Part shown: one piece after another, positions 1 to 64,000 of the stretch
Layout: each line of letters begins with the position of its first letter
How positions within the stretch are numbered: position 1 is the stretch's first letter
NCBI GenBank assembly: GCA_951406725.2
Contig: OX597832.1
Span: 6,944,001 to 7,008,000 of the forward strand
Direction of reading: 5' to 3'
DNA length: 64,000 nt
From: Octopus vulgaris
Lineage: Eukaryota
Program-made: the position numbers and the translations under genes
The notes under the pieces: model-generated
Told to the model about the DNA's origin: nothing
The model's input: only the letters and a program-made list of their open reading frames with translations
The model's database searches: none

Positions 1-576
1 TAATCATATTTCTATATCTTTTGCTTGCTTAATAACAGTATATGTGGATAAATTGAAATCCTAAATAACCTAAAGTAATTTTCCAGAGTAACTAAATTAC
101 AGTTAGACAAGTCAAAAGCTTTCATGTGTTGATTCAGTTTGTTAGAAAGAGAAGCCAAATCACCTTCAAGTCACACTGTACCACCTTAAAAAAGAAAGAA
201 CACATTGAATATGGACTTGAAAAAGTGAAGTAGTCATTACTGGAATCCTTTTGATTGAAGGTCTGCTCAATCAAGGCTCATCTTTTGCTTTCTCAGCTTC
301 TAAAATGTTGGACATTTTCATCGTTCATCAATGCATTTAACCCTTTCTTAGAACGCAGTGATATATAAAAGTTGTTTATATAAAATATTTCGTTCATGTA
401 AAAATAATTATCAAATCTCTCACTAACCTTCAAGTACTTTCTTAATTAACTGGTACCTATTTTCAGATGGGTTTAATTATGCCCAGTATCTTCCTCAAGG
501 AAGCACATACCTAGTAATGAACCTTTAACTCCTTATCCTATGCATTTTTGTTATCAGCTTAATTATCAACAGGAAG

Positions 577-1113
577 GCATGTAGCTTAGCGGTTAGAGTA
601 TTCAGCTCACAACCGTAAATAGTGAGCTTGATTCCTGGCAGCATACTGTGTCCTTGAACAAGACACTCCATTTCACATTGCTCCAGTCCACTCAGCTGTC
701 AAAAGTGAGTTGTACCTGTATTTGAAAGGGCCAGCTTTGTCACATTCTGTGTTATGCTGAATCTCCCTGAGAACTACATTAAACCTTTAGCATTCAGATT
801 ATTCTGTCAAATGTAACACTTTTTCATTCAAATTGTTTTTAATTAATCCTGCATTATTTTGCAGCTTTGAAATTTTGATGATGTGACTGTACATTTTATA
901 ATGGCATTGAAGGGTAGGTATGATAGGCTTGATCCTGGATGGTTAGAACATAAAACAGGAAGTATATTTGGGCCGGATATGGCCGGTTTAAATGCTAAAG
1001 GGTTAAGGGTACATGTGTCTGTCAAATGCTCGGCCACTTGCACATTAATTTCACTAGTAGGCTGTTCTGTTGATTGGATCAATTGGAACCTATGTCACCA
1101 TAACTGATGGAGT
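577..1113 (+). mobile_element. tRNA-derived SINE interrupted by a TTAA MITE
   Basis: tRNA-like head (gtagcttagcggttaga...ttgattcc); 3' part matches the intact copy at 21970-22356; sequence rejoins across 783-1002. Confidence 0.7.
783..1002. mobile_element. piggyBac-type MITE family A (TIR ccctttagcatt, TTAA TSD); other copies 5227-5457, 45537-45756, 49355-49564
   Basis: TTAA flanks (779-782, 1003-1006), terminal inverted repeats, four homologous ~220-bp copies. Confidence 0.85.
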
Positions 1114-1114
1114 G

Positions 1115-2723
1115 CTATTTTTTTCTTTTATACATCAACAACTATATGGTTTGGCCATATGAACTCTGTTAATATACACGATTGTTATATTCCTTAAAAC
1201 TGAAAGGCACACAGAAAATATCAATTAACTTTTGCTAGAAAAAAAAACTGAAAAATAAAAACAAAACCAAAGAGCTGACAGTTACTGCCTAACATTTAAT
1301 ATTTTGTCTGAGATTAGCATCTTTCTTCAATGATTATTAAAATCATTTATGAACTGTCATTAAAAAAATTAATAGATTTTGTTATGCAAAATTTTGTGAA
1401 AATGTCAACTTCTCCATGAGAAAATTTGATATTTCTAAACCTTTTCATTAGAGATAAATAAACAGTCAGCATTAAAATATACTCTTTTTCTATAACCATT
1501 GTTAAATAAACATGTACAGAACATAGGTTCAGAATTTGAAAAATAATAATAAATTTGAACAGTAATGATGAAGTCAATAGTGATTAATTAAAACATTTAT
1601 TTTGAGTATGATCATGAAAAATAAATGTATGCTTAGTTCTGTGAAGCATATGTTTATAAAACACTAGTTTCTATTTCAAGTAAATTCACAACAACAGGAC
1701 AGACAAGAAACAAAGCAGGCTTATGATTTTTGCAGAGTCCAGTAACATTTTATATGATTTTCATTTAGAATCCAACTACAATACCATTCAATTAGAAAAC
1801 AAAACTGTAAAAATTACAATCAGTTGTGCTACACTGAACAAACTTTTTAGTTTTTGGTGTTTGTATTGATTTCAAAGAGTAATTATTGATCGTGAAATAT
1901 CTTCTAAGAAATCAAAAAGCTGAAAAGTGTGTGTTGGGGGAGAAATGTCTTTTTCCTTTTTAACCTCTAATTTTATATGCAATATTATTTCACATATAGT
2001 GTCAAAAATAACCAATTTCAGATATGGACAATATGTATTATTGTCAACCTTCTTAGGTGTATTTACAAAGGAATAACTCTCAAGATGACTATTATTAACA
2101 GGTGTCATCAATAAAAAGACTAGATCAATGACTTACTAGGTAAGTTGTATGTCTTAATTTAGTTAGTTGCTGTTTGGTTATTTATTTATTTATTTAAATT
2201 AGAGACTTAATCATGTAAAACCTTAAATTAATAAATTTATAGACTTCTTAGCATTTCTAATAAGTGTGAAAAAAATATGCTCAAAAGACTTATCAGGGTT
2301 CAAAGTTACATATATAAAAAAATAACTGAAAGAAAGGGAAAATTCAAAGAAAAGTGACATACAATAAATATAGAACAAAAGTATATGAACAAGAACCATT
2401 ATAACTGATGTATGTGTGTGTGTGTGTGTGTGTGTGAGTGTGTTCAAAATGAAGATAGTTGCAATAATCTAAATATTTTCCTAATAGCTGTTATTAGATT
2501 GATCCTTAGGAAGAAATATATTATTTCCATATGGAGAGTCAAGATGTGTATTAAGAATATTGGATGTTTCTCTAACAAATTGTTTCAGGTTACTTCAATT
2601 TTAGCACATACTCTGGATTTTTGGTCCTAGATTACTTTAAAAAAAAATTGAGAAAAGTAAATAAAAGGAAGTCTGGAGTAGTCAATGTTGAAGACAAGTT
2701 GTTAAGAATTACAAGAGCATGGT
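1115..2723 (-). other. Probable UBE3C 3' UTR with candidate AATAAA signals (2181-2186, 1596-1601)
   Basis: Stretch after the stop codon with no recognisable TE; TTTATT on + strand; true end unknown. Confidence 0.4.
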
Positions 2724-2894
2724 TTAACTGAGTTCAAATCCTGTAGCTGATTCAATTGCATATAGTAATTTACTTCTCATTGTCTCTTCATTGTAGAACT
2801 CGGGAAGCTTCAGTAAGTTCATACATGTACTAGCAGTGGGTAGGCGCTCCAATTCAGTACCAGCATTATGGATACAAAAGACTGGATATAAATC
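2724..2894 (-). CDS. UBE3C: UBE3C last coding exon (24 if exon 1 is missing): [56 protein letters not shown]
   Basis: ttctag acceptor; catalytic Cys codon at 2823-2825; stop TAA at 2724-2726. Confidence 0.95.
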
Positions 2895-5800
2895 CTAGAA
2901 AAAGAAAAATAATGGCACATCTTTATACAAATATCATTATCATCATCATCATCACTACTTTAACATTCTCTTTTCCATGCTTCCATGGGTCAGAAACAGT
3001 ATATTGAGGCAGAATTTCTATGGCTTGATGTCTTTCCTGACACGACCCTCCACCTGTTTCCAAACAGGATATTTCTCCCATGGGTAGGGGTATTTCCATG
3101 GATTACTGAAAATGAATGACACTGCTTGTGTGACAATGACACTCATTGACTACTATCACCTGATGTAAAGACAAGGTGACACAAAAACACACACATATGT
3201 GTGTGTGTATGTATATATATATATACTTTATTTAAAAGCAGCAGAAAATTTAACAAAACCTGTAACTCTGAGTTTCACTTTCCCGTTCGTCGGACAGTTT
3301 TTGCTAAAATAGAACTGATATGCCAATTCTATCAAGACTAGTATAAACGCTAGAATTGGCATATCGGTTCTATTTTAGCAAAAACTGTCCGACGAACGGG
3401 AACGTGAAACTCAGAGTTACAGGTTTTGTTGAATTTTCTGCTGCTTTTAAATAAAGCATATTACTCTACCCCTGGTATTTGAGTACTCTTTCTTCCACCT
3501 TGTTTCACATTTATGTATTTACTCCGGTATATATATAGACAGAGAATGAACATACTACTATTATGTTCTTAAGAATGAAATTAACCTCTCTGTTTATATA
3601 TCTACCCTCTTTTGTTGGCAAATGAAATAGGGATAAGAATGTGCATTGTCCGTTTAATTGGAAAATTCTATATGTGGCTGAAGATTGCTCGACATTTTAA
3701 AACTGATGTAATACTTACAGTGTTTAATAAAATGAAGTAGCATGAAATAATTGTACTACTCTACCTTGGATATCCTTGTTGCTTATTTTAATTATAATAA
3801 CCCCATTTGATTTATATGGATAATACCATACACAATTCTGGTGCCTTTAACTTAAGTACCATATTCATCTGTATCTAAATTTTGCTGAACTTATATATGT
3901 GTGTGTGCGTGCGCACAAACACACACACATACATATATATATATACACACATACAATGTGCTTCTTTTAGTTTCTATCTTCCAAATTCTCTCACAAGGTT
4001 TTTGTCAGTCTGGGGCTATGGTAGAAGACACTGAACCCAGAACCATGTGGTTGGGAAGCAAACTTTGGTGCTACTTTGGAATGTGATCTACAAGGGAGAT
4101 TACTTTAGGTTACCTTTTAGTTTATTTTACAATTTCTAAAAACCCGTAAGTTGTTGGCTAAAGATTTTTACAATGTGATCAGCGATGAGACGAAGGCAGT
4201 TGAATTCTTACAAGAAACTAGAAGACAATTGCATTTTTACAAGAAACCAGCATTAAATTCACATAATTTCTTAAGAAAAAGAAAGGTATTACTTTGATGT
4301 GTGATCTACATGAACAAATTTACTTTGGTGGGTCATCATCATCATCATCATTTAACATCTGTTGTACATGCTGGCATGGATTAGACGGTTTGACCAGGGC
4401 TGGCAAGGTGGTAGGCTGTACCAGACTCCCGTCTGATTTGGCATGGTTTCTACCGCTGGATGCCCTTCCTAGCACCAACCACCCCAAGAGTGTAATGGGT
4501 GTTTTGTATGTGCCACCAGTGCAGGTGCCAGTTATGTGACACCAGCATCAGCCATGAGTATGATTTCACTTGGCTTGACGGGTCTTCTCAAGCACAGCAT
4601 ATCGACAAAGGTCTCGGTCACTAGTCATTGCCTCTATGGAGCCCAAAGTTTGAAGATTATGCTTCACCTCATCCCATGTCTTCCTGGGTCTACCTCTACC
4701 ACAGGTTCCCTCCACAGTTAGAGATCAGCACTTCTTTACATACACAGCTGTCCTTGTCCATATGCATCACATGACCATGCCAGTGCATTCATCTCTCTTG
4801 CACACTACATCTGATGCCTCTTATACCTAAGTTTTCTCTGAAGATGCTTACACTCTGTTGAACATGCACACTGACATTGCACATCCAGCAAAGCATACTG
4901 GCTTCATTTCTTTCAAGCCTAATTATGTCATTGGCTATCACAGGCCATGTTTCATTGCCATGTAGCTTAGCTGTTAACACACAGGCATCATACACTCTGT
5001 CTTTTACCCTGAGGGAGAGGACCTTTGTTGCCAGCAGAGGCAAAGAGCTCTCTGAGCCATCATATTAAGTTCCCAGACAAGATAGCTGCATACCACAGTC
5101 TATTTGGCTAATATGTTTCATACCTACCTCTTAGTTGAGCAAATGAATCCAGTTGCTCCACTAATATATAAATGTCCAATGTTGTTAAATCCATTCAATA
5201 CATGCAGAATTGGATAACTGATTTAATCCATTAGCATTCAGATTACTGTCAAATGTAATTCTGATTTATTCATATTATTTTGATTTAATCATGCATTATC
5301 TCACAGCTTTGAGATGTGAGATAATGCTAGATTGATGTGATTGCTAGATTTTTAGGATGACATTGTAGGATAGGTGTGAGAGGCCAGATCTGGTTCATTT
5401 GAACAGATAGCTGGTTGAATATTTAGGCTGGATATGGCTGGTTTAAATGCTAAAAGGTTAAAAGAGTAAAAGGTGATAACAAAATTATTTTACAAGATTA
5501 ATAATTCAGAATAATACTAACCTTAAAACCCAGCAGAGGTGGCCGAGAACAGCTAGTTACAAATTTTAACAACTGCCTTAGTTGTTGGTCGGTCAATTCA
5601 TAGACAACTTTCCAAAAAATTTCTATCACAGGATGTTCAGCAGTAAAGCCCCCTGCAACAGAAAAATATTATATTAGAATAAACAAAAAATATGTAACAT
5701 AATTGTAAACAATTACTTCAGCAAAATTAGAAAATATCAACAAATAAAACTAATATTTAGAATATCCCACAGAGGTCAACTTAGCTTTTTATCCCTACAG

Positions 5801-8800
5801 GGTCATTAAGATAAAGTACCAGTCAAGTACTGAAGTTGATACAAAACTCCTTCCCTCAAAATAGTTGGCCTTGGGTCGCAAATATAAAATATATGAAAAT
5901 ATTTGGTGAATAGGCATAGGCATAGCTGTGTGATAAGAAGCTTGCTTCCCAACCACATGGTTCCAAGTTCAATCCCACTGCATGGTGCCTTCAAGGGGAT
6001 TTTTACTACAGCCTCAGGCTGACCAAAGCCTTGTGAATGGATTTGGTAGATGGAAACTGAAAGAAACCAATATTTTAAATATATATATACACTTTATTAT
6101 AAAAGCTGCAAAATAGTCACAGAACTGTTACTCCGAGTTTCATGTTCCCGTTTGTTAGACAGTATTCATCACAACTACCTGATGAATGAGAATGTGAAAC
6201 TCCGCGTAACAGTTCTGTGAATTTTTGTGACTTTTATAATAAAATATATTACACTACCTTTGGTATTTGAGTACAATTTTTTCCACATTGTTTGCACTTA
6301 TGTGCCTAACTGTGTGTGTGTGTGTATATATATATACAATAATAATAATAATGAAATTATTGTATACAGTGCTCAGGTGCACCACAACTTGTCAGACAGT
6401 GCGTATAAAGTATATGCAGTAATGTACAAATGTCTGGAAAGCGAATAATGTATGAGTCAGATACATGCTGGTGTGTATATGGAGAGGAGAAAATCAGGTG
6501 TAGTGTTGGCGAATCTCAGAAAGCATGGAAGTTTTGAAGGATGCAGTGCTCCGACAACTAACAACTGATGCCGGCAGTTTGTTCCATGCTTCAGCAACTC
6601 TCAGCGTGAAAAAAATGTTACCTAAAGTCATGGGAGCTGTGCTGTTTTCTGACTTTGTAAATATGTCCACGGGTGTTAGACGGGTGTACACAGGGGTTGG
6701 ACAAAATAATGGAAACACCTAGCATCATAGCTTCATAATTTTGAAATATCTATAAAACCGTCAAAAGCTTGTATACTTTTATGTTGTTTGATTTATTATT
6801 AGTGATGCTTAATATGTTTTGCTAAAATTGCTGTTTCTTTTCTGATATCATAATAAAAAGATAATCAAAATTCATTAAAATGACAGATCTATTGGACTTT
6901 CAAAGAGGTCAAATTGTTGGTGCTTGTATGGCAGGCGCTAGCATAATGTAAAAAAGCTGAAATGTTTGGTGTATCAAGAAGTAGTGTCTTGAAAGTAATG
7001 ACAGCCTTTGAGAAAGAGGGAAAAACCTCCTCATTGAAACAAAACTCCAGAAGAAAACCTAAGCTTTCAGATAAGGACTGTCGAACTCTTATGTGAATTG
7101 TAAGGAAGGATCACAAAAGTACAGCTCCCAAAATTACTGCAGAGCTTAATGACCACCTTGAGAACCCAGTTTCCACAAAAAGTTTTTGCCAGGAGCTGTA
7201 CAAAGTCAGATTTCACGGGAAGGCTGCAATCAGAAAACCACTACATTCAAAAACAAACGTTGCAAAGCATTTAGAGTGGAGTAAAAACCAACAGAATTGG
7301 TCCCTAGAGCAGTGGAAGAATGTTATTTTCTTGGACGAGCCATCCTTTACCTTATTTCCAACCACCGGCCAAGTATATGTGTGGAGACGGCTAAAAGTAT
7401 TTGACCCAGACTGCCTTCTTCCAACTGTTAGACATGGAGGAGGAACTGTGATGATCTGAGGGGCTATATCTTGGAAATCTGCTGGCCCAGTGGTTTCCCT
7501 TCATGGCAGAATTAACAGTCAAGACTATTTAAGGATTTTATGTGATCAAATTCATCCTATGGTTGTGGAAGTTCCTACACCTTGATCCTTGGATCTTACC
7601 TTTACACATCAATATATATATATATATATAAAAAAATACAAAATGGGACAAGAACGCAAAACATTCAAATAGACAACACAAAAAAACGGACGGGTCATTC
7701 GAAGCCTCTAATCTTCAGTCAAGAACTGGATCATCCTCGCAATTTCAGCTGATTAATCTTGATATATATATATACATATATAAAATCCTACACTAGACAT
7801 GTGCACTGGGACAATACACTTAATATAGATTTTTTTTAAAGTGGCTAGCTGGCAGAATTGTTAGCATGCCAGGTGAAATGTTTACTGACATTTCGTCTGT
7901 CTTTGTATTTTGTGGTCAAATTCTGCTGAGGCTGACTTTGCCTTTCAACCTTTTGGAGTTGATAAAATAAGTACCAGTTGAGTACTGGGGCGATGTAATT
8001 GACTTATCCTCTCGCACAAAAAACCTGCTGGCCTCGTGCCAAAATTTGAAATCGATGGAGATTCTTCTTATTAACCAAGATAATTCAAGACAGCAGTAGT
8101 TAATGTATGTGCACTTTCAACAATGAAAGCAGTATCAAAGAGTGAAAGAACATAATTAAGAAACTAACCTGAATAATTAGTGTGTTGTTTTAAGTCTTCG
8201 AGATTCACAGGTGTGTTGGCTCCAGATATCAGTTCTTGCAGTTCATGTTCATCAAACATACGCAACCATTCCAGATTGATTACATTAGCAAGACCTAATC
8301 GGAAAGCATGGCAATGAGGTCGAATCTAAAAAAAAAAAAGTTCATGACATTTTGAAATTGAAGTGAAAATTGTTATAGACACAAAAAATTTGAATGAAAT
8401 TGATAATGAAGCAAAATCTACAGACCTGCTTATTTAATTTATAATCTGCCATTAAATGGATATACTCAATCCGATTATAATTAGTTACTTGAATGTCTTT
8501 GCCACCTGGTTTTAGCTCCTCAATCTAAACAAGTATAAAAAAGAGAATCACAAAATATAAAAAACAAAATAAAGAAACCAAAGTCGGCATAAAATTTATA
8601 ATAAATTGATTTTGATTTTAAATTGTAGTTTTTATAAACAGGTAGGATCCTTTTATCTTTTTCTTTTTACCTTTACAGTTGTTTTAATCATTAGACTGCA
8701 GCCATGCTGGGGCAATGCCATGAAGAATTTTAGTTGAACAAATCAACCCTAGTAATTATTTTTTAAAGTACTGTTTTCGTTTCTCATTGTGTTCAACGTT

Positions 8801-9873
8801 TTTTTGATGTCCTGTACCCATATATGCATGTATATATACATATATATGCATGTATATATATATATATATATGTATGTATATATGCATATATTTATATATT
8901 ATTATATGATCGAATGCCACACATCCTTTTCCAAGTAAGTTTTATCTTAATAATTATGATGTGCACTCTTCTTCTTCTTCTTTACTATCTCTTCTTTGTC
9001 TGTCTCTCTCCCTCTCTTGTTCTTCATCCTTTCTGGTTTTCTCTCCCACCCTTCCCTATTCTCCTCCTCTCCCCTTCACCATTCCCTCCCTCACTCCTCC
9101 TCCTCGACTCTCTCGTCACTGACACGTGATGAGAGGGAATCCATCTTTCCAACTACTACCTTCACAAAGACTAAACAGGCATATCCTGTCTCTTCATAAG
9201 CTCATCTCCTTAAACATTCAGAATAATTTTTCCATCGTCTTGGCTTAACAGCCCTCATCTTTTGTTTTTACTGTTTTGTTCTCATTGTTCTGTCTTTTAC
9301 TGTTTTTACTTTTTTTATTGTTTTCACTGTTTTGTTCTCACAGTCCTGTTCTTGTTACCACTTTCCCCCTCTGCAAAAAATGCCAAATTTTATTAAATTT
9401 GCTTTGCGGGAAGGACTGTTTCAATGAAGTCACTTCTTGTCCTTACCTTCGAAATGCAGAGTAGATGAAACAAGGACAACTGAAGAAGGGGAATATTCTT
9501 TTTGTTGTATGTCCCGTTTCTCTGTTTTTTTTGTTGTTTGAAAAAACGTTTGTTTCTGTTTTTTTTAATGTTTTCATTTCTCATTGTGTTCAACGTTTGA
9601 TGTCCTGTACCCATATATGCATGTATATAGGGAGAATTCACGAAAAAAACAAAAAGACGATGACAGATGGTGTAGAAAACAAACAAGTGTATATATGCAT
9701 GTATATATGTAGGTTTGTACATATATGTATATATGTAAATATTTATATATTATTTATGCTATTATATATATATATATATACATTATTTATGCTATTATAT
9801 ATATATATATTATTTATGCTATTATATATATATATATTATTTATGCTATTATATATATATATATTATTTATGC

Positions 9874-9909
<36 letters not shown>

Positions 9910-12900
9910 ACACACATATATATATATAAATATATCTCAGAGAATACAAACATTCTCAGTAGTATGATGAAGCATTTTATGCATTAAAAGTAATGAACAC
10001 AACAATACCTTTGTAACTCCTAGTTCATTTGTAACGACAGTGAAATCCAAACCCAGATCAACTACATCTTCCTTGTAAGTCTTCAAAAAGAGTAGATTCC
10101 TGTGAGAGAAAATTGAAAATATAGACTTCATTATAGCTGGTTATATTTATTTGAAATTTTATGTATGAAAGAAAGTATGTGTGTGTGTGTATATATATAT
10201 ATATATTACGGAGATGTACTCGCATAGCAAGTAATTTGATCTGAGATCGTGTGCTGAAACGAAAACAATTGAGCGTGGAAGGTGTTTATAAGCCATTTAA
10301 GAAACACACAAACGTTCGATTGATTCACTCCAACATTTAAGTTTAATTTGTCAAAATATTTTCGTCGCTAAAATCCGCGACCTGTTCACTGACAAAAATC
10401 CGTGCTGCATCACGTGCTGAGATGCAGCACGGATTTTTGTCAGTGAACAGGTTGTGGATTTTAGCGACGAAAATATTTTGACAAATTAAACTTAAATGTT
10501 GAAGTGAATCGAACGGTTTTTGTGTGTTTCTTAAATGGCTTATAAACACCTTCCACGCTGCAATTATATATATATATATATCATCATCATCATCGTTTAA
10601 CGTCCGCTTTCCATGCTAGCATGGGTTGGACGGTTCAACTGGGGTCTGGGAAGCCCGAAGGCTGCACCAGGCCAGTCAGATGTGGCAGTGTTTCTACAGC
10701 TGGATGCCCTTCCTAACGCCAACCACTCCGAGAGTGTAGTGGGTGATTTTATGTGCCACCGACACAGGTGCCAGACGAGGCTGGCAGACGGCCACACTCG
10801 GATGGTGTTTTTTATGTGCCACCGACACAGGTGCCAGACGAGGCTGGCAGACGGCCACGCTCGGATGGTGTTTTCTTATGTGTCACCGACACAGGTGCCA
10901 GACGAGGCTGGCGGACGGCCACGCTCGGATGGTGTTTGTTACGTGCCCTCAGCACGGAGGCCAGTCATTGCGGTACTGGCTACGGTCACGTTCGGATGGT
11001 TTTCTTATGTGCCACCGGCACTGGTACCACAAGGATACAAATTCCATTGATGTTCATCTATTTTGATTTGGTTCGATTTGATTCGATTCTCACTTGCCTC
11101 AACAGGTCTTCACAAGTGTCACAAGAAGGAAGGTATGCACAGGTGGACTGACTACGTCCCAGGTACGGGCCACGGATTATGGCTTCACTAGTCTTGCCGG
11201 GTCTTCTCACGCACAGCATACTTCCATAGGTCTCGGTCTCTAGTCATTTCCATGGTGAGACCTAACGTCCGAAGGTCGTGCTTCACCACCTCGTCCCAGG
11301 TTTTCCTGGGTCTACCTCTTCCACGGGTTCCCTCAACTGCTAGGGATTGGCACTTTCTCACACACCTATCTTCATCCATTCTCGCCACATGACCATACCA
11401 GCGCAATCGTCTCTCTTGCACACAACAACTGATGCTTCTTAGGTACAACATTTCTCTCAAGGTACTAACGCTCTGTCGAGTAAGTACACTGACATTACAC
11501 ATCCATCGGAGCATACTGGCTTCGTTCCTCACGAGCTTACGCATGTCCTCAGCAGTCACGGCCCATGTTTCACTGCCATGTAGCATAGCTGTTCGTACAC
11601 ATGCATCATACAGTCTGCCTTTTACTCTGAGCGAGAGGCCTTTAGTCACCAGCAGAGGTAAGAGCTCCCTAAACTTTGCCCAGGCTATTCTTATTCTAGC
11701 AGTTACACTTTCAGCGCACCCACCCCCACTACTGACTTGGTCACCTAGATAGCGGAAGCTATCAACTACTTCTAGTTTTTCCCCCCGGAAAGTGACAGAA
11801 GTTGTTTTCTGCAGATTTTCGGAGGTCAATGCTCCAGAGCACCTGCCACATACAAAAACTATCTTCCCAGTTAGCCTACCTTTGACATTGCTGCACCTCT
11901 TATGTGTCCATAGCTTACACTGGGTACATCTTATAGAGTTTCTACCTACACCTTTTCTACAGATCGAGCAGGGCCATCTTCCTGAGGATATTTGTGGGTT
12001 TTCTACCTTTCTACTTATTAGTATTTTGGTTTTAGCTAGGTTGACTCTAAGGCCCCTCGATTCTAAACCCTCCTTCCACACCTGGAACTTCTCCTCCAGT
12101 TCTGATAGTGACTCAGCGATTAGAGCGAGGTCGTCAGCATAGAGGAGCTCCCAGGGGCAACCTGTCTTGAATTCCTCCGTTATTGCCTGGAGGACTATGA
12201 TAGGAGGGGGCTGAGTACTGAACCCTGGTGGACCCCAACCTCTACTTTGAATTCTTCTGTGTACATGTTGCCAACTCTAACCTTACTTACGGCATCTCTG
12301 TACATGGCTTGCACAGCCCTCACCAGCCATTCATCTATCCCTAGTTTCCTCATTGACCACCAGATGAGGGATCGGGGGACCCTATCAAAGGCTTTCTCCA
12401 TGTCAACGAAAGCCAGGTACAGGGGCTTATCCTTGGCTAGGTATTTCTCCTGCAGCTGCCTTACCAGGAATATAGCATCAGTGGTGCTTTTCCCTGGGAC
12501 AAACCCAAACTGCATCTCATCTAAACTAACTCTCTCTCTAATTAGTTGGGCTATGACCCTCTCCGTAACCTTCATTACCTGATCCAACAGCTTGATACCT
12601 CTGTAATTATTTGTATCCAGGGCATCACCTTTACCTTTGTAGCAGTTGACTAGTATGCTGCTACACCAGTCATTGGGTATGACTCCTTCGTGTATCACCT
12701 GGTTGACTATACGGGTGACTAGGTTATAGCCGACACTGCCAGATATTTTGAGCATCTCTGCAGTAATTCCTGATGGGCCTGGGGCTTTCCCTGTCTTCAT
12801 GCTTCTAATTGCCTTAGCTACCACGGAACTATCAACTCGGATAGCTGGTCCCTCTGTTGGGTCAACATTTGGCAGACTCTCTTTATCCCATTCATTTTCT

Positions 12901-13958
12901 TTATTTAGCAAACTTTCATAGTGGCATCTCCAAACCTCTCTCTTTGCATCCTCATTTAGCGCAAGTGAACCATCATCCATGCGAACACACTTCTCTCCTA
13001 CCACATCACGATTCTCTCTCACACACTGTCTTGCAACACGAAATACCTCAAGTCTTTCATCCTCACGGCTCAGAACATTGGCAAATTTTTTCTTATCCGC
13101 TTCCCCTCTGGCTAAATAAACCTGTCTCCTAGCTTCCCTTTTGGCTGTCTGATACAATTCCCTGCTACCACCGTTCTTCCAGTCCTTCCAAGCCTGTCTC
13201 TTTTGTCTAATAGCCCCGTCAACCACCGTGTTCCACCACCATGTAACTCTGGGTCGAGATGGTACTTTGCTCCATCCACAGATCTGGTCAGTGGCTGTCA
13301 GCAGATTGTCCCGTAGGAATCTCCAGTTGTCTTCCACATTAAGTGGAGCTATATCCCCTTCTATTTCGTCAGAGGCTTCGAGTAGTATGTCTCTAAATCT
13401 CTGTCCATTTGCAGGATCTTTAAGCTTCCAGACCCTTCTCCTCCAAGCTGGTCTTCTTCTGGGCAACCATTTAGCTCTGATCCTGAAGTCGCTAACTACT
13501 AATCTATGTTGGGGAGTACATTCTTCGCCTGGGAAGGTTTTGGCATTTATAATCAGCCCTCTTATATATATATATATATATATATCATCAACATCATCGT
13601 TTAAAGTCTGCTTTCCATGCTGGCATGGGTTGGACAGTTTGACTGAGGACTGGTGAGTCAGAAGGCTGCACCAGGCTCAATCTGATCTGGCAAAGTTTCT
13701 GCAGCTGGATGCCCTTCCTAACGCCAATCACTCCAAGAGGGCCAGTCAGGTGGTTCTGGCATTGGCCACACTCAAAAGGTGTTTTTTACATGCTACCTGC
13801 AGGGGAGCCAGTCCGGCAGCACTGACAATGACCACGCTCGAATGTTGATTTTCACATGCCACTGACACATGTGCTGGTAAGGCAATGTTGGCACGATCAC
13901 TTTCAAATGGTGCTTTTTATGTGCCACCGACACGGGAGCCAATATGTGTGTGCGTATA

Positions 13959-13990
<32 letters not shown>

Positions 13991-14202
13991 ACTATAAATA
14001 AGGGTATCTGAGAGACACCACTATGCCGAAATAGCAGTCAGGGATTGCTATTTCGGCATGGTGGTGTCTCTCAGATACCCTTATTTATAGTTGTAAAAAA
14101 ATTATTACCTTTGTATGGTATTTATTCCCATGTTGGTCACTTGATAATACCAATATTTAAATATCGATATTATCCTTATTTATAAATTTATATATATATT
14201 CA

Positions 14203-14290
<88 letters not shown>

Positions 14291-15928
14291 AAAGGAAAGG
14301 AGAAGAAATATAGTGGATACTTGGCTAATTTTATTTGTATCATGAAGATTTAGGATGAAAAGGAAGCAAATCAACAAAAGGAATAAACATAAAAGAATCC
14401 TACATGTGTTTCAATCCGGCCATTAGGTTTCAATCATCAGTATTTAAGTGATGTTAGATGTAAAATAACCCCACATTATGTCCAGATAATATCATAGAGT
14501 GATGTTTACTTTCTGGTGGTGAAAAACGAAATAACTAGGATGAGGACTGTGTTTTCAAATATTCAAACATAAACAATAATTTATTAGGATGCCGAGTTCA
14601 TGTGGGGAGGTATTTATTTCCTAATGAAATTATGCTAAAATACTATAATCTATTTGAAAAATAGGCATATAAGTGTTAAGGGACATAAAGTAGTCATTTA
14701 ATTATAATACGGGCATTCCATTGTTCAGAGAAATGTTATTGTTTACATACTTCAGGGATGAATTTAAATATTCATGCGGAAAAAAAAAGGGTATAGAGAG
14801 AAAAATAGATTTTTTTGAGGGGGAAAAAAATATGAAAAGTGACAAAATGGGAGAAAAGTGGGAGAAGAAACACAGACTTTTTATATGGGGTATAAGATAC
14901 AAAAAAGATTAAGAAATAAAAGAGAAAAAGGGAAAAGTTATTTTATATTTTATACCCTGATATTATTTTAGAACGTAATTTGGAGAAAAGTTATAACTGT
15001 TATTATTTAGCATTTCAATGGACTAAGATATGCTTTCCATTGTTCAAAGAAAAAGTATTAGGTATATAAAAGATTATAGTGCACTTACTTGTGACAGGAA
15101 TTTATATTTTTATGTGAAAAAAAAAATTTTTTTTTAATGTGATGTAGTTCATAATTCGTTAGATTTTTTCTGAAGTATAATTGTAAGAACTAGTAATCTC
15201 CCTTTGTTCGTGTGGTTAAATTTTTTTTTTTCCTAGGGTTTTACTATAATTCTGCTTGGTCATTTGTTACTTCACACTTTATGCTTTAGTTTGTTAAAGA
15301 GAGGAAGAGGTGGAGTGAGTGACAGAATAAGAGAGAGAGAGAGAGGGGGGGAGAGAGATAACAGCCGGTCACTTCCACTAACCACATTCTCATGCTGTTA
15401 GTGGAAGTGAGAGGTGAAGAGAAGGAGAAAGAGAAAAATGTTAACAATGTGAAGAGGGGAATGGCATGGTTGAAAAGTCTGTTGAAGTAAGAGGTAGAGA
15501 GAAAGAAATATAAAGTGTGTAACAAGGAAGTTTTAAACATAATATATTATTGTAACTACAGTTTGGATGTTACTTTTTTTAATTTGCAATGGAATTAAAA
15601 CTAATGATATGAAAAAACATTGCATGCATTCTCTGTATTGTTTTGTGTACATTAATTGTGTATAATGTAAAGTAATTAGGATAAAATATTGCATAATAAG
15701 GAATATGCAATTACATACTGATCTTGCAGTTTCAACAGAATTCAATACTAATGAATTAATGTATTAAGCATTTTATTCCTTTATTTGTTTCAGTCATTTG
15801 ACTGCAGCCATGCTGGAGCACCACCTTCAGTTGAACAAATCAATCCCAGGACTTATTCTTTGTAAGCCTAGTACTTATTCTATCGGTCTCTTTTGCTGAA
15901 TCGCTAAGTTACAGAGATGTAAACACAA

Positions 15929-16009
<81 letters not shown>

Positions 16010-19000
16010 TATACATATACGACAGGCTTTTTTTCAGTTTCCATCTACCAAATCCACTCATAAGGCTTTGGTCAGCCCAAGGTTATAGTAGAAGACAGCT
16101 GCCCAAGGTGCCATGCAGTGGGACTGAACCTAGAACCATGTGGTTGGGATGTAAATTTCTTACCGCACAGCCACTCCTGCACCTATAGTTAAGAGGCAGC
16201 ACATATGCTAGAACACAATAACCTCCTAAGCAGATCTGGTGCAGATATGAGTAGAATATGGGAACCGGTATTAAGAAAAGATACAATAACCACACATTGT
16301 AAATACATGGAGACAAATAAACACATATACATACACATATGATGGGCTTCTCTCAGTTTCCATCTATCACATTCACTCACAAGGCTTTGGTTGGCCTAGG
16401 GCTATAGGGAGAAGACACTAAGCCAAGATGCTACACAATGGTACTGAACCTGAAGCTATGTGGTTGGGAAGCAACCTTCTTAAACACACAGCCATAGATG
16501 TGCCTTGCTAACATGACAACAGACTTACCTGTACATTTCTGGGTCAAGTGAAGCCAAGTGATGAATATCAAGATCAATTCCATGGCGATTCAGAATTTTC
16601 GAGAGAAAAAACTGAGCAAAAGGTAACTCCACCAAGAGGTTTTCATAGAGAGCCTAGAAGAGTGAACAAAATGTGTCAATGCCATTAATAATGAAAAGAG
16701 ATTTGATTTTTGTGAGAGATTGATGAAACATTATCATTTACAATAAAGACACTAACTTTTGTTTGGTCTGTAGACCAAATACAACTCCTTCAACTCCAGG
16801 TTATTTCATTAAACACTGTAGACAGCTATGTATCTTGACTCTGAAATTGTTCTTTCCGACAAAACCTAGTTCATTTCACATCATTTTAAAATTTAAGTTT
16901 TACTTTCACAACAATATTATCCAAGCATTTTGTTTGCTTTTAGTTTACATTTCTTTCATAAAAAAAGAAATTATTATACAACTACATCACTGAAGGCAGA
17001 AACTTTGGATTCCCTCATGCCTTATTCATGGTAATAATGCTCTTTAAATTCACTTCAAAAATTTCTCTTAAATCAGGATTTCTTTTAGCCAAAATATGAA
17101 AAGTGCCAAGAATTACATAATGATTATCTCAACAGGCACCAATTTATCTGTAATTGTTAAACATTGTTTCGCATTGAATCAAAAAGCTTTTACTGTCATT
17201 ATGTACTTGGTTTAATATCTTTACATTAATGTGATTTTGAATGAAAAAAAAAGAAAAAAAAAACCGTTATGTTCACAATTCCCCTTTAAGCCAATGCTTT
17301 AGTCTGATTTTTGATAGATAAAATAAACAAAAACTATACTTATTTCCCATAACATTCCTGCAAGGAAATAATAAAGGTCTGAATAATTTTTAAAAGAGCA
17401 GGTAATTTAGGTAGAGAAGTCTGTCATGTTGATGACTATCAATTTGATCTCTTGAGTCAAGAGAGATTTTATGCTAGAATATGTGCTGGATATAATTTGA
17501 GTGGATAAGAACATTACTTTTAGTTTGGAAATAAAAACTCTTAGCTCAAATTTGGCCTAGTACTATATACACTCAGGAGGAATAAGATACTTGATAATGA
17601 TTAGAGGGGGAACTAACTGAAACAATGGAAATAAAAAAAAAAGCAATTATATATAGGTTTTAATAGTCTTAAAAATTACATTATTTTAACAACAAAATAC
17701 ATCTCAGACACTAAATTACTATTTGATAAACCAGTGAAACATGAAAAGTACCTTACCTTTCCTAACATTCTCCCGAGGAAATAATAATGGTCTGTATAAT
17801 TTTCAAAAAGGGCCGGCGCTTGTGGATTTGGGTAGAGTAGTTTGTCATTGGTGTATTTGAAGAATCCACGATTAGGATCAAAGCCTGTTTTCAGTAATTC
17901 TGACAAAAACTCCCGGGACAAACCTCCACCATCAATTCCTGCTTCATCAATTCCAGCAGAGTTCACCAATCTTACTCGTAACCGCAGTTTCAAGTTTGGT
18001 TCTGATTTATTAAGAAATTCCAGTATACAGCAATTATATTACATAAGTTGTAAAAATATGAAAAACTTTCATCAAAGATATTCAATGAAGAAATCAATAC
18101 AACCTTGAGGTTAATGGCTATTATACAATACTTTACAACACAAAGTCTGTTATAAAACTTCTCTTTTTTTTTTAATCTACATTCATAACATTCAAAGCTG
18201 ACCAGAAGAGAATTAATGCATTCGAGCTTTGGTGTTGGAGAAGACTTTTACGGATTCCATGGACAGCGAGGCTCACCAATGGAGAAATTCTTAAGCAGAT
18301 AAAGCTGAAAATGTTGCTAGAAGCTAGGATCACCAAGCATAGATTGGCATATTTTGGTCATATTATGCGGAGAAAATCCCTGGAGAAGGACATCATGCTC
18401 GGAATGGTCAGTGGCAAGAGAGGAAAAAGTCGACCAAGAACCCGCTGGCTTGACACCATCAAGAGTGATACAGGAATGGACATAGCCAATCTGAAAGAAG
18501 CGGCCCAGGATAGAACTGACTGGAGGACACTGATCCAACGAGTGACCGCGAGTCGACTTCAACTGAGCGGTTAAGAAGAAGAAAGACATTCATAACACTA
18601 AAATGTTCTTTGTGCATTAGTTTATTCCATATTTTGAGGTGCTTTCTTATTGAAACAAATTTGAGGAAGCCTGTCCGTCAATTAACAAGAGGACTGAAAT
18701 GTCAACAACAAACCACCAACAATTCATTTTTGCTTTACAGTGATCTTGCTATGTACATCAGTGAGCTGTGGCCTTCCAAAAGTACCTACTTTATAGCTAG
18801 GTCTACCAAGTCAACAAGAGTTACTGCTTTTATGAGGAACACAATGCAGTGTTAATGACAAAATACAAACTGTTGGCCTTTTGACCGGTTAGTCTGAACT
18901 CTACTGACTCTTAAAACACAGAACAAGTAATATATATGTATATATATATATAAAGAATCAATAACTACCATTCTCTTCGGATAATTTTTCAAAAGCATCT

Positions 19001-22000
19001 TCATAAATATAGTTTCTTCTAATCTTGATATTAATTGATAATCCTAATTGAAAGTTGGTCATTTCAGACTGATGTTCTTCTCGATCTTGATTAACATGTT
19101 GATGGAGGATCTAATAAAAGATAATGGTACACAAAATGTAGCTTTTAACTTCTAGGAAAGAATTCTTCAAAAGTTCAGTATCAAATTGGATGAGGAGAAT
19201 GAGTGAACAGGTGTTCTTTTTTTGTTTGGCTTAATTAATTGACAAAGACGAGAGTTGATTGAAAATTACCAAAAGCTGAAAAGGAATCAAGAGTTGAATG
19301 AAAACAAAATGGAAAGGAAACATTAATGTTTGTTAAAAAGGAAGGAAAGAGTAAGGATTTAAACATTAGGGTAAGAAATTTTGTCAGCGATTGTGCACCC
19401 TCAAAACACATTTCCCACTTATATCACATCCACTGAATGCAGCTGTTTCTTCTACTCTTCCCATCCCTTCTCTGTCATACACAACACACTCTGCATAAAG
19501 CATTTCTCAAGCAATCCTCCTAGCCAGAAGATTTTTGAAATATTTTCCTTGTCCATGTTTTCTCTACATCTGTCAACCCACAGAAAATCAATCTGAACAT
19601 TTACCACATTGATCTCACCAGCTTGGGAGGGACAACAAAGGTCATGGATATTTCTTTTTCTCAAAGCAAAAAAAAAATAAAATAAATAAATAAATAAAGA
19701 AAGAAAGAAACCATGGTCATACAAGATTATACAAGCATCTTTTCTTTTTAAATATCCCCTGTGATAATGAAGGAATCACTACACACTTAATGATATAAAA
19801 ATCCTATGTGCCATGTATAACATGGCATGCAGTGAAGAATTAAAGGATTTTAGTTAGGCCAAATAGTAGTGATTGTGGATTCAGAGTAAATGTAGTACCT
19901 GCTCATTTTCTTGCTTTACTCAATGGACAATTAAACATTTTCTCAGACTCAATGTCTCATATAAACTATATTGCAACAATTCACATGAGATGCTATTAGC
20001 TCCGTTCATTAAAGTAGGTGAAAACATTTATAGCTTAAAATATCACTATCGATAAATACTTACATTTTTTTTTCTCCTTTTCTCTATTTCTATAAAATGT
20101 TGATTCATTTGAAGTCATTACAAAAATGAAACATTTGATATATTTTCCAATACTCAATTTTATTGTTCACTAACCAAAGATAGATAAGGAAAATATAGAA
20201 TTTCTGTATGCAATATCACATATTCAATAAAGTCAATGGGCCAGATGAAATGAAGTTATGGGCTGTAGTTTACCAACTGCTTGGCTTAAAGTCTAACAAA
20301 GCATGTGTAATTGTAACACATGTACCACTAGCAAAATATCTTTGTGTATGAATCAACATCAGTTCGCTCTCAAATCACAAACATTCTAAATCTGAGCAAC
20401 TTAATCCCAAACTAATTAATTAATTTAAGTAACAGAGCTTATCTACTGATCTTAGCAAATCATGAAAGAACTTTGGGATTCAGGCTCTTTTCGTTTCCCA
20501 TTAATCTTTCATAACCATAACTTCACCAAGCATATCAAAAGTTTTGCCAGAATAATGGGAGATGCTACAGTATCATTTAATCATATGTGTATTCCTAGTA
20601 AAATTATTCTTTGCCATTGTATCTTTAGCTTTTATCTTTTGACTTGCTTCAGGCATTAGACTGTGGCCATGCTGGGGTACCACCTTGAAGAATTTCTAGT
20701 CAAATGAATCGATTCCAATACTTAATTTTTAAAGCCTGGTACTTATTCTATTGGTTCTCTTTTGCCAAACTGCTAAGTCATAGGGATGTAACATACCTAC
20801 ACTGGTTGTCACGTGGTGGTGGTGGTGGTGGCGAGGAGACAAAAACAGATACAAAGACACACACACACATACATAAGACAGGCTTCTGTCAGTTTCCAGT
20901 TATCAAATTCACTCACAAGACTTTGGTCAGCCTGAGGCTATAGTAGAAGACACTTGACCAAGGTCCCACACAGTGAGACTGAGCCCAGAACCATGTGGTT
21001 GGGAAGCAAGCTTCTTAATACACAGCTGTGCATTAAGAATAAATTTTAAAATTTAAATAAGATATTAAACTTGTAAATTAACATACCTTAATTCTTTCTG
21101 TAAAACGCACTACAAATGGCAGTTCAGTAAGGATGATAAGGTTCCAGATGTCCCTTCCTGATAGTGGTGGTCCTGAATCTGGACCTGCACAAAAACAAAT
21201 AATTGATAGTAATAATAATCCTTTCTATTATAGGCACAAAGCCTGAAATTTTGCAGGGAAGGGATTAGTTGATTACATTGACCCCCAACTCAACTGGAAC
21301 TTAATTCATCAACTCTGAAAGGATGAAAGGTAGATCTTGACAAAATCTGAACCCAGAATGTAAAGATTGACAAAATGCCACTAAGTATTTTGCCCATTCT
21401 AGCAGGAGGAGAAGAAGAAGAAGAAGAAGAAGAAGAAGAAGAAGAAGAAGAAGAAGAAAAAGAAAAAGAAAAGAAAAAGAAGAAAAAGAAGAAGAAAAAG
21501 AAAAAGAAGAAGAAAAAGAAGAAAAAGAAGAAAAAGAAAAAGAAGAAAAGAAGAAAAAGAAAAAAAAGAAAAAAAAGAAAAAGAAGAAAAAGAAGAAAAA
21601 GAAAAAGAAGAAAAAGAAGAAGAAGAAGAAGAAGAAGAAGAAGAAGGATTATTACTATAATTAGGAAACTATTAACTGTACAATAGCTAGTTAATATAGA
21701 TAGTTCTTTCTACTATTGACACAAGACCCAAAATTTGGGGGTGAGGGGGCTAGTTGATTACATCAACCAATACTTATTTTATCAACCTTGTAAGGATGAA
21801 ACACAAAACCAACCTCAATGGTATGTGAACTCAGAACATAAAGAGACAGAAAAAATGTTGCTTAACATTATGTTCTGGTGTGATAATGATTCTGTCATCT
21901 TTCAGCCTTAATAAAGATAGGTAACAATAATATTTATTACAAGTGAACACATAACTGTACATAGAGTATGTGGAAGCACTCCGTCGGTTACGACGATGAG

Positions 22001-25000
22001 GATTCCGGTTGATCCGAATCAACGGAACAGCCTGCTCGTGAAATTAACGTGTAAGTGGCTGAGCACTCCACTGACACGTGCACCCGTAACATAGTTCTCG
22101 GGGATATTCAGCGTGACACAGAGAGTGATAAGGCCGGTCCCTTGAAATACAGGTAGAACAGAAACAAGAAGTAAGAGTGAGAGAAAGTTGTGGTGAAAGA
22201 GTACAGCAGGGATCACCACTATCCCCTGCCGGAGCACGTGGAGCTTTTAGGTGTTTTCGCTCAATAAACACTCACAACGCCCGGTCTGGAAATCGAAACT
22301 GCAATCCTATGACCGCGAGTCTGCTGCCCTAACTACTGGGCCATTGCGCCTCCACTCATAGAGTATACATAAACTGTAATTCAGTTAATTGTAAATGCTA
22401 ATTTTAAAAGATGTGTAACTTCTTTGCAAATATATTTATGAGACTCAAAGTTCAGTTAAAATGTTTAATAACTTACCACTGTCAGTTGGTACATATGGCA
22501 TCAATGGCTGTTGACTATAAAGGTTGGCAGCTTGTAAATTATACAGCTGTAATAATGAAAGAAGAAAAAAAAATATACACTGAAGGAATGTGAAATAAAA
22601 TCAGTTACAAAAAATTCTCACAAAAAATAAAAAAATAAAAAAAGGCAAAGGTGTGACTGCATGGTAAGAAGTTTGATTTCCAATCACATGGTCCTGGGTT
22701 CAATCCTATTGTGTAACATCTTAGGCAAGTGTCATCTAGTACAGCCCTGGGCCATCCAAAGCCTTGTGTGTGTGTGTACGGGGGGGGCTTGCGTTTGTGT
22801 TTGTCTCCCACCATTGCTTGACAACCAGTGTTGGTTTGTTTACACCCTTGTAACTTAGCAGTTTGGGAAAAGGGGTCGATAGAATAAGTACTAGGCTTAA
22901 AAAAAAAAAAGACAGTAAGTACTGGGTTGATTCATTGTTGAACTGCTCATTACATGCTTTAGAGCTACAGTTAAGAAATTTCAGTCATTCAGTTCTGGGT
23001 TCAATCCTACTGCATGGCACCATTTACCATATACTTGGGTCAACCAAATCTTTGTGAGTGAAATTGTAAAGAAGCCTGCAGGACTATATCTGTTCTTAGG
23101 TGAAGACTGTTAGCAGAGAATGTGTAGTTGCAAATAATCAGACAATAATGGTTGGAGAACTTCTCCACTTCCTCCAAATAATCTAGGTGGCCCAGCCCTT
23201 TCTCTTCTGACTAATAACAACTAAGCCTCTATAAAAAACAAAGAAAAAGAAAAACAATCAGGGTCAAGTTAGCCAACTAGTTTCACATTTGAATAGTAAC
23301 AGCAGATTGTAATAGTATTTCAGATTTCCAGTACTTGTACAAAGCTGTAGATTTTTATAAAAGGGAACTATTTATTCAATGTTGATATCTTCTTTGGGTA
23401 CATGGCTACAAATTAATATGGGAAGGAAATAAGTAAGACTGGAAGATGTTCATGTTATTTTTAAAAACCTCAACATGACTGAAGTACATTGACTTCAACA
23501 ATGAAATGAATCTACCTTGCAGATTTGGTTTGCAAGAAATTCACCTGTTGCTGTATAATTCAAACCAATGAATCATTGTATGCTGTTTTGAAAACTGAAG
23601 GGAAAAGTAGCTTTCCTATTTTTGCTGGAAAAGGACTGCTAATGTCTTTGTACTACCAGGTAAGAAACATTATTCTACTTACAGTAATGAAATACAGATA
23701 ATAACCACTCTCTATTTAATAGAATTATGTTTAAGAAAATTATTCTGTTTTTATTCTTTTACTCGTTTCAGTCATCTGACTGCGGCCATGCTGGAGCACT
23801 GCCTTTAGTCGAGCAAATCGACCCCAGGACTTATTCTTTGGTCGGCCCGAGGCTATAGTAGAAGACACTTGCCTGAGGTGCCACGCAGTCGGACTGAACC
23901 GGGAACATGTGGTTGGTGAGCAAGCTACTTACCACACAGTCACTCCTACGCCTATCTTAAGATAAAATACTTATCTGAATTCATATGTGGCTTAAACAAT
24001 GTTAGCATAGAAAAAAGAAAACCTCATCAAAATATATTTAAAAAAATATAAATAATGTATTACAGCAAACACTATGATATAGGTTTCAAATTTTGGCACA
24101 AGGCCAGCAATTTCAGGGGAGGAGGTAAGTTGACTACATTGACCCCAATGCTCAGCTGGCAGAAACGTTAGCACGCCAGGCAAAATGCTTCGTGGTATGT
24201 CGTCTGTCGTAATGTTGTGAGTTCAAATTCCGCCGAGGTCGACTTTGCCTTTCATCCTTCCAGGGTCGATAAATTAAGTACCAGTTACGCACTGGGGTTG
24301 ATATAATCGACTTAATCCGTTTGTCTGTCCTTGTTTGTCCCCTCTGTGTTTAGCCCCTTGTGGGTAATAAAGAAATAGGTACTTACGTTATCAGTCCCCA
24401 AAAAATAAAAGGCAAAGTTGACCTCAGTGGAATTTGAACTCAGAACGTAAAGACGGAAGAAACGCCACTAAGCATTTTGCCTGGTGTGCCAATAAATCTG
24501 CCAGCTCACCACTTTAGCAAAAGCTATAATATTAAATTAGCAGAAAAAAAGTTTACCTTATCAGTACGTATATGTATATGGTCAGCCAACCAATGATTTG
24601 TAGGGCAGAATTGACGTCGGGTATCCCTTGAATGTAACTGCTTTACTAGTGTAGAGATTGACTGAAAAGAAAGAAAAGAAATAACAAATAGCTGTCATAT
24701 AAGTTCAACATAAAAGAAGAAAAACATGACCAAAATTAGCATTAAAGGTACTGATGACCAAAAAAAACTTCTTTTTTTCTAGTATATGCAATCGAGACAA
24801 TATTAACCCTCTTGGGACACTCAGGCTGATTGATTGGCCCAAGTGATACAAGCTGAAAGGACTTAAGAGGCCGGTCCATTGGCCCAATGGAACAAATGTT
24901 GTGAATGGTTGGTTTTGAAGTGTAATGGCTAATCAGAGATCCTCTTTCAGTAGATGTATCTCAACAGAAAAAAATTTTGGTCTTTTTGACTACATATACC

Positions 25001-27651
25001 AAAACACTGTGTGTCTCAATAGGTTAAATTAAAACATAACTATTTATATATTCTCTCTTTTACTTGTTTCAGTCATTTGACTGCGGCCATGCTGGAGCAC
25101 CGCCTTTAGTCGAGCAAATTGACCCCGGGACTTATTCTTTGTAAGCCCAGTACTTATTCTATCGGTCTCTTTTGCTGAACCGCTAAGTGACGGGGACGTA
25201 AACACACCAGCATCGGTTGTCAAGCAATGCTAGGGGGACAAACACAGACACACAAACACATACACACACACACATATATACATACATACATATATACAAC
25301 GGGCTTCTTTTAGTTTCTGTCTACCAAATCCACTCACAAGGCATTGATCGGCCCGGGGCTATAGCAGAAGACACTTGCCCAAGATGCCACGCAGTGGGAC
25401 TGAACTCAGAACCATGTGGTTGGTTAGCAAGCTACTTACCACACAGCCACCCCTGTGTATTACAGCAAACACTATAATATACTTAATGTATATACATTGT
25501 TGAAGGCCAGTTACTGCAGTATTTGATTTGAGATAGTATCACTTATGGACTTGCTAAAACCCAATAAATATGAGAGAAAGAGAGAGGAGAGAAAATTCAT
25601 TCTAGTAGTGGCCAGCAAGAGCACCAGATGCATTTTGGCATTTTTTATGTCTTTTCAATGGTGTGTACTTGTAAGCCAGCTACATGCTTTAATGAGAAGT
25701 GATTAAAACATTCACTGATGTTGCAAAAAGCCACCCAGCTTATCAAAAATTTGGTATATACAATTGAGGAAGCATTTATTTAACTAGCCATATATATAGT
25801 ATACTAAATGTATAGACACTGTTAGAGGCCAATTACAGCAGTATTTATCCTGAGATAGTACTTTTTATGGACTTGCAAGTCCATGAGTCCATAAGAGATA
25901 CAATCCCAGATCAGTAAAGATCCCTTTCAGTCATGAATGACCATGAGATTGCACCTAGAAAGTCCCCCTCTCAGGCACAATTCCAGGCAAGGTTGTTTAT
26001 GGAAGAACAGCAGTTGCCCATGCATACCAGCCTCCCGTCTCCAGGCCGCTGATGTTATCCAAAGGAAAGGAAAAGGCCGATACAGCTTGGCACCAGTGAC
26101 ATTGCAACTCATTTCTACAGATGAGTGAACTGGAGCAACATCAAATAAAATGTCTTGCTCAAGAACACAACACACAGCCCAGTCTGGGAATTGAACTCAC
26201 AACCTCATGATCATAAGCTCGATGCTCAAACCACTGAGCCATGCACCTTCACTTTGCTATCCCACATCAAATACTGCAATAACTGCCCTAATGACTGGGT
26301 ATATATTAAGTGTGCTATAAATATTGGCTATTTATTTTTTTGGAAAAGTAAGCAACATATGAAATCTTTAAATGATAAACCATGTAACTAGTACCTGTGC
26401 TGGTGGCATATAACTAGTATTCATGTCAGTGGCATGTAAAAAGCACCTTTTGAGTGTTAGGCCTCATGGAGGCAATGACAAATGACTGAGACCTTTGGCA
26501 ATATGCTGTGCTTGAAAAGAAGACCCATCAAGCCAAGTGAAATCATGGTGATGGCAGATACTGGTGTCATGCAACTGGCACCGATGTTGATGGCATGTAA
26601 AAGCACCCATTACACTCTCAGAGGTGGCTGGTGTTAGGAAGGGCATCCAGCCGTAATAACCATGTCAAATCAGACTGGGGTCTGGTGCAGTTCCCAAGCT
26701 GCCAACTCTGGTCAAACTGTTCAACTCATGCCAGCATGGACAACAGATGTTAAATGATGTTGATGATGATGATAAACCTATTTTAAAAGCAAAGAGTTTT
26801 TTTTTACTCCACTACCTTGTTGACTCAAGGTATTTGTGTTCAAAGTAATAGCTGACCATGCATAATAAGAAATTAATCTCTTAGGGATGAAAAAAAAGTA
26901 CTGAAATCTTACTTTAAATAAATGCCGCCAGAGTTGAGTTCGAAGTAAATTCTCTTCTTTAGCAACTTGAATACCGGTTTTACTAAATGCTTGTTGATAA
27001 TCTTTATTTAAAAACACTTTTGATTCTGGGCTTGCAAGTTCAATAATTCCTAAACATATATCACGCAAAGTTAAACTCATTGGCACAAGTTCATTGAGAG
27101 AAAAAGGCATACTGGTAGATTTTTTTACATGTCCATCCTTGAATTCCCCTGAAATAGAAAAATATGTTTTGCTAAAAACAAAAAGGACTAAAAAAGATTT
27201 TAGTTAACAAAATATCTTCTAATTTGTATTGTAGTTAGAATAACAATAGACTGATAATAAGAATATTCACAAATATTGCTAAGTTATGGAGAAAACTGAT
27301 ACAACAATAAAACTCTTCAAAACTATTAAATCAAATTCTCTTATGGTGAAAAGAATTATCTGATATGAAATGAAAGACAAACAATAATAAAATAAATTTT
27401 TAAATACTTAATAAAGATAACATTGCATCAAACAAATAAGTAAGTACACACATGCATGACAAGTATAAAGGCACCCATGATAGTGACATGTACAAGACCC
27501 CCACTTCACTCTTGGAGTAGTTGGCATTAGAAAGGGCGTCCAGCCACAGAAACCAAGCCAACTGAGATTGGAGCCTGGTACAGCTCTCTACCTTATCAGT
27601 TCCAGTGAAACTGTCTAACCCATGCTAGTATGGAAAACTGATACTAAATGA

Positions 27652-27690
<39 letters not shown>

Positions 27691-27929
27691 GATATGCATG
27701 TACGTACATACGTACATTCATACATACATACATATGGATAATAATAATATTATAGTGAGCAGTTATTCTTGAATCATGTTAATGCAATATTGTGTATAAT
27801 ATATAAAATGTCCTGCAATTAACAGTGGATAATGATGCATTGAAACAAATGTGGTGATTTGTAATAAAGCCTGTTCAACCCATCTTTCATATTAACATTT
27901 CTTTTATACTTACTTACATACAGACACAT

Positions 27930-27975
<46 letters not shown>

Positions 27976-28124
27976 TATAAATATAAATTAATAATTTTAA
28001 ATAATTTAAATTTTGAATTTTATATATTTTGTATATTATATCAATTAATTATATTTCTATGTTTTGGTTTATGCTTTTCACTGTATGATTTGCCTAATAG
28101 TGGTTTTATCTCTAATTTAATTTA

Positions 28125-28179
<55 letters not shown>

Positions 28180-30887
28180 GAGAGAGAGAGAGAGAGAAAG
28201 GATGCTGAAAAGTTCCTGACTTTAAGGGTATTGTCAAAGGCCTGGTTGGAGGCCCAACCTTCTAAGTTCTTTTACACCATCATTATTGGCATGGGTTGGA
28301 TGGTAAGCCAGGGGAGTGGGGAACACCAGGTTCTGGTCTGATTTGGCAAGGTTTACGCAGCTCGATGCCCTTAATAACTCCAACCACTCGGTGGGTGGTT
28401 TTTACATGCCACTGGCACAGGTGCCATTAACTTGATGCTGGCATCGGCGATGACAACAGTCTCACTTAGCTTGACAGGTCTACACAAGCACGGTATATCT
28501 TTTCTACTCTAGGCACAAGCCCTGATATTTTGGGGGGGAGGGCAGTTGAGTAGACTGACCCCAGTACACAACCGGTACTTAATTTAACAACCCCAAAAGC
28601 AAGGTCTTGGTCATCTGTCTCTGCCTCCATGAGGCCCAATGTTCGAATGGTGCTATTTACATTCCACTGGCATGGGTCAACCATGACTATGATTTTACAG
28701 GTCTTAGAAAAACTGAAGAATCACTGCAATAAGTGTGTCAATCTGAAAAGGGAACATATTGAATAAAATCATAATTAACTGGTCTTCCTGTATTTTCTTT
28801 TACCCAAAGCCAAGAATATTTCAGCCACACCCACGTGTATATATATATATATGGGTGGCATGTAAAAACACCCAGCACACACTCACACTCTGTAAAGTGG
28901 TTGGCATTAGGAAGGGCATCCAGCTACAGAAACTAAGCCAAATCAGACTGGATCCTGGTGCAGCTTCCCAGTTGCTAGCTCTGATCAAACTGTCCAACCC
29001 ATGCCAGTATGTGTGTGTGTATATACACACACACACACGCACACACACACACACACATATGTACAAATTGAGAATTGAAAAAATCTCAATAGTTTAATAT
29101 CATTATATTATATGAAGAATATAATATACAAAATTTAAAAAAGATTATACAAAAAAACAAAATTTAAAAAAAATTATTTGCATAACATTTTAAACTTAAA
29201 AACATTAAAAGCAAACATCTGAAATATTACCTTCACTGTCTCCATAAAACTCTGCATCATGTAGTGTGTGGAGAGAATGGCTGAATGCAGCACAAAACAC
29301 AGATAGCAAAGGAACAATAACTTGAATATCACTTTCAGCCAACGATTGACCACGGGCTAGTATTTGGATGAGAGATGTTTTTGTTCTGAAAATAAGTATG
29401 AAAACTTAAGCAGATAGAATCAAGTACACAGTCTGGGAGTGCAATACAATGTCTTCAGTAGAACATAAGCTGACACCAATTACTATGAAATCTGGTACCA
29501 TATCAGCTGAGCCATTATTTTAGGTTATTGCAGTAATAATTAGATTCTAACCTTTAAGCAAAACAAAATGCTTTTAGCTTGTAGAAGAAACTATAGTGAA
29601 AAACTTTCTATGAAATGAAACCTTGAAAAACCATTTTCAGTGTTGAATACAAAAATTTCTTTTTGCAAATGTTTAATTTAAAGTTTCATTTAAATTTTAG
29701 TTTAAATAAAAATAAAATAATGCCCTGATACAGTACCAGGCAGTGGCTCTCATGGCTTTTGATCTTCATTGATTGGAAGAGTTATTCATGTACATTGTTT
29801 TGTCTTGGTATAAAAGATGGGCTACAACAAATATTCTGCTCAATACCACAAATTCGCTTGTCAGTTGCTTGACCATCACCAGTTGAGCATGTCCCTTAGT
29901 GACTGACGATACGTGTATCTCTGATCATGAGCAGAAGTAGTGGGGTGAGCACCATAGCTATACGTTGAGAGGAATTCTTTGGGGTTTGAATAATTCACCT
30001 TTGGAAACATGGGTGTTTTGTTCAACATCCTTAAACAACCCTTATTCAGGGACCTTTTGAGTGAGATGGGCTACTCAACATGAAGAAAATTCTAACTGGG
30101 CCCCCACCAGCAAAGTCATGCACTGTTTATCTTGATATGAGATCACCATGTTGCATACATATGGTTGTAATGTATGTACCTGGTGTACTCTTATCATGAT
30201 GGGTATACTGGGTTTCGTATATTTTACCCCGGTGTCACTTTGATGGCCTGCACTGCTCTCTCACTCAATAATAATCCTTTCTACAAGGCCTGAAATTTTT
30301 GGGGAGGGGACTAGTCGATTATATCAACCCCAGTGTTTCGATGGTACTAAATTTATCTACCCCAAAAGGATGAAAGGCAAAATTGACCTCAGCGGAATTT
30401 GAACTCAGAATGTAGCGACAGGTAAAATAATACTGCTAAACATTTAGCCCAGTGTGCTAATGATTCTGTCAGCTCGCTGCCTTATTAATATCAATAATAA
30501 TAATCCTTTCAACTAAAGGTGCAAAGCCTGAAATTTTGGGGGAGGGGACTAGTCAATTATATCAACCCCAGTGTTTCAATGGTACATAATTTATCGACCC
30601 CGAAAGGATGAAAAGCAAAGTCAACCTAGGCAGAATTTGAACTCAGATCGTAGCAACAGGCGAAATATTGCTTATGCATTTCACCCAGTGTGCTTATGAT
30701 TCTGCCAACTTGCCACCTAATTAATAATAATAATAATAAAAATAATAATAATAATAATGATAATAATAATCATACAATAACCATCAGAGCATCACAACAA
30801 ATCACAGCACATACCCAAGGCACACAGAGCTGCGCTCGGTAGTGAAGTGAAAGCACGCTATAAAAATAAAACTACTGAATAATAATG

Positions 30888-30918
<31 letters not shown>

Positions 30919-33843
30919 AGGGTTATTCTTTCTACAGGAAGCACAAAACTTGAAATGGTTGGAGGAGGGGATAGTCAACTACATCAACCCTAGTTTCAAA
31001 CTGGTACTTATTTTACCAAGTCCGAAAGGATGACAGGCAAAGTCAACCGTGGTGGAATTTGAATTTAGAATGTAAATACCACTAAGCATTTTGTTCAGCA
31101 TGATAATGATCCTGTCAGTTTATTGCCTTAATAATAATAATAATAATAATAACAAGGCTAGCAATTCTGAGGAGAGGGGGAAATAACTGACATCACCAAT
31201 ACCAGTACTTAAATGGTATTCATTCTATAAGACAGCGAGCTGGCAGAAATGTTAGCACGCCGGGCGAAATGCTTAGCGGTATTTCATCTGCGTTACGTTG
31301 TGAGTTCAAATTCCGCCGAGGTCGACTTTGCCTTTCATCCTTTCGGGGTCGATAAATTAAGTACCAGTTACGCACTGGGGTCAGTGTAATCGACTTAATA
31401 CCTATGTCTGTCCTTGTTTGTCCCCTCTGTGTTTAGCCCCTTGTGGGTAATAAAGAAATAGGTATTCATTCTATCAATCCCAAAAGGATAAAAGACGAAG
31501 ATGACTTTGGCAGGGATTGAACTCAAAATGTAAAGAGATAGAACAAATACTGCATGAAAATTTTTTCCAACATTCTAACAATTCTCCCCCCATCATTGTC
31601 ATTATCATCATGTCTGCTTTTCCATGCTTGCAAGGGTTGGATAAGTATTTCTTTAGCACAGAACATTGGCATTTGTGTAGGCTTTGATCATCTGCTTCAT
31701 GAGCTTCAGCACAATGGTTCTGAATCCTAGTCACGGCTGATGCCAGTGTTTCTTAACTGGTACATAAAAAAACTCACAACACTCTTGGAGTGGTTGGCAT
31801 TAGGAAAGGCATCCAGCTGTAGAAACCATGCCAAATCAGATTGAAACCTGGTGCAGCTTCCTAGCTTTTCAGTTTTCAGTCAAACCGTTCAACCAACGCC
31901 AGCATGGAAAACAGATGTGATGATGATGAAGTAATAGTTTGGTATCAGCAAAAGGTTGTAATCTTCAACTCCTTTTAAGAAGGGAAAACAGGCAACTTTT
32001 AGAATATTACTTCGGTTAAGTACATTTTACACTCAATGATATTAGTGTCATTTTACAACAAATCTCAACTAATTGTTTTCCTTATCAATTTCATCTCTAC
32101 TAAATAATTCCCCTTTCTTTTACTAAAAAGCACCTATTATAAAGACAGTACAAAATCTCATGTTTCAAGCATGAAACTTTTGGACTTAAGACAATAATCA
32201 GGAAATGATATTTTAAAAAATTTAAACATATAAACATGCTTAAATTAAAAAAAATATTATCACAATCTAAAAGTAGTTAAAATGTAAATAAAACAAAGAA
32301 TAAGAGATAAAACAAAATATACTTACCCACTGACTGATATAGAATATCGGCAGGCACATTCTATCCATAATCTTTCCATGAAATCAATGTTGAAAGCTAA
32401 AGTGTACAACAATCTGAAACAGAACAAGTACAATGTAATAAGGTATTGAGATTATCAAAATAAATTTTATTACAAAAAATTGTAGTAAATGTCATAGAGA
32501 TGTTTTAGCAGTACAGGAACATCTAACAGTAAAAATTAATTTAAATTTCAATCAATCAAGACCAATCCAAAAATGTAAATATATGTATTGGTTTTGTAAA
32601 ACTACACAATAGAAAGTGTACAATTCCAGAGAAAGTTTGGATAAGGGACTAAAAAATGTTTAGTGGAGCATTCAGAGTCACTTTACAAATTTGCAATTTA
32701 CTGACTAAAAACAATGAAATGTATAGTGTACTTTGCAAATTACTGTCTAAAAACAATGAAACTACAGTATAATATACTGGCAGCTATTATGTAGTTTACA
32801 CTATTGAGAAAAAATTTTTTCTGCATTAAAACATAGGCAAAAGATCTATCAAAAGTTGATGCCCGCTCCTGAATGAATATTATGACTCAACAAAAGCTTA
32901 CAGTTCATAAACAACAATTGGTACTATCTTTCCAATGGCCCAATCTACTTAGTTATAAAGTAGCCTCAAGATGGTATAGCTAATAAGACAGTAAAACGGA
33001 CAAGATTTATTTTTTTTTTATTAGCTTGTAGTACTAAGTTCAAAACATTCTATGGATATAGTCAAATGTTCAGGTCCTATAGGGTCCATGACAGGCGACT
33101 CACTTAGCTATAGTTCTGCATATGTATGCAAAAGCATTGCTCATTATAAATAATGTATAAGTTAATAGTGCTAGCCACTGCTACATTACCATTGTCATTC
33201 ACTTTTCCAAGCTTGCATGAGTCAGAGAGAATTCATTGAGACAGATTTTCTGTGGATGGATGCTACCAACTCTCATCTGTTTCTAAGCAAAGTAATAATT
33301 CCCTAGTTTACTGAATAATGAAGCAGGCTGGATGTGCTTTTGTAGTTGACTTTAAGCATACAACATTAGCTGTATTTATTAGCATGGCTGTTGTTTTGCT
33401 TATAGCCAGTGAACACATAAAGACAAGGAGAAATCACACAAACATACACGCTTATACACACACACACACACGGGCATAGCTATGTATTGTTGACCTCAAC
33501 TTCACACCAGTCACTGTCCGAAGTTAAGGCTTAGTCTTAAAATAGGTTACAATCAAGATTGTTGTTTTTGTAAGGCTCTTTGTTCAGTTTAATGGTTGTG
33601 TGTGTTATTTTTGATTATTATTTATATTAATATAGACTCTTGACGATTTTTACTATCCTGTGAGGAGAACATGGAATTACCCATCAGAATTCATGGAGTG
33701 ACTAACAACTAAATGTAGTCACAGAGGTTAGATACTGATTGTTATGGTCAGTCATTAACTGAAACTTAACCGAGGGCTAATATGGTAACTGCCCGGATAA
33801 TATATCCCTCCAAACTCATTTTTACACATACATAAGCCTGTCG

Positions 33844-33890
<47 letters not shown>

Positions 33891-36800
33891 TTGTGTGTCT
33901 GCGTTTGTCCCCCTAGCATTGCTTGACAACCGATGCTGGTGTGTTTACGTCCCCGTCACTTAGCAGTTCGGCAAAAGAGACCGATAGAATAAGTACTGGG
34001 CTTACAAAGAATAAGTCCTGGGGTCGATTTGCTTGACTAAAGGCGGTGCTCCAGCATGGCCGCAGTCAAAATGACTGAAACAAGTAAAAGAGTATATATG
34101 ACAACCCTCTTCAGTTTCAGTTTCTGTCAACCAATATCACTCACAGGTCAAACGTTAGCTCATTCATGCAGTGGGACCATCCTTCTAACCAAGTGGTTCA
34201 GGAGTGAACCTCTTAACAACACAACCATGTCATATTGATGAGAAAATTGAAAGAGATAAAAACAGTGGAAAGAAATGGGATAAATACAAAGTGTAGACAG
34301 TAGAAGGTAATTTTTTTAAAATGAATTCATTAAATATAAACCAATGATAAATAACAATGATAAATAACCAGTTGTTTGATCAACTGAACTACCCATGCAT
34401 TGAATTAACATGTAAGTGGTTGAGTATTCCACAGACATGTATACTCTTAATCTAATCCTCAAGTAGAATCAATGACATTATGAGTGACAAAGTTGACTGC
34501 AAATTACAGATACAATCTATCAGTTGAGTTTTCACACAGTTTCTGTAAACTCATTTTCACTCCAAAAGCTTAGGTCAACCCAAAACTATGGTATATGACA
34601 CTAGTCCAAGATGCCAGGCAGAGAGTTTGAACCTAGGACCTTGTGATTGTAAGACAAACTTTTCACCTTTCAGCTATGCTGCATCCATCAATCAGATATA
34701 AACTAGATACTTTCCAGGCATTTAGTAAGACCAAGAGAGTGGAAAATGAGTGAGTGAAGCAGACATTGTGTAATAAAATATAAAATATTGCTAAAATTTC
34801 CTTCCAAAAACAATTAAAAGTCATTGTGGCTATGTATCAAAAATGAAGAAACAAATGTTTCCTCATCCTTTAATATGTGAAGTAAATATTTCTCATTTAT
34901 GCAATCTAAACCCACTGACATAAAAAAAAAACAACCGCTTGCCTGTGCAGTTTAAAAGGAATAATTGGTAACTGATGTGGCACTACAGTTTTTAACTAAG
35001 AAAAAAAACCATGTAACTGACCAGACTATCAGATGTTATACATTGCTGGTCACAATGCACTTTGCATCATTTTTAGCCTTCAAATGATGCCACCCTGCTG
35101 ACTAGGTGAGCAGGCCAACATCCACCCCAACTGATCAAAAGGGGACTGAAGCAACATGAAGCAAATGAAATGAAGTGTTTTACTGCCTGATCTGGGAATT
35201 GAACTCATGGTCTAATGATTGTGAGAGCAACAACCTGACCACGAGGAGTCCAAGCACCTTCACAAACAAAAATGTACATTTAAAAAATCCCAAATTTTCA
35301 TCAACATTGATAATATTAGAAAAAATATCCACCAATATAGTTTCTTACAATTGTCAAGAAAGTGCAAAATATAAACCTAAAATTGTCAAGTTATAAATAA
35401 AAGTGAAATTATTATATTAGAAAGTTACCTTAATTTATGAACAGGGATCCGTTGCTCACACATAAGACTATGACAAATATTACATATCGCTACAAGTATA
35501 TCTGGAGTGGGAAATTCTGTGGTGCAGACAATTATACGGCGAGCAAGAGCTATTGAATCTAAATAGTGCAGGCAGGATTCCCGCAACTTTTCCTGATAAG
35601 CAAAGTCTGTCTCCTGAGAAAAGAAAAAAGAGTTGAAATTTAAAAAAAAAAATACTGATATGGTATCTTTCTTAAATAATACAAGAATAATGAATTATGT
35701 TGGGTATTAATTCATTAATTATATGAAACTGAATGCTGTATGCAAGAGTTCAACAAAACAAAAAAGTGTTTCTCTATTTGAACAATGAAAATCCAACAGA
35801 TGAAATGTTGACATATTGGCTTATGAGTTTGTATCTTTTTTTAAAAAATAATTATTCCACTTGCCTCGGTACATAATTTCCAAGAGTTGGAAGACTTAGT
35901 GAGTTGTCTACTTGCTATAATAAGCTGTTTAATGGTTTACAATTTTCAGTTTAATCTTTAAAACATATAAGCTCTATAAGAGTGTGAGAAAAATATGCAA
36001 ATTTATCATTCTGATCTGATTACTACCTGCTAATCTGTTAGAATTATGTAATATATAACTGAAATTAATATTCTAAATAACAATTAAACATTAGTTTTTA
36101 TTTCTGAGTAACATTTTTCACTTCTCTTAAGATATAGAAAATGGATTGCATGTATTTGGATGTGTGTTTTTCAGACAGTAATAGAAAGTTTTAGGAAGAA
36201 ACAGAGTAATAGTTGTGAGGCCCTCTACATTGACACTGTGGCTAGCCCTAATACCCTAATTTTCCTGTGGCCTCACTGAACTTTGCCACGAGCCCCTAGC
36301 TTGGGAAATATTGTTCTAAATAATAATCAAGCATTGGTTTTGATTTCCCTTTAAAATATTTCCCTTTTCTAGTGCTTTTTTAAACAAAGCATTAACATCA
36401 CACCATGTCATCTCTCATAATTTGTGCTATGTACGAAATCTACTTCAAATAGTTAAGAATTTTTATGTTATTTACCCAGAAGAAAAAGCAATCTTTTTTT
36501 TTTGGCAACTGCCTGAAACTTAATATTAACTTTTTTATTGACAGCAGTGAATGACAGAAATGATTGAACACAGTTATAAATATCTTACAGTACTGTTTTC
36601 TCTATTTACATTCTGAATTCAAATTCCACTGAGTTTGACTTTATCTTTCATCTTTTCAAGATAATTAAAATAAGTACCTGTAGAGTACTAATTAACAAAA
36701 GCCATCCCCCAATTTTGAGATCTTGACTACGTCAGAACTCAATATTTCCTTTCTTAAACTGATATACATTAAGCATCAATGATAATGAACATTATCATAT

Positions 36801-39800
36801 ATTGCACAGATGTCATGCAGATCACTACTAATACAACAGTCACAGGCTATCTCCTCTTTATAAGTTAAAATATAAAAAAACTTGACAAATATGTTTAAAA
36901 TGAGGTAAGTTTAAATAAATATACAAGGAAGAAACAGAATAGAGAACAAGATGGATAAGTAAAGAAAGAGGGACTCACCAAGTCATCAACCATCATCTCT
37001 TCAATATCAGAATCATTTTCTTCGTCGTCATCATCATCAAAATTTTGCAGTCGAGGCAGAGGTAGAGTAGGGACAAGGTTTTGCATTAGCATTAAATATT
37101 GAAATGTTTGCTGTGGAGTCAATGTCTCTGAAATAAGGGAAATTGGTTAAATATTTACAACAAAAATCCAAATATTAAACATTTAATCCAAAATATCAAT
37201 ATGCATGAAATAGTTGTGAACAACAAAATGTTATTTTTCCACTTACCTACATATTTTTCCCCAAGAACCAACACTGCATACAATAACCAATGGTTAGCAT
37301 CTGAAAATTTCTTTGAACTATCTTCATTAGTACTCTTCTTCGCAGAAAATAACTGGGTTTCATTTTTCTCACCAATCTTATTGATTAGAGCTTGGATCAG
37401 TTCCACAAAAGGAAATGGATATTTACCATATGCCATAGCAGGTAAAAGAAACAGTTCAACTTGCTGAGAATGAGGTGGACAGAATAGTTCACGACACACT
37501 TCAGTCAGTACACTGGTGCTGTAAATATATATTTATATATAAAGGATGATCTTTTAAAAAATATTCACTTAATATGGTAATTTTAAATAAGGATAGTGTA
37601 AATCTTCAGCAAAGAACTAATAAATATATTTGAAAATTGTGTTTTCGAAGTGTCAAATCATTCAAATTTACTATAAATGTATTATATCTTGGCTTTCCTC
37701 TTGCCAAATTCGAGACAGAGAGCCAAAATTGTTCAGATGCAGAATCTTAGCTTATCTATAATTGAGAACAAAATAAGTGTCTAATATGAATAGAGATCTA
37801 TATCCAAGGATATCACACAATTCTCATGGCAAGATACAACTCTTACATTTTAAGGGCTCAGAAACAGTCCCTTTATTAAATGATATTTTGTATTATGCGA
37901 AAATGTTCACAGTATTAGAATATAATATGACATTAGCAAAAAGCAGTACACATCAAAACAAATTGGAAAACAAGTTTTGAGACTAGATTTTCTCTATGTT
38001 ATCTAATCACCATTACAAGACAGTTCTAAGGTGACAGATTTTTGCACATTATCACTACCTTCTGCTTATATTTTGAATCACTTTGGAGCAAAGAAATACA
38101 ACTATTAACTTTCTTGATAAGCCTTGATATGCTCCATTATAGTGATCAGCTTTCTTGAATAGCACACTGCCATCAAATATGGACATCTTCCAAAATAAAA
38201 ATATCTGATTCATAAATCTGCCTTTATTACATTATCATTCTGTGTCCTCTTCCCTGTTATTTTTATTTATACTATAATAAACATTATAGAAGTTTTGTTA
38301 GTTGAATCTAATTCCCATCTGAATCAGGTTCTCCTCCCTCTTCACTTTCTACTGCATTGCTTTGCTTTTTCTAATGCCTATAATTGACAAATATTACATG
38401 CAATCCAAAGACCACTTCCAAAACTACTTTCCTATAGAACCTGCATCAATGATAAGTGTTCCTATATTACTAAAAGCTCTTCAAATGCCATTCTTATTTA
38501 GTTCCTCATTCCTTCTAATTGAAAATAACCCCATTGGTTATGCTCTTTGTTCTTGAATACATTAATGGAAATAAAAAAAAAATGTATACCCAACTGACAG
38601 GAAAATGGTACAATTAGGCTGAGCTTGTCTAGTTTTCTTAGAATGATGACTTGAAGACACTTGTGTTCAAACTAAAGTTTTAGTCTTTTGGTCTTTACAA
38701 AATGATGCACTATAATATGAGGTTAATGGTGGACAAGTGACTACATGATCATAAGTTCAACTATTATTAAAAGCATTATGTGTTGTACCTCTGCTTGCTT
38801 CATTTTTCCAGACTAACAAAACAGACACCATGTTTACTTCAAGTTGAGTAGTTAGTATTTAAAACATCCAGCAGTGAAAATAAAAACTGCTTCACATAAA
38901 AAAAAGAAGAAAAACTATCTCACCAATTCTAGCAGATATGATTCAAAAACAAGCAAAAAATGCAAATGAAAAATACAGAGGAGGAAGAGGAAGAGTCATC
39001 ATCATTTAGCATCTGTTTTCTATGCTAAGATGGGTTAGATAGTTTGACTGGAACTAGGAAGCTGGAGAACTGTACCAGGCTCCAGTCTTATTTGGTTTGG
39101 TTTCTATGGCTGGATGCCATTCCTAATGCCAACCACCACACAGAGTGTAGTGGGTGCCTTTTATGTGTTACCGGTACAGGTGCCTTCTACATAGCACTGG
39201 CACAAGTGCCTTTTACAGGTCACTGGCAAAGGTGCCTTTGATGGGTCACCAGCACTGACCATGATTATGATTTCACTTGTCTTCTCAAGCACAGCATATC
39301 CCCAAAGGTCCCAATCAGCAATCCAAGATCATGCTTCACCACCTCGTTCCATGTTTTCCTCGGTCTACCTCTTCCACAAGTTCCCACCACAGTTAGAGAT
39401 TGGCACTTCTTTACGCAGCTGTCCTTCTCCATACTGATGTTAGCTATTAAATATGTACTCCAAAAGAGAGATTAAGTTGAAATGAAAGAAAATCTATATA
39501 ATTTTAGTTGCCACTTGGATATAAGTAGTTGTTTTTCATTAGGTACTAAGGAATGAATACAAAGACAATAAAAAAAAAATTATGAAAGAACATACCAAAA
39601 ACCCTTGTCTCCAGATGCCACAGCAATATTCACAGGTTTCATAATAAGATCAAATATGGATTCAGCAATAGGTATGGGTGGATGGTGACACCTTTCTATG
39701 CGGGACGGTACTTTAATATTCAGCAAAATACGCAGACTTTTAAAATACCCTGAAGGAGAATGAGAAGTGTATTATTAAATCAAAAGATCAATGAAGTACA

Positions 39801-42800
39801 CTGAGCTTTTGCAATTCAAATGTTTCTATATTGAGAAGAACTTATATTTAATATTAGAAATTTCAGTTCCCTTTTTACACACAGACAAACTTGGACACTT
39901 AGACATTTCCCAGTAAAAATTTCACCACAGTAAACACAAATATTTATTAGTGTCAATGAATGTCTTCTGAAATTCAATTCTAACCCTTTTGTTACTGTAT
40001 TTATTTTGAGATGCTTTGTGTTTCTTTCAATTTCTTTAAATATAACAAAGAAATTAGTAAAATAACATAGTTATCATTAAGCTAGAGTTAGGAACATAAA
40101 TTGTGACTAAGGTTTGGTGGAAGATTTTAATTCAAAATTTATGAAACAAGACATTTGTACTTAGAGCCAGAGCTGGTTTCAGCCGAGTGGGTAACGAAAG
40201 AGTTAAATCAATATCAAAAACTAAATAATGAATAAATGAGGTGAATAGTAAGTCATAAGTTATGTATTAAAGTTACTAATAAAAAGAAAGCATTGAGCCA
40301 TCCCATAAATAATGTGGTTTTTTTCAACTGCGTGAACTAAAGTCAGAGGTGAGGGGGGATAAACTACTTGCATCAACTTGCTATAAAAGCAGGTAGTAAT
40401 TTTACCTTATCCTTATTCTTAGTGCAAGTTTTGAAGGGTGCAGTTCGATTTTAACAATTATTCTTTCAAAACTATAATGAAAGTGACAAAGGAGCATATA
40501 TGGCATATTTTGTTTTATGAGTTCACTAAAGGCAACAATGCAACGAAAGGTGCAAGGAATATTAATGCAGAATATGTGGATTGAACAATAAGCATAAGCC
40601 AGTGTCAACGGTGGTTCCAGAAATTCTGAGCCATAATCTACAGCCTTGAAGACAAGCCTTGTCTTGGAAGATCTGTAGAGCTCAAAGAGGATGTCCTGCA
40701 AACCCTCATGGAACAAAATCCCATCGTAACTGTTGAGGAACTAGCAGAGAGGCTTGGATGTGGTCATTCAAGCATTCATCGACACCTGCATGCTACTGGA
40801 AAAAAATCAATAAATAGGGTCACAAACCTTCTATTCTATTCATGTGCAAAGTGACTGTGTGCTCTTTTCTGCTGTCACATCTCACGAATTAATATTTTTG
40901 GGACCGAACAGTGACTAGTGACGAGAAATGGGTTCTCTATAAAAATGTCAAGTGCCAAAGACAGAAAGTAGAGAAAGGAGAAATACTGGCATCCCAGACT
41001 AAAGGTCTTCACCCATGTAAAGTGTTGTTATCTGTTTGGTGAGATATGAAAGGTTTAGTCCACTTTGAACTTTAAACCCGAACCAAATGATAACAAAGGA
41101 GATCTACTGCCAGCAACTTAAGTCAGCGCTAGAAGAATGACCATCTTTGATTTCAAGACGAAAGGTGTTCTTCCATCAGGATAATGCTCGGCCACATACA
41201 GCAAGGATGAGATTCCAAACGCTGGAGTAGTTTGAATAGGAAGTGATGCCTCACCCACCATATTCGCCAGACATTGCCTCATCTGATTATCATTTATTCT
41301 GCAGTCTTCAAAATCATTTGGATGGAAAAAATATGAATTCTGTAGACGAGGTCAGAACAGTATTGGAGGAGTATTTTCCATCATGGACAAGTGAATTTTG
41401 GAAGAGGAGCCTTGCAAGTCTACCAGATAGATGGAAGAACATTGTAGAAAATGAAGGAGAGTATATTTTAGATTAAAAAAGAACTTTGTTTATCTTAATT
41501 TTGAAAAATAAAAGAAGTATAAAAAAAACTGCATTATTTATGGTATGATCCAGAAGAAAAGACAAAAACAATTTAAGAAAAAATTGCATTTCTATATGGA
41601 ATGGAAACAAAACTCCTACATTTTATTGCCTTTACATTCATAATTTCCCGATATGAATAGCAATTGATTATTTTATTTTCTGTCAAGGTGGTCAAATAGT
41701 GAAGGTATTTGACCATGAGCTCATGATTCTTGATTTCAAATCAATCGTATATTTCTTTCAGAAAAATAATTACTCTATGTTGCTTCAGTTTGCTACCTTC
41801 AACAAAAGGTATCAGATTTCTGGGAATGTTTTTATAGAGAAAAGCTGACATCCTGTTATAACATACAGATTTATCCCCCCTCCCTAATCATTCTAGTACT
41901 AATACTAGTTTATAAGTAGAAAAAAATTCCACTTTATGCAATATGTTTTAAAATTAAACAAACCTTTGTTACATAAAAATTCAAATATATTTTGAACAAC
42001 TGGTGGCCATATTTTGCCTTTTGGCACAGATAGATGGCCATAAGTCTCTGTAGCAGTGAATATCTCCAGCATTCGCATTGGTAGTGCAAGAGACTGAGAT
42101 GAGGTTAGTTTCTCAAGATAACTGAAAAAAAAAATAATAATACCAGTAGTAGTAGTTATAACAACAACAACAACAATAATAATCCTTCTACAGGTATAAG
42201 GGCTGAAATTTTGGGGAAAGGGGCCAGTTGATTATATTGACCCCAGTGTTCAACAGCTACTTATTTTATTGATCCCAAAAGGATGAAAGGCAAAGAAGAC
42301 CTCAGCAGAATTTGAAAGTAGAATGTAAAGACAGACAAAATGATGTCGCAAAGCTTTTTGTCCAACATGCTAACAGTTCTGCCTATTTGCCACCTTAATA
42401 ATGATAGTACATACTACTTTTACTACTACTACTAATAATAATAATTCTTTCTACTCTAGGTACAAGACTAGCAATTTTGGGAGGAGAATCAGGGTGCAAA
42501 TCAATTATATGGGCTCTAGAGCCTGACACGTACTTTATTTTGATGAATTTCATCATCATCATCATTTAACGTCCGCTTTCCATGCTAGCATGGGTTGGAC
42601 GGTTCAACTGGGGGTCTGGGAAGCCCAAAGGCTACACCAGGCCAGTCAGATCTGGCAGTGTTTCTACAGTTTGATGCCTTTCCTAATGCCAACCACTCCG
42701 TGAGTGTAGATTTGAAAGGGTAAAAGTTCACCTTGGTGGAATTTGAGCTCAGAATGCAATGAGTCAAAACAAATATTGCAAGGCAGTGTGTCTGATACTT

Positions 42801-45005
42801 TAACAAATCTGCTAGCTTCCCACCTTAATAATGGTGGTGATGATGTTAATAATAAGGACAACAACAACAATAATAATCCTTTCTACTAAAGGCACAAGGT
42901 CTGAAATTTTGGGGAGGGGAGAAGTAAATTAATTTGATCCCAGTGTTTCACTGGTACTTAATTTATTTGATCCCAAAAGGATGATTAGAAGTGTTATCAT
43001 GTACATGTTTTGCCTTGGTCTAAAAGACTGGCTACAGCAAATATTCTGCTCAATACCACAGATTTGCTTGACCTTAAGTAACTGAGCATGTCCCTTAGTG
43101 GCTGACAATATGTGCATCTCTGATCATTAGCAGTAGTGGGGGAGCATCACAGCCATGTGTTGAGAGGAATTCATTGGGGTTTGAATAATTTGTCCCTAGA
43201 AACATGAGAGTTTCGTTCATCATCCTTAAACAAACCTTATTCAGGGACCTTTTGAGCAGGATGGGCTACTCAACCTGAAGAAAATTCTAACTGGGCCCCA
43301 CCAGCACTCTTTATCGTGATCTGAGGCCACCATGCTGTGCACACATGGTTATAATACATATGCCTGTGTACCCTTATCAAACAGGTTGTTTATTTGTATC
43401 TCAGTGTCACTTTGATGGCCTGCATTGTTCTCTCACTCTATAATAATAACAATAATAATAATTGCTGCTGATAAAATTGCTAAAAATTTGAACAACTTCA
43501 AAGGCAATATAACATAGAAACAAAGGAAATTTAAAATCACTGTTAAACATGAGCCAACTATTGCAAATACATCTCAAAAATATTCCTGTGAAAAATAAGT
43601 TCACTGTAGCTTATTATTATAGTCACACTCTAACCTTTCATAATTGGACAAAAGATCCCCTACTCCAATGCCCCCTCCCCTCTCAAAATTTCTTGTATGC
43701 AAGTTACTTGGTGACCATGCCAGTGATGGTGCCATGTAAAAAACATCCAGTCCACACTGTAAAGTGGTTGGCATTTGGAAGGCCATCCAGCTATAAAATC
43801 CACACCAAAACTGACATTGCCAGTGCTGGTACCACATAAAAAGCACTTGTTCCACTCTGCGGAGTGGCTGGTATTTGGAAGGGTATCCAGCCATAAAAAC
43901 AGACACAGTAGCCTGAGGTAGTCTTCTACCTGGCTGGCTCCTGTCAAACCATCCTACCCATGACAGCATGGAAGGCAGATGTTAAATGATAATGATGATA
44001 TAGCAGCTCGACACTGAAAGCCTCATAATTAACAGTCAAAATAGGGGAACGAGGGATATGGTTACCATATCACCATTGCCATTCATTTAATGTTTTTGGC
44101 TAACTTCTATTTGTTGGACAGTAAGATTTGTTGTAGATATTCATTTTAGGATTATTCAAACAAAAAATTTAGACTGTTTAGAGCTCCTAATCAGACTACT
44201 GCATGAGTTATATAATCAAAGAGAGCTGTCTCTTCCTTAACTCACCAATTCACTGATTTTATGATAAAGTGAGGAAGAGGACGATAACACCCAGAGACAT
44301 TTTTACTTTCTACCTTTCTAGACTAGAGGATAGTGAAGCAGAAATAACTAGATGCACTTAGAGATAAAGTACTGAGGAAGAAGTATTGAGCAATATACTT
44401 AGTCCAGGGTTGTAGTTGATGAAGGAAGATGCATTGGATGGTTTCAAATAGTGGATTGAATAATAAGTAAGATCAGTCAACAGAGGTTGTTGTAATAAGC
44501 AAGCATTTGCAATGTCAGCAGTGAGCCATGAGCACTTAAAATTTAGATACAAAGGTAATTGTGTTGTCCTATTGAAGTGTTATCCTTGTAAAAATAGACA
44601 TATATATATATATATATATAAATATATGTGTGACATGTAAAAGCACCCAATACACTCTGTAAAGTGGTTGGTGCTAGGAAGGGCATCGAGCCATAGAAAC
44701 CATGTCAAATCAGACTGGAGTCTGGTGCAGCTCCCCAGCTTGCCAGCACTGGTCAAACCATCCAACTTATGCCAGCATGGACAACAGACGCTAAATGATG
44801 ATGATGATGATATACACAAACATGACAGTCTTCTTTCAGTTTCTGTCAACCAAATTCACTCACAAGGCTTTGATCGATCCAGGATTATAATAGAAGACAC
44901 TTGCCCAAGGTACAATGCAGTGGGACTGAACCGAAAACCATGTGGATAGAAAGCAAATTTCTTAACCAAACTATCATGCCTGAGTTCACACACACACAAA
45001 GACAT

Positions 45006-45045
<40 letters not shown>

Positions 45046-48000
45046 ACTGAACAGATCAACAAATAAACAAACTAATTTATTAGTAAAAGTGGATTAGTAC
45101 TTACAGTAAACAAAGTTGTAAGACAAGTTTCATCTGATGGACCATCTTTTCAAAGTTTTCAGCCATGTGATTCACAACATTATCTTTCTGAGTGAGCATT
45201 TGTTGGCACACCCAAAGCTACAATTACATAAAAGCCGAGATGTGCAACACAACCAAGCAAATTTAATAAGACTATTTCTTTCCTTCAATGAATGATACAA
45301 AGGCACTATTATAGCTGCTTAAAAGTCACTGATAATAGTGATTACAAAAAAAAAAAAAAAAAAAAAATCAATAATAGTGATTAAAAAAGAAATTTTGAAA
45401 AATAGTTATGATATCTACACTCTCACATAATGAACTCATTTAAAGATAGAAACTTAAGTAAAATCAAAAGCAGAAATATACAAATATAAGAAGATCTGAG
45501 TTGCTGAGAATGAATAAATATATTTATTAGTCTTAACCCTTTAGCGTTCACATTATTCTGTCAGAAATAATGCTTATTTATTTTCATTGGTTTGCATTAA
45601 TCATGTATTATGTTGTAGCTTTGAGATTTTGAAGAGGTAACTGTTAATTTTTAGAATGATATTGTAGGGTTGGTGTGAGAGGCCAGATCTGGCCAGTTTG
45701 ATAATAAAACAAGTAGAATATTTTGGCTGGATATGGCTGGTTTAAATGCTAAAGGGTTAAGTAGTAGTTTCCAAGAAATTCATTAACAAAGGCTTCTTTT
45801 ATTTACTCTTTACTCTTTTACTTGTTTCAGTCATTTGACTGCGGCCATGCTGGAGCACCGCCTTTAGTCGAGCAAATCGACTTATTCTTTGTAAGCCCAG
45901 TACTTATTCTATCGGTCTCTTTTGCTGAACCGCTAAGTGACGGGGACGTAAGCACACCAGCATCGGTTGTCAAGCGATGCTAGGGAGACAAACACAGACA
46001 CACAAACACACACATATATATATATATATACATATATACGACAGGCTTCTTTCAGTTTCCGTCTACCAATTCCACTCACAAGGCTTTGGTCGGCCTGAGG
46101 CTATAGTAGAAGACATTTGCCCAAGGTGCCAGGCAGTGGGACTGAACCCGGAACCATGTGGTTGGTAAACAAGCTACTTACCACACAGCCACTCCTACGC
46201 CTGAATTTTTTCATGAACAAGCTTTTGATAGGTCTCTCTACTCAATAAGTTGATTTTACTAAGTAACAACAACTTGTCTTCCCAGTTTCATCTCTTAATT
46301 GAAAGTTATATCCTTTATTCTTTAACGTCCGCTTTCCATGCTAGCATGGGTTGGACGATTTGACTGAGGACTGGAGAACCAGATGGCTGCGCCAGGCTCC
46401 AATCTGATCTGGTAGAGTTTCTACAGCTGGATGCCCTTCCTAATGCCAACCACTCCGAGAGTGTAGTGGGTGCTTTTACGTGTCACCTGCACGAGGGCCA
46501 GTGTGGTGGTACTGGCTACGGCCACGCTCAAAATGGTGTTTTTATTGCATAATTAAATGTAACTGAGTAATTATACATTTTATTCAGCTACCTTAAAAAA
46601 TTTTGAACATAGCTAACAGCTCTTCAGTACGATTGTAGACATCTCAGCACAACATGAGTCTAGACCCCAAATTTAAAACCACTGAGATACATAACTTACT
46701 TCACTTGAACTACATGAAGAAATTTAACCCCTATTGTTTCAGAGTTCAGTAATAAAGTGAAGGTCATCAAACAATAAAACACTTGTATAAAAAGATCCAA
46801 TTCAAAGTAGGTTAAGACCAACATTCACTTTATGTTAGAAAATACTATCAAGTTTATGCTTCAATGGAACGGGAAGACACAGTTGGTTGAGTTATCAGAG
46901 ACCTATTAATGTAAGTTAGCAATGTTTCGTTAATGAGTCCTTAGCAAAGACATGTCTATAGTCAACATCATTTAACTGTAAACATGGGTATCATATCACT
47001 TGTAAGCAGTACAGGCACTTAGCTTAACAATGGGCGAGTGGAAAGAGTTGTTATCCAATGATCTGATGGTAGTCTCTCAAAGTCTGAGAAAGACAGTACT
47101 GCAATTTCTTGCTGAACGACCTGCACAAATGGATTGTTCAAAGCGATCAAATGTATGTGGAGCACATTAGCTAACCATCTCCATCAAATTGACATTACCT
47201 GAATAGGTGTGTGGTGTTCCATACATCAGGTGTCAAAGTAATCACAGAGCAACATGAGATGAAGTGTTTTGTTCAAGAACACAATGCACCGCCAGGTTCA
47301 GGAACCACAATCTTGTGATTGTGGGTGCAAAACACTAACAACTATGCCATGCACCCTCTATTATACAATGCATAACAACAAAACAGAATTCCCACATGGA
47401 TTCTCAGTTTGAAAATGACAGTTTGGAAATGACAGAAATATATTTTTAAAATTTCTTTGAAATTATAACTGTGGGAAAGAAAAACTAATGAAATGACCAA
47501 AATAAAATTGCAAGTTACTCACAAGTCGAGATTGATCCAAGCTACCATCATAAAAGAAAAGAAGCTGACAACATAGATCAGTAACAGTTTCTATATTAAC
47601 CAATGATTGCTTGGGAAATGTAGATAATTTTGAATCAAACAATTCTCGCAGACGCATTGCCTGAAATAAGGAATTAAACCAATTATTAAAAACTATTTCA
47701 AGAAAATGGTACAGCAGCAATGAAGCTGGCTGAAAGACAATTAAAATAAGGAAAAAATGAATAATGATAAAAATAAAGTAGAAAAACAAAGCTGAAGCAA
47801 TAGCAGTTTACAATTAGCTTTTTTTTTTTTTTCTGCAGTAAAGGGAACAGAAACCAGAAATGTAAATTTACTGAATATCTTGTTAGATATCTAATATACA
47901 CAAACACCCTGACTTTGATCACTATAAAACTACTATAAAATCTAGCATATTAGAATAGTGTTTTAATTTTTAAATAGTCACTTATCTGCTGACAAAGCAG

Positions 48001-51000
48001 CTAAATTTTCCTCAACAAATTTAAGACAAAAGTTGTGGACAGTTTAAATCAGTGTTTCTCAACCGTTTTTTACCCTCTTGATGCTTGCTTCACCTGGATG
48101 GACCCTCCTAGCCATTTGAGGTTTAAAAAATCCAGTTATATTTTTATAATTAACATTTAAACCACTGGTTTAAATGCTGGATGGAACTGAATCCTATTGT
48201 GAAATCCCATATATAATGACCATGTGCCGTTTGAGGTGAACCAGTTAAAGTTTACTATATTAATGAACAGGTTGGAAAAGTATTCTCTTGACATGTATGA
48301 ATTAAGTTTTGATACAATGTTACACACAGTAAACACAAAATTTCAAGTAACATGTAAATTGAAAAAGAGAATATATAAAAGACATTATAACTAAGTATCT
48401 TAATTTGGTGAACTGGTAGAATAATTAGCGTGTAGGACAAAATGCTGAGCATATTTCTTCTAGCTCTTTACATTCCAAATTCAAATTCTGCCAAGGTTGA
48501 TAAAAAAGGAAACGGTTGAGTACAAGGGTCAATGTAATCAACTATTCTGTTCTAAAATTGCTGGCCTCATACCAAATTTTGAAACCATAATTAAGTATCT
48601 TGATTACATTCAAACATTTGGGGGAAAAAAATCAAGAAAGTCATAAACTTTTTTTTCTAACCATGATTCCTTACAATCTTTAGCTATTCAAAAGGTCAAC
48701 CTACATACAAGTTAATTTTACAGGTTATATTATACTAGTGCATTATCCAGTATTTTATGCATGGAATAAGTAATGATTTGCTTCATTAAAATGGAGTTAT
48801 ATATGCAAGAAAGAATTAAGTAAAAGAAGGTAAAACAATATTGAAATTTAAAAAAAAACATTTAATACATGAAAATATACTCTTTTACTTGTTTCAGTCA
48901 TTTGACTGCGGCCATGCTGGAGCACCGCCTTTAGTCGAGTAAATCGACCCCAGGACTTATTCTTTGTAAGCCTAGTACTTATTCTATCGGTCTCTCTTTC
49001 CAAACCGCTAAGTTACGGGGACATAAACACACCAGTATCGGTTGTCAAGCGATGTTGGGGGGACAAATACAGACACACAACCATATACACACACATACAT
49101 ATATATATATATACATACATACATACATATATATATATGTATATAAATACATATATATGACGGGCTTCTTTCAGTTTCCGTCCACCAAATCCACTCACAA
49201 GGCTTTGGTTGGCCCAAGGCTATAGTAGAAAACACTTGCCCAAGGTGCCACGCAGTGGGAATGAACCCAGAAGCATGTGGTTGGTAAGCAAGAAACTTAC
49301 CACGCAGCCACTCCTGCACCTTTTAATGTCATCTACTTTCATAGAGCACAATAACTCTTTAGCATTCAGATTATTCTGTCAAATGTGATGCTTTTTCATT
49401 CATACAGTTTTTAATTAATCTTGTAGCCTTGAAATTTTGTTGATGTGATTGTTTATTTTTATAATGACATTGAAAGGTAGGTGTGATAGGCTGAATCTGG
49501 CTGGCTAGAACAAAAAACAAGTAGCATATTTGGACCGGATGTGACCAGTTTAAATGCTAAAAAGTTAAAGAGTGAATTTAGTCTGTGAAACAGTTGAAGA
49601 ATAGACAGACAGATACATAGATTGGTAGATAGATACATTTTTCAGAAGAAGTAGCATTGAGAGAAAAGATATGAATCTCCATTCTTTCTGTTGTCCTGTC
49701 TGTCTGTCTCCCTCACTTTGTTGTTCTCCATATAATGACATATGCATATTACATATACACACGAAAATATTCTTATGAATATGATAACACTATTATCTGT
49801 CAGTCTGTCTCTCCGTATGTATGACTGTGTGAGCTCAGATAAACACAAATTTCCCAACACAACTGTTAAAGGTATTTAACCCTTTCGTTACTATATTCTG
49901 ACCATGTGTTTCAATTAATTTCTAACGTAATCATAAATTTAGTCTGGTTTCATTAAACAACTATAACTTTTTTATTTATCGATATATTAATCTGATTTTT
50001 GGAAGATAATTTAATGAAATATTCTCAACCAATTCTATACTATAATTTTTGTCACAAAGTGACTGTAATTGCAGGTAGATACAGGTAAATTCCACAAAAT
50101 ATAAAATTATTAAAATGGGTTATTAGCTAATATTCAATTGGGTATACAACAAAATTTTACGATAGAATTTGTTATTCTGGGTAACTTTCTGATACCCATA
50201 ATAATATTTATGGCAAAATAGTCTTAATTTCATTTAAGGTTGTGGGAAACCACAAAGTATTGTTTTGTTTACATTTAGCGTAACGGTTCGTTTTCGCTGT
50301 AATGATTTCAAATTGGCTCATTCGAAAAAGTAAATAGAAATAGTCTAAGGCTTTACACTTCTGGGAAAGTCTGTGGCTTGGTCCAGTTTCTTCAGAAAAA
50401 TCACCGAAAGAAACAGTTTTTAAATTTTCACTCCATTCAGGTGCCAATTCGTTTTCTTTATCGCTATCGGAGATCTCAGATTCACTGTTTTCACTTTCGG
50501 AAAATGAAACATCAGATTCATTATCAAATACCACATGCTTTTTTTTTTCAGTCATAGAGTTAGATTTATGAAGGTCTTCAGTAGAAAATCCTTCGAATTC
50601 TGACTCGCTGCTTGATATAATGAAATTCGTATCCATTTTTTGTCAGAATTACAAATTTTGAAAACACAATAGGAACAAATTTCGGAAAAAAATCTCCCAA
50701 AATTCACGGAATTAAAATTACACTTCGATTATTGTACAAAACTGTAGTTGAACTGTTTACGAAGTATAATACGTGTTTTCACGAATGTACTGAAGAGATT
50801 TGCTCTGATATTCTCATTTAAATATGAATAGGTAAATTCGGGCGGCTTTGGGCGGTTTGGTTTCATAAACCAAAATTTTTTTCGGGCGGCTTTGGGCGGT
50901 TTGGTAACGAAAGGGTTAAATATTAGATGAAATTATAATGCTAACAACAAAATATATATATATTGTTTGTTATATGGATGGAAGAGTACCAAAGGAATGG

Positions 51001-53594
51001 TGCAGGACCTGTATAGTGCCACTGTACAAGGGGAAAGGGGATAAATGTGAGTGTGGAAATTTTAGGGGTATAAGTCTGTTATGTGTGGTTGATAAACTGT
51101 ATGGGAGAATTCTGATTGTAAGGGTGAAGAACCAGACAGAGAATGTACTAAGGGAGGAACAATGCAGTTTTAGGAGTGGAAAGGGGTGTGCAGATCAGAT
51201 ATTTGTAGTAAGGCAGATGTGTGAGAAGTTTTTGGCAAAAGGGAGTGATGTATATTAGACTTTTATGGACCTAGAGAAGGCATGTGTCCGTGTGGATAGG
51301 GATGCAATGTGGCAGGTATTGCAGTTGCATGGAGTAGAGGGTAGATTGTTGAGAGTTGTACACAGTTTCTATAGAGAAAGTAGGGCATGCGTTAGGGTAG
51401 GTGGTGAATTAAGTGAGTGGGTTGATGTGAAGGTGGGGTTAAGACAGGGTTGTGTGATGTCTCTGTGACTGTTTAATCTATAATGGTGTGGTGAGAGAGG
51501 TGAATGCTAAAACCTTTGGCAGGGGAGCGCAAATGGTAGGAAAAAATGGAGAGAAATGATAGGTGAGTCAGTTGTTGTTTGCTGATGATACAACATTGGT
51601 GGTGGATTCAGAAGAGCAACTGAGGAAGCTGGTGGTAGAGTTTGGAAGAGTGTGTGAGAAAAGGAAACTGAAAGTGAATGTAGCTATGAGTAAGGTGATG
51701 AGATGTTCAAGAGATGGAATTGCTGGTAGGATGGATGTGAGTATAAATAGTGAGATGTTAGAGGAGGAGAGTGTTTTTATGTATCTGGGATCTCATGTGA
51801 CAGCAGATGGGGGGGGCTGAGGAGGTGGGATATAGAGTGATGGAGGTGAGTAAGATACTTGGAGTTGAGAAAGATATGCTGAAAGATAAAGGTTGAGTAT
51901 GAAAGTGAAAAGAGGTGTGTACGAGGGTGTGATTGTGTTGACATATGATGCAGAGACATGTGATCAGAAAAAGGTGGAAAAGAGGTGACTAGATGTGTAT
52001 GAGATGAGATGTTTGAGGGCTATGATTGGTATGGCACGAATGGACAGGATGAAGAATAAGGAGGTACAAAGGCAAGCAGGAATGAGAGAAAATCTATGTA
52101 TCAGAATGGATAGATGAATGTTGAGGTGGTTTGACCACATGGAGAGGATGGATGAGGAGAGGATGGTAAGGAGGATGATGAAGACAGAAGTGGTAGGCAG
52201 CAGAACCAGAGGAAGACCTTGGTTTGTGTGGATGGATGAAGTGAGGAAAGATTTGGTGGTTAGAGGTGTTGCAGTGAGAGAAGCAAGAGAGTTTATAAAT
52301 CATAGGGAAGCTTGGAGAGTGTTTGTGGGACAGATGAATGAATTGATGTTGCCCAAAGGGGTACGGAACCAGCATGATGTGGTGGGGGTAAATCAGCATA
52401 TGCTGTTGGGCCCTGCTGTTGATATCAGGGATTTGCTTTCAATGCCTTGACCTGAGCATAGGACGAGGCTCACCTCATTGAGCTGGGAAATGAATGGAAT
52501 GCTTGGTGTGTGTCTTGTTGTGCATTCCATTCATTTCCCAGCTCAATGAGGTGAGCCTCGTCCTATGCTCAGGTCAAGGCATTGAAAGCAAATCCCTGAT
52601 ATCAACAGCAGGGCCCAACAGCATATGCTGATTTACCCCCACCGCATCATGCTGGTTCCGTACCCCTTTGGGCAACATCAATTCATTCATCTGTCCCACA
52701 AACACTCTCCAAGCTTCCCTATGATTTATAAACTCTCTTGCTTCTCTCACTGCAACACTTCATCCATCCACACAAACCAAGGTCTTCCTCTGGTTCTGCT
52801 GCCTACCACTTCTGTCTTCATCATCCTCCTTACCATCCTCTCCATGTGGTCAAACCACCTCAACATTCATCTATCCATTCTGATACATAGATTTTCTCTC
52901 ATTCCTGCTTGCCTTTGTACCTCCTTATTCTTCATCCTGTCCATTCGTGCCATACCAATCATAGCCCTCAAACATCTCATACAGGTAAATAATAAAGTAT
53001 ATATATATATATACACACGCACACACACTCATACAGATTCATATGTGTGTTTCTGTGTACATATATACATGCACACAGAGGAAGAAAATGAGGAGTAGCT
53101 GCAACCAAACTGAAAATAATGTCACAAATGGAAAGATTTCATAGAAATTACTGTAATGATTGCAAAATAAAGAATTAAACTTACTTCTTTTTTTCTAGTC
53201 CGATAACCTCTGAATAGGGTTTGGATCTTAACAGCACTTTCATTTTGTATTCTCAGTTCCTAAATCAAAAGATGAAAATGTTTCAACTTGAAGAAAACCT
53301 CCAAAACATACATAGAAAGATACAAAAAATTTCCACCAAACACGTATAAAAGTATGGATCATCATCATTTTAATGCCCGCTTTTCCTTGCATGAATTGGA
53401 CAGATTTTCTATGGCCTGATGCCCTTCCTGTCACTAGCCATCTTCTGTTTCCAAACAAGAAACTATTTCTACGTGGACAGCCATATTTCTGCAGAACATT
53501 GGGAATGAAAGACATTGTGTGTATGACAGTGACAACCATTTTACAACTGTCTGCAATATCAAGACAGGAAAGCACAAACACACACACTCACCCA

Positions 53595-53667
<73 letters not shown>

Positions 53668-53950
53668 GTGGAGGCGCAATGGCCCAGTGGTTAGGGCAGC
53701 GGACTCGCAGTCGTAGGATCGCGGTTTCGATTCCCAGACCCGGCGTTGTGAGTGTTTATTGAGCGAAAACACCTAAAAGCTCCACGAGGCTCCGGCAGGG
53801 GGTGGTGATCCCTACTGTACTCTTTCACCACTCTTTCTTCTGTTGGCCTGCTTGCTTAGCCAGCGGGGTGGCGTCATTCGAAGGCTAGAATAATGCGAAC
53901 GCATTGTGACCAGCGATGTGTAACTACATCTGATGGACTGGTCAGTCATG

Positions 53951-53995
<45 letters not shown>

Positions 53996-54533
53996 TACAT
54001 ATACGACAGAAAATCCTCTTGCAAGGTATTGTTTGACCTAGGACTATAGCAGAAGACATTGCCCAAGATGCCATTCGCTGGGGCTGAAGGGGACCCATAT
54101 GTTTGGGAAGCAAGTTAATTTAGGGTTTGTATTTAAGCAAAAATTGTTCAAGGTCAATCTGAAATGAAATAGAAATTTTCTAGAAACTTTTCGGATCTAC
54201 CAGTTACATTGAACTTTTAAGAGAGTTTGATAAAATTATAGCAGCTGGTCATAAAACAGGAAGGTGCACAGGTCATCTTTCTTAGAGTTAAGCAAAGTTT
54301 GCAGTCTGATATTAATAAACTTTTCTTGGTTCTTCAGTTTCCACTGAACAATATGGAGGCTGTCCCTTTTAACAGATAAGAGCTATGCATTTTTGAATAA
54401 AACATAAGATGTGAAAATAATTAGTAACTTTGGCAGTTGCAAAAGGACAGTGTCTAGTATTAAACTTCAACCAACTTACTTCTCGCTTCATACGTTCTTC
54501 TTGTGCTCTTCTAATTAGATCTTCTTTACACTC
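2724..54533 (-). CDS. UBE3C: Ubiquitin-protein ligase E3C (HECT E3), 23 coding exons in window, 5'-incomplete (exon 1 presumed outside window)
   Basis: Manually spliced exons, all GT-AG and phase-compatible, total 3210 nt = 1069 aa + TAA. IQ motif ([12 protein letters not shown]), RDTRRQFCP motif, HECT motifs ([42 protein letters not shown]) and GFELS C-terminus are typical of UBE3C/UBE3B; the N-terminal exons resemble UBE3C. Confidence 0.93.
3226..3530. mobile_element. Fold-back Penelope-like terminal remnant: 106-bp inverted arms (3226-3331 / 3351-3456) plus a one-sided tail, within (TA)n
   Basis: Near-perfect inverted repeat with a hammerhead motif in each arm. Confidence 0.7.
3385..3422 (+). 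ncRNA. Minimal type I hammerhead ribozyme motif, U4C core (mirror copy on - strand at 3260-3297)
   Basis: ctgt-CCGACGA-acg ggaa cgt-GAAA-ctc a gag-TT-acag; stems I, II and III all pair. Confidence 0.7.
3674..3759 (+). ncRNA. Type I hammerhead ribozyme motif with long stem II
   Basis: gtgg-CTGAAGA-[ttgct..catttta..taaaatg..agcat]-GAAA-taattg-TA-ctac. Confidence 0.65.
4334..5065 (-). mobile_element. Degenerate RTE LINE 3' fragment
   Basis: ORF 4789..5043 is homologous to the RTE at 11188-12081; (GAT)n tail. Confidence 0.85.
5522..5652 (-). CDS. UBE3C: UBE3C exon 23: [44 protein letters not shown]
   Basis: ttgcag/gttagt splice sites, 131 nt, HECT C-lobe. Confidence 0.95.
6093..6311. mobile_element. 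Second, older fold-back hammerhead element related to 3226-3530 (HHR motifs 6125-6162 on -, 6175-6212 on +)
   Basis: Inverted arms 6093-6243; CTGATGA..GAAActc..gTAacag; tail (tggtatttgagtac...) homologous to the 3457-3530 tail. Confidence 0.65.
6335..6686 (-). mobile_element. CR1-like LINE 3' end fragment
   Basis: ORF 6494..6718 contains [15 protein letters not shown], the CR1/L2 ORF2 C-terminal motif; (TTA)n tail. Confidence 0.75.
6689..7570 (+). mobile_element. Tc1-like DNA transposon, 3'-truncated pseudo-transposase
   Basis: TA then cacaggggttggacaaaataatggaaac left end; from ATG 6880 [14 protein letters not shown]..., [17 protein letters not shown], with stops and frameshifts. Confidence 0.85.
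7628..7762 (-). mobile_element. (TA)n-embedded repeat terminus; longer copy at 59320-59702
   Basis: Shared aaatacaaaatgggacaagaacgcaaaacat...gggtcatt...ctgattaatcttga; both copies bounded by (TA)n. Confidence 0.7.
8169..8325 (-). CDS. UBE3C: UBE3C exon 22: [52 protein letters not shown]
   Basis: tttag/gttagt splice sites, 157 nt. Confidence 0.95.
8426..8524 (-). CDS. UBE3C: UBE3C exon 21: [33 protein letters not shown]
   Basis: gtttag/gtctgt splice sites, 99 nt; 100-nt intron to the next exon. Confidence 0.95.
8772..9629 (+). mobile_element. (TA)n-associated repeat with duplicated 3' end (8772-8836 matches 9569-9629), possibly Penelope-like
   Basis: Direct repeat tttctcattgtgttcaacg..gatgtcctgtacccatatatgcatgtata; HHR-like motifs at 9417-9514. 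Confidence 0.5.
9740..9900. repeat. Minisatellite: (TA)n-ttatttatgctat unit of ~27 bp, 5 copies
   Basis: Direct reading; explains the repetitive ORFs at 9465-9967. Confidence 0.9.
10009..10099 (-). CDS. UBE3C: UBE3C exon 20: (R)[30 protein letters not shown]
   Basis: cacag/gtattg splice sites, 91 nt. Confidence 0.93.
10206..10565. mobile_element. Fold-back Penelope-like remnant: ~145-bp arms (10267-10411 / 10421-10565) plus a one-sided tail
   Basis: Inverted repeat with 9-nt loop; (TA)n on both sides; HHR variant in each arm. Confidence 0.7.
10348..10395 (-). ncRNA. Minimal hammerhead variant with G3:C8 core (mirror copy on + at 10437-10484)
   Basis: ttgtca-GTGAACA-g-gtcgc ggatttta gcgac-GAAA-atat-TT-tgacaa. 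Confidence 0.65.
10581..13560 (-). mobile_element. RTE-clade LINE, 5'-truncated and young, with one frameshift near 12200
   Basis: ORFs 12195..13466 and 11188..12081 ([34 protein letters not shown] at 12130-12141, RLRWYGHV); 3' UTR 10581-11187 with ~62-bp tandem units and (GAT)n tail. Confidence 0.95.
13585..13940 (-). mobile_element. RTE-3'-end repeat (3' UTR fragment or RTE-tailed SINE); similar copies near 26390-26773(+), 38997-39435(-), 42551-42710(-), 43700-44000(+), 44630-44810(+), 46320-46545(-), 57438-57592(+), 60085-60255(-), 62288-62463(+)
   Basis: Shared catcatc-tttaacgtccgctttccatgctagcatgggttggac...ggatgcccttcctaacgccaaccactcc. Confidence 0.8.
13990..14092. repeat. 50-bp-arm hairpin in a (TA)n island, with a one-sided tail to ~14190
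   Basis: aactataaataagggtatctgagagacacc...ggtgtctctcagatacccttatttatagtt; 3-nt loop. Confidence 0.9.
16529..16653 (-). CDS. UBE3C: UBE3C exon 19: [41 protein letters not shown](R)
   Basis: ttctag/gtaagt splice sites, 125 nt. Confidence 0.95.
17757..18001 (-). CDS. UBE3C: UBE3C exon 18: (E)[31 protein letters not shown]...[10 protein letters not shown]
   Basis: atcag/gtaagg splice sites, 245 nt; overlaps ORF 17676..17993; start of HECT N-lobe. Confidence 0.96.
18191..18585 (+). mobile_element. 5'-truncated RTE (BovB-like) LINE with 12-bp TSD; related fragment at 61303-61445
   Basis: [40 protein letters not shown]; (AAG)n tail; TSD acattcataaca at 18179-18190 and 18586-18597. Confidence 0.9.
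18969..19110 (-). CDS. UBE3C: UBE3C exon 17: [47 protein letters not shown]
   Basis: attag/gtagtt splice sites, 142 nt; [10 protein letters not shown] motif. Confidence 0.93.
21087..21184 (-). CDS. UBE3C: UBE3C exon 16: (G)[32 protein letters not shown]
   Basis: tgcag/gtatgt splice sites, 98 nt; LTELPFVV motif. Confidence 0.92.
21404..21648 (+). repeat. 245-nt pure purine tract (GAA)n-(GAAAAA)n-(GAA)n
   Basis: Direct reading; source of the poly-E/K/R ORF 21375..21686. Confidence 0.95.
21970..22356 (-). mobile_element. Full-length tRNA-derived SINE with 10-bp TSD; related head at 53670-53830 (+)
   Basis: Head ggaggcgcaatggcccagtagttagggcagc..gtttcgatt (A/B-box-like); TSD catagagtat at 21960-21969 and 22357-22366. 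Confidence 0.85.
22477..22546 (-). CDS. UBE3C: UBE3C exon 15: [23 protein letters not shown](G)
   Basis: ttacag/gtaagt splice sites, 70 nt; supplies the phase 0 to 1 shift needed between its neighbours; peptide poorly conserved. Confidence 0.75.
24153..24377 (+). mobile_element. Young tRNA-derived SINE nested in an antisense older relative
   Basis: Near-identical to 31229-31460; host SINE halves at ~24080-24155 and ~24378-24512. Confidence 0.8.
24557..24661 (-). CDS. UBE3C: UBE3C exon 14: [35 protein letters not shown]
   Basis: ttcag/gtaaac splice sites, 105 nt; RDTRRxFCP..HW motif. Confidence 0.94.
26913..27148 (-). CDS. UBE3C: UBE3C exon 13: (G)[41 protein letters not shown]...LWRHLFK
   Basis: ttcag/gtaaga splice sites, 236 nt; overlaps ORF 26778..27110. 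Confidence 0.94.
28196..28835. mobile_element. Mariner-like MITE (TIR ~gggtgctgaaaagttcctggcttt) with nested inserts; other copies 61687-62010 and 63358-63575
   Basis: Inverted ends gctgaaaagttcctg / ccaggaacttttcagc; shared internal gaataaaatcataattaactg. Confidence 0.65.
29231..29385 (-). CDS. UBE3C: UBE3C exon 12: [51 protein letters not shown]
   Basis: ttcag/gtaata splice sites, 155 nt; HDxEF motif. Confidence 0.93.
29718..30275 (+). mobile_element. (TAA)n-tailed repeat; second copy ~42985-43450
   Basis: Two homologous ~500-bp copies ending ctctctcactc(aat)n. Confidence 0.7.
30267..31150 (-). mobile_element. Head-to-tail array of three tRNA-SINE copies separated by (TAA)n; similar array at 42165-42980
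   Basis: Repeated aataatcctttctac..ggcacaaggcctgaaattttgggggagggg..cgaaaggatgaaaggcaaagtcgacctc..gaatttgaactcag..ctgccagctcgccgcc. Confidence 0.8.
31229..31460 (+). mobile_element. Young tRNA-derived SINE with 14-bp TSD, nested in an antisense older copy
   Basis: TSD ggtattcattctat at 31215-31228 and 31461-31474. Confidence 0.88.
32327..32413 (-). CDS. UBE3C: UBE3C exon 11: (R)[28 protein letters not shown](G)
   Basis: ttcag/gtaagt splice sites, 87 nt; RLLYxLAFN motif. Confidence 0.92.
35429..35613 (-). CDS. UBE3C: UBE3C exon 10: [61 protein letters not shown]
   Basis: ctcag/gtaact splice sites, 185 nt. Confidence 0.9.
36979..37127 (-). CDS. UBE3C: UBE3C exon 9: [49 protein letters not shown]
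   Basis: ttcag/gtgagt splice sites, 149 nt; acidic linker. Confidence 0.9.
37247..37518 (-). CDS. UBE3C: UBE3C exon 8: [40 protein letters not shown]...[15 protein letters not shown]
   Basis: tacag/gtaagt splice sites, 272 nt; overlaps ORF 37155..37499. Confidence 0.92.
39596..39749 (-). CDS. UBE3C: UBE3C exon 7: [51 protein letters not shown]
   Basis: ttcag/gtatgt splice sites, 154 nt. Confidence 0.9.
39984..40202. mobile_element. piggyBac MITE family B (TIR ccctttcgttac); second copy 56526-56745
   Basis: TTAA-type flanks; TIRs match the piggyBac element at 49880-50915. Confidence 0.85.
40293..41553 (+). mobile_element. Mariner transposon, full length, inactivated
   Basis: ~30-bp TIRs (ccatcccataaataatgtggtttt / aaaactgcattatttatggtatga); [19 protein letters not shown] and [16 protein letters not shown] motifs, with stops. 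Confidence 0.92.
41964..42121 (-). CDS. UBE3C: UBE3C exon 6: [52 protein letters not shown]
   Basis: ttcag/gtttgt splice sites, 158 nt; [10 protein letters not shown] motif. Confidence 0.92.
45105..45217 (-). CDS. UBE3C: UBE3C exon 5: [37 protein letters not shown]
   Basis: tgtag/gtaagt splice sites, 113 nt. Confidence 0.88.
45803..46202 (-). mobile_element. tRNA-derived SINE with internal (TA)/(CA) tract; copies at 15775-16185, 20630-21030, 23750-23953, 25051-25456, 48879-49320 (all -) and 22645-22935, 33835-34092 (+)
   Basis: Head ggcgtaggagtggctgtgtggtaag..ggttcagtccc (A/B boxes); tail gactgaaacaagtaaaagagtaaa; high mutual identity. Confidence 0.88.
47523..47660 (-). CDS. UBE3C: UBE3C exon 4: [46 protein letters not shown]
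   Basis: ttcag/gtgagt splice sites, 138 nt; QLLFFY..D.xRL motif. Confidence 0.92.
48050..48167. mobile_element. hAT-type MITE remnant
   Basis: cagtgtttctcaacc..aaaccactg ends; 8-bp TSD gtttaaat at 48042-48049 and 48168-48175. Confidence 0.75.
49880..50915 (-). mobile_element. piggyBac deletion derivative retaining the N-terminal transposase ORF (50208-50636)
   Basis: TTAA TSDs; TIR ccctttcgttac / gtaacgaaaggg; duplicated subterminal ttcgggcggctttgggcggtttggt; acidic N-terminus then [22 protein letters not shown]. Confidence 0.9.
50960..52502 (+). mobile_element. Degenerate RTE LINE, 5'-truncated
   Basis: [49 protein letters not shown]; several stops. Confidence 0.92.
52004..52980. repeat. 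Long fold-back inverted duplication of the LINE 3' end (arms 52004-52502 / 52522-52980)
   Basis: Right arm is the reverse complement of the left except for 25- and 15-nt deletions and rare substitutions; 19-nt loop. Confidence 0.95.
53185..53259 (-). CDS. UBE3C: UBE3C exon 3 (IQ motif): [25 protein letters not shown]
   Basis: tttag/gtaagt splice sites, 75 nt; IQxxxRGYxxRK calmodulin-binding motif. Confidence 0.93.
54480..54533 (-). CDS. UBE3C: UBE3C exon 2: [18 protein letters not shown]
   Basis: ttcag/gtaagt splice sites, 54 nt; QEERxKRE motif. Confidence 0.9.
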
Positions 54534-55899
54534 CTGAAACAAAAAGCAATACCTTCATTAAAATTTTAAACCAAAGGAAATCCATGACTTTTTAAAAGTC
54601 CTTCAAACAAAGCTCTAAAGAGTATTTAGAAAACATGAACTGTCAGTTATGCATAAAATCAACATTATTCTTGTCTCTTTAATGCACATATCTGAAATAG
54701 ATAGGGTGACAATGAAACCCTTGTCCATGCACCTTGATCTACATCTCTCATTTTTAAGAGATAATTTTCATAGGTTTGACAACTCTTTCCCATGTCTCAC
54801 TTGATCTGCCTCTACTACAGGTACCTTATATACCTGCAATCATTCACTATGCAAAACATCTCCATAGGAATCTACTATTAAATCCTGAGATAATGGAAAA
54901 AAATGTAAATGTTACCTGAACTACAAAAGGCTTTGTAAGGGCTGGTTCTTAATATGAACTGAAGAAGTAAACGTAATTTTGGGTAGGGCTTTTCATTAAC
55001 ACAGATAACTATCTGAATGGAGACAATGTTGAAGAATTCTATTCAAAAACATGATGAAATTCTTCCAAGAGATTTGAATTCACAACCTATGAGAAGGTAT
55101 CTTAACGTCTAATTAACTTGACCAGCCTGACTGTTACTTTTGAGATGACCTCTAGGTGCAGCTACAGTTTTGAATGATTGAAGGTTTATTTCTCAATAAA
55201 ACAAATCTTATATAGAATCTGATAAACAAAAGCAGTAGAATGTAAGTAACAAAACTTAAATTCATGCAGTATATTTCACAGAAAACTATTGTTAAAAAGA
55301 AAAACAATCCCTTGAACATTTTATATAATCATTTTGGGGGGAAAATAATATGAAATAAACTACTGTTGCAAATCATAATTATTTTCAATTATCTTCTATT
55401 TAAATTGTTTCATTTAGCACCTTAAACAAAATGTGACTTGTATTCAGAAACATTCAAAAGTATTTTTTCTTTATTACTGTTTTGTTTCAAAGAATGAATT
55501 AAATATATTAAAAAAAAGTCTTTTTGTGTATGTGTGTGAACACACAAATGAAAAAGCTAATAAAATGTTATCCAGTGCAATGATTCCAATTAGAAAAAAT
55601 GGTTAAGACAATAGAATGTAAGAGTGGATTAATTAATATGTTTAAACCTTTTCAATAATGTGGTTTCATGAAATATGCCATATGGCATTCCAGTTATGAG
55701 TTTCTAGATGAAAATCAGTTTAAGTTAGCAACTACATTAATTAAGGGGTATTGAAAATTACAGTTAAGATGAGAGAGATAATTTGGATGCAATATGCATC
55801 AAAGGAAAACAGGGCTATAACACAATTTCTTGATTAAATCAAGCATAATACCCTAAAATGATAATCTGTCATAAACATTTAATAACTGAAGATTATAGA

Positions 55900-56260
55900 C
55901 AATTTCACTTCAGCCCGATTTCAAATTTAATACCGCAACTATATCATTTTGATTGTATTGAAGCACAAGTTTTGCAGTATTTTGGTAACTTATTTGCTTT
56001 ATTCATCACGTTACCACAATAGCAGCTTAGCATTCAATGTAGAGGCCATTGTGTTGCACCAACTGAAGCCTTCTTTCTACTAGTTCTTTGAACCCATGCT
56101 GTCCTTTGAGGTGAAGAACTCTTTCACTGAGGTTTCCACCTCCTATTGGTTGATGAAGTGCTGTGAGTCGGAACAAGTAATAATCTGAAGCAGCTATGTC
56201 CAGATTACATGCTGGGGATGACATCAATTCAATTCCCTCAAATTCCTGGAGTTTATTCCA
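55900..56260 (-). mobile_element. Mariner transposase C-terminal relic
   Basis: ORF 56027..56227 PACNLDIAASDYYLF..GFKELVERRLQLVQHNGLY. Confidence 0.7.
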
Positions 56261-56339
56261 GGTCGTTCAAGCGGTAAGGTTTTTATGGTTTTAAGATGTG
56301 GATTGTTAATTGTGGTGACTTGACCTTGTCGTCTCTGTT

Positions 56340-57190
56340 GCAGGTGAGAATGTTAAAGCTGTTGACTGTTTCACTTATCTCAGCAATGAGATTCATAGCG
56401 GCATTAGCTGCAAGTCTGAAGTCCTAAAAAGACTTGGACAAGCTGGTGCAGTTGTGGACTCAGTGGACAAAATTTGTTTGACTCTGCTGATATCTGTGCA
56501 GGAATACAAAGGTTCAGGTCTTTAACCCTTTTGTTACTGTATCTATTTTGAGATGCTCTGTGTTTCTTTCAATTACTTTAAATATGATAAAGAATTTAGT
56601 AAAATAACTTAGTTATCATTAAGCTAATGTTAGGAACATAAATTGTGACTAAGGTTTGGTGGAAGATTTTAATTCAAAACTTATGGAAACAAGACATTTG
56701 TACTCAGAGCCAGAGCCAGTTTCAGCCGGGTTGGTATCGAAAGGGTTAAGTCTCTGATCTTCCCAGTCTTGCTTTATAGATGTGAGACTTGTATGTTGTC
56801 CAGGGCCCTTAGGAGCTGCTTGACCTCCAATGGTACAAGAGTGCTTTGTAGGACTACAGGTTATCTTTCATTGGATTTTATACCTAACAAGCAACTCTAC
56901 TCAGAAACTGTATGAATCAGGAATTGAGTTCAGACTGTTTGGTCATGTTTGATTTTCCAAGTTAGACCCTGCTTACCATGTTCTCTTCACTGAGGATCGG
57001 GCTGGGTTGACAGCTTGTGTTGGTCAACCACATGCCACATGGTCAGAGCAGATGAGGAGGTATCTCATGGAGATGGGGACTAACTGAGACTCTTTTCAAC
57101 AGATCACTCAGGAAGAAATCAGAAAAATACCAACAAATGGTGAATGCAACAACATGCTACAACAGCACATGTCCGCACACCTGACCTGAT
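56340..57190 (+). mobile_element. Old RTE-like LINE fragment split by piggyBac MITE 56526-56745
   Basis: KAVDCFTYL..RNTKVQVF|KSLIFPVLLYRCET reads through once the MITE is removed. Confidence 0.7.
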
Positions 57191-57382
57191 AATAAATGGT
57201 GTAATACTAGAGTAATTCTAGAACTGAGTAATATTTGAGTTTTGGATTTTATTAAGTGATAACAGGTTGTTAGTACTACATTGACCAATGCCTTGGAAGT
57301 TCTTATTTGTTTAATTACTTAAAGATCTGTTTATATTGTGAGTAGCTGGATTGCCTTTTACATATATATTTGTATATATATA

Positions 57383-57425
<43 letters not shown>

Positions 57426-57716
57426 TTATATAATGTGTACACTCTTAGAGTGGTTGGTGTTAGGAAGGGCAACCAGCTGTAGAAACTCTGCCAGATCAAG
57501 ATTGAAGCTTGGTGCAGCTATCTGGTTAGCCAGCCCTCAGTCAAATCGTCCAACCCATGCTAGCATGGGTAGCGGACGTTAAACGATGATGATATATAAT
57601 GTATATATATGTGTGTGTGTATATATGCATATATATGTATATTATATATATAATGTATATATATATATATAATGTGTGTGTATATACATATATATAATGT
57701 GTGTGTATATACATAA

Positions 57717-57749
<33 letters not shown>

Positions 57750-57761
57750 CCAATATATATG

Positions 57762-59272
57762 AAAAGCTGAAGGAAGGGATCATATGTCCTATCCACAAAG
57801 GTGAAAGCAGAGCAGAGGCTGGGAATACAGGCCCATCTATCTGACTTCACATATTAGCAAAGTCTCGGAACAAATTGTCAGAAGGAAGGTGATTGAGTTC
57901 CTAGAAGAAAATGACTTGCTGAATGAGACCCAGCATGGTTTCCGTCCAGTTAGAAGCTGCCTCACGCAGCTCTTGTGGCATTATGACTGGGTCCTGGGGC
58001 AGCTACTTGACCATTCAAATGTTGACGTGATATATCTCGACTTTGCAAAAGCCTTTGACAAAGTTGATCATGGCATGATATGTCACAAACTGCAAAACCT
58101 TGGCAAAGATGGTAAATTAGGAGAGTGGTTGCATGACTTCCTGGATGGTAGAAGTCAGACAGTTGCAGCCAATGGAGAATTATCTAGGGAAACGCAAATA
58201 TTGAGCAGTGTTCCACAAGGAACTGTCCTGGGACCACTACTGTTCATAGTAGCCCTTCTGGACATGCCCCCAGTCACTCAGACAGCCATTGTCACTAGCT
58301 ACGCTGATGACACCAAACTATCTCAGGCAATGAAGAAGCCTGCAGAATGACCAAAATGCAATATATGCAGTTCAATGATAAAAAATTTCAAGTACTGCTC
58401 TACAAGGCCACAAGTGCCCCCCAACTGGCATACACAGGACCTGGAGATACTGCAATCCCAGAACCACAAACAGTGAGAGACCTGGGCATCAGCAAGTGTA
58501 GTGATGCATCATTTCACATGCACATTGTCAAGTTGACAGCAAAGTGCAGACAACTGGCAGGGTGGATACTGAGAACTTTCAGAACAAGGGATCAGATCAA
58601 AAAGTCATGTTGACTCTATGTCAGACATTTGTTTTGAGCCACCTAGACTATTGCTCCCAGTTGTGGTCACCACACAGTGTCAAGTTGACCACAGAACTCA
58701 AGGCAATTCAGCGTCACTATACAAAAAAGATCACCACAGACCAGTAGATGAACTACACGGAGCGACTGAAAGCACTAAAGCTCTACTCCATGGAGCGCAG
58801 GTGGGAGAGATATGTAATAATTTACATATGGAAAATACTGGAAGGACTGGTACCAAACTTTGGCATCAAGTATTACACGAATGCCCGCACAGGTTGCCAC
58901 TGCATAGTACCAAGGGTACTGTCCACTGCATCTCATATAAGAACAAGGTACTGTAACAGCCTCGGTTTCAGAGGACCTCAGCTCTTTAATGCCCTGCCAA
59001 AACAATTGAGAGACCTGCAAGACATGGATATAGAGGTCTTCGAAACAAAACTCGACACTTTCCTATCCATGATACCAGATGAACCAATGGCTCGAAATGA
59101 GACACAGCTGAGGGCAGTGATGTTAAATTCTCTTATACACCAGATGTGCCATCGAAAGTCTTGATTGGACTACATCAGGTGGTGGAGAAGAGCCATGCAA
59201 GGAACGTGTAAAGAGCACAGCATAAGGAGGGAAAGTCATGGTGGTGCTCCAGCACACTTTGCAGAAACACAT
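57762..59272 (+). mobile_element. CR1-like LINE, 5'-truncated and degenerate, between (TA)n tracts
   Basis: QHGFRPVRSCLTQLL, DVIYLDFAKAFDKVDH, VPQGTVLGPLLF, YADDTKL, LDYCSQLWSP, QLFNALP. Confidence 0.92.
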
Positions 59273-59285
59273 AAATATATATATA

Positions 59286-59321
<36 letters not shown>

Positions 59322-59702
59322 AAATACAAAATGGGACAAGAACGCAAAACATCCGGACAACTAGGTGATATAAAAAGGGACAGCAAAATATCCAGATAGA
59401 CAATACAAAAAAACAAGAACGGGTCATTTGAAACTTTCTATCCTCAGTCAAGAAGCAGATGATCCTCGCAACTTCGGCTGATTAATCTTGAGATTGCTCC
59501 AATCTGGCCAGACCTAAGGAAAAACTAAGCTAAGAGCATTAGATTCCTTGGAAGAAAGCATTGAATGTATACGAAAACAAGGACGGAAAAACAGACAATG
59601 TTACACAAATATAAATATAAAATACAATAAAAAGAAAAATAATAATAACAGGACATAACAACAGGTGTCTTTCGACTGGGGACGAATTGAATTCAGCTGG
59701 CG

Positions 59703-59731
<29 letters not shown>

Positions 59732-59735
<4 letters not shown>

Positions 59736-59950
59736 TGCAACAGCTGATGTACTTGCATGCACAAATGCATGTTCCCAAGGCTTTATCAATCACATTCTCA
59801 CCTGGAATTGATATTTGTAATTTTTTCAAAACTTAAACACGCCCTGATACAGTCGGTATCTACATATCAAATTTGAGCGCAATCGGATGGAGGATGCCCG
59901 AGATCCTAGTAGACACACACAGACAGACAGAACGGACTTTATATAATATA
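59732..59950 (+). mobile_element. Possible Helitron/Helentron-type non-autonomous 3' end
   Basis: caaatttgagcgcaatcggatg..(acag)n..gactttatataatat layout resembles DINE/Lep1-like ends (from memory). Confidence 0.35.
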
Positions 59951-59968
59951 TATATTCATATCTATACA

Positions 59969-60019
<51 letters not shown>

Positions 60020-62485
60020 ATGTATGTTGTATATCTATCTATCTATATATGTATATCTATCTATGCTATATATATATATATATCAATCATCATCATTGTT
60101 TAACGTCCGCTTTCCATGCTAGCATGGGTTGGACGGTTCAACTGGGGTCTGGGAAGCCAGGAGGCTGCACCAGGCCTCAGTCTGATCTGGCACAGCTGGA
60201 TGCCTTCCTAACATCAACCACTCCGTGAGTGTAGTGGATGCTTTTTATGTACCAGCCTCTTCTGGCACGTAAAAAGCATCCACTACACTCACGGAGTGGT
60301 TGGCGTTAGGAAGGGCATCCAGCTGTAGAACTTCCCATATATATATTTAAAATCCTTTTGTAGAAATGTGTGCAGATCTGATCCACAAAATTGTAGACAT
60401 AAAACCTGAATAACAATAATGACTATATTAGTATAGCTATAGTCTTTATATGCAGTATTGGCTTAGTAGAACAAAACTGCTTTCCAAGATAAAACCATAG
60501 AGAAATAAGCCTAACATAAAACCAGCATTGCAGTTTAATGCAACAATTTCAATTATACAGAGACTTGTTACTATCAGTCACAAAAATGTTAGACCTTACA
60601 ATCTTTGATGAGCTTTTATCATCACATACCAAAAGCTAGAAGAAAGCACTTCAGCACCAAATAGTTTCTGGTCCTTTGCAAAGTATAAGCAAATATATCC
60701 AACTGAGTTATGCTCACACATCGAGGACAGTGTTGCTGCTATTCTAGACTGCATTAAAAAAAATTACTGATTTAGGAAACTGACTACAACCACTAACCCA
60801 TTGTATTCTTCATTTCTTTTTCCATTACTACAGTTCATGCACCTTTGTCCCATCATCAAAAAAGAAACTCCTTCACACAATTATTACAACTTTCTAGAAC
60901 TTCCTATTGCCCCATGTTTTTCCAATGGGCATCAACTATAACAACAATTTGGGAAGACCTGCAAAGATTATAAGCATCATCCTTCATCCAGATACCTACA
61001 ATAATGTGATGTTTCTTAATGATCTTTAATTACAGCAGGATATATTTGTCACAAACTGTGCAAAGCTAATGAGAAAAATTAACCCAACGCATTAAGCATC
61101 CAGTTACATATTTAATAAGATACAACTGAACTGCAAGTCATGCTTGTTTACCATCTGGTTGCCTGATATTTAATCTACCAATTAGTAGTGTGTGTGTGTT
61201 TACTCATGCCCATTATGTGCAATAAAGATGATTAGCTACTATGGTACATTCACTACTGCCTAAATTCTTTGAAATAAAGACAAGACATTTAGTTGAGCTA
61301 TGGACCCGCTGGCTTGACACCATCAAGAGTGATACTGGAATCGATATAGCCAATCTGAAAGAAGCGGCCTAGGATAGAACTGACTGGAGGACACTGATCC
61401 AACGATTAACCGAGAGTCGACTTCGACCGAGTGGATAGATAGATGGAACATCCATTATTTATATTTTGTAGGAAGGTCAACAGGTCATTTAGTTGGCTCA
61501 ATACTGAGTAAAGTGAGATGTATGTATGTTAAAACTGTTGATCTATACATTGTATAATATATTAAATGAAAAGAGGAGCATACATTTTATTCAATTAATC
61601 CCTTGCAATACAATTTGTGCAAGTAAATGGTAAACTAAATGTTTATCACCTGGAGATTTTCTATGGGTACCCCTCGTTATATACATGAGGAAGTGCTGAA
61701 AAGTTCCTGGTTTTAAGGGTATCGGAAAAGGTTTGGTTGGCGGCCCAACCTTTCAAGTTCTTTTATAGAGCTTAAAGACCACTGCAATAAGTGTGCGAAT
61801 CTGAGAGGGGAATATCATCATCATTTAATGTCCGTTGACCATGCTGGCATGGGTTTGATGGCTTGACCAGAGTCCAGTCTAATTTGGCATGGTTTTCTAT
61901 GGCTAGACACCCTTCCTAATGCCAACAACTCCAAAAGTCTAATGGGTGCCGAATAAAATCATAATTAACTGATCCTCCTGCATTTTCTTTTACCCAAAGC
62001 CAGGAACTTTACATATACACACACACACACACACATACATATATATATATAAGAAAAGAAAATAGAGAGGTAATTAATAAATTATGCTTTAGTCAATAAA
62101 TAATAATTTATTAATTATATCTCTATTTTCTTATCTTATAATAAATAAATATATATATAAACCACCATTTATACGGTTGAGTACTAACTGCAATGTTCAA
62201 CATTCTTTGTATAGGTAACTAACCAATACTTTCATAGGATTTTGCTATCCCTGAATGAGGTTTGTAACCTGTATTTGTGTGTGTGTGTAAAAAGCACCCA
62301 CTACACTCACGGAGTGGTTGGCGTTAGGAAGGGCATCCAGCCGTAGAAACACTGCCAGATCAGACTGGGCCTGATGCAGCCTTCTGGCTTCACAGACCCC
62401 AGTTGAACCGTCCAACCCATGCTAGCATGGAAAGCGGACGCTAAATGATGATGATGATGATGATATATATATATACACACACATA

Positions 62486-63335
62486 GGGGAGAGGGCAAAA
62501 TGAGTAATTTCTGATTTTTTGTTATTTGCTCCCTATCTGATTGAAATCATCACATTACAAGTATTAACTCATGATTTTGTACTGTTGTATTATCTTTGGG
62601 AATAAAAAATTGGTCAGCATAGTTGTTGCTGTTAGTTGAGAGAGTTAGAAATATAGTCTGGTGATAGGTACTTTTTTTTTTAAAGAAATTTTTCAACTTT
62701 TACCTGGGGTTGCTAAAAAATATCTGGATAACTTTTGGTGTTTAACAATCAACACTCTTTTCTCTTGGATCCCGTGTCAATTTTTTCCCACACTAATATC
62801 TAATTTGATGTCTAAATTGGAGCAAAATGAGAGTGCTAAATCTCAATAATTTCTTCTCTTTAACTATATGGTGCATAAATAGAGCTGGAAGAGAGCCATT
62901 TCAGCAGATTGTGAAGAAGCTATAGAGAATATTTTAAGTTCAGTTTTTAGATTTAGACAAGTTTTGTGAATTTCATATAATGCGCCATTTTTCCATGATC
63001 CTCTTTCATTTGACTGGGATATTTAAAATTTTTGCGGTATTTCTGATGTCAAAGGATGAATATTGATGTGTATGAGTCTGTTTTCAAATGTAATTCTGAG
63101 GAATTAAAGAAGCAAATATACCTTGCCTCACTCGCTTTGCTCCAGCTAAAGTTGTCTTTTATATGCTCCAAGAGAACAGTGATAATCTTCTGAAATAATG
63201 TTCTGAATATGTTGTAGTGTTTTAAATACATTTTAGAGGTCATTTGCTTAGCTTATATAGTTTTTGTAAGGTAGTAAACAGTTGTAATTTTTTTAATTTT
63301 TAAATCTTACTCATTTTGCCCCTCGTCCACACACC
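62486..63335. mobile_element. TA-flanked DNA transposon relic (Tc1/pogo-like?)
   Basis: Inverted ends gggcaaaatgagtaa (62493-62507) / ttactcattttgccc (63307-63321); no intact transposase. Confidence 0.6.
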
Positions 63336-64000
63336 TATACATAAACAAAACACATAATCGAGGAGGTGTTGAAAAGTTTCCGGCTTTGGATAAAAGAAAA
63401 TACAGGAGGATTAGTTAATTAAGATTTTATTTAACATGTTCCCCTCTCACATTCACACATTTATTGCTGCGGTCCTTCAGTCTTTCTAAGCTCTCTAAAA
63501 GAACTCGGAAGACCGGGGCTTCAACCAGGCCTTTCGCGACACCTTTAAAGGCAGGAAATTTTCAGCACCCACCGTCCTGTATGTGCGTGTATATATACAT
63601 ACATATATATATACATACATATTTATATATATATATATTAGTTCGTTTAGATAACACTGTTTAGCCAATACATTTAGTTTCCAACTTTTCCAAAAGCTCA
63701 GAATAGGCTTCTCATAAACAAGATTGAGTCTTGAAGCCTTTTCGAATTTGTACCACAGCACTGCATCAGGTCCAATATAGAAGGGAAGAATTAATGTAGA
63801 TACATACATATATCTTCGATAAAATACGGATATGAAAGTCAGCTTTAGAAAAATTTAAACCTGTTATGCAAATCATTTTTTAATGCAATTTCTATGTGTT
63901 TAATTTTTTCTAGTTTTTAAGAAATTTATAATTAATATTTTAACCGAATCTATGTTGTTATTTTATTAACGCAGGCAATAGTGCATAATTTTATTTTTAC

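Follow-up and report, generated by a model that had tools for sequence, protein, structure and literature searches.

Fold-back hammerhead islands in an Octopus vulgaris HECT gene are short Penelope-like element insertions, probably formed by head-to-head joining of two cDNAs

Introduction

Insertions of Penelope-like elements (PLEs) follow a known layout, in which an inverted arm, a tail, a (TA)n target and a hammerhead ribozyme occur together (passages of PMC8557442, PMC3846280 and PMC4209133). How the head-to-head arms and the tail form, and whether on a sense or an antisense template, is described as open in passages of PMC3846280, PMC8557442 and PMC11167929; the first of these prefers self-priming on an antisense template. 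As to the ribozyme, passages of PMC4209133 report that minimal hammerhead monomers do not cleave, and that a single sense ribozyme with a stem III loop of 0-1 nt requires a second copy for cleavage. In passages of PMC11167929, the ribozyme of an anole PLE requires the element protein.

Here we analyse three islands of this layout in a 64,000-nt stretch of Octopus vulgaris DNA (contig OX597832.1, forward strand), referred to as the window, whose numbering is used throughout. We trace each island to a short insertion from one of two autonomous PLE families, and consider it probable that the fold-back form was made at integration, when two cDNAs were joined head to head.

Results

Three fold-back islands in a HECT E3 ligase gene

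The host gene runs on the minus strand. Its last coding exon, together with the start of the 3' UTR (2450..2893), is joined to the exons at 5521..5651, 8168..8325 and 8426..8526 in one contig of a presumed-RNA run, and the joined exons translate on the minus strand as a HECT domain. Exon joins were taken from contigs of four such runs, which show neither editing, strand nor level. Because of these joins, and of the HECT domain on the minus strand, islands 1 and 2 are intronic. A further minus-strand exon (10009..10099) was read from the sequence by its AG/GT ends and open frame; it has no Pfam match when searched alone, and its acceptor sits 106 nt from island 3. Island 3 itself lies between this exon and one at ~16540-16630, both read from sequence alone. 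An earlier, sequence-only reading of this DNA had named the host UBE3C: a HECT domain is indeed found in the translation, and the name itself comes from that reading only.

The same reading had described three intronic hairpins with one-sided tails and (TA)n/(TG)n flanks, and we found all of these features at all three islands. The arms of island 1 (3221-3331 and 3351-3461) match at 96% and those of island 3 (10317-10411 and 10421-10515) at 95%, and the arms of island 2 are ~74-84% complementary. Islands 1 and 2 belong to one lineage (78% identical) and island 3 to another, so that two unrelated families do share the architecture, as had been proposed. The proposed head-to-head geometry also proved correct: whichever strand is transcribed, the antisense arm is transcribed first.

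Arm extents are given below relative to the predicted hammerhead cut site. In island 1, a tail-less inverted arm assigned to a Hydra-clade PLE pLTR (family 1; 3226..3352, minus strand, -89 to ~+37) includes the hairpin loop and is joined by a 2-nt overlap to the tail-bearing arm (3351..3529, plus strand, from -68), whose tail (3457..3529, plus strand) continues into the ORF 5' leader in full-length elements. Island 2 (6093..6311, plus strand) is an older fold-back copy of the family 1 lineage with its tail at the right. In island 3, the tail-bearing arm of a Neptune/Nematis-type PLE (family 3; 10206..10411, minus strand, -57 to +148) includes a tail of ~60 nt (10206..10265, minus strand) and the opening codons of the element's ORF. 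It is followed by an unstranded junction insert (10412..10419), a brief stretch copied locally from the element and ending in a non-genomic G (G10419) before the putative start site, and by the tail-less arm (10420..10565, plus strand, to ~+86).

Minimal hammerheads are recognisable in four of six arms

The claim that every arm carries a minimal hammerhead held for four of the six arms, both arms of island 2 being decayed. A descriptor scan placed hammerheads at +3389, -3293, +10443 and -10389. A stricter filter gave four matches in the window (three of the island ones and an unrelated one at 63369) versus 0-1 in each of 10 shuffles, and a second descriptor gave four in the window versus none in 6 shuffles. 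An Rfam search of positions 1-20000 at E<=10 returned no hammerhead match, only miRNA-like hairpin noise.

Islands 1 and 3 show the features of minimal type I hammerheads (the 3-8 pair of the core, stems I and II, and a palindromic stem III), and island 2 does not. The plus-strand hammerhead of island 1 (3385..3422, antisense to the host gene) has a U4C core, a 3-bp stem II with a GNRA loop and a palindromic stem III with a 1-nt loop; its host-sense counterpart (3260..3297, minus strand) also has a U4C core, and its stem II is only 2 bp. In island 2, the plus-strand copy (6175..6212) keeps a canonical core with stems I and III broken, and the host-sense copy (6125..6162, minus strand) has G5 and G8 changed to A and is predicted to be inactive. 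Island 3 carries a host-sense type I hammerhead (10347..10396, minus strand) with a G3-C8 core, an extra G after A9, a 7-bp stem I, a 5-bp stem II and a loop-less palindromic stem III, and, in antisense orientation to the host gene, a second hammerhead with a G3-C8 core (10436..10485, plus strand).

Across 20 family 1 copies the stems are 94.5% paired, with covariation equal to that of shuffles. In the family 1 hammerhead, the letters of stems I and III match Hydra-2_aMil. Subfamilies of family 3 differ from one another in loop II and are invariant in stems and core. As read from its copies, family 3 keeps a natural G3-C8 hammerhead core. We found no literature report of such a core, although Lunse et al. 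2017, on PLE hammerhead variants, could contain one.

The islands derive from autonomous elements of two PLE clades

By their motifs, islands 1 and 2 represent the termini of a Hydra-clade PLE, and island 3 that of a Neptune/Nematis-type PLE. That the islands are coding-free PLE termini had been suggested, together with a search for an ORF with reverse transcriptase (RT) and GIY-YIG domains; extension of both families led to autonomous parents of this kind. Family 1 runs into an ORF with RWK, DKT and CxCX5C motifs (copies L062 and L343), which passages of PMC8557442 give as marks of the Hydra clade; the ORF has no CCHH, and its linker is intact in L062 and altered in L343. L343 contains three tandem pLTR copies and two open ORFs, and the pLTR flanks the ORF on both sides in the partial tandems L342, L343 and L147. 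Family 3 runs into an RT, CX3CxxC and GIY-YIG; one copy (L119) is an island 3-type fold-back at 4.8 kb, with an ORF carrying a CX2-5CxxC linker ahead of GIY-YIG. Family 3 has DKS where Neptune and Nematis have DKG, and its clade assignment, made from motifs, is provisional.

Atlas neighbours carry RVT_1/GIY-YIG, and Pfam and PDB searches with the PLE proteins gave no match. The two parents are barely alignable with each other. Both families are abundant (6,531 and 9,203 exact 20/21-mer matches). The islands show the inverted 5'-truncated copy and one-sided tail by which EN+ PLE insertions are recognised.

Ends of family 3 copies suggest a capped, uncleaved sense RNA template

We examined a position-sampled set of 85 family 3 insertions (40 solo and 45 fold-back; 130 arms). 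Second members of listed pairs and L267, a duplicate of L266, were left out of the analysis, and L224 and L278 were reassigned by eye because of false extension into microsatellite. A few of the 'solo' copies bear short inverted pieces.

Across the 85 sites, 127 of 130 arms finish at one of two fixed 3' ends, the tail end or the tail base, and 40 of the 45 fold-backs pair one with the other. Such one-of-each pairing is what the two RT start sites described in passages of PMC11167929 predict. At the other side there is a hard 5' limit: of the 130 arms, 127 do not extend past -65, and 58 of these end within -65..-52. The arms within one insertion differ by 5.5%, versus 8.2% for random pairs.

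A G precedes the 5' limit in 608 exact matches. In 5 of the 8 cases that show a target duplication, the target lacks the G; among six target duplications in unique sequence, the target itself has G there in three. In fold-backs, the other arm can supply the G. A genomic G-variant subfamily was rejected: none of 90 fetched G-bearing copies continues into upstream element sequence, versus 9/14 C-type copies. The 5' limit coincides with an acceptor-like site, but a splice junction there was likewise rejected, since the bases preceding the G are variable and in solos are those of the host flank.

An untemplated G is an accepted cap signature in L1 and SVA (PMC4859970), and we found no literature report of it in PLEs. 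The G end of family 3 probably reflects a sense RNA, capped and uncleaved, that served as template for reverse transcription. The capped start site of this RNA, deduced from genomic DNA, and two internal start sites for RT are likely features of the template. Copies that begin at the ribozyme cut site after (TA)n number 8, compared with 3 at the position used as control, a difference short of significance (p=0.11).

The non-templated G signature was read from family 3 copies. Several family 1 arms are limited at -44..-48; the arms of island 1 reach -68 and -89, and therefore need a longer template.

Fold-backs as probable joins of two cDNAs at the target

Under the reading that we prefer, the element protein would initiate cDNA synthesis at two positions within the RNA, the tail end and the tail base, and RT would proceed either as far as the capped 5' terminus or to an earlier stop. 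Two cDNAs, one primed on each strand of the (TA)n target after cutting, would then be joined, by microhomology or through short templated inserts; one cDNA alone would leave a solo copy. The hammerhead would be carried along because it lies between start site and tail.

In an alternative proposed in passages of PMC3846280 and PMC8557442, the second arm snaps back, being synthesised on the first cDNA or self-primed on antisense RNA, and endonuclease resolution determines how the arms differ in their tails. Junction inserts do copy nearby element sequence, rare variants are common to both arms at 7/168 sites (versus 0.8% of random pairs), and one copy (L052) reads as a clean, direct snap-back, which counts against head-to-head integration there. 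However, the two arms usually differ greatly in 5' extent, with element sequence in the loop; the G end occurs on either arm (the tail is on 20/49 masked G arms) and at the sense 5' end; and tail-less solos exist (11/34). We therefore regard snap-back as unlikely.

It is extremely improbable that the islands are hairpin elements of a non-autonomous kind, whether MITE-like or retrozyme, that spread as a unit. The best 40 matches to island 3 share nearly one 360-bp shape, but these were selected by the query, and we rejected the fixed unit since this uniformity is an artefact of that selection. Nearly every copy has its own junction, lengths range up to 4.8 kb, half of the insertions are solo, and a tandem short unit was not seen.

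Masking as a side effect of insertion

The sequence-only reading had held that the fold-back masks the ribozyme and so protects the host pre-mRNA. The first part stands as a prediction, the hairpin lowering the ribozyme-fold probability of island 3 from 0.05 in a solo arm to ~1e-48; the safeguard is unsupported. Selection could have acted on mechanically formed fold-backs if unmasked sense ribozymes cut pre-mRNA and were purged from introns, enriching masked copies that editing might reopen. Consistent with this, all three window copies of these families are fold-backs, the lone nearby solo ribozyme is antisense to the gene, older family 1 relatives seem more often folded (in a biased sample), and, according to passages of bioRxiv 10.64898/2026.07.22.740005, tandem retrozymes are depleted from Xenopus introns. 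In the position-sampled set, moreover, solo cores are more often changed (18/284 versus 20/603, p=0.049).

This difference was absent, however, from 90 independently chosen further copies, in which cores are intact in 31/37 unmasked and 41/49 masked cases (p=1.0). Three fold-backs out of three are expected 14% of the time. About half of all insertions are solo, and only 17 of the 45 family 3 fold-backs have the ribozyme in both arms: in 12 it sits entirely within the loop, in 11 it is partly covered and in 5 it is missing. The host-sense core of island 2 lacks G5 and G8, and, in the passages cited above, monomers did not cleave and the anole ribozyme is protein-dependent. Selected masking thus appears quite unlikely.

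We think it very unlikely that fold-back PLE stubs serve as a filter on the host side and as a latent switch, with solo sense ribozymes purged from introns, masked ones persisting and cephalopod A-to-I editing loosening the duplex for cleavage. Cleavage of pre-mRNA under such a scheme would be protein-assisted or by trans-dimer. Genomic copies bear no ADAR footprint, A>G changes (22/6544) showing no excess over T>C (34/6878).

Masking is instead likely a side effect of the mode of insertion and not a safeguard of the host gene. By folding prediction, the hammerhead in the three islands would be locked in the hairpin, but locked or not it likely poses little threat, since it requires another copy and, probably, the element protein.

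Discussion

The locus itself is ordinary, with two abundant retroelements inserted in a layout that is already known. The copy population, more than the locus, is useful material on PLE insertion. Its two 3' ends, its hard 5' limit with a G and its few cut-site starts fit the copying, from two internal starts, of a sense RNA that is capped and uncleaved, and this capped-RNA reading is directly testable.

Family 1 shares with the C-terminal EN+ PLEs of the Hydra clade (Craig et al. 2021, passages of PMC8557442) the RWK, DKT and CxCX5C linker motifs, (TA)n targets and a pLTR hammerhead, and Penelope-13_HM is listed there with an inverted 5'-truncated copy like those of family 1. Compared by eye, family 1, with a unit of 3.4 kb, differs from Hydra-1_Obim in its N-terminus and hammerhead, and some of its subfamilies carry U4C. 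Island 3 shares with Neptune/Nematis-type EN+ PLEs (passages of PMC8557442) the RT, CX3CxxC, C-terminal GIY-YIG, an ORF start in the pLTR and microsatellite targets, and differs in its G3-C8 core and in DKS for DKG.

In arrangement, the islands resemble the inverted pLTR and its tail in Penelope elements of Adineta vaga (passages of PMC3846280) and the opposite-strand minimal hammerhead pairs of Schistosoma PLEs (passages of PMC4209133), with head-to-head arms, a junction palindrome, a one-sided tail and opposite-strand ribozymes 100-700 bp apart. Here, by contrast, ORF-less stubs number in the thousands, enough for statistics on their ends, and the G end suggests a capped sense template, where PMC3846280 favours an antisense one. 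The anole Poseidon element PAc, as described in vitro in passages of PMC11167929, likewise starts RT at two internal sites, which bound the tail, extends both target strands and uses uncleaved RNA as its main template, as we infer here; PAc belongs to the Poseidon clade, unlike both of our families, and those passages contain neither cap copying nor head-to-head joining. Animal non-LTR retrozymes (passages of bioRxiv 10.64898/2026.07.22.740005) also combine PLE-related type I hammerheads with a lack of coding sequence. They are recognised, however, as tandem short hammerhead units with no autonomous parent, a description that does not apply here, where we find single or inverted stubs of autonomous elements.

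Islands 1 to 3 and their host gene

The three islands, intronic fold-back hairpins, are present as the sequence-only reading described, and we conclude that they are real. Arm complementarity is 96% for island 1, 95% for island 3 and about 74-84% for island 2. The accompanying claim of a hammerhead ribozyme in each arm held for islands 1 and 3, where both arms gave minimal type I hammerheads in a descriptor scan, well above shuffles, but not for island 2, which has decayed on both; its host-sense core lacks G5 and G8. Island 1 carries a U4C core, with a stem II of only 2 bp in the host-sense arm. Island 3 carries a G3-C8 core with an additional G following A9, and its stem III is a six-base palindrome without a loop. 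An Rfam search of 1-20000 (E<=10) returned zero hammerhead matches.

The host gene, on the minus strand, encodes a HECT ligase, which the sequence-only reading named UBE3C; one contig from a run presumed to be RNA links four of its exons in the neighbourhood of islands 1 and 2. Directly adjoining island 1 is a further repeat family (3556-3890, plus strand of the window), which contains a solo (single-arm) hammerhead-like motif (3678-3755) with a long stem II loop, antisense to the host gene; relatives of this repeat are present in other fetched loci, some folded back. Broken reading frames at about 6690-7580 (plus strand) we take, by motif, to be those of a Tc1/mariner-like transposase, and the intron of island 3 also holds long RT-like frames that belong to a LINE (11188-13676, minus strand). 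At 52004-52980 a LINE-like fragment is duplicated in inverted orientation, near-perfectly (99-100%); the loop measures 19 nt and one of the arms carries an internal deletion. This is either a recent inversion or an assembly artefact.

Parent elements

As had been proposed, the islands trace to Penelope-like elements (PLEs) with an RT and GIY-YIG ORF, into which copies of islands 1 and 3 extend. Island 1 copies (family 1) continue upstream into the 3' UTR and the end of the GIY-YIG ORF, and in longer family 1 loci the ORF bears RWK, DKT and CxCX5C, marks of the Hydra clade according to Craig et al. (PMC8557442). The stem I and III letters of a coral Hydra hammerhead in the supplement of that paper are identical to those of family 1. 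Island 2 is an older relative of island 1 (78% identity). One locus (L343, 1732-8660) holds head-to-tail family 1 elements with a 3,430-bp unit and a canonical U4 core; it has two open ORFs, each about 710 aa long.

Island 3 copies (family 3, probably Neptune/Nematis-type) extend into an ORF that combines RT motifs and GIY-YIG with a CX3CxxC linker. At loci L147 and L156 the island 3-type tail, the one-sided extension of the arm, runs on into the ORF, whose first codons lie in the tail; L119 is the same fold-back as island 3, 4.8 kb long. Atlas neighbours bear RVT_1 and GIY-YIG, and Pfam and PDB searches with the element proteins recognised nothing. Exact 20/21-mers of the two families occur 6,531 and 9,203 times.

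Arm ends and integration

We sampled every family 3 site in the first 100 exact matches (first 48.6 Mb of contig C1), giving 85 sites once one duplicate was dropped. Of these, 45 were fold-backs and 40 were solos, and a full ribozyme was present in 28 of the solos. Two 3' ends, the tail end (72) and the tail base (55), account for 127/130 arms, and 40/45 fold-backs have one arm of each kind. Relative to the predicted cut site, just 3/130 arms pass 5' of -65, and 58 terminate at -65 to -52. Eight arms of the family 3 sample L192-L281 start at +5 to +7, where ribozyme stem I has its foot; RT pausing at the folded ribozyme, trimming of cleavage products, or AT microhomology may account for them. 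Family 1 (21 sites) shares both 3' ends, and several of its arms have 5' ends at about -44 to -48, a limit that island 1 passes upstream. The first 100 matches to family 1 (G000:C1, first 29 Mb) include 25 opposite-strand pairs no more than 332 bp apart, together with 5 spaced 1.5-4.2 kb, which are large fold-backs. A family 3 fold-back 10 kb outside the window (L063, 265-519) has a roughly 13-bp target duplication, and neither of its arms has a complete ribozyme.

The base preceding the family 3 5' limit is T or C in long elements. We found G there in 608 arms and A or C in 533, mostly C. A second subfamily carries this C in its genomic sequence, and 9/14 fetched C-type copies run on upstream; none of 90 fetched G-type arms runs on into element sequence, and in 34 G-type solos it is mostly host flank that stands ahead of the G. 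A target duplication of at least 8 bp is visible in 8 copies; the target lacks the G in 5 of them and contains it in 3. Untemplated G in L1 and SVA has been interpreted as cap copying (PMC4859970). In family 1 (21 sites) a G signature was not established. Eight copies that follow (TA)n begin at the predicted cut site, versus 3 at a control position (p=0.11).

Frangieh et al. (PMC11167929) report that a PLE protein nicks both target strands and extends them, that reverse transcription starts at two internal sites bounding the tail, that the protein uses mainly uncleaved RNA, and that the ribozyme of this element needs the protein. Given these findings, the simplest reading is that fold-backs are generated by twin priming on capped sense RNA: priming on its 5' part would produce two cDNAs, whose ends would then be joined through microhomology or by short inserts copied from a template. 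The route that PMC3846280 favours, snap-back or antisense self-priming, would explain certain junctions, that of L052 among them, and why arms share rare variants to a modest extent (7/168), but it fits less well with the unequal arm lengths, the tail-less solos and the position of the G at the sense 5' end.

Predicted masking of the ribozyme

The full hairpins have predicted energies of -72 to -236 kcal/mol. Within them the predicted probability of the ribozyme fold collapses: for island 3 it goes from 0.05 to 1e-48, and for island 1 the drop is from 5e-4 to 4e-54. Masking by fold-back, as first suggested, is thus physically expected in these islands. The further suggestion that masking safeguards the host is unsupported: among 45 family 3 fold-backs the catalytic core lies in both arms of just 17, is partly covered in 11, sits in the loop in 12 and is absent from 5, and no difference in core damage was repeatable. 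Damage was commoner in solos in the position-sampled family 3 set (p=0.049); in 90 copies picked independently of the core, intact cores numbered 31/37 unmasked vs 41/49 masked, with no excess damage when unmasked. Each strand of a fold-back has one sense ribozyme, and monomers with one sense ribozyme are described as giving no in vitro cleavage (PMC4209133; likewise a review, PMC6765202). The chance of 3/3 fold-backs in one gene is 0.14. Hyper-editing is reported to be high in octopus (PMC5625713), so RNA editing of the hairpins is plausible; genomic copies show no A>G excess, which bears on templates alone.

Comparison with known elements

Family 1 stems are kept among copies, with covariation no greater than in shuffles, and the G3-C8 core is fixed across family 3 subfamilies whose loop II differs. 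Natural U3-A8 and U4C cores are already published (PMC3088659); in the literature examined, G3-C8 appears solely in engineered form, as a partial rescue (PMC11167929). The layout of inverted arm, tail, (TA)n and pLTR hammerhead is likewise in print (PMC8557442, PMC4209133, PMC3846280), and to this known PLE layout the G3-C8 core and the cap-like G of family 3 are testable additions.
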